DNA of 64,000 bases from Ignavibacteriales bacterium (GTDB lineage Bacteria > Bacteroidota > Ignavibacteria > UBA10030 > UBA6906), in NCBI GenBank assembly GCA_037441705.1, contig JBBIRR010000001.1, positions 192,001 through 256,000 of the forward strand. Reading direction: 5' to 3'. How positions within the stretch are numbered: position 1 is the first letter of the stretch; every line of letters begins with the position of its first letter. Under the pieces are notes generated by a model. That model did not search any database. It had not been told where the DNA came from and saw only the letters and a program-made list of their open reading frames with translations. This document shows, in pieces, positions 1-64,000 of this stretch. The translations under genes and the position numbers were made by a program.

Positions 1-87
1 GTCCCTACGACGAATCCATCCTGCCGTTGGTCGGGGAGTGGAGCAATATCACCGGAACATAATTCGTGAACTAATGATGATTGCCCT

Positions 88-1305
88 ATGAGTACACCAT
101 TTACGCCCAACCGAAAAGTCCTCTACGTTGACGACGAAGCGAATCTACTGACGTCGTTCATGTCGCTGATGCGGAAGGAACGTGTTCAGGTGAGCGTCCT
201 CCAGCAATCGGAGCGGATCGAGAGCGTCCTGCAGGAGCAGGGGCCTTTCGCCGTCGTCTTTTCCGATCAACGTATGCCGGCGATGGATGGTGTGGCGGTG
301 CTCGAAACGGTGATGCGTCTGCATCCGGCAACCATCCGCGTGCTGATTACGGGTCATGCAGATTACGCAGACACGGTACGCGCCATCAACCTCGGCGGCA
401 TCAGTCACTTTATTTCCAAGCCGTGGAAAGACGATGCTTTGCGCAAGCTCGTCGGGGATTGCATTCAGCGATACAACATGGCCGAAGAGAACAAGTACCT
501 CTTCGGTGAGCTGCAGCAAGCCAACGCCCATCTGAAGGAGTTGTTGGAGGGAACGGTGGTGGGTGCGGTGCACATCCTGAGCGATATTCTCACCTATCTC
601 AATCCCGCTGCTGCCGCGCAGGTTGATCGCGTGCGCAAGTTAGGCCTGGCGTATTTGAACATGACGCCCGAGATTCACGGACAGGAACGATGGGAAATCG
701 AGCGGGCGTTGGACCTGTTTAACCTCGGCATGGCATTGCTTCCGTCATGGCTGCAAGCGTCGCTCAACAAGGGGAATGCTGCGCTCCACGCCGATTCTCC
801 TGTTCTGCAGAAGCAGCATCTTGTCGCGGCCGGATTATTGAAAGACATCCCACGTCTGGAAGGCGTTGCGCGCATCATCGCCCTGCAGACAAAGAACTTC
901 GACGGCTCCGGCGAACCCGCCAACGAAAACATCAGCGGCAAGGACATCCCGCTGGGCGCGCGGCTGCTGCACATCCTCATCGACCTCGACAAAGCACAGA
1001 TCGAAAAAGGCCACGGCCGGCTTGCCCTCGAGCGCATGGCAACACAGCCTGCAAAGTACGACGTGGACATCATCGCTCGAATGGTGGGAGCTCAATCCCG
1101 ACCAGCAGACCAAAGCGAACGGCTGTTGCCGCTGCACGAGCTACGCCCCGGGATGATTCTGCTGGACGACATCATCACCGAAACGGGTCAACTGCTGCTG
1201 AAAGCCGACTTCGTGCTGACCGACGTCGCCCTGAAGATTCTGCGTCAGTGGCACATGAACGATCCTATCGTTCACAAATTCCGCGTGAAGGCGGCTGCGT
1301 ATTAG
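88..1305 (+). CDS. Response regulator (REC) fused to a degenerate HD/HD-GYP-like domain (RpfG-like)
   Basis: N-terminal VLYVDDE...FSDQRMP...LITG...FISKPW receiver motifs. C-terminal 'KNFDGSGEP...GKDIPLGARLL' resembles the HD-GYP C-terminus. Confidence 0.85.
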   Translation: MSTPFTPNRKVLYVDDEANLLTSFMSLMRKERVQVSVLQQSERIESVLQEQGPFAVVFSDQRMPAMDGVAVLETVMRLHPATIRVLITGHADYADTVRAINLGGISHFISKPWKDDALRKLVGDCIQRYNMAEENKYLFGELQQANAHLKELLEGTVVGAVHILSDILTYLNPAAAAQVDRVRKLGLAYLNMTPEIHGQERWEIERALDLFNLGMALLPSWLQASLNKGNAALHADSPVLQKQHLVAAGLLKDIPRLEGVARIIALQTKNFDGSGEPANENISGKDIPLGARLLHILIDLDKAQIEKGHGRLALERMATQPAKYDVDIIARMVGAQSRPADQSERLLPLHELRPGMILLDDIITETGQLLLKADFVLTDVALKILRQWHMNDPIVHKFRVKAAAY

Positions 1306-1409
1306 TATCGAGAAATCGCGGCAGCGTTTGCACTTCCCGAAAATTCTTCGTACTAATTGGCCAGACATCCATCCAGCAATTGTGTGTTTGAGTGAAGGAG
1401 GACTTGCCA

Positions 1410-1652
1410 ATGCGGATTGCGTGTCCGAAGTGCGCGTGGGAGCCGAGCGCAGGAGACCAGTGGCGATGTGCACCCGGCTGCGATTATGTCTGGAATACAT
1501 TCGAGACGATGGGACGATGCCCGCAGTGCGGCAAACAGTGGCGCGAAACCTGTTGCCTCGAGTGTAAGCGGTGGAGCCCACACCTCGACTGGTATCACGA
1601 TCTGCCCGATGTGCTCGATGAGGTGGAAGACGCCGTCAACGCTCCCGCCTGA
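1410..1652 (+). CDS. Small Cys/Trp-rich double zinc-ribbon protein
   Basis: ATG at 1410 after GAAGGAGG RBS. Cys motifs CPKC, CAPGC, CPQC, CLEC. Confidence 0.75.
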   Translation: MRIACPKCAWEPSAGDQWRCAPGCDYVWNTFETMGRCPQCGKQWRETCCLECKRWSPHLDWYHDLPDVLDEVEDAVNAPA

Positions 1653-1654
1653 CG

Positions 1655-2227
1655 TTACTCCAGCTTCAGCTTTTTCAGCTTCGGTTTGATCACGAACTGG
1701 CAGTACGGCTGGAAGGCGTTGTTGTTGTAATAGTTGTGGTGATAATCTTCGGCAACGTAGAACTTTGTCAGCGGCGCAATCTCGGTGACGATCGGCCGGT
1801 CGAAATGTTTCTGCGCTTCCTTCAACGACTTCTGCGCCGCCGCTTTCTGTTGCTCGTTGTGGTAGAAGATCACCGAGCGGTACTGTGTTCCGACGTCATT
1901 TCCCTGCCGGTTACGCGTGGTGGGATCGTGTGCCTCCCAGAAAATCTCGAGCAGCCGCTCGTAGCTGACCTTCGATGGGTCGAACGTAATCTGCGCAACT
2001 TCGGCATGCCCGGTGGTGCCGGTGCAGACTTCCTGATAGGTCGGATTATCCTTTGTGCCTCCGGCATAGCCGGGCACAACGGATGTGACGCCCGTGATGC
2101 GCTGGAACACAGCCTCGACACACCAGAAACATCCCGCGCCGAATGTTGCTTTTTCCTCGTGAACCATCTTGTCCCCTTTCTGTCCTACGCCCGGCATAAG
2201 CATGAGCAACGTCATGAATGTCATCAT
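1655..2227 (-). CDS. msrA: Peptide-methionine (S)-S-oxide reductase MsrA with an N-terminal hydrophobic leader
   Basis: GAGCFWCVE catalytic motif, GHAEV, HDPT..NRQGNDVGTQYRS, AEDYH. Confidence 0.95.
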   Translation of the reverse strand: MMTFMTLLMLMPGVGQKGDKMVHEEKATFGAGCFWCVEAVFQRITGVTSVVPGYAGGTKDNPTYQEVCTGTTGHAEVAQITFDPSKVSYERLLEIFWEAHDPTTRNRQGNDVGTQYRSVIFYHNEQQKAAAQKSLKEAQKHFDRPIVTEIAPLTKFYVAEDYHHNYYNNNAFQPYCQFVIKPKLKKLKLE

Positions 2228-2299
2228 CGCGGACCCTCCTTCCCTTAAACAAACACATTTGCCATCACAGAATGTTCACGCGCCGATCACGGAAGGAGT

Positions 2300-3061
2300 T
2301 CATCGCACTCTCCCGATGAACACATCCGGTTCCCTCCGTCCCGCCTCGAACAGCTTCACCAGCACAAGACCGACTAGGAAGCCGCCGATGTGCGCAGCAT
2401 ACGCAACCCCGCCGCCTTGCGAACCGAGCGAGCCAACGCCGCTCGCCAGCTGAAACACAAACCACAGCCCGATTGCCATGAGGGAAGGAACTTCTGTGAG
2501 CATGTTGAACATGATGACGCGAACGCGTTTGCCGGGAAAGAGAATAAGATAGGCGCCGAGCACGCCCGAGATTGCTCCGGAGGCACCGAGGCTCGGAATG
2601 TACGGGTTACCTCCGAAGATGAAGGTCGAAGACACGTGGGCGAGAGAAGCAAGTACCCCGGCGACAAGATAGAAGATAAGATATCGCAGATGGCCGAGCC
2701 GATCTTCGATGTTATCGCCAAAGATCCAGAGGTAGAGCATGTTACCGCCGAGATGCGCAAAGCCTCCGTGCATGAACATGGACGTCAGCAGCGTGAGATA
2801 AACGGAAATGGGGGTCGGCTGGAGGCCCGGAATGTCGAAGATGCGTCCCGTGCGCGGATCCCGTGCCATACGATCTTCCGTAACCACGTCCGCGCCCGTG
2901 GCAATCTCTTCGGGCACGGTGGAGAACGCCATCGTGAACCTGTCGTTGGAGCCTAACCCTTGCAGGAAGACGAACACGATAACATTCAATGCGATGAGCG
3001 CATAGTTGACCAGCGGTGTCGTTGTCCGATCCGTGTTGTCATCACCGAGGGGAAGTATCAT
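2300..3061 (-). CDS. Rhomboid family intramembrane serine protease
   Basis: SMFMHGGFAHLGGNM, GASGAISG (catalytic Ser), AHIGGF (catalytic His), several TM segments. Confidence 0.95.
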   Translation of the reverse strand: MILPLGDDNTDRTTTPLVNYALIALNVIVFVFLQGLGSNDRFTMAFSTVPEEIATGADVVTEDRMARDPRTGRIFDIPGLQPTPISVYLTLLTSMFMHGGFAHLGGNMLYLWIFGDNIEDRLGHLRYLIFYLVAGVLASLAHVSSTFIFGGNPYIPSLGASGAISGVLGAYLILFPGKRVRVIMFNMLTEVPSLMAIGLWFVFQLASGVGSLGSQGGGVAYAAHIGGFLVGLVLVKLFEAGRREPDVFIGRVR

Positions 3062-3164
3062 CGAATTGGCCTTTCAGGTTTCTCATGCACGACGAGGATT
3101 CCACCGACAACTTACTCAACCCACACATGACAAGCAAGACGAGACAAATGAAGAGCCGGCAGGG

Positions 3165-3434
3165 TTAGATGACGACCGTTGTTGCCGGGTGCTTATTGAG
3201 CGCGTGATAGATACCCACCCGATCATCGTCATTGTGGACGACGACGAGTACCTTGAGCGAGATGTATCTGCCGTGCGCGCTTGTGTTGGAGAGCGTGACG
3301 GTGTGACTTCTCTCCTGAACGATTTCGCGTACGGCGGCTCGCAGTTCCAGTTCGCTCCGCCCGATGACCACGTAGGGCCATTCACAGGGGTATGAAAGCT
3401 TCAATCGTGGTTGCATTCCGGAATCTCTCATCAA
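3165..3434 (-). CDS. DUF493/YbeD-like (ACT-fold) protein
   Basis: 'LSYPCEWPYVVIG...SNTSAHGRYISL...RVGIYHAL' pattern. Overlaps the stop codon of the upstream gene. Confidence 0.85.
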   Translation of the reverse strand: MMRDSGMQPRLKLSYPCEWPYVVIGRSELELRAAVREIVQERSHTVTLSNTSAHGRYISLKVLVVVHNDDDRVGIYHALNKHPATTVVI

Positions 3435-4912
3435 TCCATCCTCTCATAGTTATCGGCTGCGCCGTAGAGTTGATTGAGCGGCACCTGCCGAATGGTGCGG
3501 AGGTTCTGCGGATTGGAAATGTAGCGGAGAATGATTTTGTAGCTGTCGTAGTCGAATCGCGGCGTCCGCCTGAACAATTCGGTCTGGCCGAACTCGTTGA
3601 ACGTAAAGCTCGACAGCAGACACCAGTTGTCGATCACAAATGCCTGTCCTTCATTGGTTACCGGATTACGCTCCTCGATAATGATCCCCCCATTGAAGGG
3701 CCACGCTTTGATGCGGCGCGACGCAAACGCCTCCTCGACCCGCCGATTGTACGTGGCGGCTTCCTCCTCTCCCACACAGGCGCCGCTGCACTGATGAAGA
3801 TGATAGGCAAAACAGTAGGAGTGTGTCCGTTCCAAACCCAACAGCTTGTGGCAGAGGCGGTATTCCTTTGCAGAGGCGGCAAGGTATTCTTTTGCTTGCT
3901 TGATGCTCTTGAAGATTCCCATGATGGGCGCTTCGAGGTCAATGGCAATTTCGTGCACCTTTTCTAACTCGATGCGGGCGTACCCGTTGGGAGAGAGGAC
4001 GCGGCGCGCAAGCACAATGTCGCGATGGCTGCGCGAGGCAACGTTGTACACGGGACGCAGTTCCTTGATCAATTGCGACTCCAGCAGCAGCGCGCCTAAC
4101 TCGCCGCTCGTCTTTCGTGCCTCGATGCGTGCCACCTGCTGCGCCATCTCCATCTCGCGAGAGGAGCGATGATCGCCGGAGAAATGCGACATGACGCGGT
4201 CGCGAATGCAGACACTCTTGCCCACGTAGAGCAGTTCGTTCGCCTTGCCGTAAAAGAGATAAACACCCGGTGTCTCCGGCAACTCCTCGATCACTTCCTT
4301 ATCCAGATGCGCCGGCAGGCTGGACGTTTTGAGGATGGCATTCACGGCGTTCGTGAACAGCTCTCGCGACGTCTCACGTTCGAGCGCGCACAACACCTCC
4401 AGCAGCGCGCGTGCATCCCCCAATGCACGATGACGATCCCGGCAGACAATCTGATGCCGCTGCAGCATGCTGTCGAGATCGTGATGCCGATAGGCGGGAA
4501 AGAGTTTCTTCGAGAGCTTGACCGTACAGAGGCAGCGCGCGGAAAACTCTCGCCCCAACCGCCTGAACTCATTCTTGATAAACCCATAATCAAACCGGGC
4601 GTTGTGTGCGACGAAAAGTGCGCCAGCCAGCATCGTGAACAGCTCGCGGGCAATGGAGTGAAACATCGGCGCGTGGTACACATCCTCGTTGGTGATGCCG
4701 GTGAGCTGCTCGATTTCATGCGGGATGAACCGGTCGGGATTTACCAACGAGTGAAATTCCTTCACCACTCGTCCTCGCTCAAGACGAATCACGGCGACGT
4801 CAATGATGCGGCCGTACATCGCATTGCCGCCGGTCGTCTCGATATCCACAACAGCGAGCGGCCGATCATCGAGAAAGCGGAGGCGGGGTTCGAGGGTTGA
4901 GGTCAGCGTCAT
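3431..4912 (-). CDS. DEDDh 3'-5' exonuclease (DnaQ-like) fused to a GIY-YIG (UvrC/Cho-like) nuclease
   Basis: VDIETTG, AHNARFD, HRALGDA exonuclease motifs, then PGVYLF...LLYVGKS..IRDRVMSHF. Start taken at ATG 4912, which overlaps the pfkB stop (ATGA). Confidence 0.9.
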   Translation of the reverse strand: MTLTSTLEPRLRFLDDRPLAVVDIETTGGNAMYGRIIDVAVIRLERGRVVKEFHSLVNPDRFIPHEIEQLTGITNEDVYHAPMFHSIARELFTMLAGALFVAHNARFDYGFIKNEFRRLGREFSARCLCTVKLSKKLFPAYRHHDLDSMLQRHQIVCRDRHRALGDARALLEVLCALERETSRELFTNAVNAILKTSSLPAHLDKEVIEELPETPGVYLFYGKANELLYVGKSVCIRDRVMSHFSGDHRSSREMEMAQQVARIEARKTSGELGALLLESQLIKELRPVYNVASRSHRDIVLARRVLSPNGYARIELEKVHEIAIDLEAPIMGIFKSIKQAKEYLAASAKEYRLCHKLLGLERTHSYCFAYHLHQCSGACVGEEEAATYNRRVEEAFASRRIKAWPFNGGIIIEERNPVTNEGQAFVIDNWCLLSSFTFNEFGQTELFRRTPRFDYDSYKIILRYISNPQNLRTIRQVPLNQLYGAADNYERMD

Positions 4913-5892
4913 GACTTCTTCATGAACCGGACGACATGCTTCGGATACGGAATCGCCGCGGCGCCCCCGCGCTTGCGTGCAGTGAGCGCGCCGACGGCGT
5001 TTGCAAAACGACAAATGGACGTAAGCTCTTCCTCCGTCAGGTTACCGGCCGCGCGCCCCGTCGCTGCAATGCCGTGCAGCAGGGCGGCAAAGAAGGCATC
5101 GCCGCAGCCCGTCGTGTCCACGGCTTTGACCTTGAAGCCGCGCACGAAGGCCCGCACCGAAGCGGTTTGAACATAGCTTCCCTTCGCACCGAGCGTGATC
5201 GCAACGAGGTGAGGACCCGATGCACGCAGCTTTCTCGCCGCGCGGTCAAGGTCTGCTTCTCCCGTCAGGAAATTGGCTTCGTCGGCATTGAGTCGCAAGA
5301 TGGATGCACGGCGTGCCATGAGAGACAACACGCGCCGGGCTTCGGCAGCGGATTTCCAGAGCGAGAGTCGAACGTTTGCATCGAACGCAACAACCCCGCC
5401 GATGTCTCTCACCCTCTCTGCAATCTCGAAGGCCGTGGAGCGTGCCGGTTCCTTCATGAACAAAAGCGGCGCGATGTTGACGATGCACGAAGCTGCAACT
5501 GCATTGAAGTCGATGTCGGCGGTTAGAAGCTGCTCTCCGGCCGGCTCCTTCTCCCAGAATTCGAAATCTCTCTCCCCATCGCTTGAGAGTGATACAAACG
5601 CGAGGCGCGTCTTGTGCCTCTTGTCGAACACGATGCCGCGGGTGTCGACGCCGTTCTTCGACAACTCTTCCACCAAAAACGTTCCGAACGCATCCGCGCC
5701 CACCCTTCCCACAAAGCGAACGGGCGAGCCGAGCCGGGCAAGTCCGACGGCAACATTGGCACCTTCACCGCCGAGGGCTTTCACGAATCCTCGGACGTGA
5801 GACAGCGGACCCGGCGAAGTGGCAACCAAATCCACCAACGCTTCGCCGATGCAGGTAATGGTAGGAGAGTTGGCTTTCACGGTTACCAACAT
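4909..5892 (-). CDS. PfkB family carbohydrate kinase (fructokinase-like)
   Basis: CIGEALVD, GGEGANVAVGLARLG, VGADAFG, VDTTGCGDAF motifs. Start approximate. Confidence 0.92.
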   Translation of the reverse strand: MLVTVKANSPTITCIGEALVDLVATSPGPLSHVRGFVKALGGEGANVAVGLARLGSPVRFVGRVGADAFGTFLVEELSKNGVDTRGIVFDKRHKTRLAFVSLSSDGERDFEFWEKEPAGEQLLTADIDFNAVAASCIVNIAPLLFMKEPARSTAFEIAERVRDIGGVVAFDANVRLSLWKSAAEARRVLSLMARRASILRLNADEANFLTGEADLDRAARKLRASGPHLVAITLGAKGSYVQTASVRAFVRGFKVKAVDTTGCGDAFFAALLHGIAATGRAAGNLTEEELTSICRFANAVGALTARKRGGAAAIPYPKHVVRFMKKS

Positions 5893-5924
5893 ACAACAGC
5901 GCAATCGTTTAATCAAGAGTTCTC

Positions 5925-5952
5925 TTGACTTTCTTACCCGATTCAGTAAGAT
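5925..5952 (+). promoter_or_regulatory. Candidate sigma70-type promoter for the Uma2 gene
   Basis: TTGACT (5925-5930), 16-nt spacer, TAAGAT (5947-5952), in the divergent intergenic region. Confidence 0.4.
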
Positions 5953-5981
5953 TAGAGTCGGCATCATGACCAGAGGTCGCA

Positions 5982-6536
5982 ATGCAGACTCCGACCATCA
6001 TCTTCACATACGATGACTACCTGACTCTTCCCAACGACGGGAAGAGATATGAGATTATTGACGGAGATTTGCACATCACCCCCGCACCCATCCCCGAGCA
6101 CCAGCTTGTCCTTGTTTATTTGACAGAAATCTTGCTGGCCTACCTTCGCAGCCATAAATGGGGAAAGTTGTTCGTTGCACCTACCGATGTGGTGTTCTCC
6201 ATGACGGAAGTGGCACAACCTGACATCGCAGTCGTTGCAAGAGAGCGTGACCACATCATCACAAAAAGGAATATCATTGCAGCTCCCGATCTCATCGTCG
6301 AGATTCTTTCGGAGGCAACGGAGAAAACCGACCGGACAACAAAGAAGGCGATGTACGAACGGCATGGCGTGAAAGAATACTGGATCGTTGATCCGTCCGA
6401 TCGCTCCGTGGAGATCTTCGAACTCGTGGGCGGAGCGTACGCGCCGGGCACACGCTTTGCATCAACGGAAGAAGTACACTCCCCGCTTCTGTCCGGGCTT
6501 TCGTTCCGTGTGCAGACCATTTTCGACTTCGAGTAG
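5982..6536 (+). CDS. Uma2 family PD-(D/E)XK endonuclease-like protein
   Basis: TYDDYLTLP..GKRYEIIDG..PAP..HQ, QPDI, APDLIVEILS, GVKEYWIVDP. Confidence 0.93.
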   Translation: MQTPTIIFTYDDYLTLPNDGKRYEIIDGDLHITPAPIPEHQLVLVYLTEILLAYLRSHKWGKLFVAPTDVVFSMTEVAQPDIAVVARERDHIITKRNIIAAPDLIVEILSEATEKTDRTTKKAMYERHGVKEYWIVDPSDRSVEIFELVGGAYAPGTRFASTEEVHSPLLSGLSFRVQTIFDFE

Positions 6537-6563
6537 TTTCCCATACCGAAAGGAGCCAACACC

Positions 6564-8072
6564 ATGTCACTCGCGGCAGAAGTACCCTCCATCGCCTCTG
6601 CAACAAAATCCTCCAACGGCGTTCGTGTGTTGATGAACTATGTGAACGGCTCGTGGGTGGACGCAAGAACCGGAGAGTTCCAACCTGTCATGAATCCTTC
6701 AATCGGGCAGCAGATTGCCCGGGTGCCGCTCTCGCTGCCGGAGGATGTTGATGCGGCAGTGCGCGCCGCGCGGGCGGCCTTCCCCGCATGGTCGGCAACG
6801 CCCATCAAGGAACGTGTGCAGGTTTTCTTCCGCTACAAGCGCTTGATGGAAGACCATCTGCAGGAGCTTGCCGCACTGGTGCATGAAGAAAACGGCAAGA
6901 CGATGAGCGAGGCAATCGCCGAAATCGAAAAGGCGATCGAAGTAACGGAGTTCGCATGCTCGATGCCGCAGCTTGTGACGGGAGAGATTCTCGAGGTGAG
7001 CAAAGGGGTCGAGTGCAGAATTGATCGCTATCCTGTCGGGGTCGTCGCCTCGATCACGCCGTTCAACTTTCCCCACATGGTCCCGAACTGGACGATCCCG
7101 AATGCACTGGTGCTGGGCAATACGATGATCCTCAAGCCATCCGAGCTTGTGCCGCTCAGTTCCATCCGCATCGCGGAACTGCTGAAGGAAGCCGGCCTTC
7201 CCGACGGCGTGTTCAACATCGTGCACGGCGGACAAACAGCAGTCGAAACAATTTGCGACCATCCGGGCATTGACGCACTCACGTTCGTTGGCTCGACGCG
7301 CGTCGCAAAGCTTGTGTACGCACGCGCGACGTCGCACTTCAAGCGAGCGCTCTGTTTGGGCGGGGCGAAGAATCACCTCATCGTCCTTCCCGACGCGCAT
7401 GAGGAAATGGCAGCGTCCAATATCGCCGCCTCGATGAGTGGCTGCGCCGGTCAACGCTGCATGGCCGCTTCGGCCATGGTCGCCGTCGGCAACGTGGACC
7501 ACATCATCAAGCGATTGTGTGAAGAAGCAAAGAAGATCATCCCCGGGAAAAATCTCGGCGCCGTCATCTCGAAGAAAGCGAAGGAACGCATCGAGGGCTA
7601 TATCACCGAAGCCGAACAGCAAGGGGCAAAAGTTCTCGTTGACGGACGGAACTATGTGGTCCAAGGAAAGGAGGAAGGCTTCTACGTGGGGCCAACAGTG
7701 ATTGACCACGTTCGTCCGGAAATGCGTATTGCGAACGAGGAGGTGTTCGGACCGGTTCTTGCCATCATGCGCGTCAACACGGTTGATGAGGCGCTAAAGA
7801 TTGAGAACAACAATCCGTACGGCAATGCGGCATCGGTGTTCACGCAAAGCGGGGGCGCTGCCCGCTACGTGATCGAGCGTGCAAGTGCGGGTATGATCGG
7901 CGTGAACATCGGCGTGCCCGTCCCACGAGAACCGTTCTCGTTCGGCGGATGGAATGAGTCGAAGTTCGGTGCGTGCGACATCACCGGCAAAAGCTCCATC
8001 GAGTTTCTCACCAAGCCGAAGAAGACCACCATCAAGTGGAATCCGGAATCGCGTGTGAATTGGATGAGTTAG
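6564..8072 (+). CDS. mmsA: CoA-acylating (methyl)malonate-semialdehyde dehydrogenase
   Basis: ITPFNFP, LKPSE, FVGST, GGAKNH, AGQRCMA, EEVFGPV, GMIGVNIGVPVP. AAAGGAG RBS. Confidence 0.93.
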   Translation: MSLAAEVPSIASATKSSNGVRVLMNYVNGSWVDARTGEFQPVMNPSIGQQIARVPLSLPEDVDAAVRAARAAFPAWSATPIKERVQVFFRYKRLMEDHLQELAALVHEENGKTMSEAIAEIEKAIEVTEFACSMPQLVTGEILEVSKGVECRIDRYPVGVVASITPFNFPHMVPNWTIPNALVLGNTMILKPSELVPLSSIRIAELLKEAGLPDGVFNIVHGGQTAVETICDHPGIDALTFVGSTRVAKLVYARATSHFKRALCLGGAKNHLIVLPDAHEEMAASNIAASMSGCAGQRCMAASAMVAVGNVDHIIKRLCEEAKKIIPGKNLGAVISKKAKERIEGYITEAEQQGAKVLVDGRNYVVQGKEEGFYVGPTVIDHVRPEMRIANEEVFGPVLAIMRVNTVDEALKIENNNPYGNAASVFTQSGGAARYVIERASAGMIGVNIGVPVPREPFSFGGWNESKFGACDITGKSSIEFLTKPKKTTIKWNPESRVNWMS

Positions 8073-8092
8073 CAAGGTAAACGTCTCGGAAA

Positions 8093-8124
8093 TGGAGTGT
8101 TGGAGTTCTGGAGTTGTGGGGGTT
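8093..8124 (+). repeat. Upstream 8-nt tandem-repeat arm, (TGGAGTNN)x4
   Basis: TGGAGTGT TGGAGTTC TGGAGTTG TGGGGGTT. Reverse complement of the array at 8644-8731. Confidence 0.8.
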
Positions 8125-8195
8125 CCATTACATCCCTGTGGTGGACGGAGGCTTCAAGTGAGAATCTATTGCGGACCGGAAATCCGGAGTTGCAA

Positions 8196-8636
8196 ATGAC
8201 CGAATATACGAAACGAAAGAACGTCAACCGCGGCTACATGAAGCTTGATGTCTGGCAGAATAGCATCGAGCTTTACAAGATCGTTCACAACATTGTTTAC
8301 AAGGAATCCCAATTGGATTTCAAAATCCGGTCACAGATCGACGACGCCGCTCATTCCGTCTCGAGCAACATCGCCGAAGGTTATGCAAGAAGATCAATCC
8401 ACGAGTACATCCAGCACCTTTATGTTGCTGCCGGGTCACTTGCAGAAACACTCACCCGAACAATTGGACTGATGGTAACAGGTCAGATATCTGGAAAACA
8501 GTTCGAGCACATTGATGAGATGCATTATGAAGTGGAGAACAAACTGATCCGACTCATAGAAAGCTTGGAGCATAAACGTGACACCGGCTCCTGGGTCAAC
8601 AAGATATCAGAACCCATAGACGTATACAACCCGTAG
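8196..8636 (+). CDS. Four-helix-bundle protein (23S rRNA IVS protein / Avd-like family)
   Basis: Y.KLDVWQ.S..L, SQI..AA.SVSSNIAEGY.R....EYIQHL..A.GSLAE signature. Confidence 0.92.
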   Translation: MTEYTKRKNVNRGYMKLDVWQNSIELYKIVHNIVYKESQLDFKIRSQIDDAAHSVSSNIAEGYARRSIHEYIQHLYVAAGSLAETLTRTIGLMVTGQISGKQFEHIDEMHYEVENKLIRLIESLEHKRDTGSWVNKISEPIDVYNP

Positions 8637-8643
8637 CTCCCAC

Positions 8644-8731
8644 CACTCCAATACCCCAATACTCCAATACTCCATTACTCCATTACTCCACTACTCCATC
8701 ACTGCGTCACTCCGTCACCCCATCACTCTAC
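8644..8731 (+). repeat. Downstream 8-nt tandem-repeat arm, (YACTCCAN)x11
   Basis: cactccaa taccccaa tactccaa tactccat tactccat tactccac tactccat cactgcgt cactccgt caccccat cactctac. The last unit overlaps the NCS1 stop codon. Confidence 0.92.
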
Positions 8732-10147
8732 CCTCCTCCTCATCATCGCCGCATACACCGCGAACGCGACCGCAAAGCCGACGAACCAGGCGTAGTCATA
8801 GAGAAAGCGCAACGGCTCCACCAACAAGCCGATGAGCGCGACCACGACGCCTGCGGCAAGGGCAAGGAGCGCCCGAAGATTGAACCCCCCTGCAAACTCA
8901 TACTCTCCCCCGCGTAGATACAGATCACGCACGCTGAGGGTTCTCTTCCGCACGAGATAGTAATCCGCGATCAACACACCGGCGATGGGACCGAGAAAAC
9001 TCGAGTACCCAACAAGCCAGCCGAAGATGTACGTACCGTAATCGGACAGCAGCTTCCACGGCATCATCACGATGCCCAGCACGGCCGTGATGAGGCCGCC
9101 GGTTTTGAAGCTGATTTTTCGCGGCAGCAGATTGGCAAAGTCGTTTGCCGGCGAGACAACATTTGCAGCAATATTCGTCGTGAGCGTTGCAACGACAAGA
9201 GCAATGAGCGAGAGAAGGATGACGATGGGACTTTCGAACTTCGACAGCAAGACGACCGGATCCCAAATCGCTTCGCCAAAAAGCACCACGGTGGCGGAGG
9301 TGACCGCCACACCGATGAACGAGTACAGAGCCATCGTCGGCGGCAGGCCGATGGCCTGACCAATGATCTGCGCACGCTGGCTTCGGGCGTAGCGCGTAAA
9401 GTCGGGAATGTTGAGCGAGAGCGTTGCCCAGAAGCCGACCATGCCGGTGAGCGACGGCATGAAGAACGCCCAGAACTCGCCGGCCGTCTGGAACTTGCTC
9501 GGCTGGGCAAACATGGGACCGAAGCTGCCGATGCGCGTATAAGCCCACGCCAACAGCGCCAGCCCAACAATGATCAGAAACGGCGCGGCAAGCGCTTCCA
9601 GCCATTTGATTGATTCCGTTCCTTTGATGATGAAGTAGACGTTCATTCCCCAGAAAATGAGAAACCCGATCGCCGGTCCCCATTCGAAAATAGCCCACTG
9701 CGGAAGCAGTAGGACGATCAGCGAGTTGAATGCCTGTCCCCCAATCCATGTTTGAATGCCGAACCACCCGCAGGCAACAACAGCGCGCAGCAATGCGGGC
9801 ACATTCGAGCCGAGCGTCCCGAATGAGGCACGCGCAAGAACCGGAAACGGAATGCCGTACTTCGTTCCTGCGTGCGCGTTCAACACCATTGGAATGAGCA
9901 CAATGATGTTACCGAGCGTGATGGTGAGCAGCGCCTGCCACCAATTCATGCCGCCGGCAATCAATCCGCTGGCAAGCATGTAGGTGGGGATGCAGACGCT
10001 CATGCCGATCCAGAGTGCGGCGATGTGGTACGTGCCCCACGTGCGCTGAGCGATTTTGGTCGGGGCGATGTCGGGATTGATGAGAGGACTGTGGTTGACG
10101 GAGGAGAGATCAGCCTCAACGAGTTCGGAGGTTACCTGCGTTTGCAT
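8723..10147 (-). CDS. NCS1 family nucleobase:cation symporter (uracil/hydantoin permease)
   Basis: ALWIGMSVCIP, KYGIPFPV..RASFG, GWFGIQTWIGG, LNIPDFTRYA, NIAANVVSPANDF. About 12 TM segments, inside the pyrimidine cluster. Confidence 0.93.
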   Translation of the reverse strand: MQTQVTSELVEADLSSVNHSPLINPDIAPTKIAQRTWGTYHIAALWIGMSVCIPTYMLASGLIAGGMNWWQALLTITLGNIIVLIPMVLNAHAGTKYGIPFPVLARASFGTLGSNVPALLRAVVACGWFGIQTWIGGQAFNSLIVLLLPQWAIFEWGPAIGFLIFWGMNVYFIIKGTESIKWLEALAAPFLIIVGLALLAWAYTRIGSFGPMFAQPSKFQTAGEFWAFFMPSLTGMVGFWATLSLNIPDFTRYARSQRAQIIGQAIGLPPTMALYSFIGVAVTSATVVLFGEAIWDPVVLLSKFESPIVILLSLIALVVATLTTNIAANVVSPANDFANLLPRKISFKTGGLITAVLGIVMMPWKLLSDYGTYIFGWLVGYSSFLGPIAGVLIADYYLVRKRTLSVRDLYLRGGEYEFAGGFNLRALLALAAGVVVALIGLLVEPLRFLYDYAWFVGFAVAFAVYAAMMRRRVE

Positions 10148-10230
10148 AGAAGAACACCGTTGTCAATGGACAGAAAGCGTGATGCGATGGCCTCATGATA
10201 GGAAATGGAAAGCCGAAGGTCAAGCACCTC

Positions 10231-10410
10231 TTATCCCGGCAGCGAAGAGAAGTGGGGATGCTTCACGCTGACATCCCCACTTCGCGAGCTCACACCGACG
10301 AGGGGATTGCCGGCATGATCGGTCACCTTTCCGCTCACTTCTACCTCCTGCGAAAGCGCCGGGCCACCTGCCCAGACAAGAACCAGCAGCAACAGTAGAA
10401 GATGTTTCAT
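10231..10410 (-). pseudogene. 5' stub of a SusC/TonB-receptor-like exported protein (signal peptide plus start of a carboxypeptidase-regulatory-like domain)
   Basis: MKHLLLLLLVLVWAGGPALS-QEVEVSGKVTDHAGNPLVGVS, then the frame runs into a hairpin and stops. AAAGGAG RBS upstream. Confidence 0.7.
10249..10283. terminator. Perfect 12-bp stem hairpin (terminator-like)
   Basis: GAAGTGGGGATG-cttcacgctga-CATCCCCACTTC. No strong U-tract. Confidence 0.55.
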
Positions 10411-10485
10411 AGGGGGTCTCCTTTGAATGTGAAAAGTTGAGTGAATTGAGAAACAACGCGCGTTCTCACCCCCCCGCATGCGCTT

Positions 10486-11874
10486 TCACCCACTTGCTAA
10501 CGGTTCGCGTTTGATGAATTTGCCGCGGCCCACCGTCCCGACAAACTTTCCGTCACGCGCCGCAACTTCGCCGCGGACGGTAACCACGTGCGGCCTGCCT
10601 TTGATCTGCCATCCCTCGAACGCGCTGTAGTCAACGTTGAGCTGATGCGTGCGCGCCGAAATCGTTCCGCGATACTGCGGATCGTACACCACCACATCGG
10701 CATCACTGCCGACGGCGATGGTGCCCTTGCGCGGGTACAAGCCGAACAACCGGGCCGCCTGCGTGCTGGCACAATTCACAAGTGTGTTCAGGTCAAGACG
10801 ACCTTCGCAGACCCCGTAGGTGTAGAGCAAGTTGATGCGATCTTCGAGCGAGGGGATGCCGTTCGGTATTTTGGTGAAGTCGTTGCGTCCCATCTCTTTT
10901 TGTCCGACAAAATCGAACGGCGCATGATCGGTGGCAACCGTTGAGACAAGTCCCTGACGTATCGCGTTCCAGAACACAGCCTGATTCCGCTTGTCGCGCA
11001 GCGGCGGGGACATGACGTACTTTGCCCCTTCGAAGTTCGGCAGCTCGGCGTAACTTTTGTCCAGCAGTAAATACTGAATCAATGTCTCGACCCGCACATG
11101 CAGGCCGCGCTGCATGGCAAGCAGCGCTTCTTGCAGCGCTTCTTCACAGCTAGTATGGACAATGTAGCAGTGCGTGCCGTGCAGCTCGGCAAAGGTCAGC
11201 AGATGATGCACGCCTTCCGCCTCGATGCGCGGGGGGCGGCTCCAATAGTGCCATTCGGGTCCCGTCTTTCCTTCGCCGAGCAGCTTCTGCTGCAGTTCGA
11301 ACACGGCGTCCGCATTCTCGCAGTGTGCCGTAACAGTAACGCCGAGTTCTTTCGCGAGCCGCATGGTGTGGTACAGCTCCTCGTCCGTAATGCCGAACGC
11401 GCCTTTGTATGCGAGGAACACTTTGAAACTCGTTATCCCGCTGCGGACGATTTCCCTCAACTCCCCTTCAGTCTTCTTGTCGAACCGCGTCACGGCTTGA
11501 TGAAATGTGAAATCGCATGCACTCTTGCCCTCGGCTTTTCCTCGCCACAACTCGAATCCATCGCGCAGCGGGTTCTCGGCTCTCGACTGACAGATCATTT
11601 CGATGAACGTCGTCGTCCCTCCAACGAGTGCCGCCTTGCTTGCCGTTTCATGCGTGTCTTTCGCGAACGTTCCCATGAACGGCAGATAGATGTGCACGTG
11701 CGGATCAATGAAGCCGGGAAAGACATACTTTCCCGTCGCATCAATTATCGTTGCGTTCGGCGGCGCGTCCAGGTGCTTGCCGATGCGAGTGATTTGTTCA
11801 TTCTCGCAATAGATATCTGCCACGTAGTCCTGATCGGCAGTGATGATCCGACCGTTTTTGATGAGGATGGACAT
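10486..11874 (-). CDS. hydA: Dihydropyrimidinase (D-hydantoinase)
   Basis: PGFIDPHVH, SFKVFLAY (carbamylated Lys), HCEN, YIVH, KYVMSPPLR, ATDHAPF, IPNG. Confidence 0.95.
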   Translation of the reverse strand: MSILIKNGRIITADQDYVADIYCENEQITRIGKHLDAPPNATIIDATGKYVFPGFIDPHVHIYLPFMGTFAKDTHETASKAALVGGTTTFIEMICQSRAENPLRDGFELWRGKAEGKSACDFTFHQAVTRFDKKTEGELREIVRSGITSFKVFLAYKGAFGITDEELYHTMRLAKELGVTVTAHCENADAVFELQQKLLGEGKTGPEWHYWSRPPRIEAEGVHHLLTFAELHGTHCYIVHTSCEEALQEALLAMQRGLHVRVETLIQYLLLDKSYAELPNFEGAKYVMSPPLRDKRNQAVFWNAIRQGLVSTVATDHAPFDFVGQKEMGRNDFTKIPNGIPSLEDRINLLYTYGVCEGRLDLNTLVNCASTQAARLFGLYPRKGTIAVGSDADVVVYDPQYRGTISARTHQLNVDYSAFEGWQIKGRPHVVTVRGEVAARDGKFVGTVGRGKFIKREPLASG

Positions 11875-11947
11875 TGATGGCTCCTTGATTCATGAGGTTC
11901 AAGATTAGGGTTTAGACCTTCTCGTCCAGCGGGCGGCTAATGCCGTC

Positions 11948-12175
11948 TCACGCGTTTGAGACGCCGGAGGCAGTTTGCCATTCAAGAACAAGCAAAGCCT
12001 GAATCTGAACAGGAACAGTGGCAAGAGTTTCGCCGTCTGAGTTGCTGAACTCCACAAGAACATTTTCATCATCAAGCGGCTCAACGACCGTCCCAACCAT
12101 CCCACGGATGAGTTTTTCGTCTGGGATGTCCTGAAGCAGTGCGACGACATCATAGGGCTTTGGTTTCGCCGTCAT
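11948..12175 (-). CDS. DUF4926 domain protein (putative antitoxin/immunity)
   Basis: YDVVALLQDIP...L.RGMVGTVVE......VEFSNSDGET.A pattern. Confidence 0.85.
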   Translation of the reverse strand: MTAKPKPYDVVALLQDIPDEKLIRGMVGTVVEPLDDENVLVEFSNSDGETLATVPVQIQALLVLEWQTASGVSNA

Positions 12176-12360
12176 TTCATTCTCCTCCTAACAAAACAAG
12201 AAATCAGTCGTGCTTTCGCGGAACGTCTTGGAACCATCCATATACTCCGAAGAATTTCCTTGCCCTTCACGCCGTCAATCTCATAATCAATTCGGAAGTA
12301 CTCACCGTACTTGTCACTTCGAACCAGTTGAGCTTCAGCTTCTTCCGTGGGAAGACTTCT
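12172..12360 (-). pseudogene. C-terminal remnant of a DUF6883-like putative toxin
   Basis: DKYGEYFRIDYEIDGVKG....RSIWMV......RLISCFV matches the C-terminal half of the usual DUF4926 partner. The ORF's nominal 5' end lies within a terminator hairpin. Confidence 0.6.
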
Positions 12361-12379
12361 TCTACTTTTCTGAGCCGCG

Positions 12380-12424
12380 AAAGACGGATGCCGGACAATT
12401 CCGTATTGCCGTTGCCCGGCATCC
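12380..12424 (-). terminator. Rho-independent terminator-like hairpin after the DUF1761-like gene
   Basis: Minus strand GGATGCCGGGCAA...TTGTCCGGCATCC (13 bp with one G-U pair), followed by GTCTTT. Confidence 0.6.
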
Positions 12425-12441
12425 AATGAGTTACGGTATTG

Positions 12442-12861
12442 TTATGCTGTCGCTGCGCCCTTCTTCATCACAGCCGCGACAACGGCACCGAGAATCACAT
12501 ACCAGATGATGCCGTAGATCGTCATGATCCACGATAGCCCGTACGGAAACCCGTTGAACATCAGGTTCATGAAGATGTATGTCGGGAAGCTCATGAGGAT
12601 CCCGAGGTAGAGACCCGCGGTTGCACCGTCCTTCACCGTTGTGCCGAACGAAGCGGCAACCTTGTCATACACCCATGCGAAAACGAACACTGCAACGAAG
12701 TCGCCGATAACGAACCATGCCACGTTCCCTTCCTGACGAAACAGTGCCGTGTTCTGCATGATGTACGCCGGTTGAAGCCACAAACTCCACACAAGCCAAT
12801 CCAGCACATTTACCACCACACCACCCACCAACACCGCGAGCCAGAACTTGCCGCTTTTCAT
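12442..12861 (-). CDS. Four-TM membrane protein (DUF1761-like)
   Basis: ATG at 12861 after GGAGG. Four hydrophobic segments, 'KDGATAGLYLG' pattern. Confidence 0.7.
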   Translation of the reverse strand: MKSGKFWLAVLVGGVVVNVLDWLVWSLWLQPAYIMQNTALFRQEGNVAWFVIGDFVAVFVFAWVYDKVAASFGTTVKDGATAGLYLGILMSFPTYIFMNLMFNGFPYGLSWIMTIYGIIWYVILGAVVAAVMKKGAATA

Positions 12862-12981
12862 AGTGCCTCCTATTGATGTTTGTTTGTTGTTTGGGTGATG
12901 ATTCGGTTGGCATAAAGGGACAATGTCATCCGAACCGTACATGTTCGTGTTCAAGAAGCAGGGCGTTGCCCCAGCGTCATG

Positions 12982-14316
12982 TCAGTGAATTTCAATCCCA
13001 TGTTTCTTCTGGAAAGCTCGCAGCGCATCCCACGTGAGCGGCTGCGGAAGCTCTTTGACCAACTGGTTCCAGGTCTTGGATTCCTTCCCATCATCGAGCC
13101 GCACCATCGAGATGCAGTTTTCCACGGGGCAAACGATGTAACAGAGCCGGCAGCCAACGCAATCTTCTTCGCGAACTTTCGGTTGGAGGATTGTCTCGGA
13201 CGCGCCGTTCTTTCCGACTTGCTTCGGAATCCTGTCGATGCACTGATGCGCGCTGTCTTCACAGGCAATGTAGCAGAGATTGCATTGAATGCACTTCGCC
13301 TCGTCAATGCGCGCAACGGATTTGTACAGAAGGTTGAGATTCCCGAAATCGTCTATCCCGCGCAGCGCTTTGCCGCGAACCTGCTCGAGCGAGGTGTAGC
13401 CCTTCTCCTCCATCCAGTGTTCCAAACCTTCGATCATATCCTCCACGATCCTGAAGCCGTAGTGCATGACTGCGGTGCAGACTTGCACGCTGGTTGCGCC
13501 AAGAAGAACAAACTCCAGCGCGTCGCGCCAGGTTGAAATGCCGCCGATGCCGGAAATAGGAAGTTGAATTTCGGGATCAAGGGCGATTTGCGAGACCATA
13601 TTGAGGGCAATCGGTTTGACGGCCGGACCGGCATACCCGCCATGACCGCCTTTGCCGTCAACCGCCGGTTTCAGCTCGAACGTGTCAAGATCAACGCCCA
13701 TGATCGTGTTGATGGTATTGATGAGCGAGATGCCGTTCGCGCCTGCTCGCTTCGCCGCGCGGCCCGGATAGCGGACGTCTGTTACGTTCGGCGTGAGTTT
13801 GACGAGCACGGGAACCGTCGAGGCTTCCATCACCCATTCGGTGATCATCTGACAATACTCGGGAACTTGTCCCACCGCCGAGCCCATGCCGCGCTCACTC
13901 ATGCCGTGCGGACAGCCGTAGTTGAGTTCAATCCCATCGGCGCCCGTGTCAATCGTTCGCTTCACGATGTCGTGCCACGCTTCGCGCTTCGACTCGACCA
14001 TCAGTGAAACGACAACGGCGCGATCGGGCCAGAGTTTCTTCGTCTCGGCGATCTCACGCAGGTTCACCTCAATTGGCCTGTCGCTGATCAGCTCGATGTT
14101 GTTCAGGCCGAGGATTTTCTGTCCGTTGTAATCCACCGCGCCGTAGCGGTTGCAGACATTCATCACCGGCTCGCCGATGGTTTTCCAGACGGCGCCGCCC
14201 CAGCCGGCTTCGAAGGCTTTGCACACTTGATACGCAGAGTTTGTCGGCGGGGCAGAAGCGAGCCAGAAGGGGTTGGGGGATGTGATGCCGGCACAGTTTA
14301 CTGAAAGATCAATCAT
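12982..14316 (-). CDS. preA: NAD-dependent dihydropyrimidine dehydrogenase subunit PreA
   Basis: NPFWLASAPPT, GLNNIELISDR, ELNYGCPHGMSERGMG, KLTPN, and C-terminal CIQCNLC...C / CVGCRLC..VCP ferredoxin motifs. Confidence 0.96.
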   Translation of the reverse strand: MIDLSVNCAGITSPNPFWLASAPPTNSAYQVCKAFEAGWGGAVWKTIGEPVMNVCNRYGAVDYNGQKILGLNNIELISDRPIEVNLREIAETKKLWPDRAVVVSLMVESKREAWHDIVKRTIDTGADGIELNYGCPHGMSERGMGSAVGQVPEYCQMITEWVMEASTVPVLVKLTPNVTDVRYPGRAAKRAGANGISLINTINTIMGVDLDTFELKPAVDGKGGHGGYAGPAVKPIALNMVSQIALDPEIQLPISGIGGISTWRDALEFVLLGATSVQVCTAVMHYGFRIVEDMIEGLEHWMEEKGYTSLEQVRGKALRGIDDFGNLNLLYKSVARIDEAKCIQCNLCYIACEDSAHQCIDRIPKQVGKNGASETILQPKVREEDCVGCRLCYIVCPVENCISMVRLDDGKESKTWNQLVKELPQPLTWDALRAFQKKHGIEIH

Positions 14317-14332
14317 CGTTGCTCACTCCTTA

Positions 14333-14570
14333 CAAATTTCAAAACTGAAACCGCAAATTACAAACAAAGTCCAAATCCCAAAAACCAAGCAAGCTGCAAA
14401 CCATTTGGAATTTGAAACTCTTGTGATCGGCGGCTCCGGGAAGCCTCCACTTTGTAGTTTGAATTTTGAAGCTTGCGATTTGTTTGGAATTTGGGATTTG
14501 AGATTTGATGCTTCTGATCTGTTGCTCCTTGGAGTCTTCTTCGGTACTTTGAATTGGGAGCTTCTGATTT
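14333..14570. repeat. Imperfect inverted repeat of 7-nt units with no gene between the arms
   Basis: Left arm aaaccgc aaattac aaacaaa gtccaaa tcccaaa aaccaag aligns with the reverse complement of the right arm, aaatccc aaattcc aaacaaa tcgcaag cttcaaa attcaaa. A partial third arm lies at about 14545-14570. Confidence 0.8.
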
Positions 14571-14612
14571 CCAGCTCCACCGTCATCTTGTGCCGACGAG
14601 GAATCCAAGGAT

Positions 14613-14662
14613 CCCCTGCCCGCCTTCTTTCCATCAGCCGCGGCATTCACCGCTTCCTTCAT
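14613..14662 (-). pseudogene. Diverged duplicate of the preT 3' end
   Basis: Encodes KEAVNAAADGKKAGRG versus PreT KEVVNAAADGKQAAHG. 34 of 40 nt identical to 15175-15214 by manual alignment. Confidence 0.85.
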
Positions 14663-14871
14663 GAATTGCCATTTTCTGTCTTCAGTTCGAAGGTCATAGC
14701 ACTTGGCTGTGTTATATGCTGCGTTGCATTGAGGATTTCGAATCCGACGATGTTGCCATCATAACCAAAGTCAACAACGATGCCTTCTCGTATTTCATCG
14801 CTTTCCTTGATTCGCTCGTCCCTGAAAACGACGTTCATGGTATCGGTATGTGGGTCATAAATCACTTTCAT
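14659..14871 (-). CDS. DUF2283 domain protein (putative antitoxin)
   Basis: MKVIYDPHTDTMNVVF....IKESDEI.EGIVVDF..DGNIVGFEILNA signature. Confidence 0.9.
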   Translation of the reverse strand: MKVIYDPHTDTMNVVFRDERIKESDEIREGIVVDFGYDGNIVGFEILNATQHITQPSAMTFELKTENGNS

Positions 14872-14879
14872 CGTTCTCC

Positions 14880-15134
14880 TCACATATATTTTTTGATATT
14901 CGATGTCTTGTACACCGTAATAACAGAATACGCATTCTCCAACACTTCAACAACAACTCGATAGAGCATAGGCTTCAAGAGAATCCGGTCATGAATGACT
15001 TTCTGATAGATTCTCCTACCGAGGCGTCCTTCGATGGTCTTGTCTGGTTCTGCAATCGTAAGTTCCACATCCGACTTGTCAATCTCACGCAACGTAAGCT
15101 CAAGAAGAGCACGAGAGCTGAATACCAACTTCAT
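14880..15134 (-). CDS. DUF4258-like protein (putative RelE/BrnT-fold toxin)
   Basis: LVFSSRA...L..REI....VE.TI.EPD....GR.GR.IYQK...RVVVE......VITVYKTS.I.KY. Adjacent to DUF2283 and TAATG-coupled to preT. Confidence 0.8.
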   Translation of the reverse strand: MKLVFSSRALLELTLREIDKSDVELTIAEPDKTIEGRLGRRIYQKVIHDRILLKPMLYRVVVEVLENAYSVITVYKTSNIKKYM

Positions 15135-16486
15135 TATCTATTCTGCGGGATCAGGAGTTGGTTTATTCCATGGGCCGCCTGCTTCCCATCGGCTGCAGCA
15201 TTCACCACTTCCTTGCCGCCGTTGATGCAATCGCCGCCGGCAAAGTATTTGGGATTGCTTGTCTGCATTGTTTCCGAGTTCACCCACACCCTGCCGCGTT
15301 CGATGCGTAATCCCGGAATCGTGCCGAGGAACGTCTCTTCAATCCGCTGCCCCACAGACTTGATAACCATGTCCACAGGAATTCGGAACTCCGAGCCGGG
15401 CACGGGCACAGGTCTGCGCCTGCCTTCTTCATCCGGCTCGCCGAGCTTCATCTGCACACACTCGATCGCCTCCACGTGCGTGTTGCCGATGATGCGGACC
15501 GGAGCGGTGAGAAACTGAAAGTGAACACCATCGCTCTTCGCCAGCTCATATTCGAACTCGTACGCCGGCATTTCCTCACGACTTCGTCGGTAGATGATCA
15601 TGACGTGTTCGGCACCGAGACGCCGCGCTTCGGTCACCGCATCAATCGCCGTGTTGCCCGCGCCGATGACCGCAACGCGACGACCGACATCTATTGCAGG
15701 CCAGTTGCGCGTCGTAACGCGTTCGATGAAATCAATGGCATCCACCACGCCCGACAGATCTTCGCCGGGAATGTTCAAACGCGATGATATCCCCAACCCC
15801 ACGCCGAGAAAAATTGCGTCGTGCCGCTGCTCAAGCTCTGCAAGCGTTACGTCCTTGCCGACTTTGACGCCTGAGTGAATCTTCACGCCGAAACTCTCGA
15901 CCAGTTTCACTTCCTTGAGGGCATCCTCCTGCGACATCTTGTAGGGCGCGATGCCCCAGGTGTTCAACCCGCCCGGCTTCGGCTTTGCGTCGTACACCGT
16001 CACATCGAACCCAAGCAGCGCCGCTTCGGCAGCACAGGCAAGTCCCGCCGCGCCCGCACCGATGACTCCAACGGACTTGCCGTTCTTCGGCTTCGGCTGG
16101 AACAGCGGCGGCATTCCGTGTTCGAAGTACCAGTCAAGCGCATAACGCTGCAAGCGTCCGATTTGAATCGGCTGCTCGCCGCGTTCGTTGTACACACACG
16201 CGCCTTCACACAGCACATCCACGGGACACGCCTTCGCACACGTCAACGCAACCCAATTGGACTTCAAAATCGTTTTTGCCGATCCCTTCAGATTGCCCGT
16301 CGCGATTTTTTTGATGAATGTAGGAATATCAATGTGCGTCGGGCACGCCTTTGTGCACGGCGAGTCGTAACAATACAAACACCTATTCGCCTCCGCCACA
16401 GCGGAGTTGGTGCTGAACGGGGGATGCAGCTCCGCGAAGTTGGCTTCGTATTGCTCAGGAGTAAGTTTGGGAGCGAGAGTGTTCAT
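15134..16486 (-). CDS. preT: Dihydropyrimidine dehydrogenase subunit PreT (GltD-like FAD/Fe-S)
   Basis: EANRCLYCYDSPCTKACPT, CAKACPVDVLCEGAC, IGAGAAG, IGAGNTAID, YRR, FAGGDC. Next to preA. Confidence 0.93.
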   Translation of the reverse strand: MNTLAPKLTPEQYEANFAELHPPFSTNSAVAEANRCLYCYDSPCTKACPTHIDIPTFIKKIATGNLKGSAKTILKSNWVALTCAKACPVDVLCEGACVYNERGEQPIQIGRLQRYALDWYFEHGMPPLFQPKPKNGKSVGVIGAGAAGLACAAEAALLGFDVTVYDAKPKPGGLNTWGIAPYKMSQEDALKEVKLVESFGVKIHSGVKVGKDVTLAELEQRHDAIFLGVGLGISSRLNIPGEDLSGVVDAIDFIERVTTRNWPAIDVGRRVAVIGAGNTAIDAVTEARRLGAEHVMIIYRRSREEMPAYEFEYELAKSDGVHFQFLTAPVRIIGNTHVEAIECVQMKLGEPDEEGRRRPVPVPGSEFRIPVDMVIKSVGQRIEETFLGTIPGLRIERGRVWVNSETMQTSNPKYFAGGDCINGGKEVVNAAADGKQAAHGINQLLIPQNR

Positions 16487-16953
16487 AGAGGGTTGGGGTC
16501 GTCAGATTCTGGATTCATGATGTTTGATTGGGGACTCAAGAACAGATCATAATCAGAAGTTGGCTCTTTTAGGAATCCTGGAGTTGAGTGAGAAGCCTCC
16601 ACAGCTTCGATGAACCGGAGCAGCATTTTGCTCTGTCGAACATATTCCGAGACGAGATCCTTGTACAAGCTTTGATCCGTTAGTGAACCTGTTTCAAGCA
16701 GAAAGGTCAAATGCTCTGTCGTCTCTTCACATGATCCGTATGCCCGATAGACATAGTGAAGAAACTCAGCTTTATACTTACGCAGAGCAAATCCTTCTAC
16801 TATCTGGGCGGAGATGGATTTTGATGACCTTCTGACCTGACTGCCTTCTTCATACCACTCAAACTTCGGCAAAGCCAGAGTCATTTGATGAACTCTCACG
16901 GCGAGCGAATGGGAAAGTTTGTAGCTGTCCAATCGTTTGTACCCAGCTTCCAT
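16483..16953 (-). CDS. Four-helix-bundle protein (23S rRNA IVS protein / Avd-like family)
   Basis: YKRLDSY..S..LA..V...T..LPKFE.YE.GSQVRRSSKSI.A.IVEGF..R.YK.EF......A.GS..ET. GAGG RBS. Confidence 0.93.
   Translation of the reverse strand: MEAGYKRLDSYKLSHSLAVRVHQMTLALPKFEWYEEGSQVRRSSKSISAQIVEGFALRKYKAEFLHYVYRAYGSCEETTEHLTFLLETGSLTDQSLYKDLVSEYVRQSKMLLRFIEAVEASHSTPGFLKEPTSDYDLFLSPQSNIMNPESDDPNPL
16502..16536 (+). repeat. Downstream 7-nt repeat arm, read through by the four-helix-bundle ORF
   Basis: tcagatt ctggatt catgatg tttgatt ggggact. Complementary to 16994-17042. Confidence 0.65.
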
Positions 16954-16993
16954 TCCTCAATCCTCCTTTCTTTGATTAACCGTCCATCTGCAG

Positions 16994-17042
16994 ACCCAGA
17001 ATCCAGCAGCCACAATCTTGAATCCAGCATCCACAATCCGGA
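16994..17042 (+). repeat. Upstream 7-nt repeat arm, (ATCCANN)x7
   Basis: acccaga atccagc agccaca atcttga atccagc atccaca atccgga. Begins right after the aminotransferase stop codon. Confidence 0.85.
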
Positions 17043-17043
17043 T

Positions 17044-18384
17044 TCAACTAAGCAGTACAACCTCCTCATCAGCTATCCTCAACGCCTCATCCAGCGCTGT
17101 CACGCCGCTGTCGATTTCTTCTTTCGTGATGATCAACGGCGGAGCGATCACGAAATGGCTGATCCACGCCTGCACGAACACACCGTTCTTCATCATCTCG
17201 GCGGCGACCTTGTCCACCACAAGCGGCTTGCCGGAGACTTTGTCGGCCTTGGTGTTGAAAGGCTCTTTCGTTTTCTGATTCTTCACCAACTCGACTGCCC
17301 AGAAGAGTCCGATGCCCCGAACATCACCGATGCTTTTGTGCTTTGACTTCAGCGCGTGCAACTTCTCGCCGAGGTAGGTCCCCAGTTCCCGTGCCCGCGT
17401 GTTCGTATCCAGTCTTTTCATTTCTCGAATTGCTGCAATGGCGGGTGCCAGCGTCAACGGATGGGCTTCGTACGTGTGCCCGTGCGAGAAGTAGTGATCG
17501 TCGAAATAGGCTGCGATGGATTTCGTCGTGGCACACAAGCCGAGCGGCACGTACGCCGTCGTAATACCTTTTGCCGTTGTGAGGATGTCGGGCTTCACGC
17601 CCCAGTGATCGACAGCGAACCACGCGCCGGTGCGGCTCCATCCGCTCATGACTTCATCGGCAATCAGCAGTACGTTGTGCTTGTCGCAGATCGCCCGCAA
17701 GCGCGGCAGGTATTCCTTCGGCGGCACGAGCACGCCGTTGGTTCCAACAACAGGCTCGACCAGCACAGCGGCGACATCGCCTTCATTTTCAATCATGTGC
17801 TCGATGTACTCGACGCACGCGATGCCGCACTCGGGATAGTGATGCAACAGCGGACATTTGTAGCAGTTCACCTCCGGTGCGAAGATGACACCGGGAATCT
17901 TCCCGGCCGGCTCCATTGCCCAGCGCCGCGGATCGCCTGTTGCGGCAATCGAACCCATCGTCGAGCCGTGGTAACTCCGATAGCGCGCGATGATCTTCGT
18001 TCTGCCTGTATACATGCGCGCAATCTTGAACGCCGCCTCATTCGCTTCCGTCCCGGACGTTGTGAAGAAAAATTTCTCCAATCCTTGCGGCAAAACATCC
18101 AGCAACTCCATGCTCAGCTCGGCACGCACCTCCGTTGCGTACCCGGGACCGATATAGGGAAGTGTGCGCGCTTGCTGCTCGATGGCTGCAATAACCGCCG
18201 CATTCTTGTGTCCCAGATGGACGCACATCAGTTGCGAGGAGAAGTCAAGATAGCGCTTGCCATTCCCATCAACAAAGTAGCAACCTTCGGCATCGGCGAT
18301 GTGCAGAGGTTTCCAGCCTTTTTGGAAGCGCCACGTGCCGTAGGTGTATCGGGCGGTGAGGTCGGTGATTTCTTGTGAAGTCAT
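17044..18384 (-). CDS. Class III PLP aminotransferase, probable beta-alanine aminotransferase
   Basis: YLDFSSQ, FFTTSGTEANE, SYHGST, LIADEVMSG, TAKGIT (PLP Lys), GHTY. Substrate inferred from pathway context. Confidence 0.88.
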   Translation of the reverse strand: MTSQEITDLTARYTYGTWRFQKGWKPLHIADAEGCYFVDGNGKRYLDFSSQLMCVHLGHKNAAVIAAIEQQARTLPYIGPGYATEVRAELSMELLDVLPQGLEKFFFTTSGTEANEAAFKIARMYTGRTKIIARYRSYHGSTMGSIAATGDPRRWAMEPAGKIPGVIFAPEVNCYKCPLLHHYPECGIACVEYIEHMIENEGDVAAVLVEPVVGTNGVLVPPKEYLPRLRAICDKHNVLLIADEVMSGWSRTGAWFAVDHWGVKPDILTTAKGITTAYVPLGLCATTKSIAAYFDDHYFSHGHTYEAHPLTLAPAIAAIREMKRLDTNTRARELGTYLGEKLHALKSKHKSIGDVRGIGLFWAVELVKNQKTKEPFNTKADKVSGKPLVVDKVAAEMMKNGVFVQAWISHFVIAPPLIITKEEIDSGVTALDEALRIADEEVVLLS

Positions 18385-18443
18385 GTTCTTGAGTCTTAGC
18401 GCGACGTGAAGGATCGGTGGTTTCTTGTGATGGTAATTATTCT

Positions 18444-18484
18444 GGTTCGGGGTTCGGCGTTGGGGTTCAAGGTTCAAGGTTCAG
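18444..18484 (+). repeat. Solo 7-nt repeat arm (GGTTCRR)
   Basis: ggttcgg ggttcgg cgttgg ggttcaa ggttcaa ggttcag, between the nitrilase-family and aminotransferase genes. Confidence 0.75.
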
Positions 18485-18501
18485 GCACATGTGCACATCT
18501 C

Positions 18502-19371
18502 TCACATTTCGACAAGCTGTTTGTACAGGTCGGGCCGGCGATCCCGGAAGAACTGCCACACCTCCCGCACTTCTTTGATCATGTCCAGATCGAGATCGGC
18601 AACAACCAGCTCATCTTTGTCGCGACTGGCTTGCGCGATGATTTTGCCGCGCGGGTTGCAGAAGTAACTCTTGCCATAAAACTCGCCGATGTTCCACGGC
18701 GCTTCGATGCCGACCCGATTGATCGCGCCGACGAAGTACCCGTTGGCAACGGCATGTGCCGGCTGTTCCAACTCCCAGAGATATTCCGAGAGTCCCGCGA
18801 CCGTTGCCGACGGATTGAAAACTATCTCCGCCCCATTTAGTCCGAGGCAGCGCGCCCCTTCCGGAAAATGGCGATCATAACAAATGTACACACCCACTTT
18901 AGCGTAGCGTGTGCTGAACACCGGGTAGCCGAGATTGCCGGGACGAAAATAGAATTTTTCCCAAAATCCCGGATCCACCTGCGGGATGTGCGTCTTGCGA
19001 TACTTACCGAGATACGATCCATCGGCATCGAGCACGGCAGCGGCGTTGTAATACACTCCCGTCATCTCTTCTTCGTAGATCGGTACAACCATCGCCATCT
19101 TATATTTCTTTGCAAACTCCTGCATCAGCTTCACCGTCGGTCCGTCGGGGATCTTTTCCGTCATGTTGTACCATTTGGATTTCTGTTCCGCGCAGAAGTA
19201 GGGTCCGTAGAAAATTTCCTGCAAGCAGAGAATCTGCACGCCTTTCTTCCCCGCCTCCTCGATGAAGGGAATGTGCTTGTCAATCATCGCCTTCTTGATG
19301 ACGTCGAGAGGCCGGTCGTTGGAGGTGGCAATGGAACACTGGATCAAACCGCAGGTGACGGTACGTGGCAT
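18502..19371 (-). CDS. Nitrilase-superfamily beta-ureidopropionase (N-carbamoyl-beta-alanine amidohydrolase)
   Basis: E-K-C triad in CLQEIF, KYRKTHIP, ICYDRHFPE, plus FWEKFYF. First gene of the pyrimidine cluster. Confidence 0.9.
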   Translation of the reverse strand: MPRTVTCGLIQCSIATSNDRPLDVIKKAMIDKHIPFIEEAGKKGVQILCLQEIFYGPYFCAEQKSKWYNMTEKIPDGPTVKLMQEFAKKYKMAMVVPIYEEEMTGVYYNAAAVLDADGSYLGKYRKTHIPQVDPGFWEKFYFRPGNLGYPVFSTRYAKVGVYICYDRHFPEGARCLGLNGAEIVFNPSATVAGLSEYLWELEQPAHAVANGYFVGAINRVGIEAPWNIGEFYGKSYFCNPRGKIIAQASRDKDELVVADLDLDMIKEVREVWQFFRDRRPDLYKQLVEM

Positions 19372-19439
19372 CGGTCAAGTCCTTCTGAAATGATGAGAGA
19401 GAAAATGAAAATCTTACGACGGCATATGCGAGGACGTTC

Positions 19440-20777
19440 TTATCGAACAAGAACCAGTTTCTGAACTCGCAGTTCATTCTCCGCTTCGAGCCGATAGAAA
19501 TACACCCCCGACGGAATATCGGACAGATCAAGATGCACGGCATAATAGCCCGCGCTCTGATGTTCCGCAACGAGCGTGCGAACCGGACGACCGAGAAGGT
19601 CGTACACGCGTAACAACACATGTGCAGCGCGCGGAATTCCGTAGCGGATTGTCGTTGACGGATTGAGAGGATTGGGATAGTTCTGAAACAGTACCAGTGT
19701 CGAAGGCACCAGGGGCTGCATCGAAGCCACAGAAGATGGATTGAAATACCGCACGGCACGCCTCCAGAAAATCGCCACCGTGTCCGTACCGGAAACGACG
19801 CGTGCCGAGATCGTGTCGGTTCCCGGAAGCGTCGGGGCGGTGAGCGTCGCGGAGTATGTGCCATTCCCGTTGTCGCTGACGGCCCCGAGGGTTCCGGCTC
19901 CTGTGTTGCGCAGCAGGATCGTTCGTCCCGGCGCAAGCAGCGTGTCGGAATTGTTTTTGGGGATGATCAGAATCGCTGCCGCAGACGTTCCGTTGGCCGG
20001 CAGAGAATCGGGCGTGACAGCAAGTTGTGAGAGGAACGGATCGACACGCGTGCGAAGCGAATCCTTCCATTGATCGAACATCGTGTGCAGGATGGTGATC
20101 GGATCGCTTCCGACGGGGGAATCCGGAACGATCTTCTGCAGGTAGGGAACGGACCCGTCGCCGATGCGCACAACTTTGATGAACGACGAACGAGACGACG
20201 TGCCGCGCGAGGCACACCGCGTATCCGCCCCGATGATTTTCGCCGCTTCGAGTGTTGCCATCAAACGATCGGCAAGCGGTCCCGGCGTGCGCAGGAAGGT
20301 ATTCTTCATCGTGTCAATAATCATTTGGCCGGAGAGAATGTTGCCCTGAACGGCGTACCCTCTCCCCGTTGCGTGATTCTTGTAGTCTATGCAATTCACG
20401 CCGGTGTAGGCGGCGCTTTCGCCGCGTCGACGAAGATCAACCACGCCGTACTGACGGATCGTGGGATTGTTCTGCGCATCGTGCGCAACCATGTAATCAA
20501 TGATCTGCTGGGGGGAATCGCCGGCAAGCATGCGCTGTCGCGCCGTAAGCTGATTGGCTTCAAGGTAGGAGGCCTGCGTGTGGATAGCGCCGATCCCTTC
20601 CAGCACGTCGCTGAGAATAAACGCCCCGACGCCGTTGATGGCACCAACGCACGATGCCCCTGCGCTGCCGATTTCGCCCGTCACGGTGTCCACCGCAACA
20701 ATGGAAAAGGTATCCTGCGCAACGGCAGACCCCAAAAGAACAAACACCAACCCCACGCATGCAAGCTCTTTCTTCAT
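19440..20777 (-). CDS. Secreted DUF1028 (Ntn-hydrolase-like) protein with an invasin-type Ig domain and T9SS C-terminal domain
   Basis: Signal peptide, TFSIVAVD..TGEIG.AGASC, RQYGVVD, QGNIL. 'SLPANGTSAA...SDNGNGTYSATLTA' Ig domain. QNYPNPLNP...GVYFYRL...KLVLVR. Confidence 0.88.
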   Translation of the reverse strand: MKKELACVGLVFVLLGSAVAQDTFSIVAVDTVTGEIGSAGASCVGAINGVGAFILSDVLEGIGAIHTQASYLEANQLTARQRMLAGDSPQQIIDYMVAHDAQNNPTIRQYGVVDLRRRGESAAYTGVNCIDYKNHATGRGYAVQGNILSGQMIIDTMKNTFLRTPGPLADRLMATLEAAKIIGADTRCASRGTSSRSSFIKVVRIGDGSVPYLQKIVPDSPVGSDPITILHTMFDQWKDSLRTRVDPFLSQLAVTPDSLPANGTSAAAILIIPKNNSDTLLAPGRTILLRNTGAGTLGAVSDNGNGTYSATLTAPTLPGTDTISARVVSGTDTVAIFWRRAVRYFNPSSVASMQPLVPSTLVLFQNYPNPLNPSTTIRYGIPRAAHVLLRVYDLLGRPVRTLVAEHQSAGYYAVHLDLSDIPSGVYFYRLEAENELRVQKLVLVR

Positions 20778-20852
20778 GGTTATCACCGAAGCTGGTGGGT
20801 TGAAGTGGCTACGTACAACGATAGTAGAATTGGGGAAGGAAAGCAAGAATGC

Positions 20853-21158
20853 TCAAGCAGGATTGGGCGCTTTGAAAACAGGCGCCTGCCGCCCCGAGAT
20901 GCTGTAGCGCTCCTTCAAACAGTGCAGACACATCTCTTCTTTCGCTCCCACACTGGGGTATTCCAGAACGGTTTCATAGTCGTGTGCGCCCAACAGGCAC
21001 CGCAGGCGCTTGACCAGATCGCCGAACGACGGATGATAGATGACGGTTCGGCGCGGAGAATGCTGCACGCGAAGGAGTCTCATGGCCTTCCTTTCGGTGA
21101 AACGAGTTTTGGTATCGGTGAAGATTGAATGCGAGAGGATTGTGGTTGCAATATACAA
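20853..21158 (-). CDS. Small hypothetical protein
   Basis: Only ORF filling the gap on the local coding strand. 'RCLLGAHDY...CLHC' is a possible metal-binding motif. Start uncertain. Confidence 0.35.
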   Translation of the reverse strand: MYIATTILSHSIFTDTKTRFTERKAMRLLRVQHSPRRTVIYHPSFGDLVKRLRCLLGAHDYETVLEYPSVGAKEEMCLHCLKERYSISGRQAPVFKAPNPA

Positions 21159-21312
21159 CGCACACGTTCACAACACAAGAGGCAAGACCACGTTTCTCGA
21201 GAAATCTTCTTCTCCATTTCTCCCCGACATAATGGGAGATGGGTGACCGCGTACCTTTCAACACATTACGATGACATGAAGCCTCGCGGCAGTTTGCGTA
21301 GACGCACAGAGC

Positions 21313-23850
21313 CTAACGTATGAGCAGCATCTTCCTGGTCAAGACAAAACGTCCCGCGCGTAGTTGATAGAAGTACACACCGCTGGCCAACCCAGTGCCG
21401 TCAAACCTCACCGACTTGAACTGGGGGCCTGTGGCGCCATGACGCTTCTCGCCACCTGCATCCTGAACCCCATCCACCAGTGTTGCCACCTCGCGCCCTT
21501 GCACGTCGTACACCTTCAACGACACAAGACCTGAACCGTGAAACTTGAATCGAATGGTTGTCCAGGGGTTGAACGGGTTTGGATAGTTCTGTTCCAGCAC
21601 CATGACTGCCGGCTGCTCAGGTTCCTCTCCCACAGCAGTAAGGGAGCTGAGAAGTCGTCGCTCATACACACCATTGCTGTGCGTCGCTGCACGCAGCACG
21701 CGGTGGGATGGCGAGACGACGAGGTCGGCAACAATCACAGCTTCGGGCAATCCGTCGTTGAAGCTCATCCACGCTGCGCCGCCATTGGTCGAGACGAACA
21801 CGCCGACGTCCGTCCCAACATACACATGATTCGTATTGAACGGATCAATCGCAACCGCGGTGGCAGGCACATTCAGCAGCGTGCCGCTGATGTCACTCCA
21901 GCTCAGGCCGCAATCCACTGACTTTGCGACCCGCATCGTATCGAAGCCACCGATGGCCACGTACACAACACGCGCATCGCGCGGGTCAACGGCGATATCC
22001 ATGTAGTAGCGGTTCGGAAGCGGACCGGTGACATCCTCCCACGTGATTCCGCCGTTCGTCGTCCTGAACAGATGAGGGCGTGCGATGCCCGGCACCGTAC
22101 CCACGAAAACCGTGTCGGGATGTGTCGGCGCAATCGCCATCGAAAGCATCGGATTGCCGTCGAGCGGCACACCGGCGTTGGTTGCAAACCAGCTCGTGCC
22201 CCCGTTCGTCGTCTTAGAAACGACGCTTCTTCCAAAATAGAGGACGTTTGGATGCGACGCCGAAAGAACAAACGGAGTATTCCAGCATGCCGCCCCGCTG
22301 AAATTCCCCGGCAGCGAACTGAACGAGACGCCGCGGTTCGTTGATCGGTAGATGCTGCCGCCTCCGCGGTTTCCCGCATACTGAATCAGATCGTTCTGTT
22401 GATTGATCGCCGTCCACCCAATCTCATCCACGCCGCCCGAGGGCCATGAAAGCGAGCCGACGTATTTGAAGCCGAAATGATCCTGCACGTGGCCCAATGC
22501 CATGAACGAATCCTGCGCCGAGCAGGAGAAGCCGTTGTAGAACTGCGACGTCAGCAGTCCCTGACTCGCGTTCTCATACGTCTCGCCGAAGTCCGTCGAA
22601 CGGTAGACGCCGCCATCACTCACCACATACAGTATGTTGGGGTTGGTAGGATGATGAGCGAAGTTGTGCATGTCGTAGTACGCACCGGATCGCTGCGAAG
22701 AGGTGACGCCGCCGTTGGTTGACTTGAAAATGTACACGCCGCCTCGCACCACCTGATTTGCGTCGGTGGGGTGCACGGCAGCGAATTGCGAGTACCAGCC
22801 CTGGACGCCGTAGAGCGCCTCGCTGCTCAGAAGTGTCCAGCTTGCACCGAAGTCCGTCGTGCGCCAGAGTGTGCCCGTACCCGTGGTGCTATCGGCAAGA
22901 CTTGCGAGTACGTACAGCGGGTTCGACCTTTGTTGCGAAAGCATCCCTTTGCCCGAGAACGCCGGCAGTCCGCCGATCATCGAAAAGGATTCGCCGCCAT
23001 CGGTCGAGCGATAGACGCCGCGACCCGGTGAGCCGAAGTTGCCGCATGTTGCAAGCACCTGTGTTGTATCCCACGCGTTGATGACGATGTCCTGTGCAAG
23101 CAGCGCGCTCAGTGTCTGATACCATGTTGCACCGGCATCCTTCGATTTGAAAATCCCTTCCGAGGTTGCTGCAAACACTGTGTTCGGGTTCAGAGGATTC
23201 AGCCTGATAGCTTGCACCCCGCGCTGTTGATGGTACGACCAGTCGAGGCTCCTCGTCCATGTTGCGCCGCCGTCGGTGGTCTTCAAAACGCCCATGCCGT
23301 AACTTCCGCGCGTCGTACGGATGACGATGCCGCCCGTCGAACCCTGGTAGCGATACACCTCCCCCGTCCCGATGTAGATGGTGTTCGTGTCGGTTGGATG
23401 GATGGCAATGGCGTTCACACCAAGCACCGGGTAACCGGTTTCCACTCGATGCCAGTCCCCGCCGAGCCCGCCGGTAAACGAGCGCCACAACCCGCCGCTT
23501 GCCGAGCCTGCGTAAACCGTCGAGGGATTCAGCGGATTCAACGCCACGGCGAGCATTCTTCCCGCGAAGTTGATCGGGCCGATCGATCGCCACATATCGA
23601 GCGCCGACGAGCGCGCCTCGGTCATTGTCTGCTTCACGTTTTCGAAAGCCCGGTACTGGGCATCGGGCGAGATATCGGCAAACGGGTACGCGCGCGACTG
23701 CGTCCACAACTGCAGCGCCTGCAGTGCATCCGAAGCGCTTTCCCGATCTCTGAGATCAAGCGGCAGAACGAACGTGAGAAAGAAGAGCAGAACCGAAAGA
23801 AGAATGAACTGTTTACGGTAATTGGTCACCATGCGATCAGACTGGCTCAC
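21313..23850 (-). CDS. Secreted BNR/Asp-box (VPS10/GH74-like) beta-propeller protein with T9SS C-terminal domain
   Basis: WRSIGP..FAGR, many (S/T)xDGGx(T/S)W Asp-boxes, QNYPNPFNP...SGVYFYQL...RKMLLIR. Confidence 0.88.
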   Translation of the reverse strand: MSQSDRMVTNYRKQFILLSVLLFFLTFVLPLDLRDRESASDALQALQLWTQSRAYPFADISPDAQYRAFENVKQTMTEARSSALDMWRSIGPINFAGRMLAVALNPLNPSTVYAGSASGGLWRSFTGGLGGDWHRVETGYPVLGVNAIAIHPTDTNTIYIGTGEVYRYQGSTGGIVIRTTRGSYGMGVLKTTDGGATWTRSLDWSYHQQRGVQAIRLNPLNPNTVFAATSEGIFKSKDAGATWYQTLSALLAQDIVINAWDTTQVLATCGNFGSPGRGVYRSTDGGESFSMIGGLPAFSGKGMLSQQRSNPLYVLASLADSTTGTGTLWRTTDFGASWTLLSSEALYGVQGWYSQFAAVHPTDANQVVRGGVYIFKSTNGGVTSSQRSGAYYDMHNFAHHPTNPNILYVVSDGGVYRSTDFGETYENASQGLLTSQFYNGFSCSAQDSFMALGHVQDHFGFKYVGSLSWPSGGVDEIGWTAINQQNDLIQYAGNRGGGSIYRSTNRGVSFSSLPGNFSGAACWNTPFVLSASHPNVLYFGRSVVSKTTNGGTSWFATNAGVPLDGNPMLSMAIAPTHPDTVFVGTVPGIARPHLFRTTNGGITWEDVTGPLPNRYYMDIAVDPRDARVVYVAIGGFDTMRVAKSVDCGLSWSDISGTLLNVPATAVAIDPFNTNHVYVGTDVGVFVSTNGGAAWMSFNDGLPEAVIVADLVVSPSHRVLRAATHSNGVYERRLLSSLTAVGEEPEQPAVMVLEQNYPNPFNPWTTIRFKFHGSGLVSLKVYDVQGREVATLVDGVQDAGGEKRHGATGPQFKSVRFDGTGLASGVYFYQLRAGRFVLTRKMLLIR

Positions 23851-23987
23851 GCCAAATAGACTCAGAGTCGATGACAGGGCACGAACGAATCAATTGTTCT
23901 CACGAGGAATAAGGCTGCACCCGAAAAACACAAGCGGTCGTCTCAGGCCTGAGATGACCGCTTTCAAATGTCCTCTGCGATGATGCG

Positions 23988-24323
23988 TTATGGTGTTTTT
24001 GATTCGAGCGCCGATATCCGCTGCTCATGGTCATCCAGTGTGCTCTTTGTTTTGGAGTAGTCGCGCCGGATTTCTTGAACAAGGTTTGTAAAATGGTACT
24101 GCATCTTCTCGTCCAACCGGGCGACAGTTGCGTCCGTGTAGGCCTTGAGCGTCTCCACGACGACCCCCAGCTTGGCATTGAGCTTTTCTTCAAGCTTTTC
24201 TTCAAGCTTTCGTTCGAGCTTTTGCTCGATCTTTTTCTCAAGGCGTGCACCAAAAGCAGCAAGCTCCTTCTGGAGAATAGCCTTTGTTACGATTTGACCG
24301 TTGATGGGTTTTTGTTTTGCCAT
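23988..24323 (-). CDS. Small coiled-coil hypothetical protein with KLEx tetrad repeats
   Basis: RLEKKIEQKLERKLEEKLEEKLNAKL, DHEQRISALE. Has its own promoter-like motif upstream. Confidence 0.7.
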   Translation of the reverse strand: MAKQKPINGQIVTKAILQKELAAFGARLEKKIEQKLERKLEEKLEEKLNAKLGVVVETLKAYTDATVARLDEKMQYHFTNLVQEIRRDYSKTKSTLDDHEQRISALESKTP

Positions 24324-24363
24324 CGAAATACTGAAGGTACGTGCGGCGTGTTCCGTTCGACCC

Positions 24364-24392
24364 AATGTACAATACACAATGTCGGAAGTCAA
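24364..24392 (-). promoter_or_regulatory. Candidate sigma70-type promoter for the coiled-coil gene
   Basis: Minus strand TTGACT, 17-nt spacer, TACATT. Confidence 0.5.
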
Positions 24393-24424
24393 GGAAAATT
24401 CTTGAATCGCATCCGCCCGTTTCC

Positions 24425-25669
24425 TCACACATTCCTGTGGCAGCTGTAGCACGCCGGACTCGCATAGATGTATCCCTGTCGGTTCCGATGCTTATCGTCC
24501 ATGCGGGTTTGTTCGTGCTCATGGCAACTGAGGCAGGTGAAGACTTGATATTGTGTCGGGGTAGGATGGCATTGGGTGCAGGACGTCCACTTGTTGCGGT
24601 GTTTTCCCGAATAGATTCTGAACGAGCGCGCATCGTGATCGAACGTCGAAGGTTGCCACGCCGTTGTGGTATGACACGGCGTGCAGTCGTGGCTGAATTG
24701 TGAGGCGACGTGATTCGGATTCGCCGCCTGCTCGAATTGCTGCGCGTGACACTGGTAGCAGTCCTGGTACGTCAGAGCGTAGTTGTTGTTGATGTGACAC
24801 GATGCGCACACGGTGGTCGCGTGCCTGCCGGTAAGAGGGAAGCCCGTGCTGGCGTGGTCGAACGTTGCCGGTCGCCAGGTAGACTGCGTGTGGCAGGAGC
24901 GGCACTCGGTGGAGAACCCGTTTGCGGCGTGTGCAGGATTCGTTGCGTTCGCGTACTCCGAGCGATGACAGCCAACGCACGCTGCATCCAATCCGCGGAA
25001 ACGATTGCCGGCGTGACACTGTGAGCAGGCAGTTGCGGCGTGTGCACCCACAAGCGGAAAGGCTGTGCGCGCATGATCGAACCCCGTGCCCCAGCTTCGC
25101 GCGGCCGGCTGATGGCACTGCAGGCAATCGGTAGAAAACTGCGCCGCCGCATGATTGGGCGATGCCGTCTGCGCGTACTCCCTGCGGTGGCACGCCACAC
25201 ACTCGATCGGTGTGCCGGCATACAACTGCTGGGCAGCATTGGTATGACATGCTTCGCATGTGAGCGAGGCATGCCTGCCAAGCAGGGCAAACCGCGTCGC
25301 CTGATGTTTCTGCAGCATGTCGGTGACTTTCCACGATGTTGTGGTGTGGCACCGCACGCAGAGCATACCGAGTTCTGCCTTGTGCACATCCGTGTGGCAG
25401 GCGGTGCACGCGGAAGAGGTTTTGACAAACTTCAACCCGGCGTGGCAGCTCGCACACTTCACAGCCTCATGTGCGCCGGTGAGTGCAAAGCCCGTTGATG
25501 CGTGGCGAAACGTCGCGTCCCTTTTCATCTTCCACGAGTCCGTGCTATGACACGATGCGCAGGCTAAGCGTATCGGGCCGTGCGGAGATTCCTGAGAAAC
25601 AAGAAAGGATGGAAGCTGGGTGAGAAAAACCGTCATCATCGTCCGGCGCAAAATCTTCCCTGTCGTCAT
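24425..25669 (-). CDS. Multiheme c-type cytochrome, 16 CxxCH
   Basis: AAAGGAGG RBS, signal peptide ending before QESPHGP, 16 CxxCH counted by hand, F(D/N)H..T.FPL.G.H repeats. Confidence 0.95.
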   Translation of the reverse strand: MTTGKILRRTMMTVFLTQLPSFLVSQESPHGPIRLACASCHSTDSWKMKRDATFRHASTGFALTGAHEAVKCASCHAGLKFVKTSSACTACHTDVHKAELGMLCVRCHTTTSWKVTDMLQKHQATRFALLGRHASLTCEACHTNAAQQLYAGTPIECVACHRREYAQTASPNHAAAQFSTDCLQCHQPAARSWGTGFDHARTAFPLVGAHAATACSQCHAGNRFRGLDAACVGCHRSEYANATNPAHAANGFSTECRSCHTQSTWRPATFDHASTGFPLTGRHATTVCASCHINNNYALTYQDCYQCHAQQFEQAANPNHVASQFSHDCTPCHTTTAWQPSTFDHDARSFRIYSGKHRNKWTSCTQCHPTPTQYQVFTCLSCHEHEQTRMDDKHRNRQGYIYASPACYSCHRNV

Positions 25670-25689
25670 CGTTGTTCCTCCTTTCCTGG

Positions 25690-27009
25690 TTAGGCTGCCG
25701 CTGCCTGTGCTTCGACCTCCACCGGTCGCATCTTGATGCCGCATCGTTTCAGCAGTTCGGTCGGCATCTCTCCTCCAGCAAACACAAAGACGAAGTCGTT
25801 GCGCAAGTTGTGCATAATGTTCCCGCGCTCCTGCACAATCACGGCGTCGGACTTGATCTCCACAACCTGCGAGGAGAAGATGACGTTGAGCTTGCCGGAT
25901 TCAATGAACTGCTGCACCTTCTGTTCGTTCTTCTCCTTCAACCGCACGAATTCTTCCTTGCGATAACTTATCGTCACGGTATTTCCGACCTGACTTGCAA
26001 GGCCGATAGCAGCTTCCACCGCGCTATCACCGCCGCCCACGACGAGGATGTGTTTGTGCTTGTAGGTTTCGGCTTCGATCAATCTATACATCACCTTCGT
26101 GAGCTGCTCGCCCGGCACGCCCAGTTTGCGCGGGCTGCCGCGCCGACCCAACGCAAGCATAACGTTGGCGGCTCGGAATTCCGCACCTTGCGTCTTCACG
26201 ATGAAGTGATCGTTCAACGCGTGGATCGCCTCCACCTTCTGGCCGGTCAGGATGTTCAGCCGGAACCGCCCGACAATGTCCTGCCAGATGGCAAGCAATT
26301 CTTCTTTCGAGATTTCAGAAACTTTCAGCTTGCCGTAGAGCGGCAGCTCGACGGGGCTGGTGAGGACGAGCTTTTGTCGCGGATAGTGGAGAATCGCGCC
26401 GCCGATTTCGTCCTGCTCGAGCACGACATAGCGCATGTTTTTTGCTTGTGCTGCAAGCGCGGCGGCAAGTCCGGCAGGCCCCGCACCGACAATCACGACA
26501 TCGAAATCGGCCACGTGTTTCGAGCGACGCGACGAGGCAATGTGCTCGAGACCTTTGATTCCCTGATGCACCGCGTTCTTGATCAAGCCGATCCCGCCCA
26601 ATTCACCCACAATATAGAGTCCGGCGACGTTCGTTTGAAAGTTATCGTCGTAGAACGGAATTTCCATCCCCTGGCGCGGCGTACCGAATGCAAGGGTCAC
26701 GGCCCCGACGGGACACACATCGGCACACAGACCGTGACCGACGCACTTTGTGCCGTTGATGATGGCCGGTCGCCCCTGAACAATTCCGAGCACATGCTCG
26801 GGACAGGCGCGCACGCAGCTCGCGCAGCCGATGCAATCCGTCAGATCGAAATGCGGATGCAGCGTCACAGGAGCCGTAATGCCCATTCGCCGACTCTTCT
26901 CATATTTTTCCGCGGCCTCACGATGATGGCGGGCAACGCGACGCCAGTACGGAACGGCAACCAGGCTCACAAGAATCAGGAAAATGACCGACGTGTAGAT
27001 GGTCTCCAT
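25690..27009 (-). CDS. Membrane-anchored ferredoxin fused to a TrxR/FNR-like FAD-NAD(P)H oxidoreductase
   Basis: N-terminal TM helix, CIGCASCVRACP and CVGHGLCADVCP, GAGPAG, GGGDSA, SYRK. Confidence 0.9.
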   Translation of the reverse strand: METIYTSVIFLILVSLVAVPYWRRVARHHREAAEKYEKSRRMGITAPVTLHPHFDLTDCIGCASCVRACPEHVLGIVQGRPAIINGTKCVGHGLCADVCPVGAVTLAFGTPRQGMEIPFYDDNFQTNVAGLYIVGELGGIGLIKNAVHQGIKGLEHIASSRRSKHVADFDVVIVGAGPAGLAAALAAQAKNMRYVVLEQDEIGGAILHYPRQKLVLTSPVELPLYGKLKVSEISKEELLAIWQDIVGRFRLNILTGQKVEAIHALNDHFIVKTQGAEFRAANVMLALGRRGSPRKLGVPGEQLTKVMYRLIEAETYKHKHILVVGGGDSAVEAAIGLASQVGNTVTISYRKEEFVRLKEKNEQKVQQFIESGKLNVIFSSQVVEIKSDAVIVQERGNIMHNLRNDFVFVFAGGEMPTELLKRCGIKMRPVEVEAQAAAA

Positions 27010-27066
27010 CTCGTTATCTCTCCTGCTCGATGTGCATGCTTGTGAGTGAAATGAAAATCAACGCCC

Positions 27067-28665
27067 TCAAAACCTCACGCTCAGTTCAGCGAAAACGGAG
27101 TTCGATATCGTGCCGTAGCCGTCCAGCCTATCGAACGTCGTCATCAAGGTAAGGGACTGAGTGATGAAGACGAGAAGGTCGGCGCCGAGGGTTGTACTGT
27201 GGTCGCGCTGGTTTGTCTGACGCACGGTGTAACCGCTACGTTGGATGCGCGCGGTGACATCGAACAGCGCGCCGAACGCCCGCTGCACGGCAACACCGTA
27301 GCCCGATGCGTGCGTGTAGCGGTTCGCATGCAGGTTCACCGTCGAACGCACGGCAATGCCTGAGGAAAGAATGTCGTTGAATGAAAGGGATGAGATGTTG
27401 GAGTATTCCCTGCCGAAGGCTGCCTCCGGTGCGTTGCGCGGCCGGTAGGTGTTTGTCAGAGCGATGCCCGCGGGAAGGAACCAATTGAACGTCAGGCTCA
27501 ATCCGGATCGCAGATCATCAATGAGCAGCGAATCGGGGATGTCGCGGACCGCGCGGAAGCTGTAATACGGACGCGCAGCGTCGGCACCGACTCCTACGCT
27601 GAGCGACCCTGCGATGCGATACGTGAGATGGATATAGGCAGCGGTCAAACGCGGCGAGAGAATGAACTCGCTCCCCGCCTTCTTCCGCAAATCTGTCTCG
27701 ACATTCCCATACACAAAGAGGCTGCTGCCAATCGAAGCGTTGAGCAGCAGGCTCGCCACTTCGCGGTCGAGAGCGGAACGATAGTACGTCCTCGCATACG
27801 CCGCACCAACGGAGAGTTGCGACGGCGCGGGCACCGACACTTGCGCGAACAGGGCGACCTTCTTGTACTCGGTGGAGATACTCCGGAGCGTGAAGTCCGG
27901 CTGATACCCAAGCGTCGTTCCGACAAGCAGGGGACCGAGCTTTGCCGAAGCCATCAGCCCGTCCACATAACCGATGGACGGCGCATAGATGGGGATGATC
28001 CTTCCAACGGAGAGAATCCGATCACCGTCGTCGTATGTTACCGAAAGTCCGTAGATGCGGGATTGGTTAACCGCGCGCTTCGAAAACGGACTCCGATTGC
28101 CGATGGTGAGCGAGCGAAGGTTGGCAAGGATTTCGACCTGCAGCGGCACATCACGCAGCCCGCCGCGCAAGTTCAGCACAACACCCGGTTGCGTAATGTT
28201 GAAGGCAGAGTTCTCATAAAGCGACGTGAAGTACTGTGCACTCACGCGTCCCTGCAGCGTGAACGGCGAGCGTTCTGCGATGGATGACGATCGAACCGGC
28301 TGAGGATTCGGCAGCGGCTCGCCGGACGTTCGCTCCAGTTGGGGTGCGGCGGGGTCGGCTTTCTTCTGCTCGAGCAGGATGACTCTCGCCCACACCTCAT
28401 CGCCGACCACAATCTGACGCAGCGCGCTCACGACCCTGCATACCGACGACTTGGAACTCACAGCGTACACCTTCAGCACCGCAGTGGTATCCCGTCCGGC
28501 AACGACGTACAGCAGCGTCGAGTCCTGCACGCCGCTTCCGCGACCCAGCGAGGTGTACACACTCCCGCCCGCAAGGTAGGTAACGGTTCCACGAACAATC
28601 TTCTCTTCCGCCTGCAGCATGCACGCCGCAAGCATTCCTATCACCACCACGGTCTTCTTCATCAC
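27067..28665 (-). CDS. Putative outer-membrane beta-barrel (porin) with a small N-terminal beta domain
   Basis: Signal peptide, Pro-rich linker, alternating amphipathic strands, C-terminal 'VFAELSVRF'. Lies between cytochrome genes. Confidence 0.8.
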   Translation of the reverse strand: MMKKTVVVIGMLAACMLQAEEKIVRGTVTYLAGGSVYTSLGRGSGVQDSTLLYVVAGRDTTAVLKVYAVSSKSSVCRVVSALRQIVVGDEVWARVILLEQKKADPAAPQLERTSGEPLPNPQPVRSSSIAERSPFTLQGRVSAQYFTSLYENSAFNITQPGVVLNLRGGLRDVPLQVEILANLRSLTIGNRSPFSKRAVNQSRIYGLSVTYDDGDRILSVGRIIPIYAPSIGYVDGLMASAKLGPLLVGTTLGYQPDFTLRSISTEYKKVALFAQVSVPAPSQLSVGAAYARTYYRSALDREVASLLLNASIGSSLFVYGNVETDLRKKAGSEFILSPRLTAAYIHLTYRIAGSLSVGVGADAARPYYSFRAVRDIPDSLLIDDLRSGLSLTFNWFLPAGIALTNTYRPRNAPEAAFGREYSNISSLSFNDILSSGIAVRSTVNLHANRYTHASGYGVAVQRAFGALFDVTARIQRSGYTVRQTNQRDHSTTLGADLLVFITQSLTLMTTFDRLDGYGTISNSVFAELSVRF

Positions 28666-31232
28666 ACATTCCTATGGCAACTGTAACATGCTTGACTGTT
28701 GTACTGATAGTTCGGAACGTTCTGATGCTCGCGATCCATCTCGCTCTGGCGATGTTCGTGACAACTGATGCAGGTAAAGATCTGGTACTGCCCGAGGGTC
28801 GGGTGACATTGTGAGCAGGAGGTCCACTTCCCGCGGTGTTTGCCCGAATAAATCCTGAAATACTGCAGGTCGTGGTTGAATGTTGACGGCCTCCAGGCAG
28901 TCGTCGTGTGGCACGGTGTGCAATCGTGGCTGAACTGGAGCGTCACGTGATTGGGGTTCTGCGGCTGTGCATACTGCGCAGCATGGCATTGATAACAATC
29001 CTGATACGTCAAGTTGTAGTTGTTGTTGACATGACAGGAGACGCACGGCGTCGTTACGTGCCGTCCCGTGAGCGGGAATGCAGAGTTGTTATGATCGAAC
29101 GATGCCGGACTCCACGCCGCCGTTGTGTGACACTCTGTGCAGTTCTGACTGAAGTTGCGAGCCACGTGGTTTGGGTTGGTCGTGTTGTTGAAGTCGGTGA
29201 GATGACAACCCACACACGCCGTCGGCAAACCCTGGTACTGGTTGTTCACATGGCACTGGTTGCACGACGTTGCCAGATGCGCCCCGGTCAACGGAAACGC
29301 CGTGTTCGCATGATTGAACGTGGACGGCAGCCACGCCGTCGTCGTATGGCACGGCGCGCAGTCGTGATTGAAGTTGCCCAGCACGTGGTTCGGATTCGTC
29401 GGCAATGCATACTGCGCCGTGTGACAGGGATAGCAGTTCGTGTACTGCAGCTGATAATTCCCGCTCACGTGGCAATCCTGACACTGAATCGTTGCGTGCC
29501 GCCCCGTCAGCGGGAAGTTTGTGCTTGCATGATTGAACGACGCCGGATGCCACGCCGATTGAGTGTGGCACGTCAAACAATCGTGACTGAACTGTCCCTG
29601 CTGATGGTTGGGATTGGTCGTATTGTTGAAGGCCGTCGCATGGCAATCCCAGCACGTGTGCGGAAGATTCTGATACTGATTGTTGCGATGACATTGGTTG
29701 CACGTCACCGTCTGATGCGCGCCAACTAACGGAAACGCCGTGGTCGCATGATTGAACGTGGACGGCAACCATGCCGTCGTCGTGTGGCACGGCGCGCAGT
29801 CATGATTGAAGTTGCCCAGCACGTGGTTCGGATTCGTCGGCAATGCATACTGCGCCGTGTGACAGGGATAGCAGTCCGTGTACTGCAGCTGATAATTCCC
29901 GTTCACGTGGCAATCCTGACACTGAATCGTTGCGTGCCGCCCCGTCAGCGGGAAGTTTGTGCTTGCATGATTGAACGACGCCGGATGCCACGCCGAGGTT
30001 GTGTGACACTCCGTGCAATTCATACTGAAGCCTGCCGTCTGGTGGTTCGGATTCGTCGCGTTGTTGAAGTTCGACCTGTGGCAATCCACACAATTAGAGG
30101 GGATGGTGGTGTACTGCCCGTTCCGATGACATTGCTCGCAGCTGATGGCAAGATGTGCCCCGGTCAGCGGGAACGCCGTTGTGCTGTGATTGAAAGTCGA
30201 GGGCCGCCATGCAGTCTGCGAATGGCACGTTGCACATTCGGTCGGAAAGTTGCCCGCGGTGTGGTTGGGGCTCGTGGTGCCGTTGTACGCCGGGCGATGA
30301 CAGGCCACGCACTCCGTCGGCCTGCCGGCAAATTGATTATCCGCGTGACAGGCGCGGCATTGTTGGACGTGATGCGCGCCTACAAGAGGAAAGAGAGTTT
30401 GGTTGTGATCGAACCGCGCACCCTCCCACGTTGCAGTCGTATGGCAGCTTTGACATTCGGAGGAGAACCGCGCCGCCGCGTGGTTCGGATTGGTTGTTGA
30501 AGCAAACGCCGCTTGATGGCACGCAGCACATTGCTGAGGCGTGGAGCTAAACGCCGGTGTTGTGTGACAATCCGCGCAGGCGGTGGTTCGGTGCGCGCCC
30601 GTGAGGGGAAACGCCGTCCCTTCGTGCGTAAACCCTGTGCCCCACCGAAACGCCGTCACCTGATGGCATTGCTCGCAGTTAGGAGAAAAGCGAGCGAACG
30701 CGTGATTGGGATTCGTCGTGCGAGCGTAATCGGAACGGTGACAGCCGGCGCAGACGGTCGGCGTCCCCGCAAACAGCTTCTGCGCCGCGTTGGTGTGGCA
30801 CATCTGGCATGCGAGCGTTGCGTGCTTGCCCAACAGCGGAAAGCGCGTCAGTTGATGCTTCTGCACCATGTCCCCCACCCGCCAATTATCCGTCGAGTGA
30901 CAGCGTGTACAGCCTGTGCCCAACTCGCCGCGATGGACATCCGTGTGGCAGGAGAAGCAATCCGATGAGGCCTTTGCAAATTTCAATCCTGCGTGACAGG
31001 ACGAACATTGCAGCGAAGTGTGTTGCCCTTGCAACACGAAGCCGGTTGCGGCATGATCGAAGCTTGCATCTTTTCTCAGCTTCCACGTCTCAGTGTTGTG
31101 ACAGCTCGCGCAGGCATACCGAATCGGCCCGTGCGGCGATTCCTGAGCGTACACGTTCTCACCCACACATATCGCCAGCGTCAACAGACCGGCAACGAAC
31201 AGGGCTTGTCCTGTGTGTGCTCTGTTAACCAT
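28662..31232 (-). CDS. Giant multiheme c-type cytochrome, 34 CxxCH
   Basis: Signal peptide ending NVYA-QESPHGP. 34 CxxCH counted by hand, arranged in 73-aa three-heme modules. Confidence 0.95.
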   Translation of the reverse strand: MVNRAHTGQALFVAGLLTLAICVGENVYAQESPHGPIRYACASCHNTETWKLRKDASFDHAATGFVLQGQHTSLQCSSCHAGLKFAKASSDCFSCHTDVHRGELGTGCTRCHSTDNWRVGDMVQKHQLTRFPLLGKHATLACQMCHTNAAQKLFAGTPTVCAGCHRSDYARTTNPNHAFARFSPNCEQCHQVTAFRWGTGFTHEGTAFPLTGAHRTTACADCHTTPAFSSTPQQCAACHQAAFASTTNPNHAAARFSSECQSCHTTATWEGARFDHNQTLFPLVGAHHVQQCRACHADNQFAGRPTECVACHRPAYNGTTSPNHTAGNFPTECATCHSQTAWRPSTFNHSTTAFPLTGAHLAISCEQCHRNGQYTTIPSNCVDCHRSNFNNATNPNHQTAGFSMNCTECHTTSAWHPASFNHASTNFPLTGRHATIQCQDCHVNGNYQLQYTDCYPCHTAQYALPTNPNHVLGNFNHDCAPCHTTTAWLPSTFNHATTAFPLVGAHQTVTCNQCHRNNQYQNLPHTCWDCHATAFNNTTNPNHQQGQFSHDCLTCHTQSAWHPASFNHASTNFPLTGRHATIQCQDCHVSGNYQLQYTNCYPCHTAQYALPTNPNHVLGNFNHDCAPCHTTTAWLPSTFNHANTAFPLTGAHLATSCNQCHVNNQYQGLPTACVGCHLTDFNNTTNPNHVARNFSQNCTECHTTAAWSPASFDHNNSAFPLTGRHVTTPCVSCHVNNNYNLTYQDCYQCHAAQYAQPQNPNHVTLQFSHDCTPCHTTTAWRPSTFNHDLQYFRIYSGKHRGKWTSCSQCHPTLGQYQIFTCISCHEHRQSEMDREHQNVPNYQYNSQACYSCHRNV
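29290..29996. repeat. Near-identical intragenic direct repeat (29290-29558 and 29728-29996)
   Basis: Two copies of about 269 nt, 438 nt apart. 7 mismatches by manual comparison. Confidence 0.9.
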
Positions 31233-32892
31233 TGCGGATGCTTCCTGGTGTATGACATGATTCGCACGTTGATGGCATCGGCTTGAAGCGAACGAACGCC
31301 GTCGCCCCCCGGCGTTCTTCGCGATGGCACCGGCGGCACGGCACTCGCACATGAGCGCCCGTCAACGCAAACGTGCTGTGGGTATTGTGATCGAAAATCA
31401 GATTCTTCCATCCCTGTGGCTGGTGACAGCGGGCGCAATCGCTGGAGCCGTTGACGGCAAACTGACCCGCATGCGCATCCTCGTGGCACGCCGCGCACCG
31501 CCTGTCGGTTCCTTTGTACTGCGGCACCTCGAATCCTCCAACCTTCTTCGCGCGATGACAGGCGCCGCATCTGACGCTCGCATGTTTACCCACGAGGGGA
31601 AAGTTCGTCTTTGCATGATCGAAACTCTCGGGCCGCCAGTCGGTCGTGGAATGACATGCGTCGCAGCTTCTGCCTTTCATCTCCTGAGCAAACTGCCCTC
31701 CGTGGCGATCGCGATGGCACGCCTCGCAGCGCAGGTCGGCAAAGTGAAAGCCGCGCCGCCCGTCGTCGCCGCGCACGTGACAATCCTCGCAGAGCACCGC
31801 CGCATGCGCTCCCGTCAGCGGAAAACGCGCAGCACGATGAGCAGCCACGGTAAACGTCGCAGGAACGAACCCGAACGGCGTGTGGCACGATTCACACCGA
31901 TTGCCGAAGCGGGCGGCAAAATCTCCACGATGATAGTCCACGTGGCAATCAGTACACGCATTGTGTGCCAACTTCAGGGCCGAACCTGCGCGGGAGGTTC
32001 CCGTCTTATGGCACTTCTCGCACGCAACAAGCGCATGCTTGCCGAGAAGCTTGAAGGCTGTCTGATCATGATTGAATTTGCCCGCCAATGTGCGAACATT
32101 CCAACCATCAGGTACATGGCACGAACGACACGGCTGCTGCGAAAATCTCGCACTGTGAGGTGAAACGTGACACGGTGCGCAATCCCCGAACTCCTTTGTC
32201 CCAAACAGAACCGGCATTGCTTTCGTCTTCTGCTCCGGCGATGTGTGGCACTTGCTACACGGTACTGTGGCGTGCTTGCCTGTCAACGCAAACTCGGTCT
32301 TCGCATGATCGAACGCAGGCGTCGGAGACCATGTCGATGTGGAATGACAGCTCTGGCACTCGGTCCCCACCGTTTTCGCATGGCGATCTTCATGACAGCT
32401 GATGCAGCCTGTGCCCAGTCCGAGAAACGTCTCCCGACCCGTCTTCTGCACAAGCGCCTTCACGTCCGCGTCCTGAATCAACCTCGGTGTATGGCACTCC
32501 TCGCAGCGGATTGTTGCGTGCTTCCCCGTTCTCACGAATCCCGTGCGCGCATGATCAAACGAAAGCCGATCAATCAGAACCGTCTTCGCCTCAGCGCCAA
32601 GGTGTTCCTTATGACATGCAACGCACGGCTGCGATGAGACATTGAAATGATATCCCCTCTTTCTCTGGAGAGCGTTCTTGATCTCGGTATGACAGGTGAG
32701 ACACTTCCTGCCGCTGATTTCTTTCCCTGTTTCATGGCATTGCAGACAGTTGTTGATGCCTTCCAACTGCCGATGCGCACGCGAGAGCTCGCCCGGCGAA
32801 AACTGCGCGAACGAGTGGGCCATGATACCCACGGTAAGCATCAGCGAAACCCGAAGTGCCTGCACAACCCTCATCCTTCTGCCTTCCATCAA
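31225..32892 (-). CDS. Multiheme c-type cytochrome, 20 CxxCH
   Basis: Signal peptide, QFSPGELSRAH..LEG..NCLQCH start, 20 CxxCH counted by hand. Confidence 0.95.
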   Translation of the reverse strand: MMEGRRMRVVQALRVSLMLTVGIMAHSFAQFSPGELSRAHRQLEGINNCLQCHETGKEISGRKCLTCHTEIKNALQRKRGYHFNVSSQPCVACHKEHLGAEAKTVLIDRLSFDHARTGFVRTGKHATIRCEECHTPRLIQDADVKALVQKTGRETFLGLGTGCISCHEDRHAKTVGTECQSCHSTSTWSPTPAFDHAKTEFALTGKHATVPCSKCHTSPEQKTKAMPVLFGTKEFGDCAPCHVSPHSARFSQQPCRSCHVPDGWNVRTLAGKFNHDQTAFKLLGKHALVACEKCHKTGTSRAGSALKLAHNACTDCHVDYHRGDFAARFGNRCESCHTPFGFVPATFTVAAHRAARFPLTGAHAAVLCEDCHVRGDDGRRGFHFADLRCEACHRDRHGGQFAQEMKGRSCDACHSTTDWRPESFDHAKTNFPLVGKHASVRCGACHRAKKVGGFEVPQYKGTDRRCAACHEDAHAGQFAVNGSSDCARCHQPQGWKNLIFDHNTHSTFALTGAHVRVPCRRCHREERRGATAFVRFKPMPSTCESCHTPGSIRNG

Positions 32893-33749
32893 AAAATCCA
32901 GCGATAGCCCAGCATCACCGTTACGATAACGTGGGCCGCAAGCGTTATGAACATGATTACCGTGAAGGGCAGATGCACGGCATGCCAGTAAAAGAACAGC
33001 TTTTCCACCTGAGCAAGAACGATCGTCTTTTGCAGCAGCATTGTGCGTGCGGAAGCAAGCTTGAAGAGTGTCCGTGCTTGATGGTGCGAGAGACCGCTGC
33101 GCGCAATTGCTTCGTGCATCGCATGCTTCACACTCCGCCGCGCCCCGTGCAGCCGGAACAGTAACGCAGCCGTGTCACGCATCGTGGCAGGTGGGCGAAC
33201 CGATGCAAAGCGCTCATCCATGCTCGCCATCAGTTGTTTGCCCAGGGGAGATAGACCCAGCTCTCTCCCGAGCCTGTCCAGTTCGCCTCTGATCTCTTGC
33301 TGTGTCAGTTCTGTGCCCTTGATGTTCCGCGGGATCTGCACGTACAGGAATCTCCCGATAACGCCGCTTGCGGCCACGGAGAGCATACACCAGAGACTCA
33401 CGGCGGCGATGCCGCCCGCTTTGAAGGTGGTATGAAAGAGAACGAGAATGGGACCAAGCAGGCAGAGGAAGATATGGACTTCAAGCCAGCGCGACAGCTT
33501 ACCCAGATTCCACAATGCACGCACGCGCTTGCGCGTGGAGTACATGGTAACGCCGACAATGATCATCGTCGAGCCGATGATGCCGAGCCCGTGGCTGTAC
33601 GTGCCCGAGGGCTTCATCATTTCGTAGTCGGCGAGAAAGGGACGCTGGGAAATGGGCGTTGCGTAGTAGTGAAACCCGCGCGCGCCGATGGCGAGGACAG
33701 CAGAGAAGGATATAACGAACAGGAATGCGACAAAGAACTTATGTGCCAA
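32889..33749 (-). CDS. Inner-membrane protein with probable heme-b His ligands (ferric-reductase/cytochrome b-like)
   Basis: About 5 TM helices, WLEVHIFLCLLGP.LVLFH, WHAVHLPF...AAHV. First gene of the cytochrome operon. Confidence 0.8.
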   Translation of the reverse strand: MAHKFFVAFLFVISFSAVLAIGARGFHYYATPISQRPFLADYEMMKPSGTYSHGLGIIGSTMIIVGVTMYSTRKRVRALWNLGKLSRWLEVHIFLCLLGPILVLFHTTFKAGGIAAVSLWCMLSVAASGVIGRFLYVQIPRNIKGTELTQQEIRGELDRLGRELGLSPLGKQLMASMDERFASVRPPATMRDTAALLFRLHGARRSVKHAMHEAIARSGLSHHQARTLFKLASARTMLLQKTIVLAQVEKLFFYWHAVHLPFTVIMFITLAAHVIVTVMLGYRWIF

Positions 33750-34016
33750 CGACAGTTTTCCCCTTCAGGCGATCGCCGTTGAATAGACGACCACCCAGCC
33801 GAAAGAGTTGAGTGTGATTCTTCGGCACAACCGGCGAAACAGTGTAGGGATTTTTTCATTCATGAACAAGGACTGAAACGGTCGGAGTTGTTGCATTCAA
33901 CGCATGAAATGCTCCTCTTGTGCATTCCGAGAATGGCGTTTGCGTTTTCTTGATTTGCCTTCTGCTCCGCGTTGCCGTATCATACACATGTCGTCCAATC
34001 TCCCCTGAGGACTGTC

Positions 34017-36299
34017 ATGCATGATCAAGAGGATGTAACAATGAGGGCAAAAGCACCCGGCCCGAGTGACGTTCGGGCCAAGGGGGGCGACGCTCCGGAT
34101 ACAGTGACGCCGATCGACGGGCAGCAATCGCCGGCAAAGCCCACCCGGAGTCGAAGTCCGAGAGTGCGGCGACGCAGAACCGCGCCGCCGGCCGATGTGG
34201 GCCCGCTCGGCACATCGTCGCTCGACCCGGCACTCTACATCAACCGCGAGCTGAGCTGGCTCGAATTCAACCAGCGCGTGCTGGAGGAGGCACACGACAC
34301 GCGCCACCCACTGCTCGAACGCGTGAAGTTTCTCGCCATCGCAAGTTCCAACCTGGACGAGTTCTTCATGATTCGCGTCGCGGCAATCAAAGAGCAGATT
34401 CTTGCCGACGTCGTAGAGTTTTCCCCGGACGGGAAAGTCCCGACCCAGCAGCTCAAAGAGATTCACCAGCGCGTCGACCGGATGATGAAGGAGAAGGCCG
34501 ATCTCTTCTGGAACGACCTCCATCCAAAACTCGCAGCAAGCGGCATACACCTTCTCACCATGAAGGAGTGCACGTCCGAGGAACGCGCCCGTCTGACAGA
34601 GTTTTTTGCAAAGGAAATCTTTCCCGTCCTCACGCCGCTGGCGTTCGACCCCGGCCATCCGTTCCCGTATATCTCGAACCTGAGTTTGAGTCTCGCCGTT
34701 GTGGTGCGCAGCCCGAAGGGTGAGGAACGTTTTGCGCGCGTGAAGGTGCCCGATGTGCTGCCGCGCCTTGTGGCGATTCCGGGCAGCGACGCGGGGACGT
34801 TCCGCTTCGTCTGGCTGGAAGAGTTGATTCGTGAGAACCTCGGCATGCTGTTCCCCGGCATGGCGGTGACGGAATCGTATGCGTTTCAGGTAACGCGCAA
34901 CGCGGACATCGAGATTCAGGAAGATGAAGCCGAGGACCTCATCCGCTCGATCGAAGAGTCCATCAAGATGCGGCGGTTCGGTTCCGTGGTACGCCTGCTC
35001 GTGGAAAATACCATGCCGCAACGGATTATTGACGTCCTCGCGGAGAATCTCGAGATCACACCGGACGACGTGTACCACTTTCGTCCACCGCTCGGTCTCA
35101 GTCATCTCATGCAGCTGCTGAAACTGCCGCGCCCCGACTTGAAGGACCCACCGTATCACCCTGCAATGCTCTTCAGCGACGACGAGGGCGAGGATATCTT
35201 CGGTCTCATCAGGCGAGGCGACATCGTGTTGCATCATCCGTACGACTCGTTCGCTCCGATCGTCCAATTCATCAAAGCCGCCGCGCACGACCCGAATGTT
35301 CTTGCCATCAAACAGACACTCTACCGTATCGGAAAAGAATCGCCTCTGGTTCCGCTTCTGATTCAGGCTGCCGAAAGCGGCAAGCAGGTCGCCGTGTTGG
35401 TGGAGTTGAAAGCCCGCTTCGACGAAGAGAACAACATCGGCTGGGCAAAGAAATTAGAACGCGCCGGCATTCATGTCGTCTACGGATTGGTGGGATTGAA
35501 AACGCATGCGAAGGTCGCTCTCGTTGTTCGGAAGGAAGCAGACGGCCTGCGGCGCTACGTGCATCTCGGCACCGGCAACTACAATCCGGATACCGCACGC
35601 ATCTATACCGACATCAGCTACCTGACCTGCAAGGAAGATATCGCCGCCGATGCTTCGGAGGTGTTCAACTTCCTCACGGGGTTCTCCAACAAGCAGGAGT
35701 TTCAGAAACTGGTCGTCGCGCCGCTGAACCTGCGCACGCGCCTCACGCAGCTCATCGAGCGGGAAATTCAACACGCCCGCAGCGGCAAGCCCGCACACAT
35801 CATGCTCAAGATGAATGCCCTCACCGACATCAAAATGATCGAGATGCTCTACGAAGCGTCGAAAGCGAAAGTCAAGATCGACATGATCGTCCGGGGAATC
35901 TGCTCTCTGCGGCCCGGCGTCAAGGGCGTGAGCGAGAACATTCGCGTGATCAGTATTGTGGGGAGATTTCTCGAACACAGCCGCGTGTTCTATTTCTCGA
36001 ACGATGGCCGGCCGGAACTCTACTGCAGCAGCGCCGACCTGATGGGTCGCAATCTTGACCGACGCGTGGAACTGATGTTCCCGATTGAAGACCCGGTGTG
36101 GGCCGCATTCGTCAAACGCGAGACGCTTGATGCAGCATGGGAAGACACGGTGGGCGCGCGAATGCTTACCGCCAACGGCACATACGCGCGTGTGCAGCCT
36201 GCAAACGGCAGAGAGCCATTTGAGATGCAGGCGTTCCTCATGCACACGCGCCTGAAACAAGAACCGAAGAAAGCAGTGCCGCGTGAAGTGCCCGGGTAG
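34017..36299 (+). CDS. ppk1: Polyphosphate kinase 1
   Basis: NRELSWLEFNQRVL, SNLDEFFMIRVA, HHPYDSF, ELKARFDEENNI, KTHAK, GRFLEHSR. Start uncertain (34017 or 34041). Confidence 0.97.
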   Translation: MHDQEDVTMRAKAPGPSDVRAKGGDAPDTVTPIDGQQSPAKPTRSRSPRVRRRRTAPPADVGPLGTSSLDPALYINRELSWLEFNQRVLEEAHDTRHPLLERVKFLAIASSNLDEFFMIRVAAIKEQILADVVEFSPDGKVPTQQLKEIHQRVDRMMKEKADLFWNDLHPKLAASGIHLLTMKECTSEERARLTEFFAKEIFPVLTPLAFDPGHPFPYISNLSLSLAVVVRSPKGEERFARVKVPDVLPRLVAIPGSDAGTFRFVWLEELIRENLGMLFPGMAVTESYAFQVTRNADIEIQEDEAEDLIRSIEESIKMRRFGSVVRLLVENTMPQRIIDVLAENLEITPDDVYHFRPPLGLSHLMQLLKLPRPDLKDPPYHPAMLFSDDEGEDIFGLIRRGDIVLHHPYDSFAPIVQFIKAAAHDPNVLAIKQTLYRIGKESPLVPLLIQAAESGKQVAVLVELKARFDEENNIGWAKKLERAGIHVVYGLVGLKTHAKVALVVRKEADGLRRYVHLGTGNYNPDTARIYTDISYLTCKEDIAADASEVFNFLTGFSNKQEFQKLVVAPLNLRTRLTQLIEREIQHARSGKPAHIMLKMNALTDIKMIEMLYEASKAKVKIDMIVRGICSLRPGVKGVSENIRVISIVGRFLEHSRVFYFSNDGRPELYCSSADLMGRNLDRRVELMFPIEDPVWAAFVKRETLDAAWEDTVGARMLTANGTYARVQPANGREPFEMQAFLMHTRLKQEPKKAVPREVPG

Positions 36300-36492
36300 G
36301 CAGCGTGCTGACGAAGCAGCCGGTGACGGAACGAGAAACCCCATCGGCGATGCACTCCACCCCTCCACGTCCGTGCTTTGGAGCGAAGCACATCGCTCGC
36401 AACCCTTCACCGACTGCCCATGACGTTTGCCAGTTGTGCCGTGAATTACGGACCGTCACAGGGCAGTCGGTGCTTTGGGAAACTCACATAGT

Positions 36493-36717
36493 TCAGGACC
36501 TCAATTCAGATGCGGCCGCGTGTGTGTGAACATCCGCCTTCAGCAAACTCTGGAGCTTGTGCTCAACCAGGCGGACAAACGGCGTACAGCATCCGGCAAT
36601 CTCGATCTGCGGCGTCCCGACTCCCAACCCTTGATCCACGATGATTTCCACCGGCTCATCGTGGTTGGGACAACGAAGTGACGACGACCATTCGACGTGA
36701 AGCGAAGAACCGATCAT
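36493..36717 (-). CDS. Small hypothetical protein with CPxH...CC motif
   Basis: RCPNHDE...IEIAGCCTPF. GGGGG RBS-like run upstream. Same strand as the upstream operon. Confidence 0.45.
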   Translation of the reverse strand: MIGSSLHVEWSSSLRCPNHDEPVEIIVDQGLGVGTPQIEIAGCCTPFVRLVEHKLQSLLKADVHTHAAASELRS

Positions 36718-36768
36718 ATCTACCCCCTATTTGCGCGTTGAACATGTCTGTCTGTCCCGGTCGAATCC

Positions 36769-39228
36769 TCAGCGCAGCAGAACCATTTTTCTTGTCTCCG
36801 AAAAACTGCCGGACTGAACTCGGTAGAGGTACACACCCGTCGCCAGCGTACCGCCCATCGCATTCTTTGCGTCAAACACGATTTCGTACTTTCCCGCTGT
36901 CTTCCACTCGTCAACAAGCGTCGCCACCTCCTGACCCGTAATGTTGTACACCTTCAGTGTCACACGACCGTCCGCGGGAATGGCGTAGCGAATCGTCGTG
37001 GAAGGGTTGAACGGATTGGGATAGTTCTGCTCGAGCATGTACTTCGTCGGGATGGTAGCAAGGGGTTGCGGATTGAACCCAACGCCGACCTCCTTGATCC
37101 ACAGTTGCGTGACGATGGCCGAGCCTTCGCCAAGACTGTTGATCGCGATGGTCACGTCCCCATTGGCATGTACCTCTTGGGGGAGACGGCGAAAGCCTGT
37201 TGCTGCGGGTGTTGGACCAACGGTCATCGGCTCGCCAAGGCGGACACCGTTGGCGGTCAATTCTTGAAGCCGCCGCACGCCGTCTCCTGCGGCGAACTCT
37301 GCGGCAACTTCGTACTCGCCGGTCGGCTTCAGTCTCGTGAAGCGATACTGCACCGACGATGCGTGCTCGTTCGCTGTCTGCGATGGAGTGTTGCCCCATC
37401 GGACAGCGCTTCCCTGAACGAGATGGGCATCGTCCGTCCGGTGCTCGCTGCCGCAATCTTCGTGGTAATACAACGGCAGCGTGAAGCGGGTGTTGGAAAA
37501 CAGAGGCTCGCCGCTGTAGGCAGAGGCCGCCCCGAGTTCGTAGCGGTAGGTGCCGGCGGACACCTGCGTACCGTCGTCGCCCCGTCGATCCCATAGCAGG
37601 CGCTTCTCTCCGGCATTCATCCACGACGAGGTCAGGGTGCGGACGAGCCTATTCTGTTCATCGTAAATCCGGGCTGTTACGCTGGCAACATCGGTCAGCA
37701 CGAAGCGGCATGCGACCGTGCTGACATCGGCATCGGCCTGGAACTCGATCGCCTTCATTTTCACGCCGAGCTTTCTTCGCTGCGCCCCGCTCGCGTCGTC
37801 CCACCGCTCCACCGCAAACACCTGATCGAACCCGGTCCAGTAGTTTCCCTCTCCCTCAATCACAACCTTCGCAAACGGAATGTCGATATGACCGAGTCCC
37901 GCGTACGTCTCGTCTCCACCTTCGATGTCCAACAGATCGAGCGTCGGCGTGAACTTCAGAATCTGCGACCTCACACTTTCAACCACATAGACCTGCCCGA
38001 AGTGATCCGTCTTGAGTGACGTGAAGTACTGACGGAAATTGCCCCGGTACTCACGAACAAGCGTGAGGGACGTTCCTTCGTCGGCAAAGACACGGATGCG
38101 GTTTGCAAGCTTATCCACGACGTAGAGCAGCGCATTGTTCGCGCCGTTCCATCGGCCGACCGCGATGGAGCTTGGTGTTGAGAAGCCTTCAAAACTTGCC
38201 ACAAGGGAATTGCGCAGCGTACCGGCCGTGTATTTGAGAATCTTGTTCTCCACACCATCAGCCACATAGAGAAGATCATCCTGCGTATCGAAGGGCGTAC
38301 CGTTATCATTGATAGCGAGGTCGGTCGGGTTCGTCACGGTATAGATCTGATGACGATGCTGCAGCTCGATGTTATCGCCCGTGCCGACCAACTTCAGGAC
38401 GACGATGCGTTTGTTTGCCGGCTGTCCGACGAACACGTTTCCGTCAGCATCAACCGCGATGCATGAAGGTCCTTGAAGAGGATAGGCTTTGATCCAGCGA
38501 TCCATGTTTCCGTAGAGGATGCGGTCCCATTCGGGATCGAGAACAAGTTGAATGTAGGTTGCCGAGATCAGCCTGCGCCCGCTTGCATAGCGAAGGGAGA
38601 TGAACGAGGCGGTGTGTTCGGGCAAGCCGAACAGGACACGATCGAGACGCGAGCGTGCAATGCGCTCCGTCAGCCGTCCGATGCCGTGTTCGCGGCTCAC
38701 AGCGACCGGAATGAACGTTTCGCCGACGGAGACGCCACCGCCGACAGTTTGAGGCGAGGGCGCGCCGGTGACGGCAGCCGTGCTCCATTCGGCGGGGAGA
38801 GAGCCGCCGGCAATCGTCCAGCGCCCTCCTACCTTTTCGAAGAGGAGTCGCTCGCCCGAGGCAAACTCAGCCGATGCCGCGCTCCCCTGAACCCTTACGC
38901 GGCATCGTTGAAAATCGGCGGCAGGCAATGCCGTTGCCGGTGCGTGCGCTCCTGTGGACAACGCATCACCTGCCTGCCTGCTCAGCACGGCCTGGACGTG
39001 CTGAGGATCTGCAAAGAAGAAGGGCACGTGTTTTCGCTCGACCGCACTCGTGCCACCACCATTGGCCCGCAGCTTATCCACGATAAGCTGAATCTCCGCC
39101 TCATCGGAAACACGTGCCCAGTGTGCCCCCAACCGCTCCGGCGTGCTCGGCTCGCCCCCGCGAATTGTGCTGCACACACTCACGCTCATCACCATCACCG
39201 CACACAACTGTGTCGTCTTCATACTCAT
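36769..39228 (-). CDS. Secreted protein with NHL-like beta-propeller, FlgD-type Ig domain, beta-sandwich and T9SS C-terminal domain
   Basis: P..IAVDADGNVFV / PTDLAI...LYVAD repeats. IYDEQNRLVRTL....AGE..LLWDRRGDDG..VSAGTY. QNYPNPFNP...RKMVLLR. Confidence 0.85.
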   Translation of the reverse strand: MSMKTTQLCAVMVMSVSVCSTIRGGEPSTPERLGAHWARVSDEAEIQLIVDKLRANGGGTSAVERKHVPFFFADPQHVQAVLSRQAGDALSTGAHAPATALPAADFQRCRVRVQGSAASAEFASGERLLFEKVGGRWTIAGGSLPAEWSTAAVTGAPSPQTVGGGVSVGETFIPVAVSREHGIGRLTERIARSRLDRVLFGLPEHTASFISLRYASGRRLISATYIQLVLDPEWDRILYGNMDRWIKAYPLQGPSCIAVDADGNVFVGQPANKRIVVLKLVGTGDNIELQHRHQIYTVTNPTDLAINDNGTPFDTQDDLLYVADGVENKILKYTAGTLRNSLVASFEGFSTPSSIAVGRWNGANNALLYVVDKLANRIRVFADEGTSLTLVREYRGNFRQYFTSLKTDHFGQVYVVESVRSQILKFTPTLDLLDIEGGDETYAGLGHIDIPFAKVVIEGEGNYWTGFDQVFAVERWDDASGAQRRKLGVKMKAIEFQADADVSTVACRFVLTDVASVTARIYDEQNRLVRTLTSSWMNAGEKRLLWDRRGDDGTQVSAGTYRYELGAASAYSGEPLFSNTRFTLPLYYHEDCGSEHRTDDAHLVQGSAVRWGNTPSQTANEHASSVQYRFTRLKPTGEYEVAAEFAAGDGVRRLQELTANGVRLGEPMTVGPTPAATGFRRLPQEVHANGDVTIAINSLGEGSAIVTQLWIKEVGVGFNPQPLATIPTKYMLEQNYPNPFNPSTTIRYAIPADGRVTLKVYNITGQEVATLVDEWKTAGKYEIVFDAKNAMGGTLATGVYLYRVQSGSFSETRKMVLLR

Positions 39229-39236
39229 CTCCCCGA

Positions 39237-40400
39237 TTAGATCGAAAACTTGATGGATGCCTGTATGATGTTCGCCGAGAAATCCAGATTGTTGAAGTAG
39301 CGGAAATACATCACCTCGACCGCTGAACCGTGCAGGAACTCGAAATCGGGATTCTCCTTCGCGACGCCGCGCAGCAGGTACGTAAGCGTGAAGCCAAAAT
39401 TGTTGGATGAGAAAGGCTTCAGCTTATAGTCGGACGTGCGCAAGGCCGTCGCAAGATCCTGGATGCCCGCATAGCGGTCGCGGTAGAACGATGCCGCCGT
39501 TTGTGCATAGTACCGGTAGTCCACCCCGAAAATGAGATCCTGCAGTACGTATTTGTTGAACTTGATCTCGCCGGTGTGCGAACGCACATTCCACGAATCA
39601 AAGTAATACCGGTAGCTGCCGATGAGCGAAGCTTTGATCGGCACGATGAACTGGCTGAGCCTGAGCGCGCCCGCGTGCCGTGTGCGCGACCGGGGATGCT
39701 GCTCATCCACCAAGGTGGAAACACCGGCCGCATCGTAGATGCGGACCTGACGGTAGGGATCGCTCAGAAAGCCTTTGTGCAGCACGAAATCGTAGCTGAA
39801 ATCCAGGACGGTATTGGCCGAAAGAATCTGGCTGAGACTCAAGGAGCCGGTGTAGGTCTTCTTGCGCTGGTTCAGCAGATCGCCGCTCTCCAGAATCTTG
39901 CCCACGAAATCGGCGTTGTACTGGCCGCGCAGCGTGAGTGTTGTGTTCTTCTCATTCAGTTCCTGACTGTACGTGACGACGACTGCGTTCGAGCGATAGT
40001 CCACTTCCTGGCTTCTATAGTAATTCACGGCAAAGGTAGCGTTGGCGCCGATGTCTTGCTGAAGTCCGAGAATAATCTGTCCGCGATTTTTTTCGAACGG
40101 CTCGCTTGCGCGACGCTGCGGCCGCGTCGCACCCGTCACGGCAGTCACCGGCGGTACCGTCACCTGATCCAGCTCGATATCGAACAACAACAGCGTGCTC
40201 TGCAGCAAGCGCTTCGCAAGATTGAAGGACGTCGTAACGACGCTGTTATCGCCGCTATCGGAGAAGTAATAGGTTGTGAATCCCAGCCCCTCGCCGCCTC
40301 CTGCCGCGAACCCGATCGCGGACGGCATGAAGATGGCGAGCAAGAACAGGGCAATATGTTTCCGATAGTGTGTCATACACGAGGGCATCGTCGCCATCAT
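39237..40400 (-). CDS. DUF3570 family outer-membrane protein
   Basis: AVTGAT, SQEVDYRS, GFLSDPYR, E.HPRSR.RHA, YRYYFDSWNVRSHT, RYYAQTAASFY, TSDYKL. Confidence 0.88.
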   Translation of the reverse strand: MMATMPSCMTHYRKHIALFLLAIFMPSAIGFAAGGGEGLGFTTYYFSDSGDNSVVTTSFNLAKRLLQSTLLLFDIELDQVTVPPVTAVTGATRPQRRASEPFEKNRGQIILGLQQDIGANATFAVNYYRSQEVDYRSNAVVVTYSQELNEKNTTLTLRGQYNADFVGKILESGDLLNQRKKTYTGSLSLSQILSANTVLDFSYDFVLHKGFLSDPYRQVRIYDAAGVSTLVDEQHPRSRTRHAGALRLSQFIVPIKASLIGSYRYYFDSWNVRSHTGEIKFNKYVLQDLIFGVDYRYYAQTAASFYRDRYAGIQDLATALRTSDYKLKPFSSNNFGFTLTYLLRGVAKENPDFEFLHGSAVEVMYFRYFNNLDFSANIIQASIKFSI

Positions 40401-40615
40401 TTTGCACAGCCGCAGCCGCCGCCAATCCCCGCCGCTCCCCCGATGCTTCCCTCACGCGTGGAGAAGAACTTCTGCTCGAGCGTCTGCTTGGCAAACACAT
40501 CCGTCCGCTCCATGATCGGGTCACCGAGGTTGGCGCGTTGATACACTTTCACGGTTGTACATCCCGCGAGAAAATACAACAGGAGAAGAAGCGCGAAGAG
40601 GTGTGTCAGGCGCAT
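40397..40615 (-). CDS. DUF4266 family lipoprotein
   Basis: Lipobox LAGC, VKVYQRANL.DPIM, REGS.GG....GGGCGC C-terminus. Confidence 0.92.
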   Translation of the reverse strand: MRLTHLFALLLLLYFLAGCTTVKVYQRANLGDPIMERTDVFAKQTLEQKFFSTREGSIGGAAGIGGGCGCAK

Positions 40616-40624
40616 ACGGTCCTC

Positions 40625-42868
40625 CTATCGGCCGACGGTGTTGGAAAACTGCGTCCCCATATCCACCCACTCGATGATGGTGAGCAAGTCACGGTTCGCC
40701 GGAAGGAACGGATCAATGCGGCCATGTTGATCGCGCGTCCACATCTGCGTGTGATCGTAGCTCAACGGCCGGTAGTCCCGGTTGCTCGAGTCGTTCAACT
40801 GTCGTCCATACAACACCCACAGCAGCGGACTGTGACGCGAGCCGTTGTGCCCGTGGACGTATTGCATGTCGTTGTTTGTCGCGGTACGATAGCGACCGTT
40901 GCGCGTGAGGGTTTCATAGACGGTCGTCGTCATTTCCGTGAACGGATTTGGTGGGGGAGTCAAATCCGCCGGTGTGTTTTCCAGACTCAGCCCTCCTGCG
41001 GGTGCGGCATTGCTGTGGCAGGTGATGCACCGGCGATCGAACACATTCTGCACCGTGTTCGTCCTTCCGGTGCGATAGCGATCGAAGAAGTCCAGCGTAT
41101 CCGTCCGCGCTGCGGGATGCGCCGTCACCAGTTCCGCGTTGTGAAAGCCGGATTCGTACGTCGTGCCGCGTGCCCGATTGATCACCTGGTTGTTGGAGGC
41201 AATCTGCAGATCGTTAATAATCCGATCGCGATCATGAGAGTCGTGGCAGCCCGTACAGAGCCGCTTCTCGCCCGGTATCACCTGAATCCACGTGAGCTGG
41301 CTGACGAGAAGCATACCGTGCTGGTCGAGCGTCTGCACGTGCAGGGATCGGTTCGCAGGCACTTCAATGGAAAAGGAACCGTCCGAACGAATCGCCGCAT
41401 AGCCGATAATGCGCTGCTTTTCCAGATTGATGTTGCCGATGGCCTGTCCGCGCTTGGATCCATCGCGAGGCATATCCACCGCTTCCAACACACGCAGGTA
41501 CTTGGCCTGACCGTTCGAGCCATCGGCGTTCGCGAACGTCGGTGAAGGACGAATCTGCCCGTCGTTGGGCGCGCGATCGTAGACATTGCCGTCGAAGAAC
41601 ATCCCGGTCGTCGCACCGGAGGAAAGTCCTGCGGCAACATTCGGGTCCATGGGAATGACCAGCGGGACCCCGCCGGGAATTCTTTCGCGCGGTAGCACGG
41701 GCACGGGATCAATCTCGTTATAGTCGGGATCGTTGTAGATGAGCCGGAGATTGCTGCCGTCTTTCTCCATCACGTAGATGCCGTAGTCGACTTCTTCATT
41801 CTGGCCGCCTTGACCGCGAGGAATCGGAGACATCGCCACGAGGATTTTTTCTTTTCGATCTGCAGATGCATTCCTGTCGATGATCGGATGCGGCGTTTTG
41901 TAGAACGCGCTGGTCGCGCGGCCCGTGTTATTAAAGACCACGTCAGGAGGTGTGATGAACGTGAGGTTGTCATCCGATCGTGAAATGTCAATAATGGCGA
42001 TGGCACCGCCCTCGAAAGGCGAGTTCCGCTCCATCACCGAACAGACCAGCCCGCCATCGGAGAGTTCTCGCGCTTCGACAAATGCCCGGTCGCCGCTTTC
42101 GCGCGGCGAGTGATTGCCGTACAGAACGAAGGGCCGCGTACCATCGGGGTTCATCACAAAGAGAGGAAATTTGTTGGGATTGCCGAGATGTTCCCACCGG
42201 CCGTAAATGATCTTGCCGCTGGAGTGAATGATCGGGTTGATATCGTGACTCTGATTGAATGAAATGCGACGAATGTTGACGAGTCGGCCATCTGCCGCGC
42301 GATCGGCTACATGCAGCAGCGGCGACTCGCGTCGCTCATATTCGTCAACGATTCCGGGCCGGGTTGAGGTAAAAACAATTTGCCCGGTCGGCAGATACGC
42401 CGGATCCATATCGTCGCCGGTTGAACCCTCGGTCAGTTGCACAAGATTCGTCCCGTCGGCATTCATTTCGTAGATGCGCCAGCGACTGTTGCGGTTCACC
42501 TTCATCGAGAAGAGAATTCTTCGGCCGTCGTAGGAAACCTCGGGATCAGCGCACGCTCCGTAGTTGCGCGGGTCGCTGACGTTGCGCCTCGTGTATTGTG
42601 CGGTCAGGTTCGTCAACTTGCCTTGCGGAGAGATGGGGCTGAGCAAAAACAGATCGCTGCCCGGATAGTACTCGTCAATATTGCTGCGCATGGGTTCGCT
42701 GCGGTTGTCTTCGCGGCTGTTCTCTCGAACAAAGACAATCGCCGCCTGCCCCGAACGGTCAAGAATGTCATCCGGCGGCGACGAACCGCAGGACGCGAAA
42801 ATCAGAGCCAGACCTCCGGTGCATAAGGCAGCGTTCATCAGCCGCCCGAGCCACAGAATTGATCTCAT
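40625..42868 (-). CDS. Lipoprotein with TolB/PD40-like propeller, hydrazine-synthase-alpha (HzsA)-like middle domain and two CxxCH
   Basis: Lipobox FASC, DPEVSYDGRRILFSM, DMDPAYLPTGQIVFTSTR, RWEH, DGSFSIEVPAN....Q.LD..G......W....PGE...CTGCH, RRCITCH. Confidence 0.88.
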   Translation of the reverse strand: MRSILWLGRLMNAALCTGGLALIFASCGSSPPDDILDRSGQAAIVFVRENSREDNRSEPMRSNIDEYYPGSDLFLLSPISPQGKLTNLTAQYTRRNVSDPRNYGACADPEVSYDGRRILFSMKVNRNSRWRIYEMNADGTNLVQLTEGSTGDDMDPAYLPTGQIVFTSTRPGIVDEYERRESPLLHVADRAADGRLVNIRRISFNQSHDINPIIHSSGKIIYGRWEHLGNPNKFPLFVMNPDGTRPFVLYGNHSPRESGDRAFVEARELSDGGLVCSVMERNSPFEGGAIAIIDISRSDDNLTFITPPDVVFNNTGRATSAFYKTPHPIIDRNASADRKEKILVAMSPIPRGQGGQNEEVDYGIYVMEKDGSNLRLIYNDPDYNEIDPVPVLPRERIPGGVPLVIPMDPNVAAGLSSGATTGMFFDGNVYDRAPNDGQIRPSPTFANADGSNGQAKYLRVLEAVDMPRDGSKRGQAIGNINLEKQRIIGYAAIRSDGSFSIEVPANRSLHVQTLDQHGMLLVSQLTWIQVIPGEKRLCTGCHDSHDRDRIINDLQIASNNQVINRARGTTYESGFHNAELVTAHPAARTDTLDFFDRYRTGRTNTVQNVFDRRCITCHSNAAPAGGLSLENTPADLTPPPNPFTEMTTTVYETLTRNGRYRTATNNDMQYVHGHNGSRHSPLLWVLYGRQLNDSSNRDYRPLSYDHTQMWTRDQHGRIDPFLPANRDLLTIIEWVDMGTQFSNTVGR

Positions 42869-42903
42869 ACGCTTCTCCCCGATAATGCCGTTCTCGTAGA
42901 TGA

Positions 42904-43455
42904 TTAGAAATAGAATTGAATGCCGACCGTGAACGCAATGTTGTGTGAGACAAATGGCTCATCGTTCAGAATCCGCTGTGAGAAGATTTGATCTCGCACA
43001 TCGTATCGAAAGCCGAACTGATTCCCCCCGAAGGCGCCCTTCAGCGGAATGCGTTTGCCCAGACCGATCACGCCTGCAAACGTCGACTGCCCTCCCTGGT
43101 TGATCCCGGCAACCCCGAGGATCATGAAGGGCACATAGCTGCTGGGAAACGGATCGAACCCTGCAACAAACTCATACGTGTACAATCGCTCACTCTCAAA
43201 CAGCTGAGATCGCGTAACGCTCGAGAGAACATTGGAGCGCAAGCTGCCAAGGCCGAATGTGCCTTCGACAAAAAATTTCCCTCCTGAAACAAAGTAGTTA
43301 TACCGAGCAGCGTAGTGAGGATTGGTCCCGAAACCGCTTGCCGCGTACGCACCCACAGAGAGACTAATGCTGTTGGAATAGGGCATCTGTGCATAGGAAG
43401 GAATCGCAGCGACCGTAGTAAGCACAAGCAGCAAGCTCCATGTGTGTACACGCAT
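42904..43455 (-). CDS. Small outer-membrane beta-barrel protein
   Basis: Signal peptide (SYA-Q), about 8 amphipathic strands, RYDVRDQIF, C-terminal QFYF. Confidence 0.8.
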   Translation of the reverse strand: MRVHTWSLLLVLTTVAAIPSYAQMPYSNSISLSVGAYAASGFGTNPHYAARYNYFVSGGKFFVEGTFGLGSLRSNVLSSVTRSQLFESERLYTYEFVAGFDPFPSSYVPFMILGVAGINQGGQSTFAGVIGLGKRIPLKGAFGGNQFGFRYDVRDQIFSQRILNDEPFVSHNIAFTVGIQFYF

Positions 43456-43471
43456 GTTACACTCCCGTTGG

Positions 43472-44098
43472 TTACCGAATTATGAACGTTGCACCGAGGC
43501 TGATTTCCTGAAACAGGACCAACTCGTCCCGCTCATCGCGCGCATTGGTAATGTTGGTGATGTACTGTTTTGCTTCGATGCGAATGCCGAGCGTCGGTGT
43601 GAAGTAGAACCGCGCGCCTGCGCCGAAATTAAATCCGAGCGTTGATACCGTTTCATTGCCGATTGTCGACGTCGGCACCGTGAGCATCAGGCCGACCCCC
43701 GCTGCACCGTACGGAATGAGGCGCGAGCGAGTGGAGAGGTTGAGAAGAGCATTCACGGAAAGAGGATAGAGATTCGCATACGTGCCGATCACCTGCTCAC
43801 CTGCCAGCTCAAGGTTGAGAGAGCCATAGTTCATCGAAAGGCGCAGGCCGAACGTGCCGCTCTTTCCCATGAATCCTGTGTGAGGCGAAATCTCGAACGT
43901 GACGCCGTCGTTGAGGTTGATGAAGGACGTCTTGGTTTCCGTGCGCACTGAATCGTTCTGTTGCGACGCGGCCCTTTCCGGAGTTGAGGCTACAACGAAA
44001 GATAGTAGCAAGAGTGAATAAGTAAATCGGATAAATACGGTATATTCCTTCTTCAAAGGACGCAATGAGACCGCTCCCGCTTTCCGTCTGAATTTCAT
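43472..44098 (-). CDS. Small outer-membrane beta-barrel protein (OmpA/OMP_b-brl-like)
   Basis: IPYGAAGVG, GFNFGAGARFYF...LGIRIE, EISLGATF. Confidence 0.82.
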   Translation of the reverse strand: MKFRRKAGAVSLRPLKKEYTVFIRFTYSLLLLSFVVASTPERAASQQNDSVRTETKTSFINLNDGVTFEISPHTGFMGKSGTFGLRLSMNYGSLNLELAGEQVIGTYANLYPLSVNALLNLSTRSRLIPYGAAGVGLMLTVPTSTIGNETVSTLGFNFGAGARFYFTPTLGIRIEAKQYITNITNARDERDELVLFQEISLGATFIIR

Positions 44099-44180
44099 TG
44101 AAAATCACTCGTTTATGTGCCCAATCCTACAACTCTGTGCTGCACAATTTACTCAATTCACTGTACCAATCGTTGAGATA

Positions 44181-44210
44181 CAAATATAAACCAATTTATT
44201 CATTTGTCAA
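44181..44210 (-). promoter_or_regulatory. Candidate promoter of the barrel/HzsA-like/DUF3570 operon
   Basis: Minus strand TTGACA, 16-nt spacer, TATATTTG (fits both a -10 box and the Bacteroidota TAnnTTTG box), in an AT-rich tract. Confidence 0.6.
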
Positions 44211-44669
44211 GCAAAAATTTTCAGATATGCCTCTTATTACCATTTTTTAATTGATTGAGTCGCATCACCCGAGACAAGTCAGACGTCATGCATGGCGATC
44301 GGAACCATCACCTTCTCGCCCCAGTCCGTTTGCAACGTCGCCATCGGCAGCATCGTCGGTTGCCATGATGTGGCAAATGGCCAACTCTTGAACCAAAGAG
44401 GCATGGTATGCACATGAACACGCCGACTCTGTCGGACAAACAACACGCACAGCGAAACACACCTTCAAACAAATCCCCGATCTCAGCCTTGTATCTGTGC
44501 AATCTTCTTCATAGGTTAATTCCGAAAGTCTTGTTCTTTTCGGAACCCTCGCAAGAGAGAAACATCTCTCTGGACTTTCGACACCCACCTGATGCATGAA
44601 TCCAGCGAGATCCATCTCTTCTGCAGGAGGGTTTACCTCTACACCAACGACACGAAAAGGAGAGAGAAC

Positions 44670-46001
<1,332 letters not shown>

Positions 46002-46010
46002 CACTCTCGC

Positions 46011-46044
46011 GTGGGCCGTCCCGCTACCCGGCGGAGCGGCCCAC
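46011..46044. other. GC-rich stem-loop after gltA (no U-tract)
   Basis: GTGGGCCG...CGGCCCAC with an inner CCGC/GCGG pairing. Confidence 0.5.
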
Positions 46045-46057
46045 AGGTATCCGCGGC

Positions 46058-48016
46058 ATGAAGCGACGGCACAGCGTGGTCTTGCTTGTTGCAATCTTTT
46101 TTGAGGTTGCCTTTGCACAGCATGACCTGCACGAGTTGGCCCGAACGGAAGCAGAAGCGTACGCGCGGCGATCACGCGTACGGTTCCACACGCAGGACGA
46201 GCGCGGTTTCGACGTCACCTCCTACAAACTCGACCTCAACATCACGGTTGTCCCCGGCTATCTCCGGGGCGTCGTAACGCTGCACGCTCGCAGCACCACC
46301 GCGGGGCTGACGGCGATCTCGCTCGACCTCATGAATTCGATGACGGTTGATTCCGTGATCTGTGCCGGCGCTGCCGCTCGGTTTATCCAGCACCCCACTA
46401 CCGTGTTCATTGAACTCAACCGAAGTTACGGTTACGGTGAGATGGTGGTGCTGGATGTGTATTATCGGGGCGTTCCGACCAGCACGGGCTTCGGAAGTTT
46501 TGAATTCGGCTCACACCCGGGAGGTCCGTGGGTTTGGACGCTGAGCGAGCCGTATGGTGCTCGTGACTGGTGGCCGTGCAATGATCATCCTGCCGATAAG
46601 GCTGACTCCGTGGATATGCTGGTTACGTGCAGCAGGGATTTCAAGGTTGCATCGAACGGACGGCTCATTCGCATCACCAGCAATCCGGACAACACGCATA
46701 CCTACCATTGGGCCGAACGCTACCCGATAGCAACGTACCTCGTTTTCCTCTCCTTGACCAACTATGCGGAGTTCACCGACTGGTTTCACTACACTCCGAC
46801 AGACTCCATGCCCATTGTCAACTACATACTTCCCGAACACCTCGCAGTTGCGCAAGACAGCTTTCGCGTCGTGAGCGATATGTTGAGGATTTATTCGGAG
46901 ACGTTCGGGCTGTACCCGTTCATCACGGAAAAATACGGCCACGCGCAATTCGGCAGAGGCGGAGCGATGGAGCACCAGACGATGACCTCGCTTGTGCGGG
47001 CAGCGTTCACCCAATCGGCACTCGCACACGAGCTTGCTCATCAATGGTTCGGCGATCTGATCACATGCGCAAGCTGGCGTCATCTCTGGCTTAACGAAGG
47101 CTTCGCGTCGTACGCTGAGGCGCTCTATTACGAAAAGCAGTATGGACGCGAACACTATCGCTCGGCTCTTCGCAGTAGCATGGCCATCGCCAAGGCAGCC
47201 CGCGGTTCCGTAATCCGACCGGACACGACCGACATCAGCACTTTGTTCGATCAGGCGGCAGTCTATGCTAAAGGAGCGGCTGTCCTTCACATGCTGCGCT
47301 ATGTGCTCGGCGATTCGGCGTTTTTCCGCGCTCTGCAAGCCTACACATCCGATGCACGGTTTCGTTACGGAGTTGCAACGACGGAGGATTTCCAGGGTGT
47401 GTGTGAAGCAATTGCGCAGCAGCCGCTTGACTGGTTCTTCCAGCAGTGGTTGTACGGCGAGAACTACCCGCGGTACACGTACACGTGGAACGCCCTCCCC
47501 GACACCGATCGACAATGGCGTGTCGACATCACCATCAAACAAACCACCGGCACGTCACGTCCAGCGTTCTTCGTGATGCCGCTCGATGTGAAACTATCAG
47601 GTTCGACGCGCGACACGACCGTAACGGTGTTCAACACCTACAACGGTCAAACCTTCAGCCTTCAACTGGAATTTCCGCCGGAGCGGGTGGAACTTGACCC
47701 GGAGGAGCGAATCCTGAGGGATGTACTCCCATCAAACGACGGCGAGCTTCCAACGTCGTTTCGGCTTCTGCAAAACTATCCGAATCCGTTCAACGAGAGT
47801 ACGACGATCGCTTACGAGATACCAACGCGAACGCATGTTGTTCTCACCGTCTACGACGTTCTCGGGCGCCTTGTGGCAACGCTTGTGAATCGCGTCGAGG
47901 AACCGGGACATAAAACCGTTCGCTTCGACGCCGCAGACAACGCAAGCGGTGTGTACTTGTGCAGGCTGCACGCGGCGGGCTTTGCGGCATCGCGCAAGCT
48001 TCTCCTTCTCAAATAG
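46058..48016 (+). CDS. Secreted M1 family metalloaminopeptidase with T9SS C-terminal domain
   Basis: GGAMEH, AHELAHQWFGD...WLNEGFA, YAKGA, QNYPNPFN...RKLLLLK. Confidence 0.93.
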   Translation: MKRRHSVVLLVAIFFEVAFAQHDLHELARTEAEAYARRSRVRFHTQDERGFDVTSYKLDLNITVVPGYLRGVVTLHARSTTAGLTAISLDLMNSMTVDSVICAGAAARFIQHPTTVFIELNRSYGYGEMVVLDVYYRGVPTSTGFGSFEFGSHPGGPWVWTLSEPYGARDWWPCNDHPADKADSVDMLVTCSRDFKVASNGRLIRITSNPDNTHTYHWAERYPIATYLVFLSLTNYAEFTDWFHYTPTDSMPIVNYILPEHLAVAQDSFRVVSDMLRIYSETFGLYPFITEKYGHAQFGRGGAMEHQTMTSLVRAAFTQSALAHELAHQWFGDLITCASWRHLWLNEGFASYAEALYYEKQYGREHYRSALRSSMAIAKAARGSVIRPDTTDISTLFDQAAVYAKGAAVLHMLRYVLGDSAFFRALQAYTSDARFRYGVATTEDFQGVCEAIAQQPLDWFFQQWLYGENYPRYTYTWNALPDTDRQWRVDITIKQTTGTSRPAFFVMPLDVKLSGSTRDTTVTVFNTYNGQTFSLQLEFPPERVELDPEERILRDVLPSNDGELPTSFRLLQNYPNPFNESTTIAYEIPTRTHVVLTVYDVLGRLVATLVNRVEEPGHKTVRFDAADNASGVYLCRLHAAGFAASRKLLLLK

Positions 48017-48024
48017 GTCTCCAC

Positions 48025-48417
48025 ATGAACGCAGCCCGACGACCAATCCTTCTGTACATTGCTCGTGCTGTTGCCTTCGTCTGGGCAGCCTTCTGGTTGC
48101 TCTTCGGAATAGCGGCCGGCGTGGAAGAGGGGTTGAGGCTCACGGGATTGATCATGCACGTCCTGTTCCCCGGCGTTCTGTTTCTCATGATTGCTCTGTT
48201 TGCGTGGCGATGGCCCGTGCACGGATCGATCGTTCTCATGCTCTGCGGCCTCGCTGTGCTCGTCCTCTATCCGCTGGAAATGCGAGGCGCTGCTTCGCTG
48301 TCGACCATGATCTTCGTTGTGTTGACGATGGGCGTGCCGCCGCTGCTTGCGGGGGCGTTGATGTTCATCCACGCGCGCACGCATCCGCCGACATTTCCTT
48401 TCAAGACCGACGACTGA
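48025..48417 (+). CDS. Four-TM hypothetical membrane protein
   Basis: Four hydrophobic segments, AWRWP..G, PPLLAG.L. Confidence 0.7.
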   Translation: MNAARRPILLYIARAVAFVWAAFWLLFGIAAGVEEGLRLTGLIMHVLFPGVLFLMIALFAWRWPVHGSIVLMLCGLAVLVLYPLEMRGAASLSTMIFVVLTMGVPPLLAGALMFIHARTHPPTFPFKTDD

Positions 48418-48432
48418 ACGCCGGGCCTTGAC

Positions 48433-48780
48433 TCATAGGATTTCCCGAATCTTCTCGGCAGGGCGCGCAAGGATGGCTCGACTCCCCTTTTCGACAATCG
48501 GTCGCTGAATGAGATCGGGATACTTTACCATCAGATCAATCAACGCGTCATCCGATAGGCGTTTCTCCGCGAGGCGCAGTTTCTTATAGATCGGCTCCTT
48601 CGTACGCAGCAGCTCTCGCGGCGACATGTTCATCTTCGCCAACAACTCCTTCATCTTCTTTTTCGGAATGGGGGTGATGTAGTAGTTCACGGCTTCGACG
48701 TCGACTCCTGCTTCTTTGAGAATCGCCATCGTCTTGCGACATGTGGTGCAGGTTGGTTTTTGGTAGATGGTGAGTTTCAC
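48433..48780 (-). CDS. ArsC/Spx/YffB family arsenate-reductase-like protein
   Basis: IYQKPTCTTCRK, LLRTKE, P.LIQRPIV, ARP.E. Confidence 0.9.
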   Translation of the reverse strand: MKLTIYQKPTCTTCRKTMAILKEAGVDVEAVNYYITPIPKKKMKELLAKMNMSPRELLRTKEPIYKKLRLAEKRLSDDALIDLMVKYPDLIQRPIVEKGSRAILARPAEKIREIL

Positions 48781-48807
48781 GGGGATGGTGGATGGTGAAT
48801 GTCGTAT

Positions 48808-49158
48808 CTAACCTTTGCCGGAGGTGTAGCGGATAATTTCGGCACGTTCGAGTGTCACCATGCCGCCCGAACCGCTCGACTCGAACAGTGCATCAACCAC
48901 CGGCATGAACGCTTTGATCTTCTCTTCGGAATCAACAATCTCCACAACGATGGGAAGGTCTTCAGAGAGACGCAGAATGCGGGCCGTATGAATGCGACTC
49001 GCGGCGCCAAAGCCTTCGACGCCGCGCAGGACGGTCGCGCCTGCCAACCCCGCCTCCTTCGCACGAAGCACCAGCGCCTCGTAAAGGGGTTTGCCGTCCG
49101 CTTTATCCGACTCGCCCAGGAAAATCCGGAGCAGTTTGCCTTCGCCTTCAAGTTTCAT
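48808..49158 (-). CDS. DUF190 PII-like protein
   Basis: LLRIFLGESD...GKPLYEA...GLAGATVLRGVEGFG....H...IL.LSEDLP.V.EIVD. Typical crcB neighbour. Confidence 0.92.
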   Translation of the reverse strand: MKLEGEGKLLRIFLGESDKADGKPLYEALVLRAKEAGLAGATVLRGVEGFGAASRIHTARILRLSEDLPIVVEIVDSEEKIKAFMPVVDALFESSGSGGMVTLERAEIIRYTSGKG

Positions 49159-49180
49159 CGTCTCTCAATGCGCAAAGTGT

Positions 49181-49552
49181 TCATACAAGTTTGCCGAGCA
49201 CCATGCCTATCCACGTTGCTATGAGACATGTCAGAACGCTCGCTACGATATTCACGCCTCCCAGCATATAGCTTCCGGTGCGCAGCAGCATAACGGTTTC
49301 ATAACTGAACGAAGAAAATGTGGTGAAGCCCCCGAGCACGCCGATCGTCAGAAACACGCGCAGCGATGGCATCACGAGAAAACGTTCCTCGAAGAATGCC
49401 GTCAGGAATCCGATCAAGAACGAGCCGAGGATGTTCACCGCGATCGTCCCGTACGGAAACGTCGCGGGCAGGAACCGATAGACAAGACCCTGAAGTCCGT
49501 ACCGTGCCGCGGCGCCGATACCGCCGCCCAGGAAAACAAGCGCAACATTCAT
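49181..49552 (-). CDS. crcB: Fluoride efflux channel CrcB/FluC
   Basis: GGGIGAAARY, FPYGT..VN..GS, G.LGGFTTFSSF. Confidence 0.96.
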   Translation of the reverse strand: MNVALVFLGGGIGAAARYGLQGLVYRFLPATFPYGTIAVNILGSFLIGFLTAFFEERFLVMPSLRVFLTIGVLGGFTTFSSFSYETVMLLRTGSYMLGGVNIVASVLTCLIATWIGMVLGKLV

Positions 49553-49557
49553 AGCTT

Positions 49558-49586
49558 ATCATAGCAAAGTGCACGGCGAAATGCAA
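49558..49586 (-). promoter_or_regulatory. Candidate promoter giving a near-leaderless crcB transcript
   Basis: Minus strand TTGCAT, 17-nt spacer, TATGAT, then aagct-ATG. Confidence 0.55.
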
Positions 49587-49640
49587 GGGTTGTTCCTTGC
49601 GCCCGTTTTCTGTACTTTCAGGCACCAACGTCCACCCGGC

Positions 49641-50804
49641 ATGATCCATCAACCTCTCAACATCCTGCAAACGTGTTTTTCGTATTCGTGGGGCGGCCTC
49701 GAGATGCAGGCGTTAGAGATCAGCAAGCAGTTGAAGCACCGCAAGCACCGTGTCTGGCTTGCCTGTCTCCGCTCCAGCAGATTAGAACAAGCAGCCCGTG
49801 ATGCAAACCTCAATGTTCTGTCCGTGAACACTCGCGGGTATGTTCATCCATTAGCTGCGGCAAAGATCGCACGTCTGATTCGCGGCGTGGGGATCGATGT
49901 TATTCACTGCCAGCACTCCAGGGACCTTGCCACCGTTGTGTTCGCACAGAAGCTTTCACGAGAACGCTGCCCGCTTCTGCTGAGCAAACGCGTCGGCTCT
50001 TACATAACCAAAAAGGATCTGTTCCACCGTTTTGTGTACGCGCACGTTGATCGCGTCTTCGCCATCTCCGACGTCATTCACCGGAACGTTCTGGAGACGA
50101 CACCGGTCACTCCCGACCGCGTGATCACGCTGCACGATGCGGTGGATACGGAACTGTTCTCGCTTGCACGCGTCAGCACCACACGTGTGCGGCAGGAGTT
50201 TGGCTACGATGACGACACGCTGGTGGTAGGGTTTGTCGGGAGATTCTCGCCCGGAAAAGGACACGAAGAGTTTCTGACGGCCGCGAGCATCCTCGCCAAC
50301 AAGTATCGCAACATTCGGTTCTTGATTGTGGGCGAAGCGAGTTACGGCGAGCAGATGTACGAGCAGCGCATCCGGGCGATGTGTACAGCCCTCCGCCTCG
50401 ACGGTATCGTCCAGTTCGCGGGGTACCGCACGGATATCCCGGATGTGATGGCGGCTTTCGACATCTTTGCATTCCCTTCGCATGCCGAGGCGTTCGGCGT
50501 TGCACTGATCGAAGCGATGGCCATGGAACGCCCCGTTGTCTCTACCAACTGCGACGGCGTGCTGGATATTGTCGTTGACGGCGTCACGGGCTTGTATGTC
50601 AACCCGCGCGACGCACAGCAACTTGCCGAAGCGATCGAACGGCTCGGGACCAATCCGGCGCTGCGCCGACAGATGGGAAAAGCAGGGCGTCGCCGCGTGG
50701 AGGAGATGTTCGACCAACGGCGTCAGGTCGCACGCATTGAAGAGATCTACTACGAGCTGTTGGAGCTGCCTGCTCACACGACAGCAGCCACCGCTCGTCG
50801 TTAG
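49641..50804 (+). CDS. Glycosyltransferase family 4 (GT-B)
   Basis: WGGLE, VGRFSPGKG, PSHAEAFGVALIEAMAMERPVV. Confidence 0.93.
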   Translation: MIHQPLNILQTCFSYSWGGLEMQALEISKQLKHRKHRVWLACLRSSRLEQAARDANLNVLSVNTRGYVHPLAAAKIARLIRGVGIDVIHCQHSRDLATVVFAQKLSRERCPLLLSKRVGSYITKKDLFHRFVYAHVDRVFAISDVIHRNVLETTPVTPDRVITLHDAVDTELFSLARVSTTRVRQEFGYDDDTLVVGFVGRFSPGKGHEEFLTAASILANKYRNIRFLIVGEASYGEQMYEQRIRAMCTALRLDGIVQFAGYRTDIPDVMAAFDIFAFPSHAEAFGVALIEAMAMERPVVSTNCDGVLDIVVDGVTGLYVNPRDAQQLAEAIERLGTNPALRRQMGKAGRRRVEEMFDQRRQVARIEEIYYELLELPAHTTAATARR

Positions 50805-51505
50805 TACGGACCGGTATACCTCGCCTTCAGCGCCTCGATGAGAGCTTTCGGTGTTGCAGCGTCCGTGTGAAGTCCCCAGTGCGGCCCGAAGGGTCCTTCT
50901 GCAGTTTTCCAGTACTGATCGTACGCTTCTCCCCAGACGAACCTGACGGTCGTCGTGCTCAACTGACGAAAGAACGCCGTTTGATTCGTCTCACTCGCGC
51001 CGGCATCGCCGGCGGTAGGCCACCAACATTCTTTGACGACGATCGTTCTGCCGGGTGCCCGCGCTTCATTCCCCAACACGTATCCGTCAATGTGTGTCGT
51101 TTCGCGCAGAGCCGCTGCCCATTCTCTGCGCAACTGCACCGTATCATACCAGAACAGTCCGCAAACCACACTCGTGAAGCCGACCTCCTTTGCAATACGC
51201 GGGATCTTTTCCAGACCTTGCAGTGAATCGAGAGAGTAGGTGACGAGACCCCGCCACCCTTCGCGTACAAGTTGTTGAAGTGATTCTCTGAGCAGTAACT
51301 CAGAAGCAGGAACACCGGACACAGGGTTGAATGGGCGAGGAGGAGCGAACGCGATCCACGAACGGCACTCGAGCAGCGCGGCGGGAACGGGCTGCCGGGG
51401 CACGCAGCGGGCGGCCAATCCGTCCGTCTGCCTCATGCCCTCGTCCTTGCTGCACGACGGGCAGATCAGAAGATTGCCAAGCAGGACTACGATCATGCGG
51501 TGCAT
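50801..51505 (-). pseudogene. GH17-like glucanase lipoprotein with an apparent in-frame internal deletion
   Basis: Lipoprotein-like N-terminus. LVTYS, VLGNE, then only 11 residues before ECWWPTAG. EAYDQYWK...HWGL. Confidence 0.6.
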
Positions 51506-51594
51506 AACGTTCTCCTTCCCGTCTGATTCTTCCTATCGGGTTTCCATTTCTGCGGGCCACTGCATCAGTTTCCCGACCGGGTATACAATAGAAC

Positions 51595-51628
51595 AAAAAG
51601 GGGCACACCGAAGATTCAGCGTGCCCCT
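51595..51628 (-). terminator. Rho-independent terminator of the TonB receptor-GDSL operon
   Basis: Minus strand AGGGGCAC...GTGCCCCT followed by TTTT. Confidence 0.75.
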
Positions 51629-51650
51629 GGATTCTGCTGCGGGGTCGCTC

Positions 51651-53099
51651 TCAGCGTTTCAACAGACTCAGGAGGAAATCGAACGAACCCAGATCAGCCT
51701 GCTCGCCTAACGTCACCGTCACCTTTTCGAAGCCCAAGCCTTGCATCGCTGGTACCGAAGCGATGTTGATGGGCGGGATGGTTGCCCCGTATTTTGCATT
51801 GATGACCTTCAGGAATTCGTTCGCGACGATCGCTGCGCCGCGCGAAGACGGATGCACTCCATCGTAGCTGAACAGCCCGCCGGAGATGAATGCCGGCGAG
51901 AATGTTCCAATGCCGGGAACGTACAACCCGTCGCGTCGAATCGTGTTGAAGATACCATTGATGTCCACAACGGCGAACCCTTTCGCTTCGGCCCGCGTGC
52001 GGATGATGTTATTGAACGCAGCGATTGCTGCTGCGCAGACTGCCTGCTCATCCGCGTCCAGCGTGAAGCGTCCGGGCCAGGGATTCTGAGGATGGAACCC
52101 AAACGGCTTCGTCGTGTCGATGCCCGGCGGCAGAGGCGAGATGTTGAAGTCACGATAATACTTTCCGCCACCCTGGCCTCCCGCTCGTCCCAAGAACGAC
52201 GCGTAGGTACTGCCCGTCAGCAACAGCAGGGGCGGCGTGCTCTCGGTGAATCGTGTGGAGTCGAAGGAAACGCCGGTGTTCGTCCCCTTCTGGTAGCGAA
52301 GGTAAATACCGGCCGGTAGCGCCGCGCGCACCGAAGGCCCGACGGTCGTGAAGAAAGGAATTGCCGTCACGTCGGGAATGTTGGCAACGATAACGTTGGG
52401 GGTAATAGCGCGCAAGCTGTCCATCGTTTGCGAGTACAACGCATCAAATTGTGCGGTTGGCGTAGGAGCGCCGCTGCCGCCGCTGGTGGCGTAGCCCAGC
52501 ACATCGTTGTTTCCGATCCAGCAGGTCATAAACGTGGGCTGCAGCCGCTTTGCCTGTTCAACGATACTGCGACCGAACGCCGTGTCGCGCTGGATGAGAG
52601 CGAAAAAGGGATTGGCTCGCTGGAAACTCTTGAGCTGAAAACTCGTCGGCCTATCCACCATGTCGAACACAACGGCTCCCGGAATGCCGAGGTTGTTGTA
52701 CGGACGCGGGAGAGCGACGTTGAGATTCGAGGCAGGGTCCGCCGGATTCACGCCCACTTCATCTATGATGACGGGGCCTGTCAGCGAGATGAGTTTCTTG
52801 CGTGCGCCAACTCCCGGCTCGCGCATCAGCGGCTGCTGGAAATCCGTTGTGCGGATTGCCTGCGCAATGAGATTCGGGAAGCTGTACATCTGGTCTCTCG
52901 ACGAGAGAGCGTTCGATTGGAATCCCGCCGTGAGACTGTTGCCAACAGCAACGTAGCGGGTGAAGTCTGCCGAGCCTGCGCTCCACGGCGTTTCGGGAGT
53001 TGTCGGAGCCTTTTCATCCTTCTTGCATCCTACAACAACAACCGCGCAAACAAGCGCCAGGACATGCACAAGCACCAGCGTTTGCTTCAAGGTTGACAT
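51651..53099 (-). CDS. SGNH/GDSL hydrolase lipoprotein
   Basis: Lipobox VVGC, VAVGNSLTAG (block I), NNLGIPGA, WIGNNDVL, FSYDGVHPS. Confidence 0.9.
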   Translation of the reverse strand: MSTLKQTLVLVHVLALVCAVVVVGCKKDEKAPTTPETPWSAGSADFTRYVAVGNSLTAGFQSNALSSRDQMYSFPNLIAQAIRTTDFQQPLMREPGVGARKKLISLTGPVIIDEVGVNPADPASNLNVALPRPYNNLGIPGAVVFDMVDRPTSFQLKSFQRANPFFALIQRDTAFGRSIVEQAKRLQPTFMTCWIGNNDVLGYATSGGSGAPTPTAQFDALYSQTMDSLRAITPNVIVANIPDVTAIPFFTTVGPSVRAALPAGIYLRYQKGTNTGVSFDSTRFTESTPPLLLLTGSTYASFLGRAGGQGGGKYYRDFNISPLPPGIDTTKPFGFHPQNPWPGRFTLDADEQAVCAAAIAAFNNIIRTRAEAKGFAVVDINGIFNTIRRDGLYVPGIGTFSPAFISGGLFSYDGVHPSSRGAAIVANEFLKVINAKYGATIPPINIASVPAMQGLGFEKVTVTLGEQADLGSFDFLLSLLKR

Positions 53100-53145
53100 G
53101 GTCTAACCCTTTCTTGAAAGTTGAGTGATCAAGTTCGTTCAACGA

Positions 53146-55467
53146 CTAAAACGTCGCCGTAATCGTTCCGATGACCTGCCTCCCGATGATTGAACCGCCG
53201 AAAATCTGATACACGCGGTTGTCGAACATGTTCGTTACCGTCACTGCCAGCCGGTAGTTGCTTGACAGGCGGTACGCCACCGAACCGTTGACGATCGTGT
53301 ACGCGCGAATCGGTCCCGAAAAAACGCCTGCTGCCCAGGTAAACGGCTGGACGTTGCGGGCACTCAGGGAGAGATCAATCCCATCGGGGCGAGTCCACAT
53401 GAACCCGGCAGCAAACTTGTGCTTGGGTGCATTCGGCAGAAGAATATCGCCCGTCTGCTGTTCCTTCACCTTAAAATCATACCAGGTCCAATTGCCGTTG
53501 ATCGAGACCTCGTCGTTGATGTAATAATTGAAGCCTACTTCCACGCCCGTCTCATCCACTTTTCCGGCATTGGTGTACGAGATAACTACTGCCGGCTTTC
53601 CATCAACAATCGTGAGGCCGGGCAGCGAACGCCGCAGCACCTCCGCCAATCCTGCAGGCGGGTTATAGGGATACAGCGGATTCACGCCCTGCAGGAGGTC
53701 GGTGATGAAATCCTTCGCCTGGTTGAAGTAGCCATCCACCGTCACGAAGAGTTTCTTGTCAAAGAAGATGCCCTTGTAACCGACCTCGTAGCCGGTGATT
53801 TTCTCCACCTTAAGATTCGGATTGCCGCGAGCAAGAATGGGGACGGGCTGACCCGGATTGCGCGGATCAACGTAGGCGGTGGTAGGAACCGTGCCTGCCC
53901 CCACGCGCAGGAAGAATTCGGAGTAATTGGGCACCTGGAATGCCTGATTGTATGTTGCGCGCAGCGAGTGATCCGGATGAGGCGTCCACACAATGGCTCC
54001 TTTGGGCGACCACTGGCTTTCATGCAGCGTGCTGCGATCCCACCGAGCTGCCGCAACAAACTTGATCCACTCGATCGGCGAGTATTCCACCTGACCGAAG
54101 GCTCCGCTGGTGTTGTCGTCCTGCTTCTCGGCCATCAGCGTCCCGCGGGTGTTCACGTGGTAGTAGCGATGCGAAACACCGAGAACAACACGCATGGCGT
54201 CGTCGAGCAGATTGAAGTTGTATTGGATTTCGCCGTTGACGATTCCTGAACGCTCGTCAAGCGGTGCTCCTGAAAGAAGGGAATACTGAGGCTCGATGCT
54301 CTTTCGTCCTTGAGCCCACACCATCACGTTCAGGTTGGGGTTGCTAAAGTTCAGACGGCCCCACGGCTTATGGGCTTTCGTTACCTGCACGCGACCGATG
54401 CCGGTGAGGAAGACTTCGTTCTGTACTTCGGAAAACCCACCTTCGGCGGTGATAGTGTTCTCATCAAATTCGTAGTCAACACGACCGTTGAAGTAGGTCG
54501 AAACAACGTCGTCGGGATCGAGAGCGCGGGCTTCGCGCGAGAGTCCCGGATACTCATACGGACCGGCATGCGCACGATTGCGCGTCCAGGTGGAGCTTTG
54601 TACGCGGCCTGCGTTGGCTTTGTAGCTGATATGATCGCCGAGGAGACCTGCATGCCGAACGTCTGCGCGCTGCAGCGCCAGCTCGCCCGCCGAATAGCTG
54701 ACCTTGGTTCCCAGCACTTCCTTCGGGGCAGGCGTGGTAATGTTGATAACGCCGTTGAACGCATTCGGCCCATAGAGGGCGGAACCGGGTCCACGCACCA
54801 ACTCCAGCCGGCCGATGTCTTCGAGCGGCACGGGCAATCCGTTCCATTCCTGCGCGCCAAGAAAGGCAATGGCCAGGTCCCTGCCATCGAGCAAGACCAA
54901 CAGACGACGATTGAGCGAGCTGTTGAACCCTCGAGTGTTGATGTTGAAATCCTGGATGCCGCTCTGGACGATGTCAACGCCGGGCTGCATCTCCAGCAAG
55001 CGGGGCAACTGGCCCGTGGCCGAGTAGAGTTGGATTTCCTTCGGCGCAAGCGTGCTGATCGCGGCCGGAGCCTCGGTAATCCGCTCGGCCCGACGTGATG
55101 CACCGTACACCGTCATCTCGGAAATCTGCACAGCAAGCTCCGCCAGAACAATGTCCCGCGTCGTCGTTGCACCAGCCGTCACGACCACACCCGAGACCTC
55201 CTGGACCTCGTGGCCGACCAGCCGCGCGACTAATGTGTACGTGCCGGGCGCGAGATTACCGATCTGATACATTCCTTCGGCATTCGTCGCTGCCCCCGTG
55301 GTCGTTCCTTTCACAACGACATTGACGAACGGGAGTGGATCACCGGTGCGCTTGTCGGTGACTCTTCCCTGAATCGTCCCGGTCGTCTGCGCCAGTGCAG
55401 AGAAGGAACTAAGGAAAAGCAACATCACGACTCCGCCCTTCACAAATGGTAGAGTTACGAGCCTCAT
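53146..55467 (-). CDS. TonB-dependent outer-membrane receptor
   Basis: N-terminal carboxypeptidase-regulatory-like domain, plug motifs (NTRGFN, LLDGR, LELVRGPGSALYG.NA..GVINI.T), terminal F. Confidence 0.93.
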   Translation of the reverse strand: MRLVTLPFVKGGVVMLLFLSSFSALAQTTGTIQGRVTDKRTGDPLPFVNVVVKGTTTGAATNAEGMYQIGNLAPGTYTLVARLVGHEVQEVSGVVVTAGATTTRDIVLAELAVQISEMTVYGASRRAERITEAPAAISTLAPKEIQLYSATGQLPRLLEMQPGVDIVQSGIQDFNINTRGFNSSLNRRLLVLLDGRDLAIAFLGAQEWNGLPVPLEDIGRLELVRGPGSALYGPNAFNGVINITTPAPKEVLGTKVSYSAGELALQRADVRHAGLLGDHISYKANAGRVQSSTWTRNRAHAGPYEYPGLSREARALDPDDVVSTYFNGRVDYEFDENTITAEGGFSEVQNEVFLTGIGRVQVTKAHKPWGRLNFSNPNLNVMVWAQGRKSIEPQYSLLSGAPLDERSGIVNGEIQYNFNLLDDAMRVVLGVSHRYYHVNTRGTLMAEKQDDNTSGAFGQVEYSPIEWIKFVAAARWDRSTLHESQWSPKGAIVWTPHPDHSLRATYNQAFQVPNYSEFFLRVGAGTVPTTAYVDPRNPGQPVPILARGNPNLKVEKITGYEVGYKGIFFDKKLFVTVDGYFNQAKDFITDLLQGVNPLYPYNPPAGLAEVLRRSLPGLTIVDGKPAVVISYTNAGKVDETGVEVGFNYYINDEVSINGNWTWYDFKVKEQQTGDILLPNAPKHKFAAGFMWTRPDGIDLSLSARNVQPFTWAAGVFSGPIRAYTIVNGSVAYRLSSNYRLAVTVTNMFDNRVYQIFGGSIIGRQVIGTITATF

Positions 55468-55716
55468 AATGGTACTCCTGATGTGATTAGGGGATGTGGA
55501 TTAGGGGCTACGAAGGTGTTTGTAACTTCTCTAGAAAGGAACAAAGATACGACCAGATAAAGATACAATGCTTCGCCAAAAGAATCAAACACATACACAC
55601 AAACTGCTGGTATCGTCAGCAGGCGGGAGTTGCGGATTGGCTGCGGCGACGTGGCACAGAATCAAACCTTTTCTCTCTGTACCACAAGCGTGTTTGCGCT
55701 TGAAGGGCACACATCG

Positions 55717-56877
55717 TCAGTACCCCTTCCCAATTTTCTTCCGCCATCGAGGGTAACGTTCGAGGACCTCTTGCGGCGCGTAGGTGTACCAGGCGTAGCC
55801 CGTGCGTCGCTCGCGCTCAACGTCGGCAAGAGAGTACACCGGTTTGCCATTGCGGTTGGAGAAGAGCGGCTTGTGCGTTTGCAACTCCGAAAAGCGCGGC
55901 CAAATCGGTGGGGCGGTCGAGTCCACGACGATCACCCGGTCGTCCCGCGATGTATGATGCGGATATTGTGTCGGCGCGGCTTCTACCGATTCGACGCGGA
56001 TGCCGCGAAGCGCCGATCGCTCGAACCAACGCACGGCACTTTCCACGGAATGGATGATGCGCTCATCCGGCTTCTTGAGCGACATCAGAAAGAGAACAAT
56101 CTCCGCGCTTTCTTGATTGCCGAGAGATGCCAGCTCGAATGTGCGAGCCGGTCGGGGCGTGAAGTCCCGATGATCGTGCTGCTGACCCCACACGAGCTTC
56201 GCGCCATCCTCCTCGACCTGGCACTTCAGAATGCAGTCAATCCCCTTCTCGAAAGCCACGCGGACCTTTTCGCGCAAAGCATCATCCACAAAGGCATACT
56301 GCGGCTCGTTCTCGACGATTCGGTGCAGCACCTTCATCACTCCAATCATCGCTCCGTCATTGAACGTGATGTATTTCCGGTAGCCTCCCGTATCGGGGTA
56401 GTACTGAGGCCATCCCCCGTTGTCATACTGCGCGGAGAGGATAAACCTCAAGCCGCGCAAGCACGCCTCGCGGTAGCGTTCCAGGCGTGTCAGCGCATAC
56501 GCACGAGCAAGGAATTCCACCTGCGTGTACGTGGCCCCGTTGTCGAAGGTGGTATTTGTAGCATTCTTCGCAGCGAGAACCGCAGCCTTCTGTTCCTCGG
56601 TCAGGACTGCCCGCATGTCGTAGTTCTTCGGCCATCCTCCGTTAGATTTTTGAAAGAGAAGGATGTTCTCGGCAATCTCTCTCACATCGGAGGGCTGGTA
56701 GCGCGGCTGATCCGGCAGAGGCTCGACAATCCTGTCGTCGTCTCTGATGAAGTACCAATGGCGCGCGCTGTCCTCGAAACCGCTCACGTCAATCGTCTCA
56801 TGCTGCAACCGAGCAGCACATGCGTGCATCAACGCCAGGACAAGCACACCGGCCGCAATCCGAGAACCGAACTCCAT
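55717..56877 (-). CDS. pelA: Pectate lyase, polysaccharide lyase family 10
   Basis: QKSNGGWPKN, TTFDNGAT, QYDNGGWPQ, ITFNDGAM, WGQQHD...P..AR.FE, ERRTGYAWY. Confidence 0.92.
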   Translation of the reverse strand: MEFGSRIAAGVLVLALMHACAARLQHETIDVSGFEDSARHWYFIRDDDRIVEPLPDQPRYQPSDVREIAENILLFQKSNGGWPKNYDMRAVLTEEQKAAVLAAKNATNTTFDNGATYTQVEFLARAYALTRLERYREACLRGLRFILSAQYDNGGWPQYYPDTGGYRKYITFNDGAMIGVMKVLHRIVENEPQYAFVDDALREKVRVAFEKGIDCILKCQVEEDGAKLVWGQQHDHRDFTPRPARTFELASLGNQESAEIVLFLMSLKKPDERIIHSVESAVRWFERSALRGIRVESVEAAPTQYPHHTSRDDRVIVVDSTAPPIWPRFSELQTHKPLFSNRNGKPVYSLADVERERRTGYAWYTYAPQEVLERYPRWRKKIGKGY

Positions 56878-56884
56878 CGCCTTG

Positions 56885-57319
56885 CTATTTCCGCTCGTAT
56901 TTTTTGATGACAAGATACTTTAGCTCTGTCTCGCCTATATTGCGAATGCCGTGCTGGCTATTCGGCGGGCAGTAGAAACTTGTGTACGGGCCGGCGGTTC
57001 GTGTCTTTCCGTCGAGATAAAACTCTGCCGTCCCCTCCAACACAAAGAACACCTCATCTTCCGGATGCCGATGAGGCGGATGCGTTGCCTTCCGCGGGGC
57101 AACCACGCTCAGCTTGAGAGTTCTTCCATCGAGAAAATCCTTCCCGACGAACCAATACTGATAGCCCACCTTTGTGGACTCGGCCTTTGCCGGATCGAAT
57201 GCGTTCACGCAATCGTCAATCGTAAGGGACGTATGCTCCGACGACTGCGCGAAGCCTTCACGGAACCCGCCGACAAGCAGCAGGAAAACGATCAGCATAT
57301 TCATCGCATAAACTCTCAT
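56885..57319 (-). CDS. Exported cupin domain protein
   Basis: Signal peptide, HPPHRHPEDEVFFVLEG, PPNSQHGIRN. Confidence 0.88.
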   Translation of the reverse strand: MRVYAMNMLIVFLLLVGGFREGFAQSSEHTSLTIDDCVNAFDPAKAESTKVGYQYWFVGKDFLDGRTLKLSVVAPRKATHPPHRHPEDEVFFVLEGTAEFYLDGKTRTAGPYTSFYCPPNSQHGIRNIGETELKYLVIKKYERK

Positions 57320-57544
57320 TGTGGTGCACTCAAATTACGCAAGAGACGCGTGGGAGACAAGGTTGCGTTTGCCGCAGATCCAACACGACACCGGGAGTTA
57401 AGTAACCGGGGATTGACACGAAAGGAATGAAAGTCACACGCCTGTAGTGAACTTTCCGCAGGCGCAACTTTCTCGTTTGCGCCCGTATCAACTTCTGGAA
57501 CGTTGCGCGGCTATTCATTTTTACACAACGAAAGGGACAAGACA

Positions 57545-58090
57545 ATGAAACTACTCGCTATACCATTTACTCTGCTGATTTGTTCAGCATTTCTCTGGTC
57601 CTCCTGCCGCACGGAGAGGGCATTGTGGATTGACGTGAGAGAAAGCGGAGGACGTACAACCATTGCCGTGACGGAAGGAATTGCCCGACGGCTTCTTGAT
57701 GCCTCGGAGGGCAAGCTCAGTTTCACAAAGAAGAAGAACGAACTCCTGACGCGACAAATGCTGCGCGACGTATTGGATGGACGTGAGCGCGCCGTCACCG
57801 CGCGGGACGAACGAGGCACAGAAATAACCGTCTCAACGAAGCCGTTGAGCATCCCCGGACAGGACCGCGGGAAGAACCGACTCGTCCTCGATATTTACAA
57901 ATCCGGTGAACAGACATTCCATCTAACGCTTCCCGATCTGGCTATCGAACTCGGCGACGAAGAAAAGAAGATTTCCCTTCACGCAGATGTAGATTGGAAG
58001 TCCTGGCTGCCCTTCCTCGCCAAAGCCGGCGGCGCCGTGTACATCAAGAACTACGACGAGGATGCGGAGTTATGGGTGTATGTGGAGTGA
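57545..58090 (+). CDS. Hypothetical lipoprotein
   Basis: MKLLAIPFTLLICSAFLWSSC lipobox-like N-terminus, AAAGGGA RBS. Confidence 0.7.
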   Translation: MKLLAIPFTLLICSAFLWSSCRTERALWIDVRESGGRTTIAVTEGIARRLLDASEGKLSFTKKKNELLTRQMLRDVLDGRERAVTARDERGTEITVSTKPLSIPGQDRGKNRLVLDIYKSGEQTFHLTLPDLAIELGDEEKKISLHADVDWKSWLPFLAKAGGAVYIKNYDEDAELWVYVE

Positions 58091-58156
58091 GGGCCGGAGA
58101 GCGGAGCACAGCCTCCCATCTTCGACAAATCGTCTTTACGAGACAAATCCCTGTGG

Positions 58157-59377
58157 CTATCCTATAAGCGTCCCAACAGGCACGGCCCATAATCTCTTGC
58201 CCAGTTGTGCCGTCTGTGTACCGTTATAGGCGAGGATGGCAGCGCGACACGAGGGGGTGATTGCAAGAAACGCCTTCAACGGCGCGAGATCGCTTTCTGA
58301 CCATCGGGTGCCAGCTTTCACTTCGACGGCGATGCAATGTTTCTTGTACTCGATAACGAAATCCACCTCATGCCTTCCCTGAATGTGCCAGTATGCAATT
58401 CGTGCATCCGTGACGTGTGCCTCGAGTATAGCAGCCATGTTTTGCAACACATATGTCTCGAACAGAACGCCTGCCATCGGTTCGTCGGCATCGAGGCGTT
58501 CAACGCCTGCAAGGTGGCATGCCAATCCTGAATCCGTCATGTAGAGCTTCGGCGACTTGATGAGCCGGCTGCTGCGGTTGCGAAGGAAGGGTGGAAGCCG
58601 TCGAAACAGGAACGATGTTTCGGCAAGCTGCATATAACGGTTGGCCGTCACCTGGGATAAGCGGGCATCGCGGGCAAGCTGGCTGATGTTGAGGATCTGT
58701 CCCGTGCGCAGCGCGGCAAGTTTGATAATGTTGCGAAAGCTGATGGTATCGTCAACGCGCGCAATTTCGCGAATATCCCTCTCGACGTATGTTTGCTCGA
58801 ATCCGCGGAACCATACTGCTGCGGCATCCGCCGAAAGGTCTCGCACGGCGGGCATGCCGCCTCGAAGAATCTCTTCTCCGCTGATTGGCTTCGCTGTATT
58901 ACTTGAAGGATCACTATGGCCCGCCAACAACCGTACAAGAAACGGCTCCTTGCTCAACGCCAGGTGCATTTCACGGCGCGAGAAGGGGTGCATTGCAAAG
59001 TAGATTGCCCGTCCAGCCAGACTCTCCGAGATACCCTTGAGCAGCGCGAAGTTTGCCGAGCCGGAGAGAACAAATCTGCCCGGCGTACGGTCACGGTCCA
59101 CCGCACGCTTGATCGCAATCAACAAATCCGGCGCTTTCTGCGCCTCATCAATGCACAGGTGCCCGCCAGAAGAAAGAAGCGATTCCGGTTCCGACAGCGC
59201 GGCCTGCAAGCTTGCAAAGTCATCGAGACTGACGTACCGATAGTTCTTCAACAACGGGTCGTTCTGCAGGAAAGTCGTCTTACCGGTTTGCCTCATGCCC
59301 GTGATAACGACAACAGGCATCGTCTTGAGGGCCGGCGCTACGGCTGCACGTATTTCGCGGGAAATATAGGGTGTCAT
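58157..59377 (-). CDS. AAA_14 ATPase with DUF4143 / C-terminal nuclease-like domain
   Basis: GMRQTGKTT, IDEAQK, LSGSA, ESLAGR, KSPKLY..DSGL, EVDFVIE...AVEVK. Confidence 0.92.
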   Translation of the reverse strand: MTPYISREIRAAVAPALKTMPVVVITGMRQTGKTTFLQNDPLLKNYRYVSLDDFASLQAALSEPESLLSSGGHLCIDEAQKAPDLLIAIKRAVDRDRTPGRFVLSGSANFALLKGISESLAGRAIYFAMHPFSRREMHLALSKEPFLVRLLAGHSDPSSNTAKPISGEEILRGGMPAVRDLSADAAAVWFRGFEQTYVERDIREIARVDDTISFRNIIKLAALRTGQILNISQLARDARLSQVTANRYMQLAETSFLFRRLPPFLRNRSSRLIKSPKLYMTDSGLACHLAGVERLDADEPMAGVLFETYVLQNMAAILEAHVTDARIAYWHIQGRHEVDFVIEYKKHCIAVEVKAGTRWSESDLAPLKAFLAITPSCRAAILAYNGTQTAQLGKRLWAVPVGTLIG

Positions 59378-59437
59378 AATTCTATAGGGTGCTATGGCAA
59401 AATGCCACGTTAATATAGTGAATTATGACACGGCGAA

Positions 59438-60649
<1,212 letters not shown>

Positions 60650-60664
60650 GAGACGTCATTGACC

Positions 60665-60699
60665 AAAAGAAGAAGGGGCAAAACAGATTCGCCCCTTCT
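60665..60699 (-). terminator. Rho-independent terminator after the acyl-CoA dehydrogenase
   Basis: Minus strand AGAAGGGGC...GCCCCTTCT followed by TCTTTT. Confidence 0.78.
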
Positions 60700-60732
60700 G
60701 AGAATACGCAATGTGTGTCACATTTCCTGGGC

Positions 60733-62517
60733 CTACAGTCTGTATCCCCCCATCTCCACCACGTTGTCCGAAATCGAACGGCGAAGGACAAACGTGTTGG
60801 TCGGCGTGTGTTTGGTGAGACGCCGGAGCGCGGCCAGCTGTGTACGCAGGGCGTCGCCTTCAGCGATGGCAGCGAGGACATTCGTCGCGTGATTTGCAAC
60901 CCGACCGATTGCGTCGTTCACAAACACCTTCACGAGGTCAAGATAAGTTTGACTCGCAGCCTCACCATGTTTCTCAACTCGTTTCAGCACGCGCAACATG
61001 ACGCTTTCCATCGCGTAGGTCTCCATCATCATGTCGGTGATGGCCGCAAGCACCTCCTGCTCATCCTGAATGGCCATCATATATTTCTGCGCAGCGGCAC
61101 CCAGCATGAGCACCGTGATTTTCTTGGCATTGGTAACAAGCTTCTTCTCGTCGGCCAGCAGTCCGCCTTCGCCGTTGGCATCGAACGACGGGGTCATGAG
61201 TTCATCGAAGAGTTGTTTTGCATACCCGAAGAGATTCAACTCGCCCTTCGTCGCTCGCTTCAGCACCATGCCGGAAGCAAGCAGACGGTTGATTTCGTTC
61301 GTCCCCTCAAAAATCCTGTTGATGCGGGCGTCGCGATAGGCCCTCGCCATCGGGTACTCTTCGCTGTAGCCGTAGCCGCCGAGAATCTGCACGCCCTCAT
61401 CCACAACGTAGTCGAGAATCTCGCTGCAATACACCTTCAGCATACCGCATTCGGCAGCATACTCCTCGATGCTCTTGAGGATCATCTTCGATGCATCGGG
61501 AGCCGACGTGTCAACACTGCCGACCAGCGCATCGATCATACCCGCTGTTCGATACACCATGCTCTCGCCCACGAATGTGCGGATGGCCATCTCGGCAATC
61601 TTGTGTTTAATGAGAGGAAACTCGTGCAGCTTCTTGCCGAATTGCTTTCGCTGATCGGCATACTTCACCGCTTCGGTGATCACATGCTTCGACGCGCCGA
61701 CAGCGAACGCACCTAACTTGAAGCGACCGATGTTGAGAATGTTGAATGCCACGAGATGCCCCTTCCCGATTTCACCGACAACATTCTCGACGGGTATTCG
61801 AGCATTATCTAACAGCAGTTGCCGCGTGGACGAGCCTTTGATGCCCATCTTTTTTTCTTCAGCGGCAGTCGACACTCCGGGATACCCTTTTTCGATGATG
61901 AAGGCGGTGAACTTATCACCATCCACCTGAGCAAAGGTGATGTACACATCCGCAAAGCCGGCGTTGCTCAACCACATCTTTGTGCCGTTCAGAATGTAGT
62001 ATTTGCCGTCCTCCGTCAGCCGCGCGGTGGTTTTGGCGGAGAGGGCGTCGGACCCTGAGCCGGGTTCGGAGAGAGAGTAAGAGGAGATCAGCTCCGCGGT
62101 AGCAAACTTCGGCAGGTACTTCGCTTTCTGCTCGGGCGTGCCGAAGTAGACAATCGGCAGCGTGCCGATACCGGCGTGCGCGCCGTGGCTCACGGCCCAC
62201 GCACCCGTGGGGCCGATCTTTTCGGCGACGATCATCGAGCTGGTTTTATCCAGACCGAGACCGCCGTACTCTTCCGGGATGTCAATGGCGTTCAGTCCCA
62301 GCTCGCCCGCTTTACGCAAGAGCGCAACATTCAGCTCGTGCTTCATTTCATCGATCTCATGCACGTACGGCATCACTTCGCCGTTGACGAAGTCTTCCGT
62401 CGTCTTCGCAATCATCTGATGCGTCTCGGTGAAATCTTCCGGTGTGAAGATTTCGTGCGGCGTGAACTCGCGGAGAAGAAACTCGCCGCCTTTGGTGTAG
62501 GTCGTTTCTGTTACCAT
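60733..62517 (-). CDS. Acyl-CoA dehydrogenase (long FadE-type)
   Basis: KGGEFL, LSEPGSGSDA, NGTKMW, EKKMGIKGSST, LNIGR, RDARINRIFEGTNEINR. AAAGGAG RBS. Confidence 0.94.
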   Translation of the reverse strand: MVTETTYTKGGEFLLREFTPHEIFTPEDFTETHQMIAKTTEDFVNGEVMPYVHEIDEMKHELNVALLRKAGELGLNAIDIPEEYGGLGLDKTSSMIVAEKIGPTGAWAVSHGAHAGIGTLPIVYFGTPEQKAKYLPKFATAELISSYSLSEPGSGSDALSAKTTARLTEDGKYYILNGTKMWLSNAGFADVYITFAQVDGDKFTAFIIEKGYPGVSTAAEEKKMGIKGSSTRQLLLDNARIPVENVVGEIGKGHLVAFNILNIGRFKLGAFAVGASKHVITEAVKYADQRKQFGKKLHEFPLIKHKIAEMAIRTFVGESMVYRTAGMIDALVGSVDTSAPDASKMILKSIEEYAAECGMLKVYCSEILDYVVDEGVQILGGYGYSEEYPMARAYRDARINRIFEGTNEINRLLASGMVLKRATKGELNLFGYAKQLFDELMTPSFDANGEGGLLADEKKLVTNAKKITVLMLGAAAQKYMMAIQDEQEVLAAITDMMMETYAMESVMLRVLKRVEKHGEAASQTYLDLVKVFVNDAIGRVANHATNVLAAIAEGDALRTQLAALRRLTKHTPTNTFVLRRSISDNVVEMGGYRL

Positions 62518-62539
62518 AGGGTGACTCCTTTTCGTTTCG

Positions 62540-63001
62540 TCAATCTGAATGGATGTCCTCCACTGAGGAGTGAGCGCTCTGATGTTCAAATGCCAGAATC
62601 TTCTTTCGCAGCGTCTCGGGAACGGGAATCGCCATCTTCTTCTCGTAGTCGTATGTGACCTGCACCGTCGAGCCTTCGGCAACCAGCTGCCCCGTTCCTG
62701 CATTTTCGATTCGATATTCCATGCGAAAACTCCGTGTGCCGAACTCCGATACCCGCACGAACACTTTCAGTTCCTCAGCGGCATGCACGGGCGCCTTGAA
62801 CGTGACGGTTGCCTGGGCAAGAATGAACGGAAGCTGACGCGCAGCCTCCGTCATGTCAATCTTGAAGAGGTTGAGGTAGTACATCATCCTTGCCTCTTCG
62901 AAGTACGTGAGGTACGTTGCGTTGTTCACATGCCCCATCGCATCCATGTCCGCAAAGCGAACGGGGATGGTGACGGAGAATTTGAAGTCGGAGTTGCGCA
63001 A
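62540..63001 (-). CDS. Acyl-CoA thioesterase (4HBT/YbgC hot-dog fold)
   Basis: VRFADMDAMGHVNNATYLTYFEEAR. Confidence 0.92.
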   Translation of the reverse strand: MRNSDFKFSVTIPVRFADMDAMGHVNNATYLTYFEEARMMYYLNLFKIDMTEAARQLPFILAQATVTFKAPVHAAEELKVFVRVSEFGTRSFRMEYRIENAGTGQLVAEGSTVQVTYDYEKKMAIPVPETLRKKILAFEHQSAHSSVEDIHSD

Positions 63002-63002
63002 A

Positions 63003-63065
63003 GGGATTTGAGATTTTGGATTTGGGATTTTGGATTTTGGATTCTGGATTATGGATGTTGGATTC
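63003..63065 (+). repeat. Solo 7-nt tandem-repeat arm, (TGGATTT)x9
   Basis: gggattt gagattt tggattt gggattt tggattt tggattc tggatta tggatgt tggattc. Fills the thiolase-thioesterase gap. Confidence 0.92.
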
Positions 63066-63077
63066 TTGGCCTTGGGT

Positions 63078-64000
63078 TCAGTTGATGAATTCGAAAATCC
63101 CTGCGGCGCCCATGCCGCCGCCTACACACATGGTTACCATGCCGTACTTTGCTTTACGGCGGCGCGCTTCGTTGAGAATCTGGACGGTCAACTTCGCGCC
63201 GGTGCACCCGAGAGGATGACCAAGCGCAATGGCGCCGCCGTTGACGTTGACCCGTTCTTCATCCATCTCCATATGTTTGATGACGTAATACGCTTGCGAT
63301 GCAAATGCTTCGTTCAACTCGATCAGATCAATCCGGTCGAGCGTAAGTCCGGCATTCTTCAACGCCTTCGGGATTGCTTTCACGGGGCCGATGCCCATCT
63401 CGTCGGGATGCACGCCGCCGAGGGCAAAGGTCACAAACCGCGCCAGAGGCTTGAGGCCGAGCATTTCCATCTTCCGCTTTGACATGACGATGACAGCCGC
63501 TGCGCCGTCGCTGGTTTGCGAGGAGTTTCCCGCCGTAACCGTGGCCGTCGGTTCCACGGAAAAGACCGGTTTGAGTGCGGCGAGTTTCTCCATGGTCGTA
63601 TCGGGACGAGGGCCTTCGTCTGTATCAAAGATGATTTCTTTCGTCCGCTTCTTGCCGTTCTCGTCAATTGTCTTCTCAACGACTTTCAGGGGAACGATTT
63701 CCTCCTTGAATTTTCCGGCGTTGATTGCGGCCACAGCCCGTTGATGACTGCGCAGCGACCATCGATCCTGCATCTCTCTCGTGATGTTGTAGCGCTTCGC
63801 CACGTTCTCGGCAGTCAGTCCCATGCTGAGATAGATATCCGGGAGGTGATCAACCATGTAGGGGTTTGCGGCGACTTTATTGCCTCCCATCGGCACCATG
63901 CTCATGCTCTCGGCGCCCCCGGCAATAATAACATCCGCGTTGCCGCACATGATGCGCTCGCTGGCAAATGCAATGGACTGTAATCCCGACGAGCAGAAGC
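63078..64000 (-). CDS. fadA: Acetyl-CoA C-acyltransferase (thiolase), 5' end outside the window
   Basis: AGGAESMS, TAGNSSQTSDGAA, ELNEAFA, NGGAIALGHPLG.TGA, MCVGGGMG. Confidence 0.93.
   Translation of the reverse strand, partial: FCSSGLQSIAFASERIMCGNADVIIAGGAESMSMVPMGGNKVAANPYMVDHLPDIYLSMGLTAENVAKRYNITREMQDRWSLRSHQRAVAAINAGKFKEEIVPLKVVEKTIDENGKKRTKEIIFDTDEGPRPDTTMEKLAALKPVFSVEPTATVTAGNSSQTSDGAAAVIVMSKRKMEMLGLKPLARFVTFALGGVHPDEMGIGPVKAIPKALKNAGLTLDRIDLIELNEAFASQAYYVIKHMEMDEERVNVNGGAIALGHPLGCTGAKLTVQILNEARRRKAKYGMVTMCVGGGMGAAGIFEFIN

Follow-up and report, generated by a model that had tools for sequence, protein, structure and literature searches.

A four-helix-bundle gene between inverted 8-nt arrays: a candidate operon-embedded, IVS-like cassette

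A small gene of the S23p / 23S rRNA IVS protein / Avd-like family lies just past the end of mmsA in the 64,000-nt stretch of Ignavibacteriales DNA analyzed here (hereafter the window), with an array of an 8-nt unit before it and an array of the complementary unit behind it. Proteins of this family (PF05635/TIGR02436) are very common across bacterial genomes, and we know of no function for them except that of Avd in diversity-generating retroelements. The locus raises two questions: do the gene and its flanking arrays belong together, and if so, what do the arrays do? An earlier note on this DNA proposed that they form a mobile unit resembling the intervening sequences (IVSs) of 23S rRNA. We find that the best explanation overall, with a probability of roughly 55%, is that positions 8091-8728 are a member of a widespread class of IVS-like, operon-embedded cassettes.

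Two four-helix-bundle genes and their arms

The upstream host gene, mmsA (6564..8072, plus strand; stop codon 8070-8072), encodes a CoA-acylating methylmalonate-semialdehyde dehydrogenase (profile searches: Pfam Aldedh, 1.3e-138; TIGR01722, 538.7 bits, cut-off 448.5). The first (5') arm, at 8091..8124 on the plus strand, begins 18-20 nt past this stop and consists of about four 8-nt units of TGGAGTNN, G-rich and almost without C. Four units can be read at 8093-8124, the fourth of them degenerate, and Tandem Repeats Finder (TRF) reports 8093-8119 (period 8, 3.4 copies). The four-helix-bundle gene (copy 1) occupies 8196..8636 on the plus strand and encodes 146 amino acids, with its stop codon at 8634-8636. 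The ATG at 8196 appears better placed as its start than the GTG at 8097 of the longest open reading frame, since the resulting 146 aa is the length of most relatives (mostly 145-150 aa among the 120 matches listed). Only 4 nt past the stop begins the second (3') arm (8640..8728, plus strand), made of about 11 complementary units (ACTCCA and 2 further nt), rich in C and almost without G; TRF reports it as 8645-8698 (period 8, 6.8 copies, 91% matches) and 8693-8728 (period 8, 4.5 copies). It extends to the stop codon of the downstream host gene, a convergent NCS1-type cytosine/purine/uracil permease (8723..10147, minus strand; Pfam Transp_cyt_pur, 1.3e-119) that is the final gene of a minus-strand pyrimidine-catabolism operon. 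The measured distances agree with the earlier description of an array about 20 nt after the mmsA stop and its complement just after the stop of the four-helix-bundle gene.

An inverted-repeat search paired 8091-8121 with 8654-8684 (31 nt, 81% complementary) and found six other registers; a diagonal count gave seven registers scoring 20 or more without gaps. To score arm complementarity, we reverse-complemented the downstream flank and aligned it locally with the upstream one; none of 2000 dinucleotide shuffles reached the score of 32 for copy 1 (z = 6.1), bearing out the inverted 8-nt arrays. The flanks of the cassette are mmsA and the permease gene rather than a 23S or 16S rRNA helix, and Rfam at gathering thresholds gave no match anywhere in the window, rRNA families included. 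A scan of 7900-8900 detected no promoters and one terminator-like site, which lies inside mmsA and is not above the shuffle level.

Copy 1 matches PF05635 (5e-21; 75.4 bits, cut-off 33.8) and TIGR02436 (4.5e-21; 75.1 bits, cut-off 24), and its AlphaFold model has four helices (17-37, 42-63, 68-94 and 100-130; pLDDT 86.3). The best Foldseek matches of this model were 2GSC (E 1.4e-5, TM 0.71/0.89) and 2RLD (E 1.1e-4), followed by the Avd structures 4DWL and 8UB7; a profile search of the PDB also returned 2GSC (2.2e-13). Both 2GSC (XCC0516) and 2RLD (BT_0352) contain five chains, and PMC4990558 attributes a homopentamer to Lin 2006; the encoded protein is probably pentameric. These matches, with the same paper, uphold the family tie to rRNA intervening sequences and Avd. 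One search returned 870 relatives of the copy 1 subfamily, and a tblastn search of 72,556 plasmids with copy 1 gave no match at E 1e-8.

The window holds a second member of the family (copy 2; 16483..16953, minus strand, 156 aa; PF05635, 4.1e-22, 78.9 bits; TIGR02436, 2.1e-22, 79.4 bits), 27% identical to copy 1 (BLASTP E 7e-13). It sits between an aminotransferase gene and preT, its stop overlapping the preT start. The upstream arm (16996..17039, minus strand; TRF 16996-17039 and 16999-17038) is a short-period array that begins directly past the aminotransferase stop (17044), and the weak downstream arm (16505..16521, minus strand) lies within the C-terminal tail of the copy 2 reading frame. 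The two pair over 17 nt (16505-16521 / 17015-17031, 88% complementary) with a score of 24, which 72 of 2000 shuffles reached, making the arms of copy 2 only marginally significant; its fold has z = +0.68. The earlier note held that copy 2 uses a different unit, but this unit is not an unrelated one: its TGGATT/AATCCA cores are one base off TGGAGT, with a period of 7/21, not 8.

Arms across the family and at operon junctions

Our survey took in the window and 80 public loci, which together gave 88 related genes in eight named phyla; the public loci come from genomes other than that of the window, their best match to copy 1 being 77%. Because these genes were picked by similarity to copy 1, the results hold for the copy 1 subfamily and nine divergent paralogues included in the set, rather than for PF05635 as a whole. 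Inverted arms (score at least 28) flank 61/88 family genes versus 6/400 of the remaining genes at those loci (Mann-Whitney p = 6e-36), and one of the four top outliers among these controls is itself another PF05635 gene. In 69 of the 88, the inverted flank score was matched by at most 1 of 100 shuffles, against 11 of 88 in a direct-orientation control.

The arms follow a consensus, RATGGANT in the first and ANTCCATY in the second, with a period that is nearly always 8 (best in 21/23 upstream and 18/23 downstream flanks, counting only flanks with autocorrelation of at least 0.7). Arrays of period 8n number 125 in the 45 kb adjoining family genes versus 80 in the remaining 810 kb. Watson-Crick complementarity between arms is 91-99% at core positions (91% at the polymorphic N) and 57-68% at spacer positions. 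The median distance from the upstream stop codon to the first arm is 3 nt (10 nt or less in 41/60), and the G-rich arm comes first in 59/61 cassettes, a polarity that pairing of the arms leaves unexplained; the motif reads identically inward from both ends. Second arms contain 4.6% G and so are nearly free of start codons. Their length showed no trend with the orientation of the downstream gene (10 convergent and 72 co-directional cases), and the 89-nt second arm of the window cassette is idiosyncratic. A comparison of protein residues with unit type (GGAGT versus GGAT[TG]) across independent pairs yielded two supported pairs only, too few for power. Separately, ATG-NNN-stop mini-ORFs and TAATG/TGATG motifs in first arms exceed mononucleotide shuffles; we draw no inference from this excess, because the RATGGANT unit itself produces it.

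Chance low-complexity sequence, or an artifact of assembly, is a highly improbable source of the arms. Many relatives do lie on short metagenomic contigs, and copy 2 taken alone is compatible with chance, but the absence of any shuffle matching copy 1 and the recurrence of the pattern in 61 of the 88 genes, including loci in records titled as complete chromosomes (L059, L060 and L062), refute this reading for copy 1 and for the sampled family.

Orthologous junctions indicate how cassettes entered their operons. In an ABC-transporter operon, both junctions are filled in L025, while junction 1 is filled in L027 and empty (39 nt) in L042; of two epimerase|gmd junctions, that of L061 is filled and that of L079 empty (5 nt). 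In filled relative to empty junctions, the inserted DNA carries arms at both its ends. Unit type changes 22 times on the protein tree, against a mean of 42.4 in shuffled data (matched by 0/200 shuffles). The upstream neighbor is co-oriented with the family gene in 83/86 cases and the downstream neighbor in 72/82, against a background of 76%, and the contexts are diverse (SufB|SufC, XDH subunits, ABC ATPase|FtsX, thiolase|3HCDH, Cas6|Cas4-Cas1 in L059, and others). These data show that gene and arms are inherited and inserted as a single unit, and we consider it very probable that this unit is IVS-like.

Might the arrays instead be a general intergenic feature, serving translation coupling, Rho loading or masking, or mRNA stability, into which four-helix-bundle genes merely land or in which they are tolerated? 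The window does have solitary or ORF-less arrays at further junctions (14380-14510, 18444-18483 and 63004-63069), others lie in the surveyed loci, the arrays adjoin stop and start codons, and the G-poor second arm is almost start-codon-free. PMC4679880 likewise describes abundant intergenic heptamer direct repeats, the TAACTGA arrays, in Beggiatoaceae, cyanobacteria and five Bacteroidetes, where they end just 5' of start codons. We nevertheless consider this explanation improbable, given the 61/88 versus 6/400 enrichment within the same loci, the way unit type tracks protein phylogeny across phyla and unrelated operons, and the 5-nt and 39-nt empty junctions, which hold no prior arm pair (by our reading, the 39-nt one contains one copy of the unit).

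We found no prior description of arms around non-rRNA copies of the family in the literature searched, and a survey of inversions (PMC9881135) makes no mention of the family.

Age of the cassette and the level at which the arms act

The cassette's age can be gauged from a relative (L001) with gene order identical to the window, in which mmsA, the cassette and the convergent permease gene are 81%, 77% and 84% identical to theirs. Silent sites are saturated (pS 0.69-0.77), dN is 0.148 for the four-helix-bundle gene and 0.139 and 0.138 for its neighbors, and TGGAGT/ACTCCA arms are retained in both genomes. The cassette at the mmsA|permease junction is therefore ancient and fixed, and selection keeps both the copy 1 protein and the arm motif. 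Among the 16 pairs of paralogues that share a genome, identity does not exceed 52% (median 27%). Given this divergence, together with the shared synteny and saturated silent sites, there is no sign of recent mobility: mobility of the class is historical only. The earlier note saw a unit that colonizes intergenic junctions without a transposase, and named fixed synteny in relatives as evidence against it. Such synteny is what we find in one relative, L001, at this junction. The unit and its residence in operon junctions hold up, in the arm enrichment, the arm-bounded insertions, the tree and the co-orientation with upstream genes, and no transposase or recombinase was found in or beside the window cassette, nor a transposase among the 58 window ORFs scanned with Pfam, and one encoded elsewhere in the genome, beyond these 64 kb, may still act in trans; ongoing movement finds no such backing.

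We examined whether the arms behave as an RNA stem. In a fold of 8075-8735, the arms pair in both the MFE and centroid structures, as the earlier note anticipated, with z = -1.77 from only 20 shuffles. MFE folds of all 88 isolated cassettes with 150-nt flanks contain flank-to-flank pairing of at least 20 bp in 76/88 real and 53/88 flank-shuffled cases, and because shuffled flanks pair too, we do not use this folding as evidence. RNAduplex on whole 250-nt flanks was set aside in favor of stringent local alignment, since its energies followed G+C content and the comparison of matched with mismatched loci was confounded. Mismatches between arms showed no excess of G:U over A:C (63 versus 81 overall, 9 versus 9 in the core and 18 versus 33 in the spacer), which counts against an RNA stem, as selection on a sense-strand RNA helix should leave one. 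The proposal of a long dsRNA stem as a processing or recognition signal is thus not supported by the wobble and shuffled-flank comparisons.

The lack of a G:U excess speaks for a rival reading in which the arms work as DNA, that is, as terminal arrays of binding sites resembling transposon subterminal repeats or ssDNA hairpins. The four-helix-bundle protein itself, or a recombinase acting in trans, would use them to move the cassette or keep it in place. Inserted DNA has its boundaries at the arms, and the motif is identical read inward from either end, like transposon ends. The same loci contain 17 ORF-less periodic inverted arrays, which would be MITE-like non-autonomous derivatives and which have 6-mers in common with the cassette at their locus (0.21 versus 0.062, permutation p = 0.0015), including a rare GGTATA unit in L025. 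We still judge action as DNA to be somewhat unlikely. Unused transposition ends should decay, yet the arms are retained in a copy fixed since before silent-site saturation; no paralogue pair exceeds 52% identity, the window cassette has no transposase or recombinase in or beside it, and the two filled/empty comparisons showed no target-site duplication. Orientation follows the operon in 83/86 cases, a tie that DNA-level ends do not need, and 8-bp spacing would place successive sites on different faces of duplex DNA.

We put the odds that the arms act as a stem in the RNA, and not as DNA, just short of even. The cassette, an S23p/Avd-like gene between two inverted arrays of a short periodic unit (8 nt in the copy 1 subfamily), is placed between co-directional operon genes or, in the window, at an operon end, and with no promoter or terminator detected, it is most likely transcribed together with its host operon. 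In the transcript, the arms would form a long stem in which helices of ~6 bp are broken at 8-nt intervals, with the ORF looped out, and this stem would be the working part. It may be a platform for the encoded protein, much as Avd reads flipped-out stem-loop bases, or alternatively a target for RNase III, like the stem of rRNA intervening sequences; in both roles it would insulate the host operon from its passenger.

A bolder version, which we regard as unlikely, holds that protein and periodic arms are a self-recognizing module: the ring would read its array at one 8-nt unit per protomer, subfamily units would serve as addresses, the particle would be cut from a polycistronic mRNA or insulate it, and ORF-less hairpins would be non-autonomous sites served in trans by a unit-matched protein. 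If true, this would be the mRNA counterpart of an rRNA intervening sequence, would give a role to the very large, function-unknown S23p/IVP family, and would define a transposase-free class of operon-dwelling elements.

An 8-nt array and its complement beside the gene provide this family with a conserved candidate nucleic-acid partner, for which binding and RNase III cleavage are experimentally approachable. A cassette of this kind would account for family genes within unrelated operons, cas loci among them (PMC3936711; Cas6|Cas4-Cas1 in L059), for the same ORF in rRNA intervening sequences, and for the origin of some short-period intergenic arrays in these genomes. The arms are also a practical annotation marker, and a caution that arrays beside cas genes may be mistaken for CRISPR repeats.

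Comparison with known systems

The cassette resembles MITEs and transposons with subterminal arrays in its inverted ends of repeated short motifs, its ORF-less derivatives sharing a motif within a genome, and its presence or absence at orthologous sites. It differs from them in having no transposase (58 window ORFs), no target-site duplication seen, no near-identical copies, and long retention under purifying selection. Intergenic arrays of directly repeated heptamers, of which the cyanobacterial STRR sequences are one type, offer another comparison. Like the cassette arms, TAACTGA arrays have a short period, adjoin start codons in operon intergenic regions, and are patchy across phyla; unlike them, they repeat directly with period 7, enclose no gene and lack a complementary array as partner, with one inverted case only reported (PMC4679880).

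Avd shares the four-helix-bundle fold with copy 1 (model versus 4DWL/8UB7, TM 0.64-0.68 by query length and 0.80-0.86 by target length), but sequence identity is only 12-14%. According to 10.1101/2023.10.23.563531, the same residues on different protomers of the Avd pentamer contact bases flipped out of an RNA stem-loop, and the retroelement RNA forms a duplex between segments upstream and downstream of the template. Unlike a diversity-generating retroelement locus, the window yielded no reverse-transcriptase domain in the 58 ORFs scanned.

The nearest comparison is with 23S rRNA IVSs of the Leptospira, Coxiella and Xanthomonas type. The cassette departs from these in its host, a protein-coding operon junction rather than an rRNA helix, and in its arms, which are themselves periodic arrays, usually of period 8 and with conserved polarity. 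RNase III excision is known of the rRNA elements and would be only a possibility for the cassette; the cassette's protein is under purifying selection, whereas the Coxiella IVS ORF is reported to be decaying (PMC4990558). According to the same source, terminal inverted repeats of an rRNA IVS with an S23p ORF form a 28-bp stem cut by RNase III, and tandem heptamers lie directly 5' of the ORF. Cassette and IVS have in common a PF05635 ORF within terminal inverted repeats able to form a long stem, short tandem repeats just 5' of that ORF, the lack of a transposase, and the occurrence of ORF-less versions.

The mmsA cassette and other passengers of the pyrimidine cluster

The window carries a reductive pyrimidine-catabolism cluster comprising mmsA, an NCS1 permease, a dihydropyrimidinase, preA-like and preT-like dehydrogenase subunits, a class-III aminotransferase and a beta-ureidopropionase. 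Between mmsA (6564-8072, plus strand, stop TAG at 8070-8072; TIGR01722, 538.7 bits against a cut-off of 448.5) and the convergent permease gene (8723-10147, minus strand), we found a four-helix-bundle gene (copy 1, 8196-8636) enclosed by inverted arms. The first arm (8091/8093-8124) holds about four 8-nt units of TGGAGTNN; the second (8640-8728) repeats the complement (ACTCCA plus 2 nt) about eleven times, beginning four bases past the bundle gene's stop (8634-8636) and extending to the permease stop codon. The earlier note had described these inverted arms and stated that they can pair in several registers, and both points were borne out: with a length of 31 nt and 81% complementarity, the arms have seven possible pairing registers and score above every one of 2000 shuffles (0/2000 reach the observed score, z = 6.1). 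Directly upstream of mmsA lies a gene for a putative Uma2-family endonuclease (5982-6536).

The longest ORF of copy 1 starts at GTG 8097 and would run through the first-arm array, while the ATG at 8196 gives 146 aa, the length of most proteins among the 120 relatives listed. The protein matches PF05635 (5e-21) and TIGR02436 (4.5e-21), and its AlphaFold model shows four helices (pLDDT 86). Among solved folds, XCC0516 (2GSC) and BT_0352 (2RLD) come closest, and next comes Avd (4DWL, 8UB7), the accessory protein of diversity-generating retroelements (DGRs); the literature reportedly records the family as an Avd homologue (PMC10053308). Residues 1-16 form a conserved basic tail ahead of the bundle, modelled with low confidence. 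Within it N11, R12, Y14, M15 and K16 are invariant in an alignment of 23 relatives, and we regard the tail as a candidate nucleic-acid contact.

A second four-helix-bundle gene (copy 2, 16483-16953, minus strand; 27% identity to copy 1) lies between the aminotransferase and preT genes. It had been read as a further instance of the same architecture; a short 17-nt arm pair with a TGGATT/AATCCA core is indeed present, but its score is matched by 72/2000 shuffles and is of marginal significance. Two small gene pairs of toxin-antitoxin-like size, DUF4258/DUF2283 (14659-15134, minus strand; DUF4258 below the Pfam cut-off) and DUF6883/DUF4926 (11948-12426, minus strand), occupy further junctions, so that nearly every junction of the pyrimidine operon has a passenger. 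Two 7-nt arrays in inverted orientation, with no ORF between them, lie between the DUF2283 gene and preA (14380-14510). On the minus strand a CAAATCC-type array precedes a GGATTTG-type one; the C-rich array comes first, opposite to the cassettes. Solo C-rich arrays, both read on the minus strand, follow directly on the thiolase stop (63004-63069, AATCCA/AAAATCC-type, 9.3 copies) and the beta-ureidopropionase stop (18444-18483, TGAACCT-type), and no partner array was seen for either. Also in the window are a predicted 170-aa membrane protein (12442-12954, minus strand) between the DUF6883/DUF4926 pair and preA, with no Pfam or NCBIfam match, and a 438-bp tandem repeat (29051-30229, about 2.2-2.3 copies, 81-82% matches) within the gene (28662-31352, minus strand) for an 896-aa multihaem cytochrome.

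Inverted arms across the protein family

A genome scan for the protein family gave 80 loci, each with flanks of up to 6 kb; none belongs to the source genome, and the best match is 77% identical. A profile search over all their ORFs (longest-ORF calls) gave 91 family genes. Of these, 88 had usable flanks, all picked by similarity to one protein. We scored arms by aligning the 250 nt upstream with the reverse complement of the 250 nt downstream. The inverted score was matched by at most 1 in 100 dinucleotide shuffles for 69/88 genes, against 11/88 in direct orientation. A score of 28 was reached by 61/88 family genes and 6/400 other genes of the same loci (Mann-Whitney p = 6e-36); one of the top four control outliers is itself an additional PF05635 gene. 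Most loci are metagenome bins, with taxon labels that may be in error (two are titled Bifidobacterium); on these labels armed loci fall into eight phyla: Ignavibacteriota (20/25), Bacteroidota (12/18), Verrucomicrobiota (11/17), Fidelibacterota, Poribacteria, Acidobacteriota, Calditrichota and Planctomycetota. Many close relatives among those listed sit on very short contigs (0.5-3 kb), a pattern consistent with assemblies breaking at the arms.

Where flanks show strong autocorrelation, the period is 8 in 21/23 upstream and 18/23 downstream, and the 45 kb adjoining family genes contain 125 period-8n arrays, versus 80 in the other 810 kb. First-arm units have the consensus RATGGANT and second-arm units ANTCCATY, with subfamily cores TGGAGT, TGGATT, TGGAAT, TGGATG, TGAATG, TGCATG or GGAAG; in nine divergent paralogues the period is 6, 7, 11 or 14. 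Complementarity between arms is 91-99% at core positions and 57-68% at spacer positions. From the upstream stop codon to the beginning of the first arm the median distance is 3 nt, and it is at most 10 nt in 41/60; between the end of the second arm and the next start the median distance is 25 nt. C makes up 5.2% of the first arm and G 4.6% of the second, and the G-rich arm comes first in 59/61 cassettes. This asymmetry is real, because the property reads alike on both strands, and pairing does not explain it.

The cassette is one unit, sense-oriented within operons

Family genes share a strand with the upstream neighbour in 83/86 cases and the downstream one in 72/82 (background 76%). Their host junctions are those of ordinary operons, among them SufB/SufC, xanthine-dehydrogenase subunits, ABC ATPase/FtsX permease, thiolase/3-hydroxyacyl-CoA dehydrogenase, epimerase/GDP-mannose dehydratase (gmd) and Cas6/Cas4-Cas1. 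Occupancy varies between orthologous junctions. In the ABC operon, locus L025 has both junctions filled, L042 has an empty first junction of 39 nt, and L027 combines a filled first junction with an ORF-less arm pair at the other; the epimerase/gmd junction is empty in L079 (5 nt) and filled in L061. In each filled/empty comparison the arms form both ends of the extra DNA, upholding the proposal that gene and arms make up a unit at intergenic junctions, and no target duplication was seen in these comparisons. The empty L042 junction (4685-4723) holds a single TGGTAT, the unit of the L025 arms that fill the orthologous junction, which could represent a footprint or a seed, or be coincidental.

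Unit type changes 22 times on the protein tree against a shuffled mean of 42.4 (0/200 shuffles match), which we read only as co-inheritance of gene and arms, since relatedness alone can give such clustering. In Poribacteria (L059-L062, L067), cas6 and a cas4-cas1 fusion flank the cassette, and many GGAAG/CTTCC period-8 arrays accompany it (in L062, 6697-6751 and 8432-8800). Of the two cassettes with reversed arm polarity, one is that of L062. Such arrays beside cas genes could be taken for CRISPR repeats.

The loci also contain seventeen intergenic ORF-less periodic inverted arrays (loops of 7-212 nt), some flush between a stop and the next start (L027 7677-7776, L053 7264-7389). These share more 6-mers with the cassette of their own locus (0.21) than with others (0.062; permutation p = 0.0015, 13 same-locus pairs), and the rare GGTATA unit found in L025 is among those shared. 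A parallel exists in rRNA, some of whose intervening sequences lack an ORF. One ORF-less hairpin (L068 4581-4720) is built of 7-nt TTGACCA-like units, with a score of 61 and a loop of 24 nt; the cassette 1.3 kb downstream of it has a different unit.

Synteny at mmsA counts against current mobility of the colonising unit pictured in the earlier note, and many other loci are likewise syntenic. Locus L001 has exactly the gene order seen here (identities: mmsA 81%, cassette 77%, convergent permease 84%), and it keeps the TGGAGT/ACTCCA arms. Silent sites between the two are saturated (pS 0.69-0.77), and dN is 0.148 for the cassette protein and 0.139 and 0.138 for its neighbours. Within-genome paralogue pairs (n = 16) are at most 52% identical (median 27%). 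Taken together, these data show constraint on both protein and arms, and the cassette is old, fixed at the mmsA/permease junction and maintained by selection.

Possible arm pairing and comparison with rRNA intervening sequences

We infer that the arms would pair in the polycistronic transcript, and that the encoded protein, RNase III or the two of them may recognise the stem. A helix that poorly paired spacers interrupt at 8-nt intervals would suit an Avd-like reading. In the window the predicted fold agrees, with the arms paired in both the MFE and the centroid structure, but the folding test on the cassettes did not discriminate real from shuffled flanks. Mismatches between arms showed no excess of G:U over A:C. 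Both results weigh against a simple RNA-stem model and leave room for the arms to act at the DNA level, an alternative that we consider unlikely.

Pairing in the transcript has precedents. One report describes a 23S rRNA intervening sequence (IVS) encoding S23p, whose terminal stem of 28 bp is cleaved by RNase III and whose ORF is immediately preceded by tandem heptamers (PMC4990558). In the DGR system, an Avd pentamer holds an RNA stem-loop whose flipped-out bases touch the same residues of different protomers, and RNA segments upstream and downstream of the template form a duplex (10.1101/2023.10.23.563531).

Published accounts place the family inside rRNA IVSs (PMC4990558; 10.1101/2024.02.27.582315) and cas loci, for example between cmr3 and cmr2 (PMC3936711; PMC10910872). 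We found no published description of periodic inverted arms around non-rRNA copies in a search that covered main texts, mostly from outside the subscription journals, and an earlier mention may exist. We file the cassette as an IVS-like element: whereas the host of an rRNA IVS is an rRNA gene, the hosts of cassettes of this type are messenger-RNA operons.

Follow-up and report, generated by a model that had tools for sequence, protein, structure and literature searches.

Six tightly packed genes (g1 to g6) lie on the minus strand at 24425–33749 of the window, by which we mean the whole 64,000-nucleotide stretch of DNA that was analysed. We consider it probable that they encode a trans-envelope electron conduit of the PCC3 type, which electrons would enter at the inner membrane through a split NOX-like flavocytochrome composed of the flavoprotein g5 and the membrane protein g1. 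An earlier note on this DNA had proposed a whole path from NAD(P)H to an outer cytochrome, possibly bypassing quinones. This interpretation gained computational support. The porin-cytochrome part is already known as the published, predicted PCC3 type, and the new element is the linked flavoprotein.

Gene layout, cytochromes and barrel

The six-gene, 70-heme operon described in the earlier note was borne out, with all six ORFs present and exactly 20, 34 and 16 CXXCH motifs in the three cytochromes. In gene order, the operon comprises g1 (32889–33749), a 286 aa inner-membrane protein; g2 (31225–32892), a 555 aa, 20-heme c-type cytochrome; g3 (28662–31232), a 34-heme c-type cytochrome of 856 aa from its probable start; g4 (27067–28665), a predicted outer-membrane beta-barrel of 532 aa; g5 (25690–27009), a 439 aa membrane-anchored flavoprotein; and g6 (24425–25669), a 16-heme c-type cytochrome of 414 aa from its probable start. 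The junctions consist of overlaps of 4, 8 and 4 nt, the last being that of g4 with the g3 stop, followed by gaps of 57 and 20 nt. Elsewhere in the window, just two CXXCH motifs occur in the other 50 long ORFs, which total 18,101 aa, so the enrichment in the operon is not due to chance. An ORF on the opposite strand (25672–27045), longer than g5, was rejected as a shadow ORF. The ORF at 23988–24452, 3' of g6, was excluded from the system because it had no family match and no homologue in related loci.

According to the ORF map, 222 nt (33750–33971) separate g1 from a divergent polyphosphate kinase gene, and this is presumed to be the promoter region of the operon. A scan of 23700–34200 for sigma-70 promoters and terminators gave site numbers that were not above those of shuffled sequences; sigma-70 consensus sites numbered 3 vs. 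3.5 expected, which is no excess over chance, and we assigned no promoter.

All three cytochromes showed Pfam similarity to MtrC/MtrF domain II/IV, with c3 and Cytochrome_C7 models among the cytochrome matches. The g2 protein, which carries a signal peptide, has 44 His residues and 27.8 aa per heme, and matched Cytochrome_C7 and c3. The longest ORF for g3 extends to 31352, but a signal peptide starting at 31232 and the retention of the full set of 34 motifs make that position the probable start. The protein consists of a head, approximately nine 73-aa triheme repeats with a recurring CXXCH spacing of 32-16-25, and a tail; it has 25.2 aa per heme and matched Cytochrome_C7 with an E value of 1.4e-35. 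Exactly 20 CXXCH motifs were found in all eight intact g2 orthologues from the FCB-group MAG loci, whereas the heme number of g3 orthologues ranged from 22 to 51, which fits a fixed-width gap for g2 and free space for g3. We infer that g2 is a periplasm-spanning wire and g3 an extracellular one.

For g6, the longest ORF extends to 25744, with the start probably near 25669. The protein is 52% identical to the C-terminal half of g3 and 49% identical to its N-terminal half, sharing the same head and tail with identical motif spacing at both ends but having six fewer triheme repeats. An orthologue was present in just one (L001) of the nine related loci that hold the flavoprotein gene, and g6 is a lineage-specific short paralogue of g3. 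The conserved core consists of five genes, with g6 outside it, which qualifies the six-gene description in the earlier note.

The product of g4, which the earlier note had taken for a barrel, carries a signal peptide and had no Pfam match. Its AF2 model (mean pLDDT 85.4) contains a small N-terminal beta domain (residues 21–96), a disordered linker (98–129) and ~22 beta strands over residues 135–531. A Foldseek search with this model returned 363 PDB matches at E<=0.001 to outer-membrane barrels, none of them specific, and the modelled fold thus agrees with that reading and identifies g4 as a predicted outer-membrane beta-barrel. The g4 family comprises 90 clusters, all named "hypothetical protein" in the source.

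The flavoprotein and its proposed membrane partner

The domain content that the earlier note had assigned to g5, a TM helix, a ferredoxin and an FAD/NAD(P)H reductase, was recovered in full. An N-terminal hydrophobic helix and a stretch of basic residues are followed by a two-cluster ferredoxin domain (Fer4 families) and a two-Rossmann FAD/NAD(P)H domain (Pyr_redox_3, E 4.8e-48; Pyr_redox_2, E 8.1e-29). The motifs CxxCxxCxxxCP and CxxHxxCxxxCP were invariant in 41 of 41 sequences, an invariant His replacing the second Cys of one cluster in the latter motif. By sequence, the FAD/NAD(P)H domain is of the thioredoxin-reductase/YpdA type but lacks the redox disulfide. As a YpdA bacillithiol disulfide reductase, g5 was rejected at 176.9 bits against a cut-off of 339.9; as a TrxR, it was rejected at 95.5 bits against a cut-off of 343.45, and the redox CxxC of the NADPH domain is missing, no CxxC occurring after residue 120 in any of the 41 sequences. 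Database names such as "thioredoxin reductase" are therefore misleading for g5.

The description of g1 as a His-bearing membrane protein was likewise confirmed. Five TM helices are predicted, with a helical insert on the cytoplasmic side at approximately residues 138–250, and AF2 modelled g1 as a helical membrane protein (mean pLDDT 93). Three motifs stand out: W88-X3-H92-X13-H106, S128-G-x-x-G132 and W255-X3-H259-X13-H273. Among 56 sequences, His106, His259, His273, Ser128 and Gly132 were invariant and His92 nearly so; two HX13H motifs were present in all 56 and SGxxG in 55. The family numbers 2580 representatives at E<=1e-3, in Bacteroidota, Acidobacteriota, Gemmatimonadota, Planctomycetota and others. 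No match to g1 was found in Pfam (E<=0.01) or NCBIfam, and neither a sequence profile search nor a Foldseek fold search gave a significant match in the PDB. We predict that g1 is a cytochrome b with two hemes, like the "IMP" of PCC3/PCC4; heme binding is read from the motifs by themselves, g1 having shown no similarity with the ferric reductase domain or any solved structure. Basic residues, as read from the sequence, fill loop 71–87 of g1 and also occur just after the anchor helix of g5; by the positive-inside rule, the flavoprotein would then face the cytoplasm, as would one heme pair.

We searched for related loci with an alignment of 15 closer barrel sequences, which reached close relatives and two Planctomycetota loci. 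The earlier note had expected the reductase to co-occur with the cluster, and it did so in 9 of the 12 related FCB-group MAG loci, where its gene follows the barrel gene, as well as in both Planctomycetota loci and on a plasmid of Emticicia oligotrophica (pEMTOL02). The order g1-g2-g3-g4-g5 was retained in seven of the 12 FCB loci, and two further loci have g3-g4-g5 with the upstream end cut off. The other three (L006, L007 and L012) contain cytochromes and barrel without g5. Two of these, L006 and L012, also lack g1, suggesting that the outer part can run on another electron source. In both Planctomycetota loci (L013 and L014), g5 directly adjoins the g1 gene, and on pEMTOL02 the two homologues are direct neighbours, the gene order being different in each case. 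Altogether, g1 and g5 were both present (the window, L002–L005, L009–L011, L013, L014 and L015) or both missing (L006 and L012) in 13 of 13 scorable loci, three loci at contig ends being unscorable; since the loci are phylogenetically related, these counts are not independent events. A match to g5 on a Pseudoalteromonas plasmid (L016) covered only the FAD domain, lay inside a glycosyltransferase cluster and was dismissed as unrelated.

Of four longer g1 homologues, three proved to be g5::g1 fusions of 737–769 aa, all retaining CxxHxxCxxxCP and both WX3HX13H motifs. One of them, P0369, aligns with g5 at 43% over residues 24–430 and with g1 at 25% over residues 469–736. The order of the fused parts would fit a cytoplasmic reductase joined to a cytoplasmic N-terminus of g1. 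Prediction of a g1 + g5 complex (alignments A3 and A4), run without controls, gave scores of 0.31, 0.22 and 0.27 against a mark of 0.32 and was given no weight on either side of the binding question. The shared presence and absence and the natural fusions support the proposed link between reductase and membrane protein, and together with the gene linkage they lead us to read the pair as a putative split NOX-like module of NAD(P)H, FAD, FeS and diheme b.

Comparison with known systems

PCC3 was predicted in Sideroxydans, Leptothrix and other Proteobacteria (He et al. 2017, Front Microbiol 8:1584, PMC5566968) and is not known to have been studied biochemically. The IMP of PCC3/PCC4 is described there as having ~300 aa and five TM helices, of which TM3 and TM5 bear WX3HX13H and TM4 bears SGXXG; g1 carries this signature (286 aa, five TM helices, SGXXG and two WX3HX13H). 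The outer-membrane barrel gene g4 stands beside multiheme cytochrome genes, as in PCC3. The cytochromes have 20 hemes in the putatively periplasmic protein against a PCC3 median of 21 and 34 hemes in the large, putatively outer protein, which equals the PCC3 median, and they are similarly repeat-rich and low in amino acids per heme (27.8 and 25.2 here, with the 73-aa triheme repeats). The comparison with PCC3 suggested in the earlier note holds for g1 to g4, as an agreement of motifs, counts and folds with the published description. The operon differs from that description in its host, which belongs to the FCB group and not to the Proteobacteria, in its barrel (~22 strands here, as many as 42 predicted TM regions there), in the extra short outer cytochrome g6, and in having a membrane-anchored Fd-FAD-NAD(P)H flavoprotein linked to the IMP, a component absent from that description. 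A literature search for HX13H with multiheme returned He et al. 2017 alone (PMC5566968), and searches for PCC3 in Ignavibacteria and for multiheme cytochromes in Emticicia found nothing. Among the papers listed for Melioribacter multiheme EET and the inner membrane, no reductase was indicated, and the listing for an NADH/ferredoxin quinone bypass contained nothing relevant.

The entry module resembles MsrQ + Fre of E. coli and NOX, FRE and STEAP (PMC5566968, PMC12525009). In these, two HX13H-type helices bind a stack of bis-His b hemes, which take up electrons from NAD(P)H and a flavin in the cytoplasm and deliver them across the membrane. The split (MsrQ + Fre) and fused (NOX) forms parallel the split and fused forms of g1 and g5. 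In contrast to these proteins, g1 has no PDB structural neighbour and shares only the two-HX13H feature with the ferric reductase domain; the g5 reductase is of the TrxR/YpdA type with a two-cluster ferredoxin domain rather than FNR- or Fre-type; and the acceptor would be a multiheme cytochrome chain rather than O2, an Fe(III) chelate or MsrP. Assignment of g1 itself to the ferric reductase domain/NOX family (PF01794) was rejected, as it gave no Pfam match at E<=0.01 and has five rather than six TM helices.

With MtrCAB of Shewanella and MtoAB/PioAB, the operon has its overall logic in common, in that an outer-membrane barrel is combined with two multiheme cytochromes, one periplasmic and one outer. 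The entry here is not the quinol-oxidising tetraheme CymA, and the cytochromes here have 20, 34 and 16 hemes rather than 10. Hmc and Tmc of sulfate reducers connect a multiheme cytochrome c in the periplasm with an iron-sulfur protein in the cytoplasm by way of a membrane cytochrome b, a wiring that the operon would share. They have neither an NAD(P)H flavoprotein nor any component in the outer membrane, and their electrons are presumed to flow inward. The operon cytochromes were rejected as members of the MtrA/DmsE decaheme family (TIGR03508; 51.7, 22.2 and 27.5 bits, cut-off 192.2) and as HmcA hexadecaheme proteins (NF045713; 39.1, 26.4 and 19.8 bits against a cut-off of 400).

Electron path and alternative explanations

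In the path that we propose, cytoplasmic NAD(P)H would reduce the FAD of g5, and electrons would pass to its two Fe-S clusters and on to g1, first to the b heme on the cytoplasmic side (His92/His259) and then to the one on the periplasmic side (His106/His273), before reaching the 20-heme g2 in the periplasm. From there they would go through or at the g4 barrel to an extracellular cytochrome, either the 34-heme g3 or the shorter g6. The end acceptor would be insoluble or macromolecular, for example Fe(III)/Mn(IV) minerals, humic substances or another cell acting as a partner. The route would be independent of the quinone pool. Because [4Fe-4S] ferredoxins typically have lower potentials than NAD(P)H, the path may include an uphill step. 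The earlier note held that direction cannot be read from sequence; it is not fully open, since topology and thermodynamics favour outward flow, as we infer. Electrons would leave an electrically negative cytoplasm, so the membrane potential would help their outward flow and be consumed by it, which suggests an electron sink that regenerates NAD(P)+ rather than a proton-pumping respiratory chain.

To our knowledge, every characterised or well-studied Gram-negative EET route (CymA, ImcH, CbcL) begins at the quinol/quinone pool, and g1 could similarly be a quinol dehydrogenase or quinone reductase that links the conduit to this pool, with g5 as an accessory or alternative donor. Exchange between the IMP and quinones is the hypothesis of He et al. 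for PCC3/PCC4, and the proteobacterial PCC3 clusters are described without a reductase in that paper (PMC5566968); MsrQ is reported to carry ubiquinone (PMC12525009). We nonetheless consider entry from quinones unlikely given the joint presence or absence of g1 and g5 in 13 of 13 scorable loci, their adjacency in three gene orders and their fusion in three proteins. The same pair might instead feed the periplasm for a non-respiratory purpose, for example to hold large cytochromes or their hemes in the reduced state while they mature, in assimilatory ferric reduction or in NOX-like production of extracellular superoxide. In Emticicia, the gene immediately upstream of the g1 homologue is ccsA, which belongs to cytochrome c biogenesis; in L010, g1 and g2 are separated by a TPR/CcmH-like gene; and NOX, FRE and MsrQ, with the same two-HX13H logic, serve such purposes (PMC5566968, PMC12525009). 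A system of seventy hemes with its own barrel and an outer cytochrome that can expand goes far beyond these needs, however, and biogenesis genes are missing from the operon in the window and from most loci, making this explanation improbable.

The conduit could also run inward, passing electrons from extracellular Fe(II), minerals or a cathode through g1 and g5 to NAD(P)+ for biosynthesis. On thermodynamic grounds such a flow would oppose the inside-negative membrane potential and would have to reach NAD(P)+ at ~-320 mV, below the Fe(II)/Fe(III) mineral couples. PCC3 was first recognised in organisms that oxidise Fe(II), and models assign electron uptake to it (PMC5566968; PMC10734462), and Mto/Mtr multiheme conduits have been discussed as possibly reversible (PMC10734462), yet the operon contains no energy-coupling subunit, and we regard inward flow as highly improbable.

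Returning to outward flow from NAD(P)H, we tentatively suggest, with somewhat less than even confidence, that g5 and g1 represent an unrecognised class of prokaryotic transmembrane flavocytochromes (NAD(P)H-FAD-2[FeS]-2 heme b), occurring in split and fused forms, that may drive EET without quinones by spending the membrane potential; the IMP of PCC3/PCC4 would then be its membrane half and not a quinol oxidase. Since 2017, what supplies electrons to predicted PCC3/PCC4 conduits has been a matter of guesswork, and g5 offers a concrete, testable alternative. A homologous cluster lies on a plasmid of Emticicia oligotrophica DSM 17448, a harmless bacterium available in culture, which makes genetics and biochemistry feasible. 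If the suggestion is true, the operon would provide a direct wire from NAD(P)H to the cell surface, serving redox balancing rather than energy conservation, and a large nameless family of membrane proteins with 2580 representatives would gain a role.

Organization of the operon, its cytochromes, and its barrel

The six open reading frames (ORFs) of the operon lie on the minus strand and span 24425-33749, in a window of ~56% G+C. They encode a hydrophobic membrane protein of 286 aa with 13 His residues (g1, 32889-33749), a 555-aa cytochrome with 20 CXXCH motifs (g2, 31225-32892), a cytochrome with 34 CXXCH (g3, 28662-31352), a 532-aa barrel protein with none (g4, 27067-28665), a 439-aa flavoprotein (g5, 25690-27009), and a cytochrome with 16 CXXCH (g6, 24425-25744). 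The probable start of g3 is 31232, because a signal peptide begins there, giving a protein of 856 aa; that of g6 is 25669, giving 414 aa. At three of the junctions the genes overlap, by 4, 8, and 4 nt; at the other two they are separated by 57 and 20 nt. Together g2, g3, and g6 hold 70 CXXCH in 1,825 aa, against 2 in the 18,101 aa of the window's remaining 50 long ORFs. The earlier note's description of a six-gene operon with 20, 34, and 16 hemes was thus accurate, including its coordinates. A His/Arg-rich ORF of 457 aa on the plus strand (25672-27045), opposite g5 and longer than it, was discounted, since strong Pfam domains lie in the minus-strand frame; a longest-ORF gene caller would be misled here.

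The three cytochromes matched Pfam Cytochrome_C7, c3, and class III families, with similarity to MtrC/MtrF domain II/IV. They fell far under the NCBIfam cut-offs for MtrA/DmsE and HmcA, and our Pfam scan matched no T9SS sorting domain (Por_Secre_tail) in any of them. Judging from composition, the 44, 78, and 34 His residues of g2, g3, and g6 are enough for predicted bis-His ligation of every heme. The CXXCH motifs of g3 are regularly spaced in a 73-residue triheme module (32-16-25), present in ~9 copies between a head and a tail, and g6 has the same head and tail with six fewer modules. Among orthologues, g2 has exactly 20 CXXCH in all eight intact FCB-group sequences, as expected for a wire across a periplasmic gap of fixed width; g3 varies between 22 and 51, in some cases over two genes, as triheme modules are gained or lost, which is what a component without length constraint should show. 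Heme counts from three related loci (L006, L011, and L012) were not used, their g2 and g3 orthologues being broken into several overlapping ORFs, which suggests frameshifts by assembly error or decay.

The barrel protein had no Pfam match. Its family is coherent (90 clusters, ~530 aa), drawn from Ignavibacteriae, Bacteroidota, and "Chlorobi" metagenome-assembled genomes (MAGs), and all its members are named "hypothetical protein." An AlphaFold2 model from a 40-sequence alignment (mean pLDDT 85.4) comprised a small beta domain (residues 21-96), a disordered linker (98-129), and ~22 strands over residues 135-531. In Foldseek searches this model matched many outer-membrane barrels and none in particular, and the ESM Atlas neighbors of a g4 homologue were unnamed barrels from Bacteroidota, Planctomycetota, Gemmatimonadota, and Acidobacteriota.

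The membrane protein and the flavoprotein

Among representatives clustered at 50% identity, 2580 are related to g1 at E<=1e-3, and no Pfam family was found in g1 or in any of them. Its ESM Atlas neighbors were hypothetical proteins of Acidobacteriota and Gemmatimonadota, and neither a PDB profile search nor Foldseek (0 matches at E<=0.001) found a solved relative. The AlphaFold2 model (pLDDT 93) has transmembrane (TM) helices at about residues 2-24, 50-75, 85-106, 113-137, and 255-279, and a helical insert on the cytoplasmic side separates TM4 from TM5. Three motifs fall within these helices: W88-X3-H92-X13-H106 in TM3, S128-G-x-x-G132 in TM4, and W255-X3-H259-X13-H273 in TM5. In a 56-sequence alignment, His106, His259, His273, Ser128, and Gly132 were invariant, and His92, Trp88, and His256 nearly so. 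Since loop 71-87 is basic, the positive-inside rule would place His92 and His259 near the cytoplasm and His106 and His273 near the periplasm. In their treatment of the predicted porin-cytochrome cluster types PCC3 and PCC4, He et al. 2017 (PMC5566968) describe the same signature for the conserved inner-membrane protein (IMP) and read it as binding two b hemes; g1 carries exactly this signature.

The flavoprotein g5 matched Fer4 dicluster motifs, Pyr_redox_3 (E 4.8e-48), and Pyr_redox_2 in Pfam. Its nearest NCBIfam models were YpdA (176.9 bits vs. a cut-off of 339.9) and thioredoxin reductase (95.5 vs. 343.45). Because a run of basic residues follows its N-terminal hydrophobic helix, the bulk of the protein should be cytoplasmic. 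Across 41 homologues, including one from Planctomycetota, the first cluster motif, CxxCxxCxxxCP, and both dinucleotide-binding glycine motifs were invariant, the second cluster motif, whose His is residue 92 in g5, was invariably CxxHxxCxxxCP, a SYR...F.R stretch followed the second Rossmann motif, and none had a CxxC disulfide past residue 120. On these features we rejected the identification as a thioredoxin reductase that some database names imply. The stretch, SYR(K/R)xxFxR, resembles the NADPH-phosphate-binding motif of thioredoxin reductases.

Related loci and genomic surroundings

With the barrel alignment as query, a scan of a single genome from each species gave 14 related loci, whose genes were assigned by BLASTP and tblastn; the nearest carry record titles of Ignavibacteriae, Bacteroidota, "Chlorobi," and "Chitinophagales" MAGs. 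Seven (L002, L003, L004, L005, L009, L010, and L011) have the order g1-g2-g3-g4-g5; two (L001 and L008), both cut upstream, have g3-g4-g5; three (L006, L007, and L012) have g2-g3-g4 without g5, L006 and L012 also lacking g1 and L007 being cut 141 nt upstream of g2; and two from Planctomycetota (L013 and L014) run g5-g1-cytochromes-barrel. A tblastn search of plasmids turned up a further cluster in a cultured organism, Emticicia oligotrophica DSM 17448. This cluster, which includes genes EMTOL_RS21090 to RS21110, lies on plasmid pEMTOL02 in the order ccsA, g1-like (36% identity), g5-like (44.5%), 23-heme cytochrome, 40-heme cytochrome, and barrel-like protein (20% to g4 over 406 aa, E 7.6e-16).

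With three loci at contig ends left out, the window and 10 loci have g1 together with g5, 2 loci have neither, and none has just one of the two; these counts are not independent events, the loci being related to each other. The two genes are direct neighbors in three loci that differ in gene order. A search for g1 relatives of greater length found four proteins. Three of them, 737, 737, and 769 aa long, are g5::g1 fusions, one of which comes from a Myxococcaceae MAG. All three carry the anchor helix, the two cluster motifs (the second in its His form), and the FAD/NAD(P)H domain, followed by an IMP with both WX3HX13H motifs. The fourth (P0371, 651 aa, from a Bdellovibrionota MAG) joins a cNMP-binding and a 4Fe-4S dicluster domain to a g1-like domain, keeping both WX3HX13H motifs and lacking the FAD domain, a possible sign that the membrane module also exists in regulated or differently fed versions. 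That g5 and g1 act together as a unit is supported by three kinds of evidence, largely separate from one another: gene fusion, conserved adjacency, and shared presence or absence.

Several further observations concern these loci and the rest of the window. In L013 the barrel gene is followed by one for a 1013-aa protein with 11 CXXCH (10990-14031) and preceded by one for a cytochrome of only 10 hemes, so the outer cytochrome may there be encoded after the barrel. In some forms of the cluster, cytochrome c maturation genes are present as well: a fused ccsA (8887-11973 of the Emticicia locus) stands directly upstream of the g1 homologue, and a TPR/CcmH-like gene (2110-2709 of L010) lies between g1 and g2. 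The operon's neighbors are unrelated, with T9SS-sorted proteins downstream and a polyphosphate kinase gene (33972-36299, plus strand) upstream. The kinase gene diverges from g1 in four cases (the window, L002, L003, and L005) and follows g5 in two (L009 and L010), an association that may reflect conserved synteny or a functional link. Four proteins in the window (19440-20846, 21313-23850, 36769-39228, and 45896-48016) bear Por_Secre_tail, the T9SS C-terminal sorting domain, which fits a host from the FCB group. On the minus strand, 8723-19371 holds an apparent reductive pyrimidine catabolism cluster encoding a cytosine/uracil-type permease, a dihydropyrimidinase-like amidohydrolase, a class-III aminotransferase, a CN-hydrolase, and two dihydropyrimidine-dehydrogenase-like subunits (DHO_dh+Fer4_21 and Fer4_20+Pyr_redox_2), with a 23S rRNA-intervening-sequence-protein gene (16483-16953) in its middle. 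The window's only 2 other CXXCH occur in a 747-aa protein (40625-42868, minus strand) with a hydrazine-synthase-alpha middle domain and a PD40 repeat; an adjoining DUF3570 protein (39237-40400) and a nearby T9SS-sorted FlgD_ig/NHL protein (36769-39228), both on the minus strand, may form with it a second, small redox or outer-membrane module (36769-42868).

Relation to known systems and proposed electron path

The PCC3 definition of He et al. (PMC5566968) has four parts: the IMP, a porin, and two cytochromes, one periplasmic with a median of 21 hemes and one extracellular with a median of 34, both repeat-rich and with low aa:heme ratios. A later pangenome study (PMC10734462) retains these four parts. 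Our g1-g2-g3-g4 match each feature checked against the published description. Counting against the path proposed below, proteobacterial PCC3 is described without a reductase. Among the clusters in Supplementary Table 6 of He et al. are MHC + IMP sets accompanied by an unnamed "other redox protein" (412-425 or 608-805 aa), which may or may not be g5-like. Our literature search found no paper naming both PCC3 and "Ignavibacteri...", and it turned up neither an NAD(P)H flavoprotein coupled in this way nor its natural fusions; the PCC4 architecture figures of He et al., outside that search, may hold partial precedent.

We propose that g5 and g1 form a split flavocytochrome. Electrons from NAD(P)H would pass through the FAD of g5 and two Fe-S clusters to the cytoplasmic-side and then the periplasmic-side heme b of g1, and from there to g2, to g3 or g6 at the g4 barrel, and to an external acceptor. 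NOX and ferric reductases follow the same logic, as does E. coli MsrQ with the flavin reductase Fre in the account of PMC12525009, although g1 is not a detectable member of the ferric reductase domain family by Pfam or Foldseek. He et al. (PMC5566968), where they discuss the IMP, saw the resemblance of HX13H to such enzymes and chose a quinone-active role instead. Also against this proposal, L006, L007, and L012 keep cytochromes and barrel without g5, and L006 and L012 without g1 as well, which means that the outer module can draw electrons from elsewhere. Complex prediction for g1 and g5, run without controls, scored 0.31, 0.22, and 0.27 against a mark of 0.32, which weighs in neither direction.

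Electron exit from the negatively charged cytoplasm is aided by the membrane potential, and inward flow would need donors well below the potential of NAD(P)H; outward flow is therefore much more likely. Such flow would dissipate the membrane potential rather than build it, and by established bioenergetics the system would then probably serve as an electron sink that regenerates NAD(P)+. On the motif and architecture evidence, the porin-cytochrome part appears to be a further member of the predicted PCC3 type, in a new phylum-level group, and the coupled NAD(P)H flavoprotein shifts the proposed entry point of the pathway.
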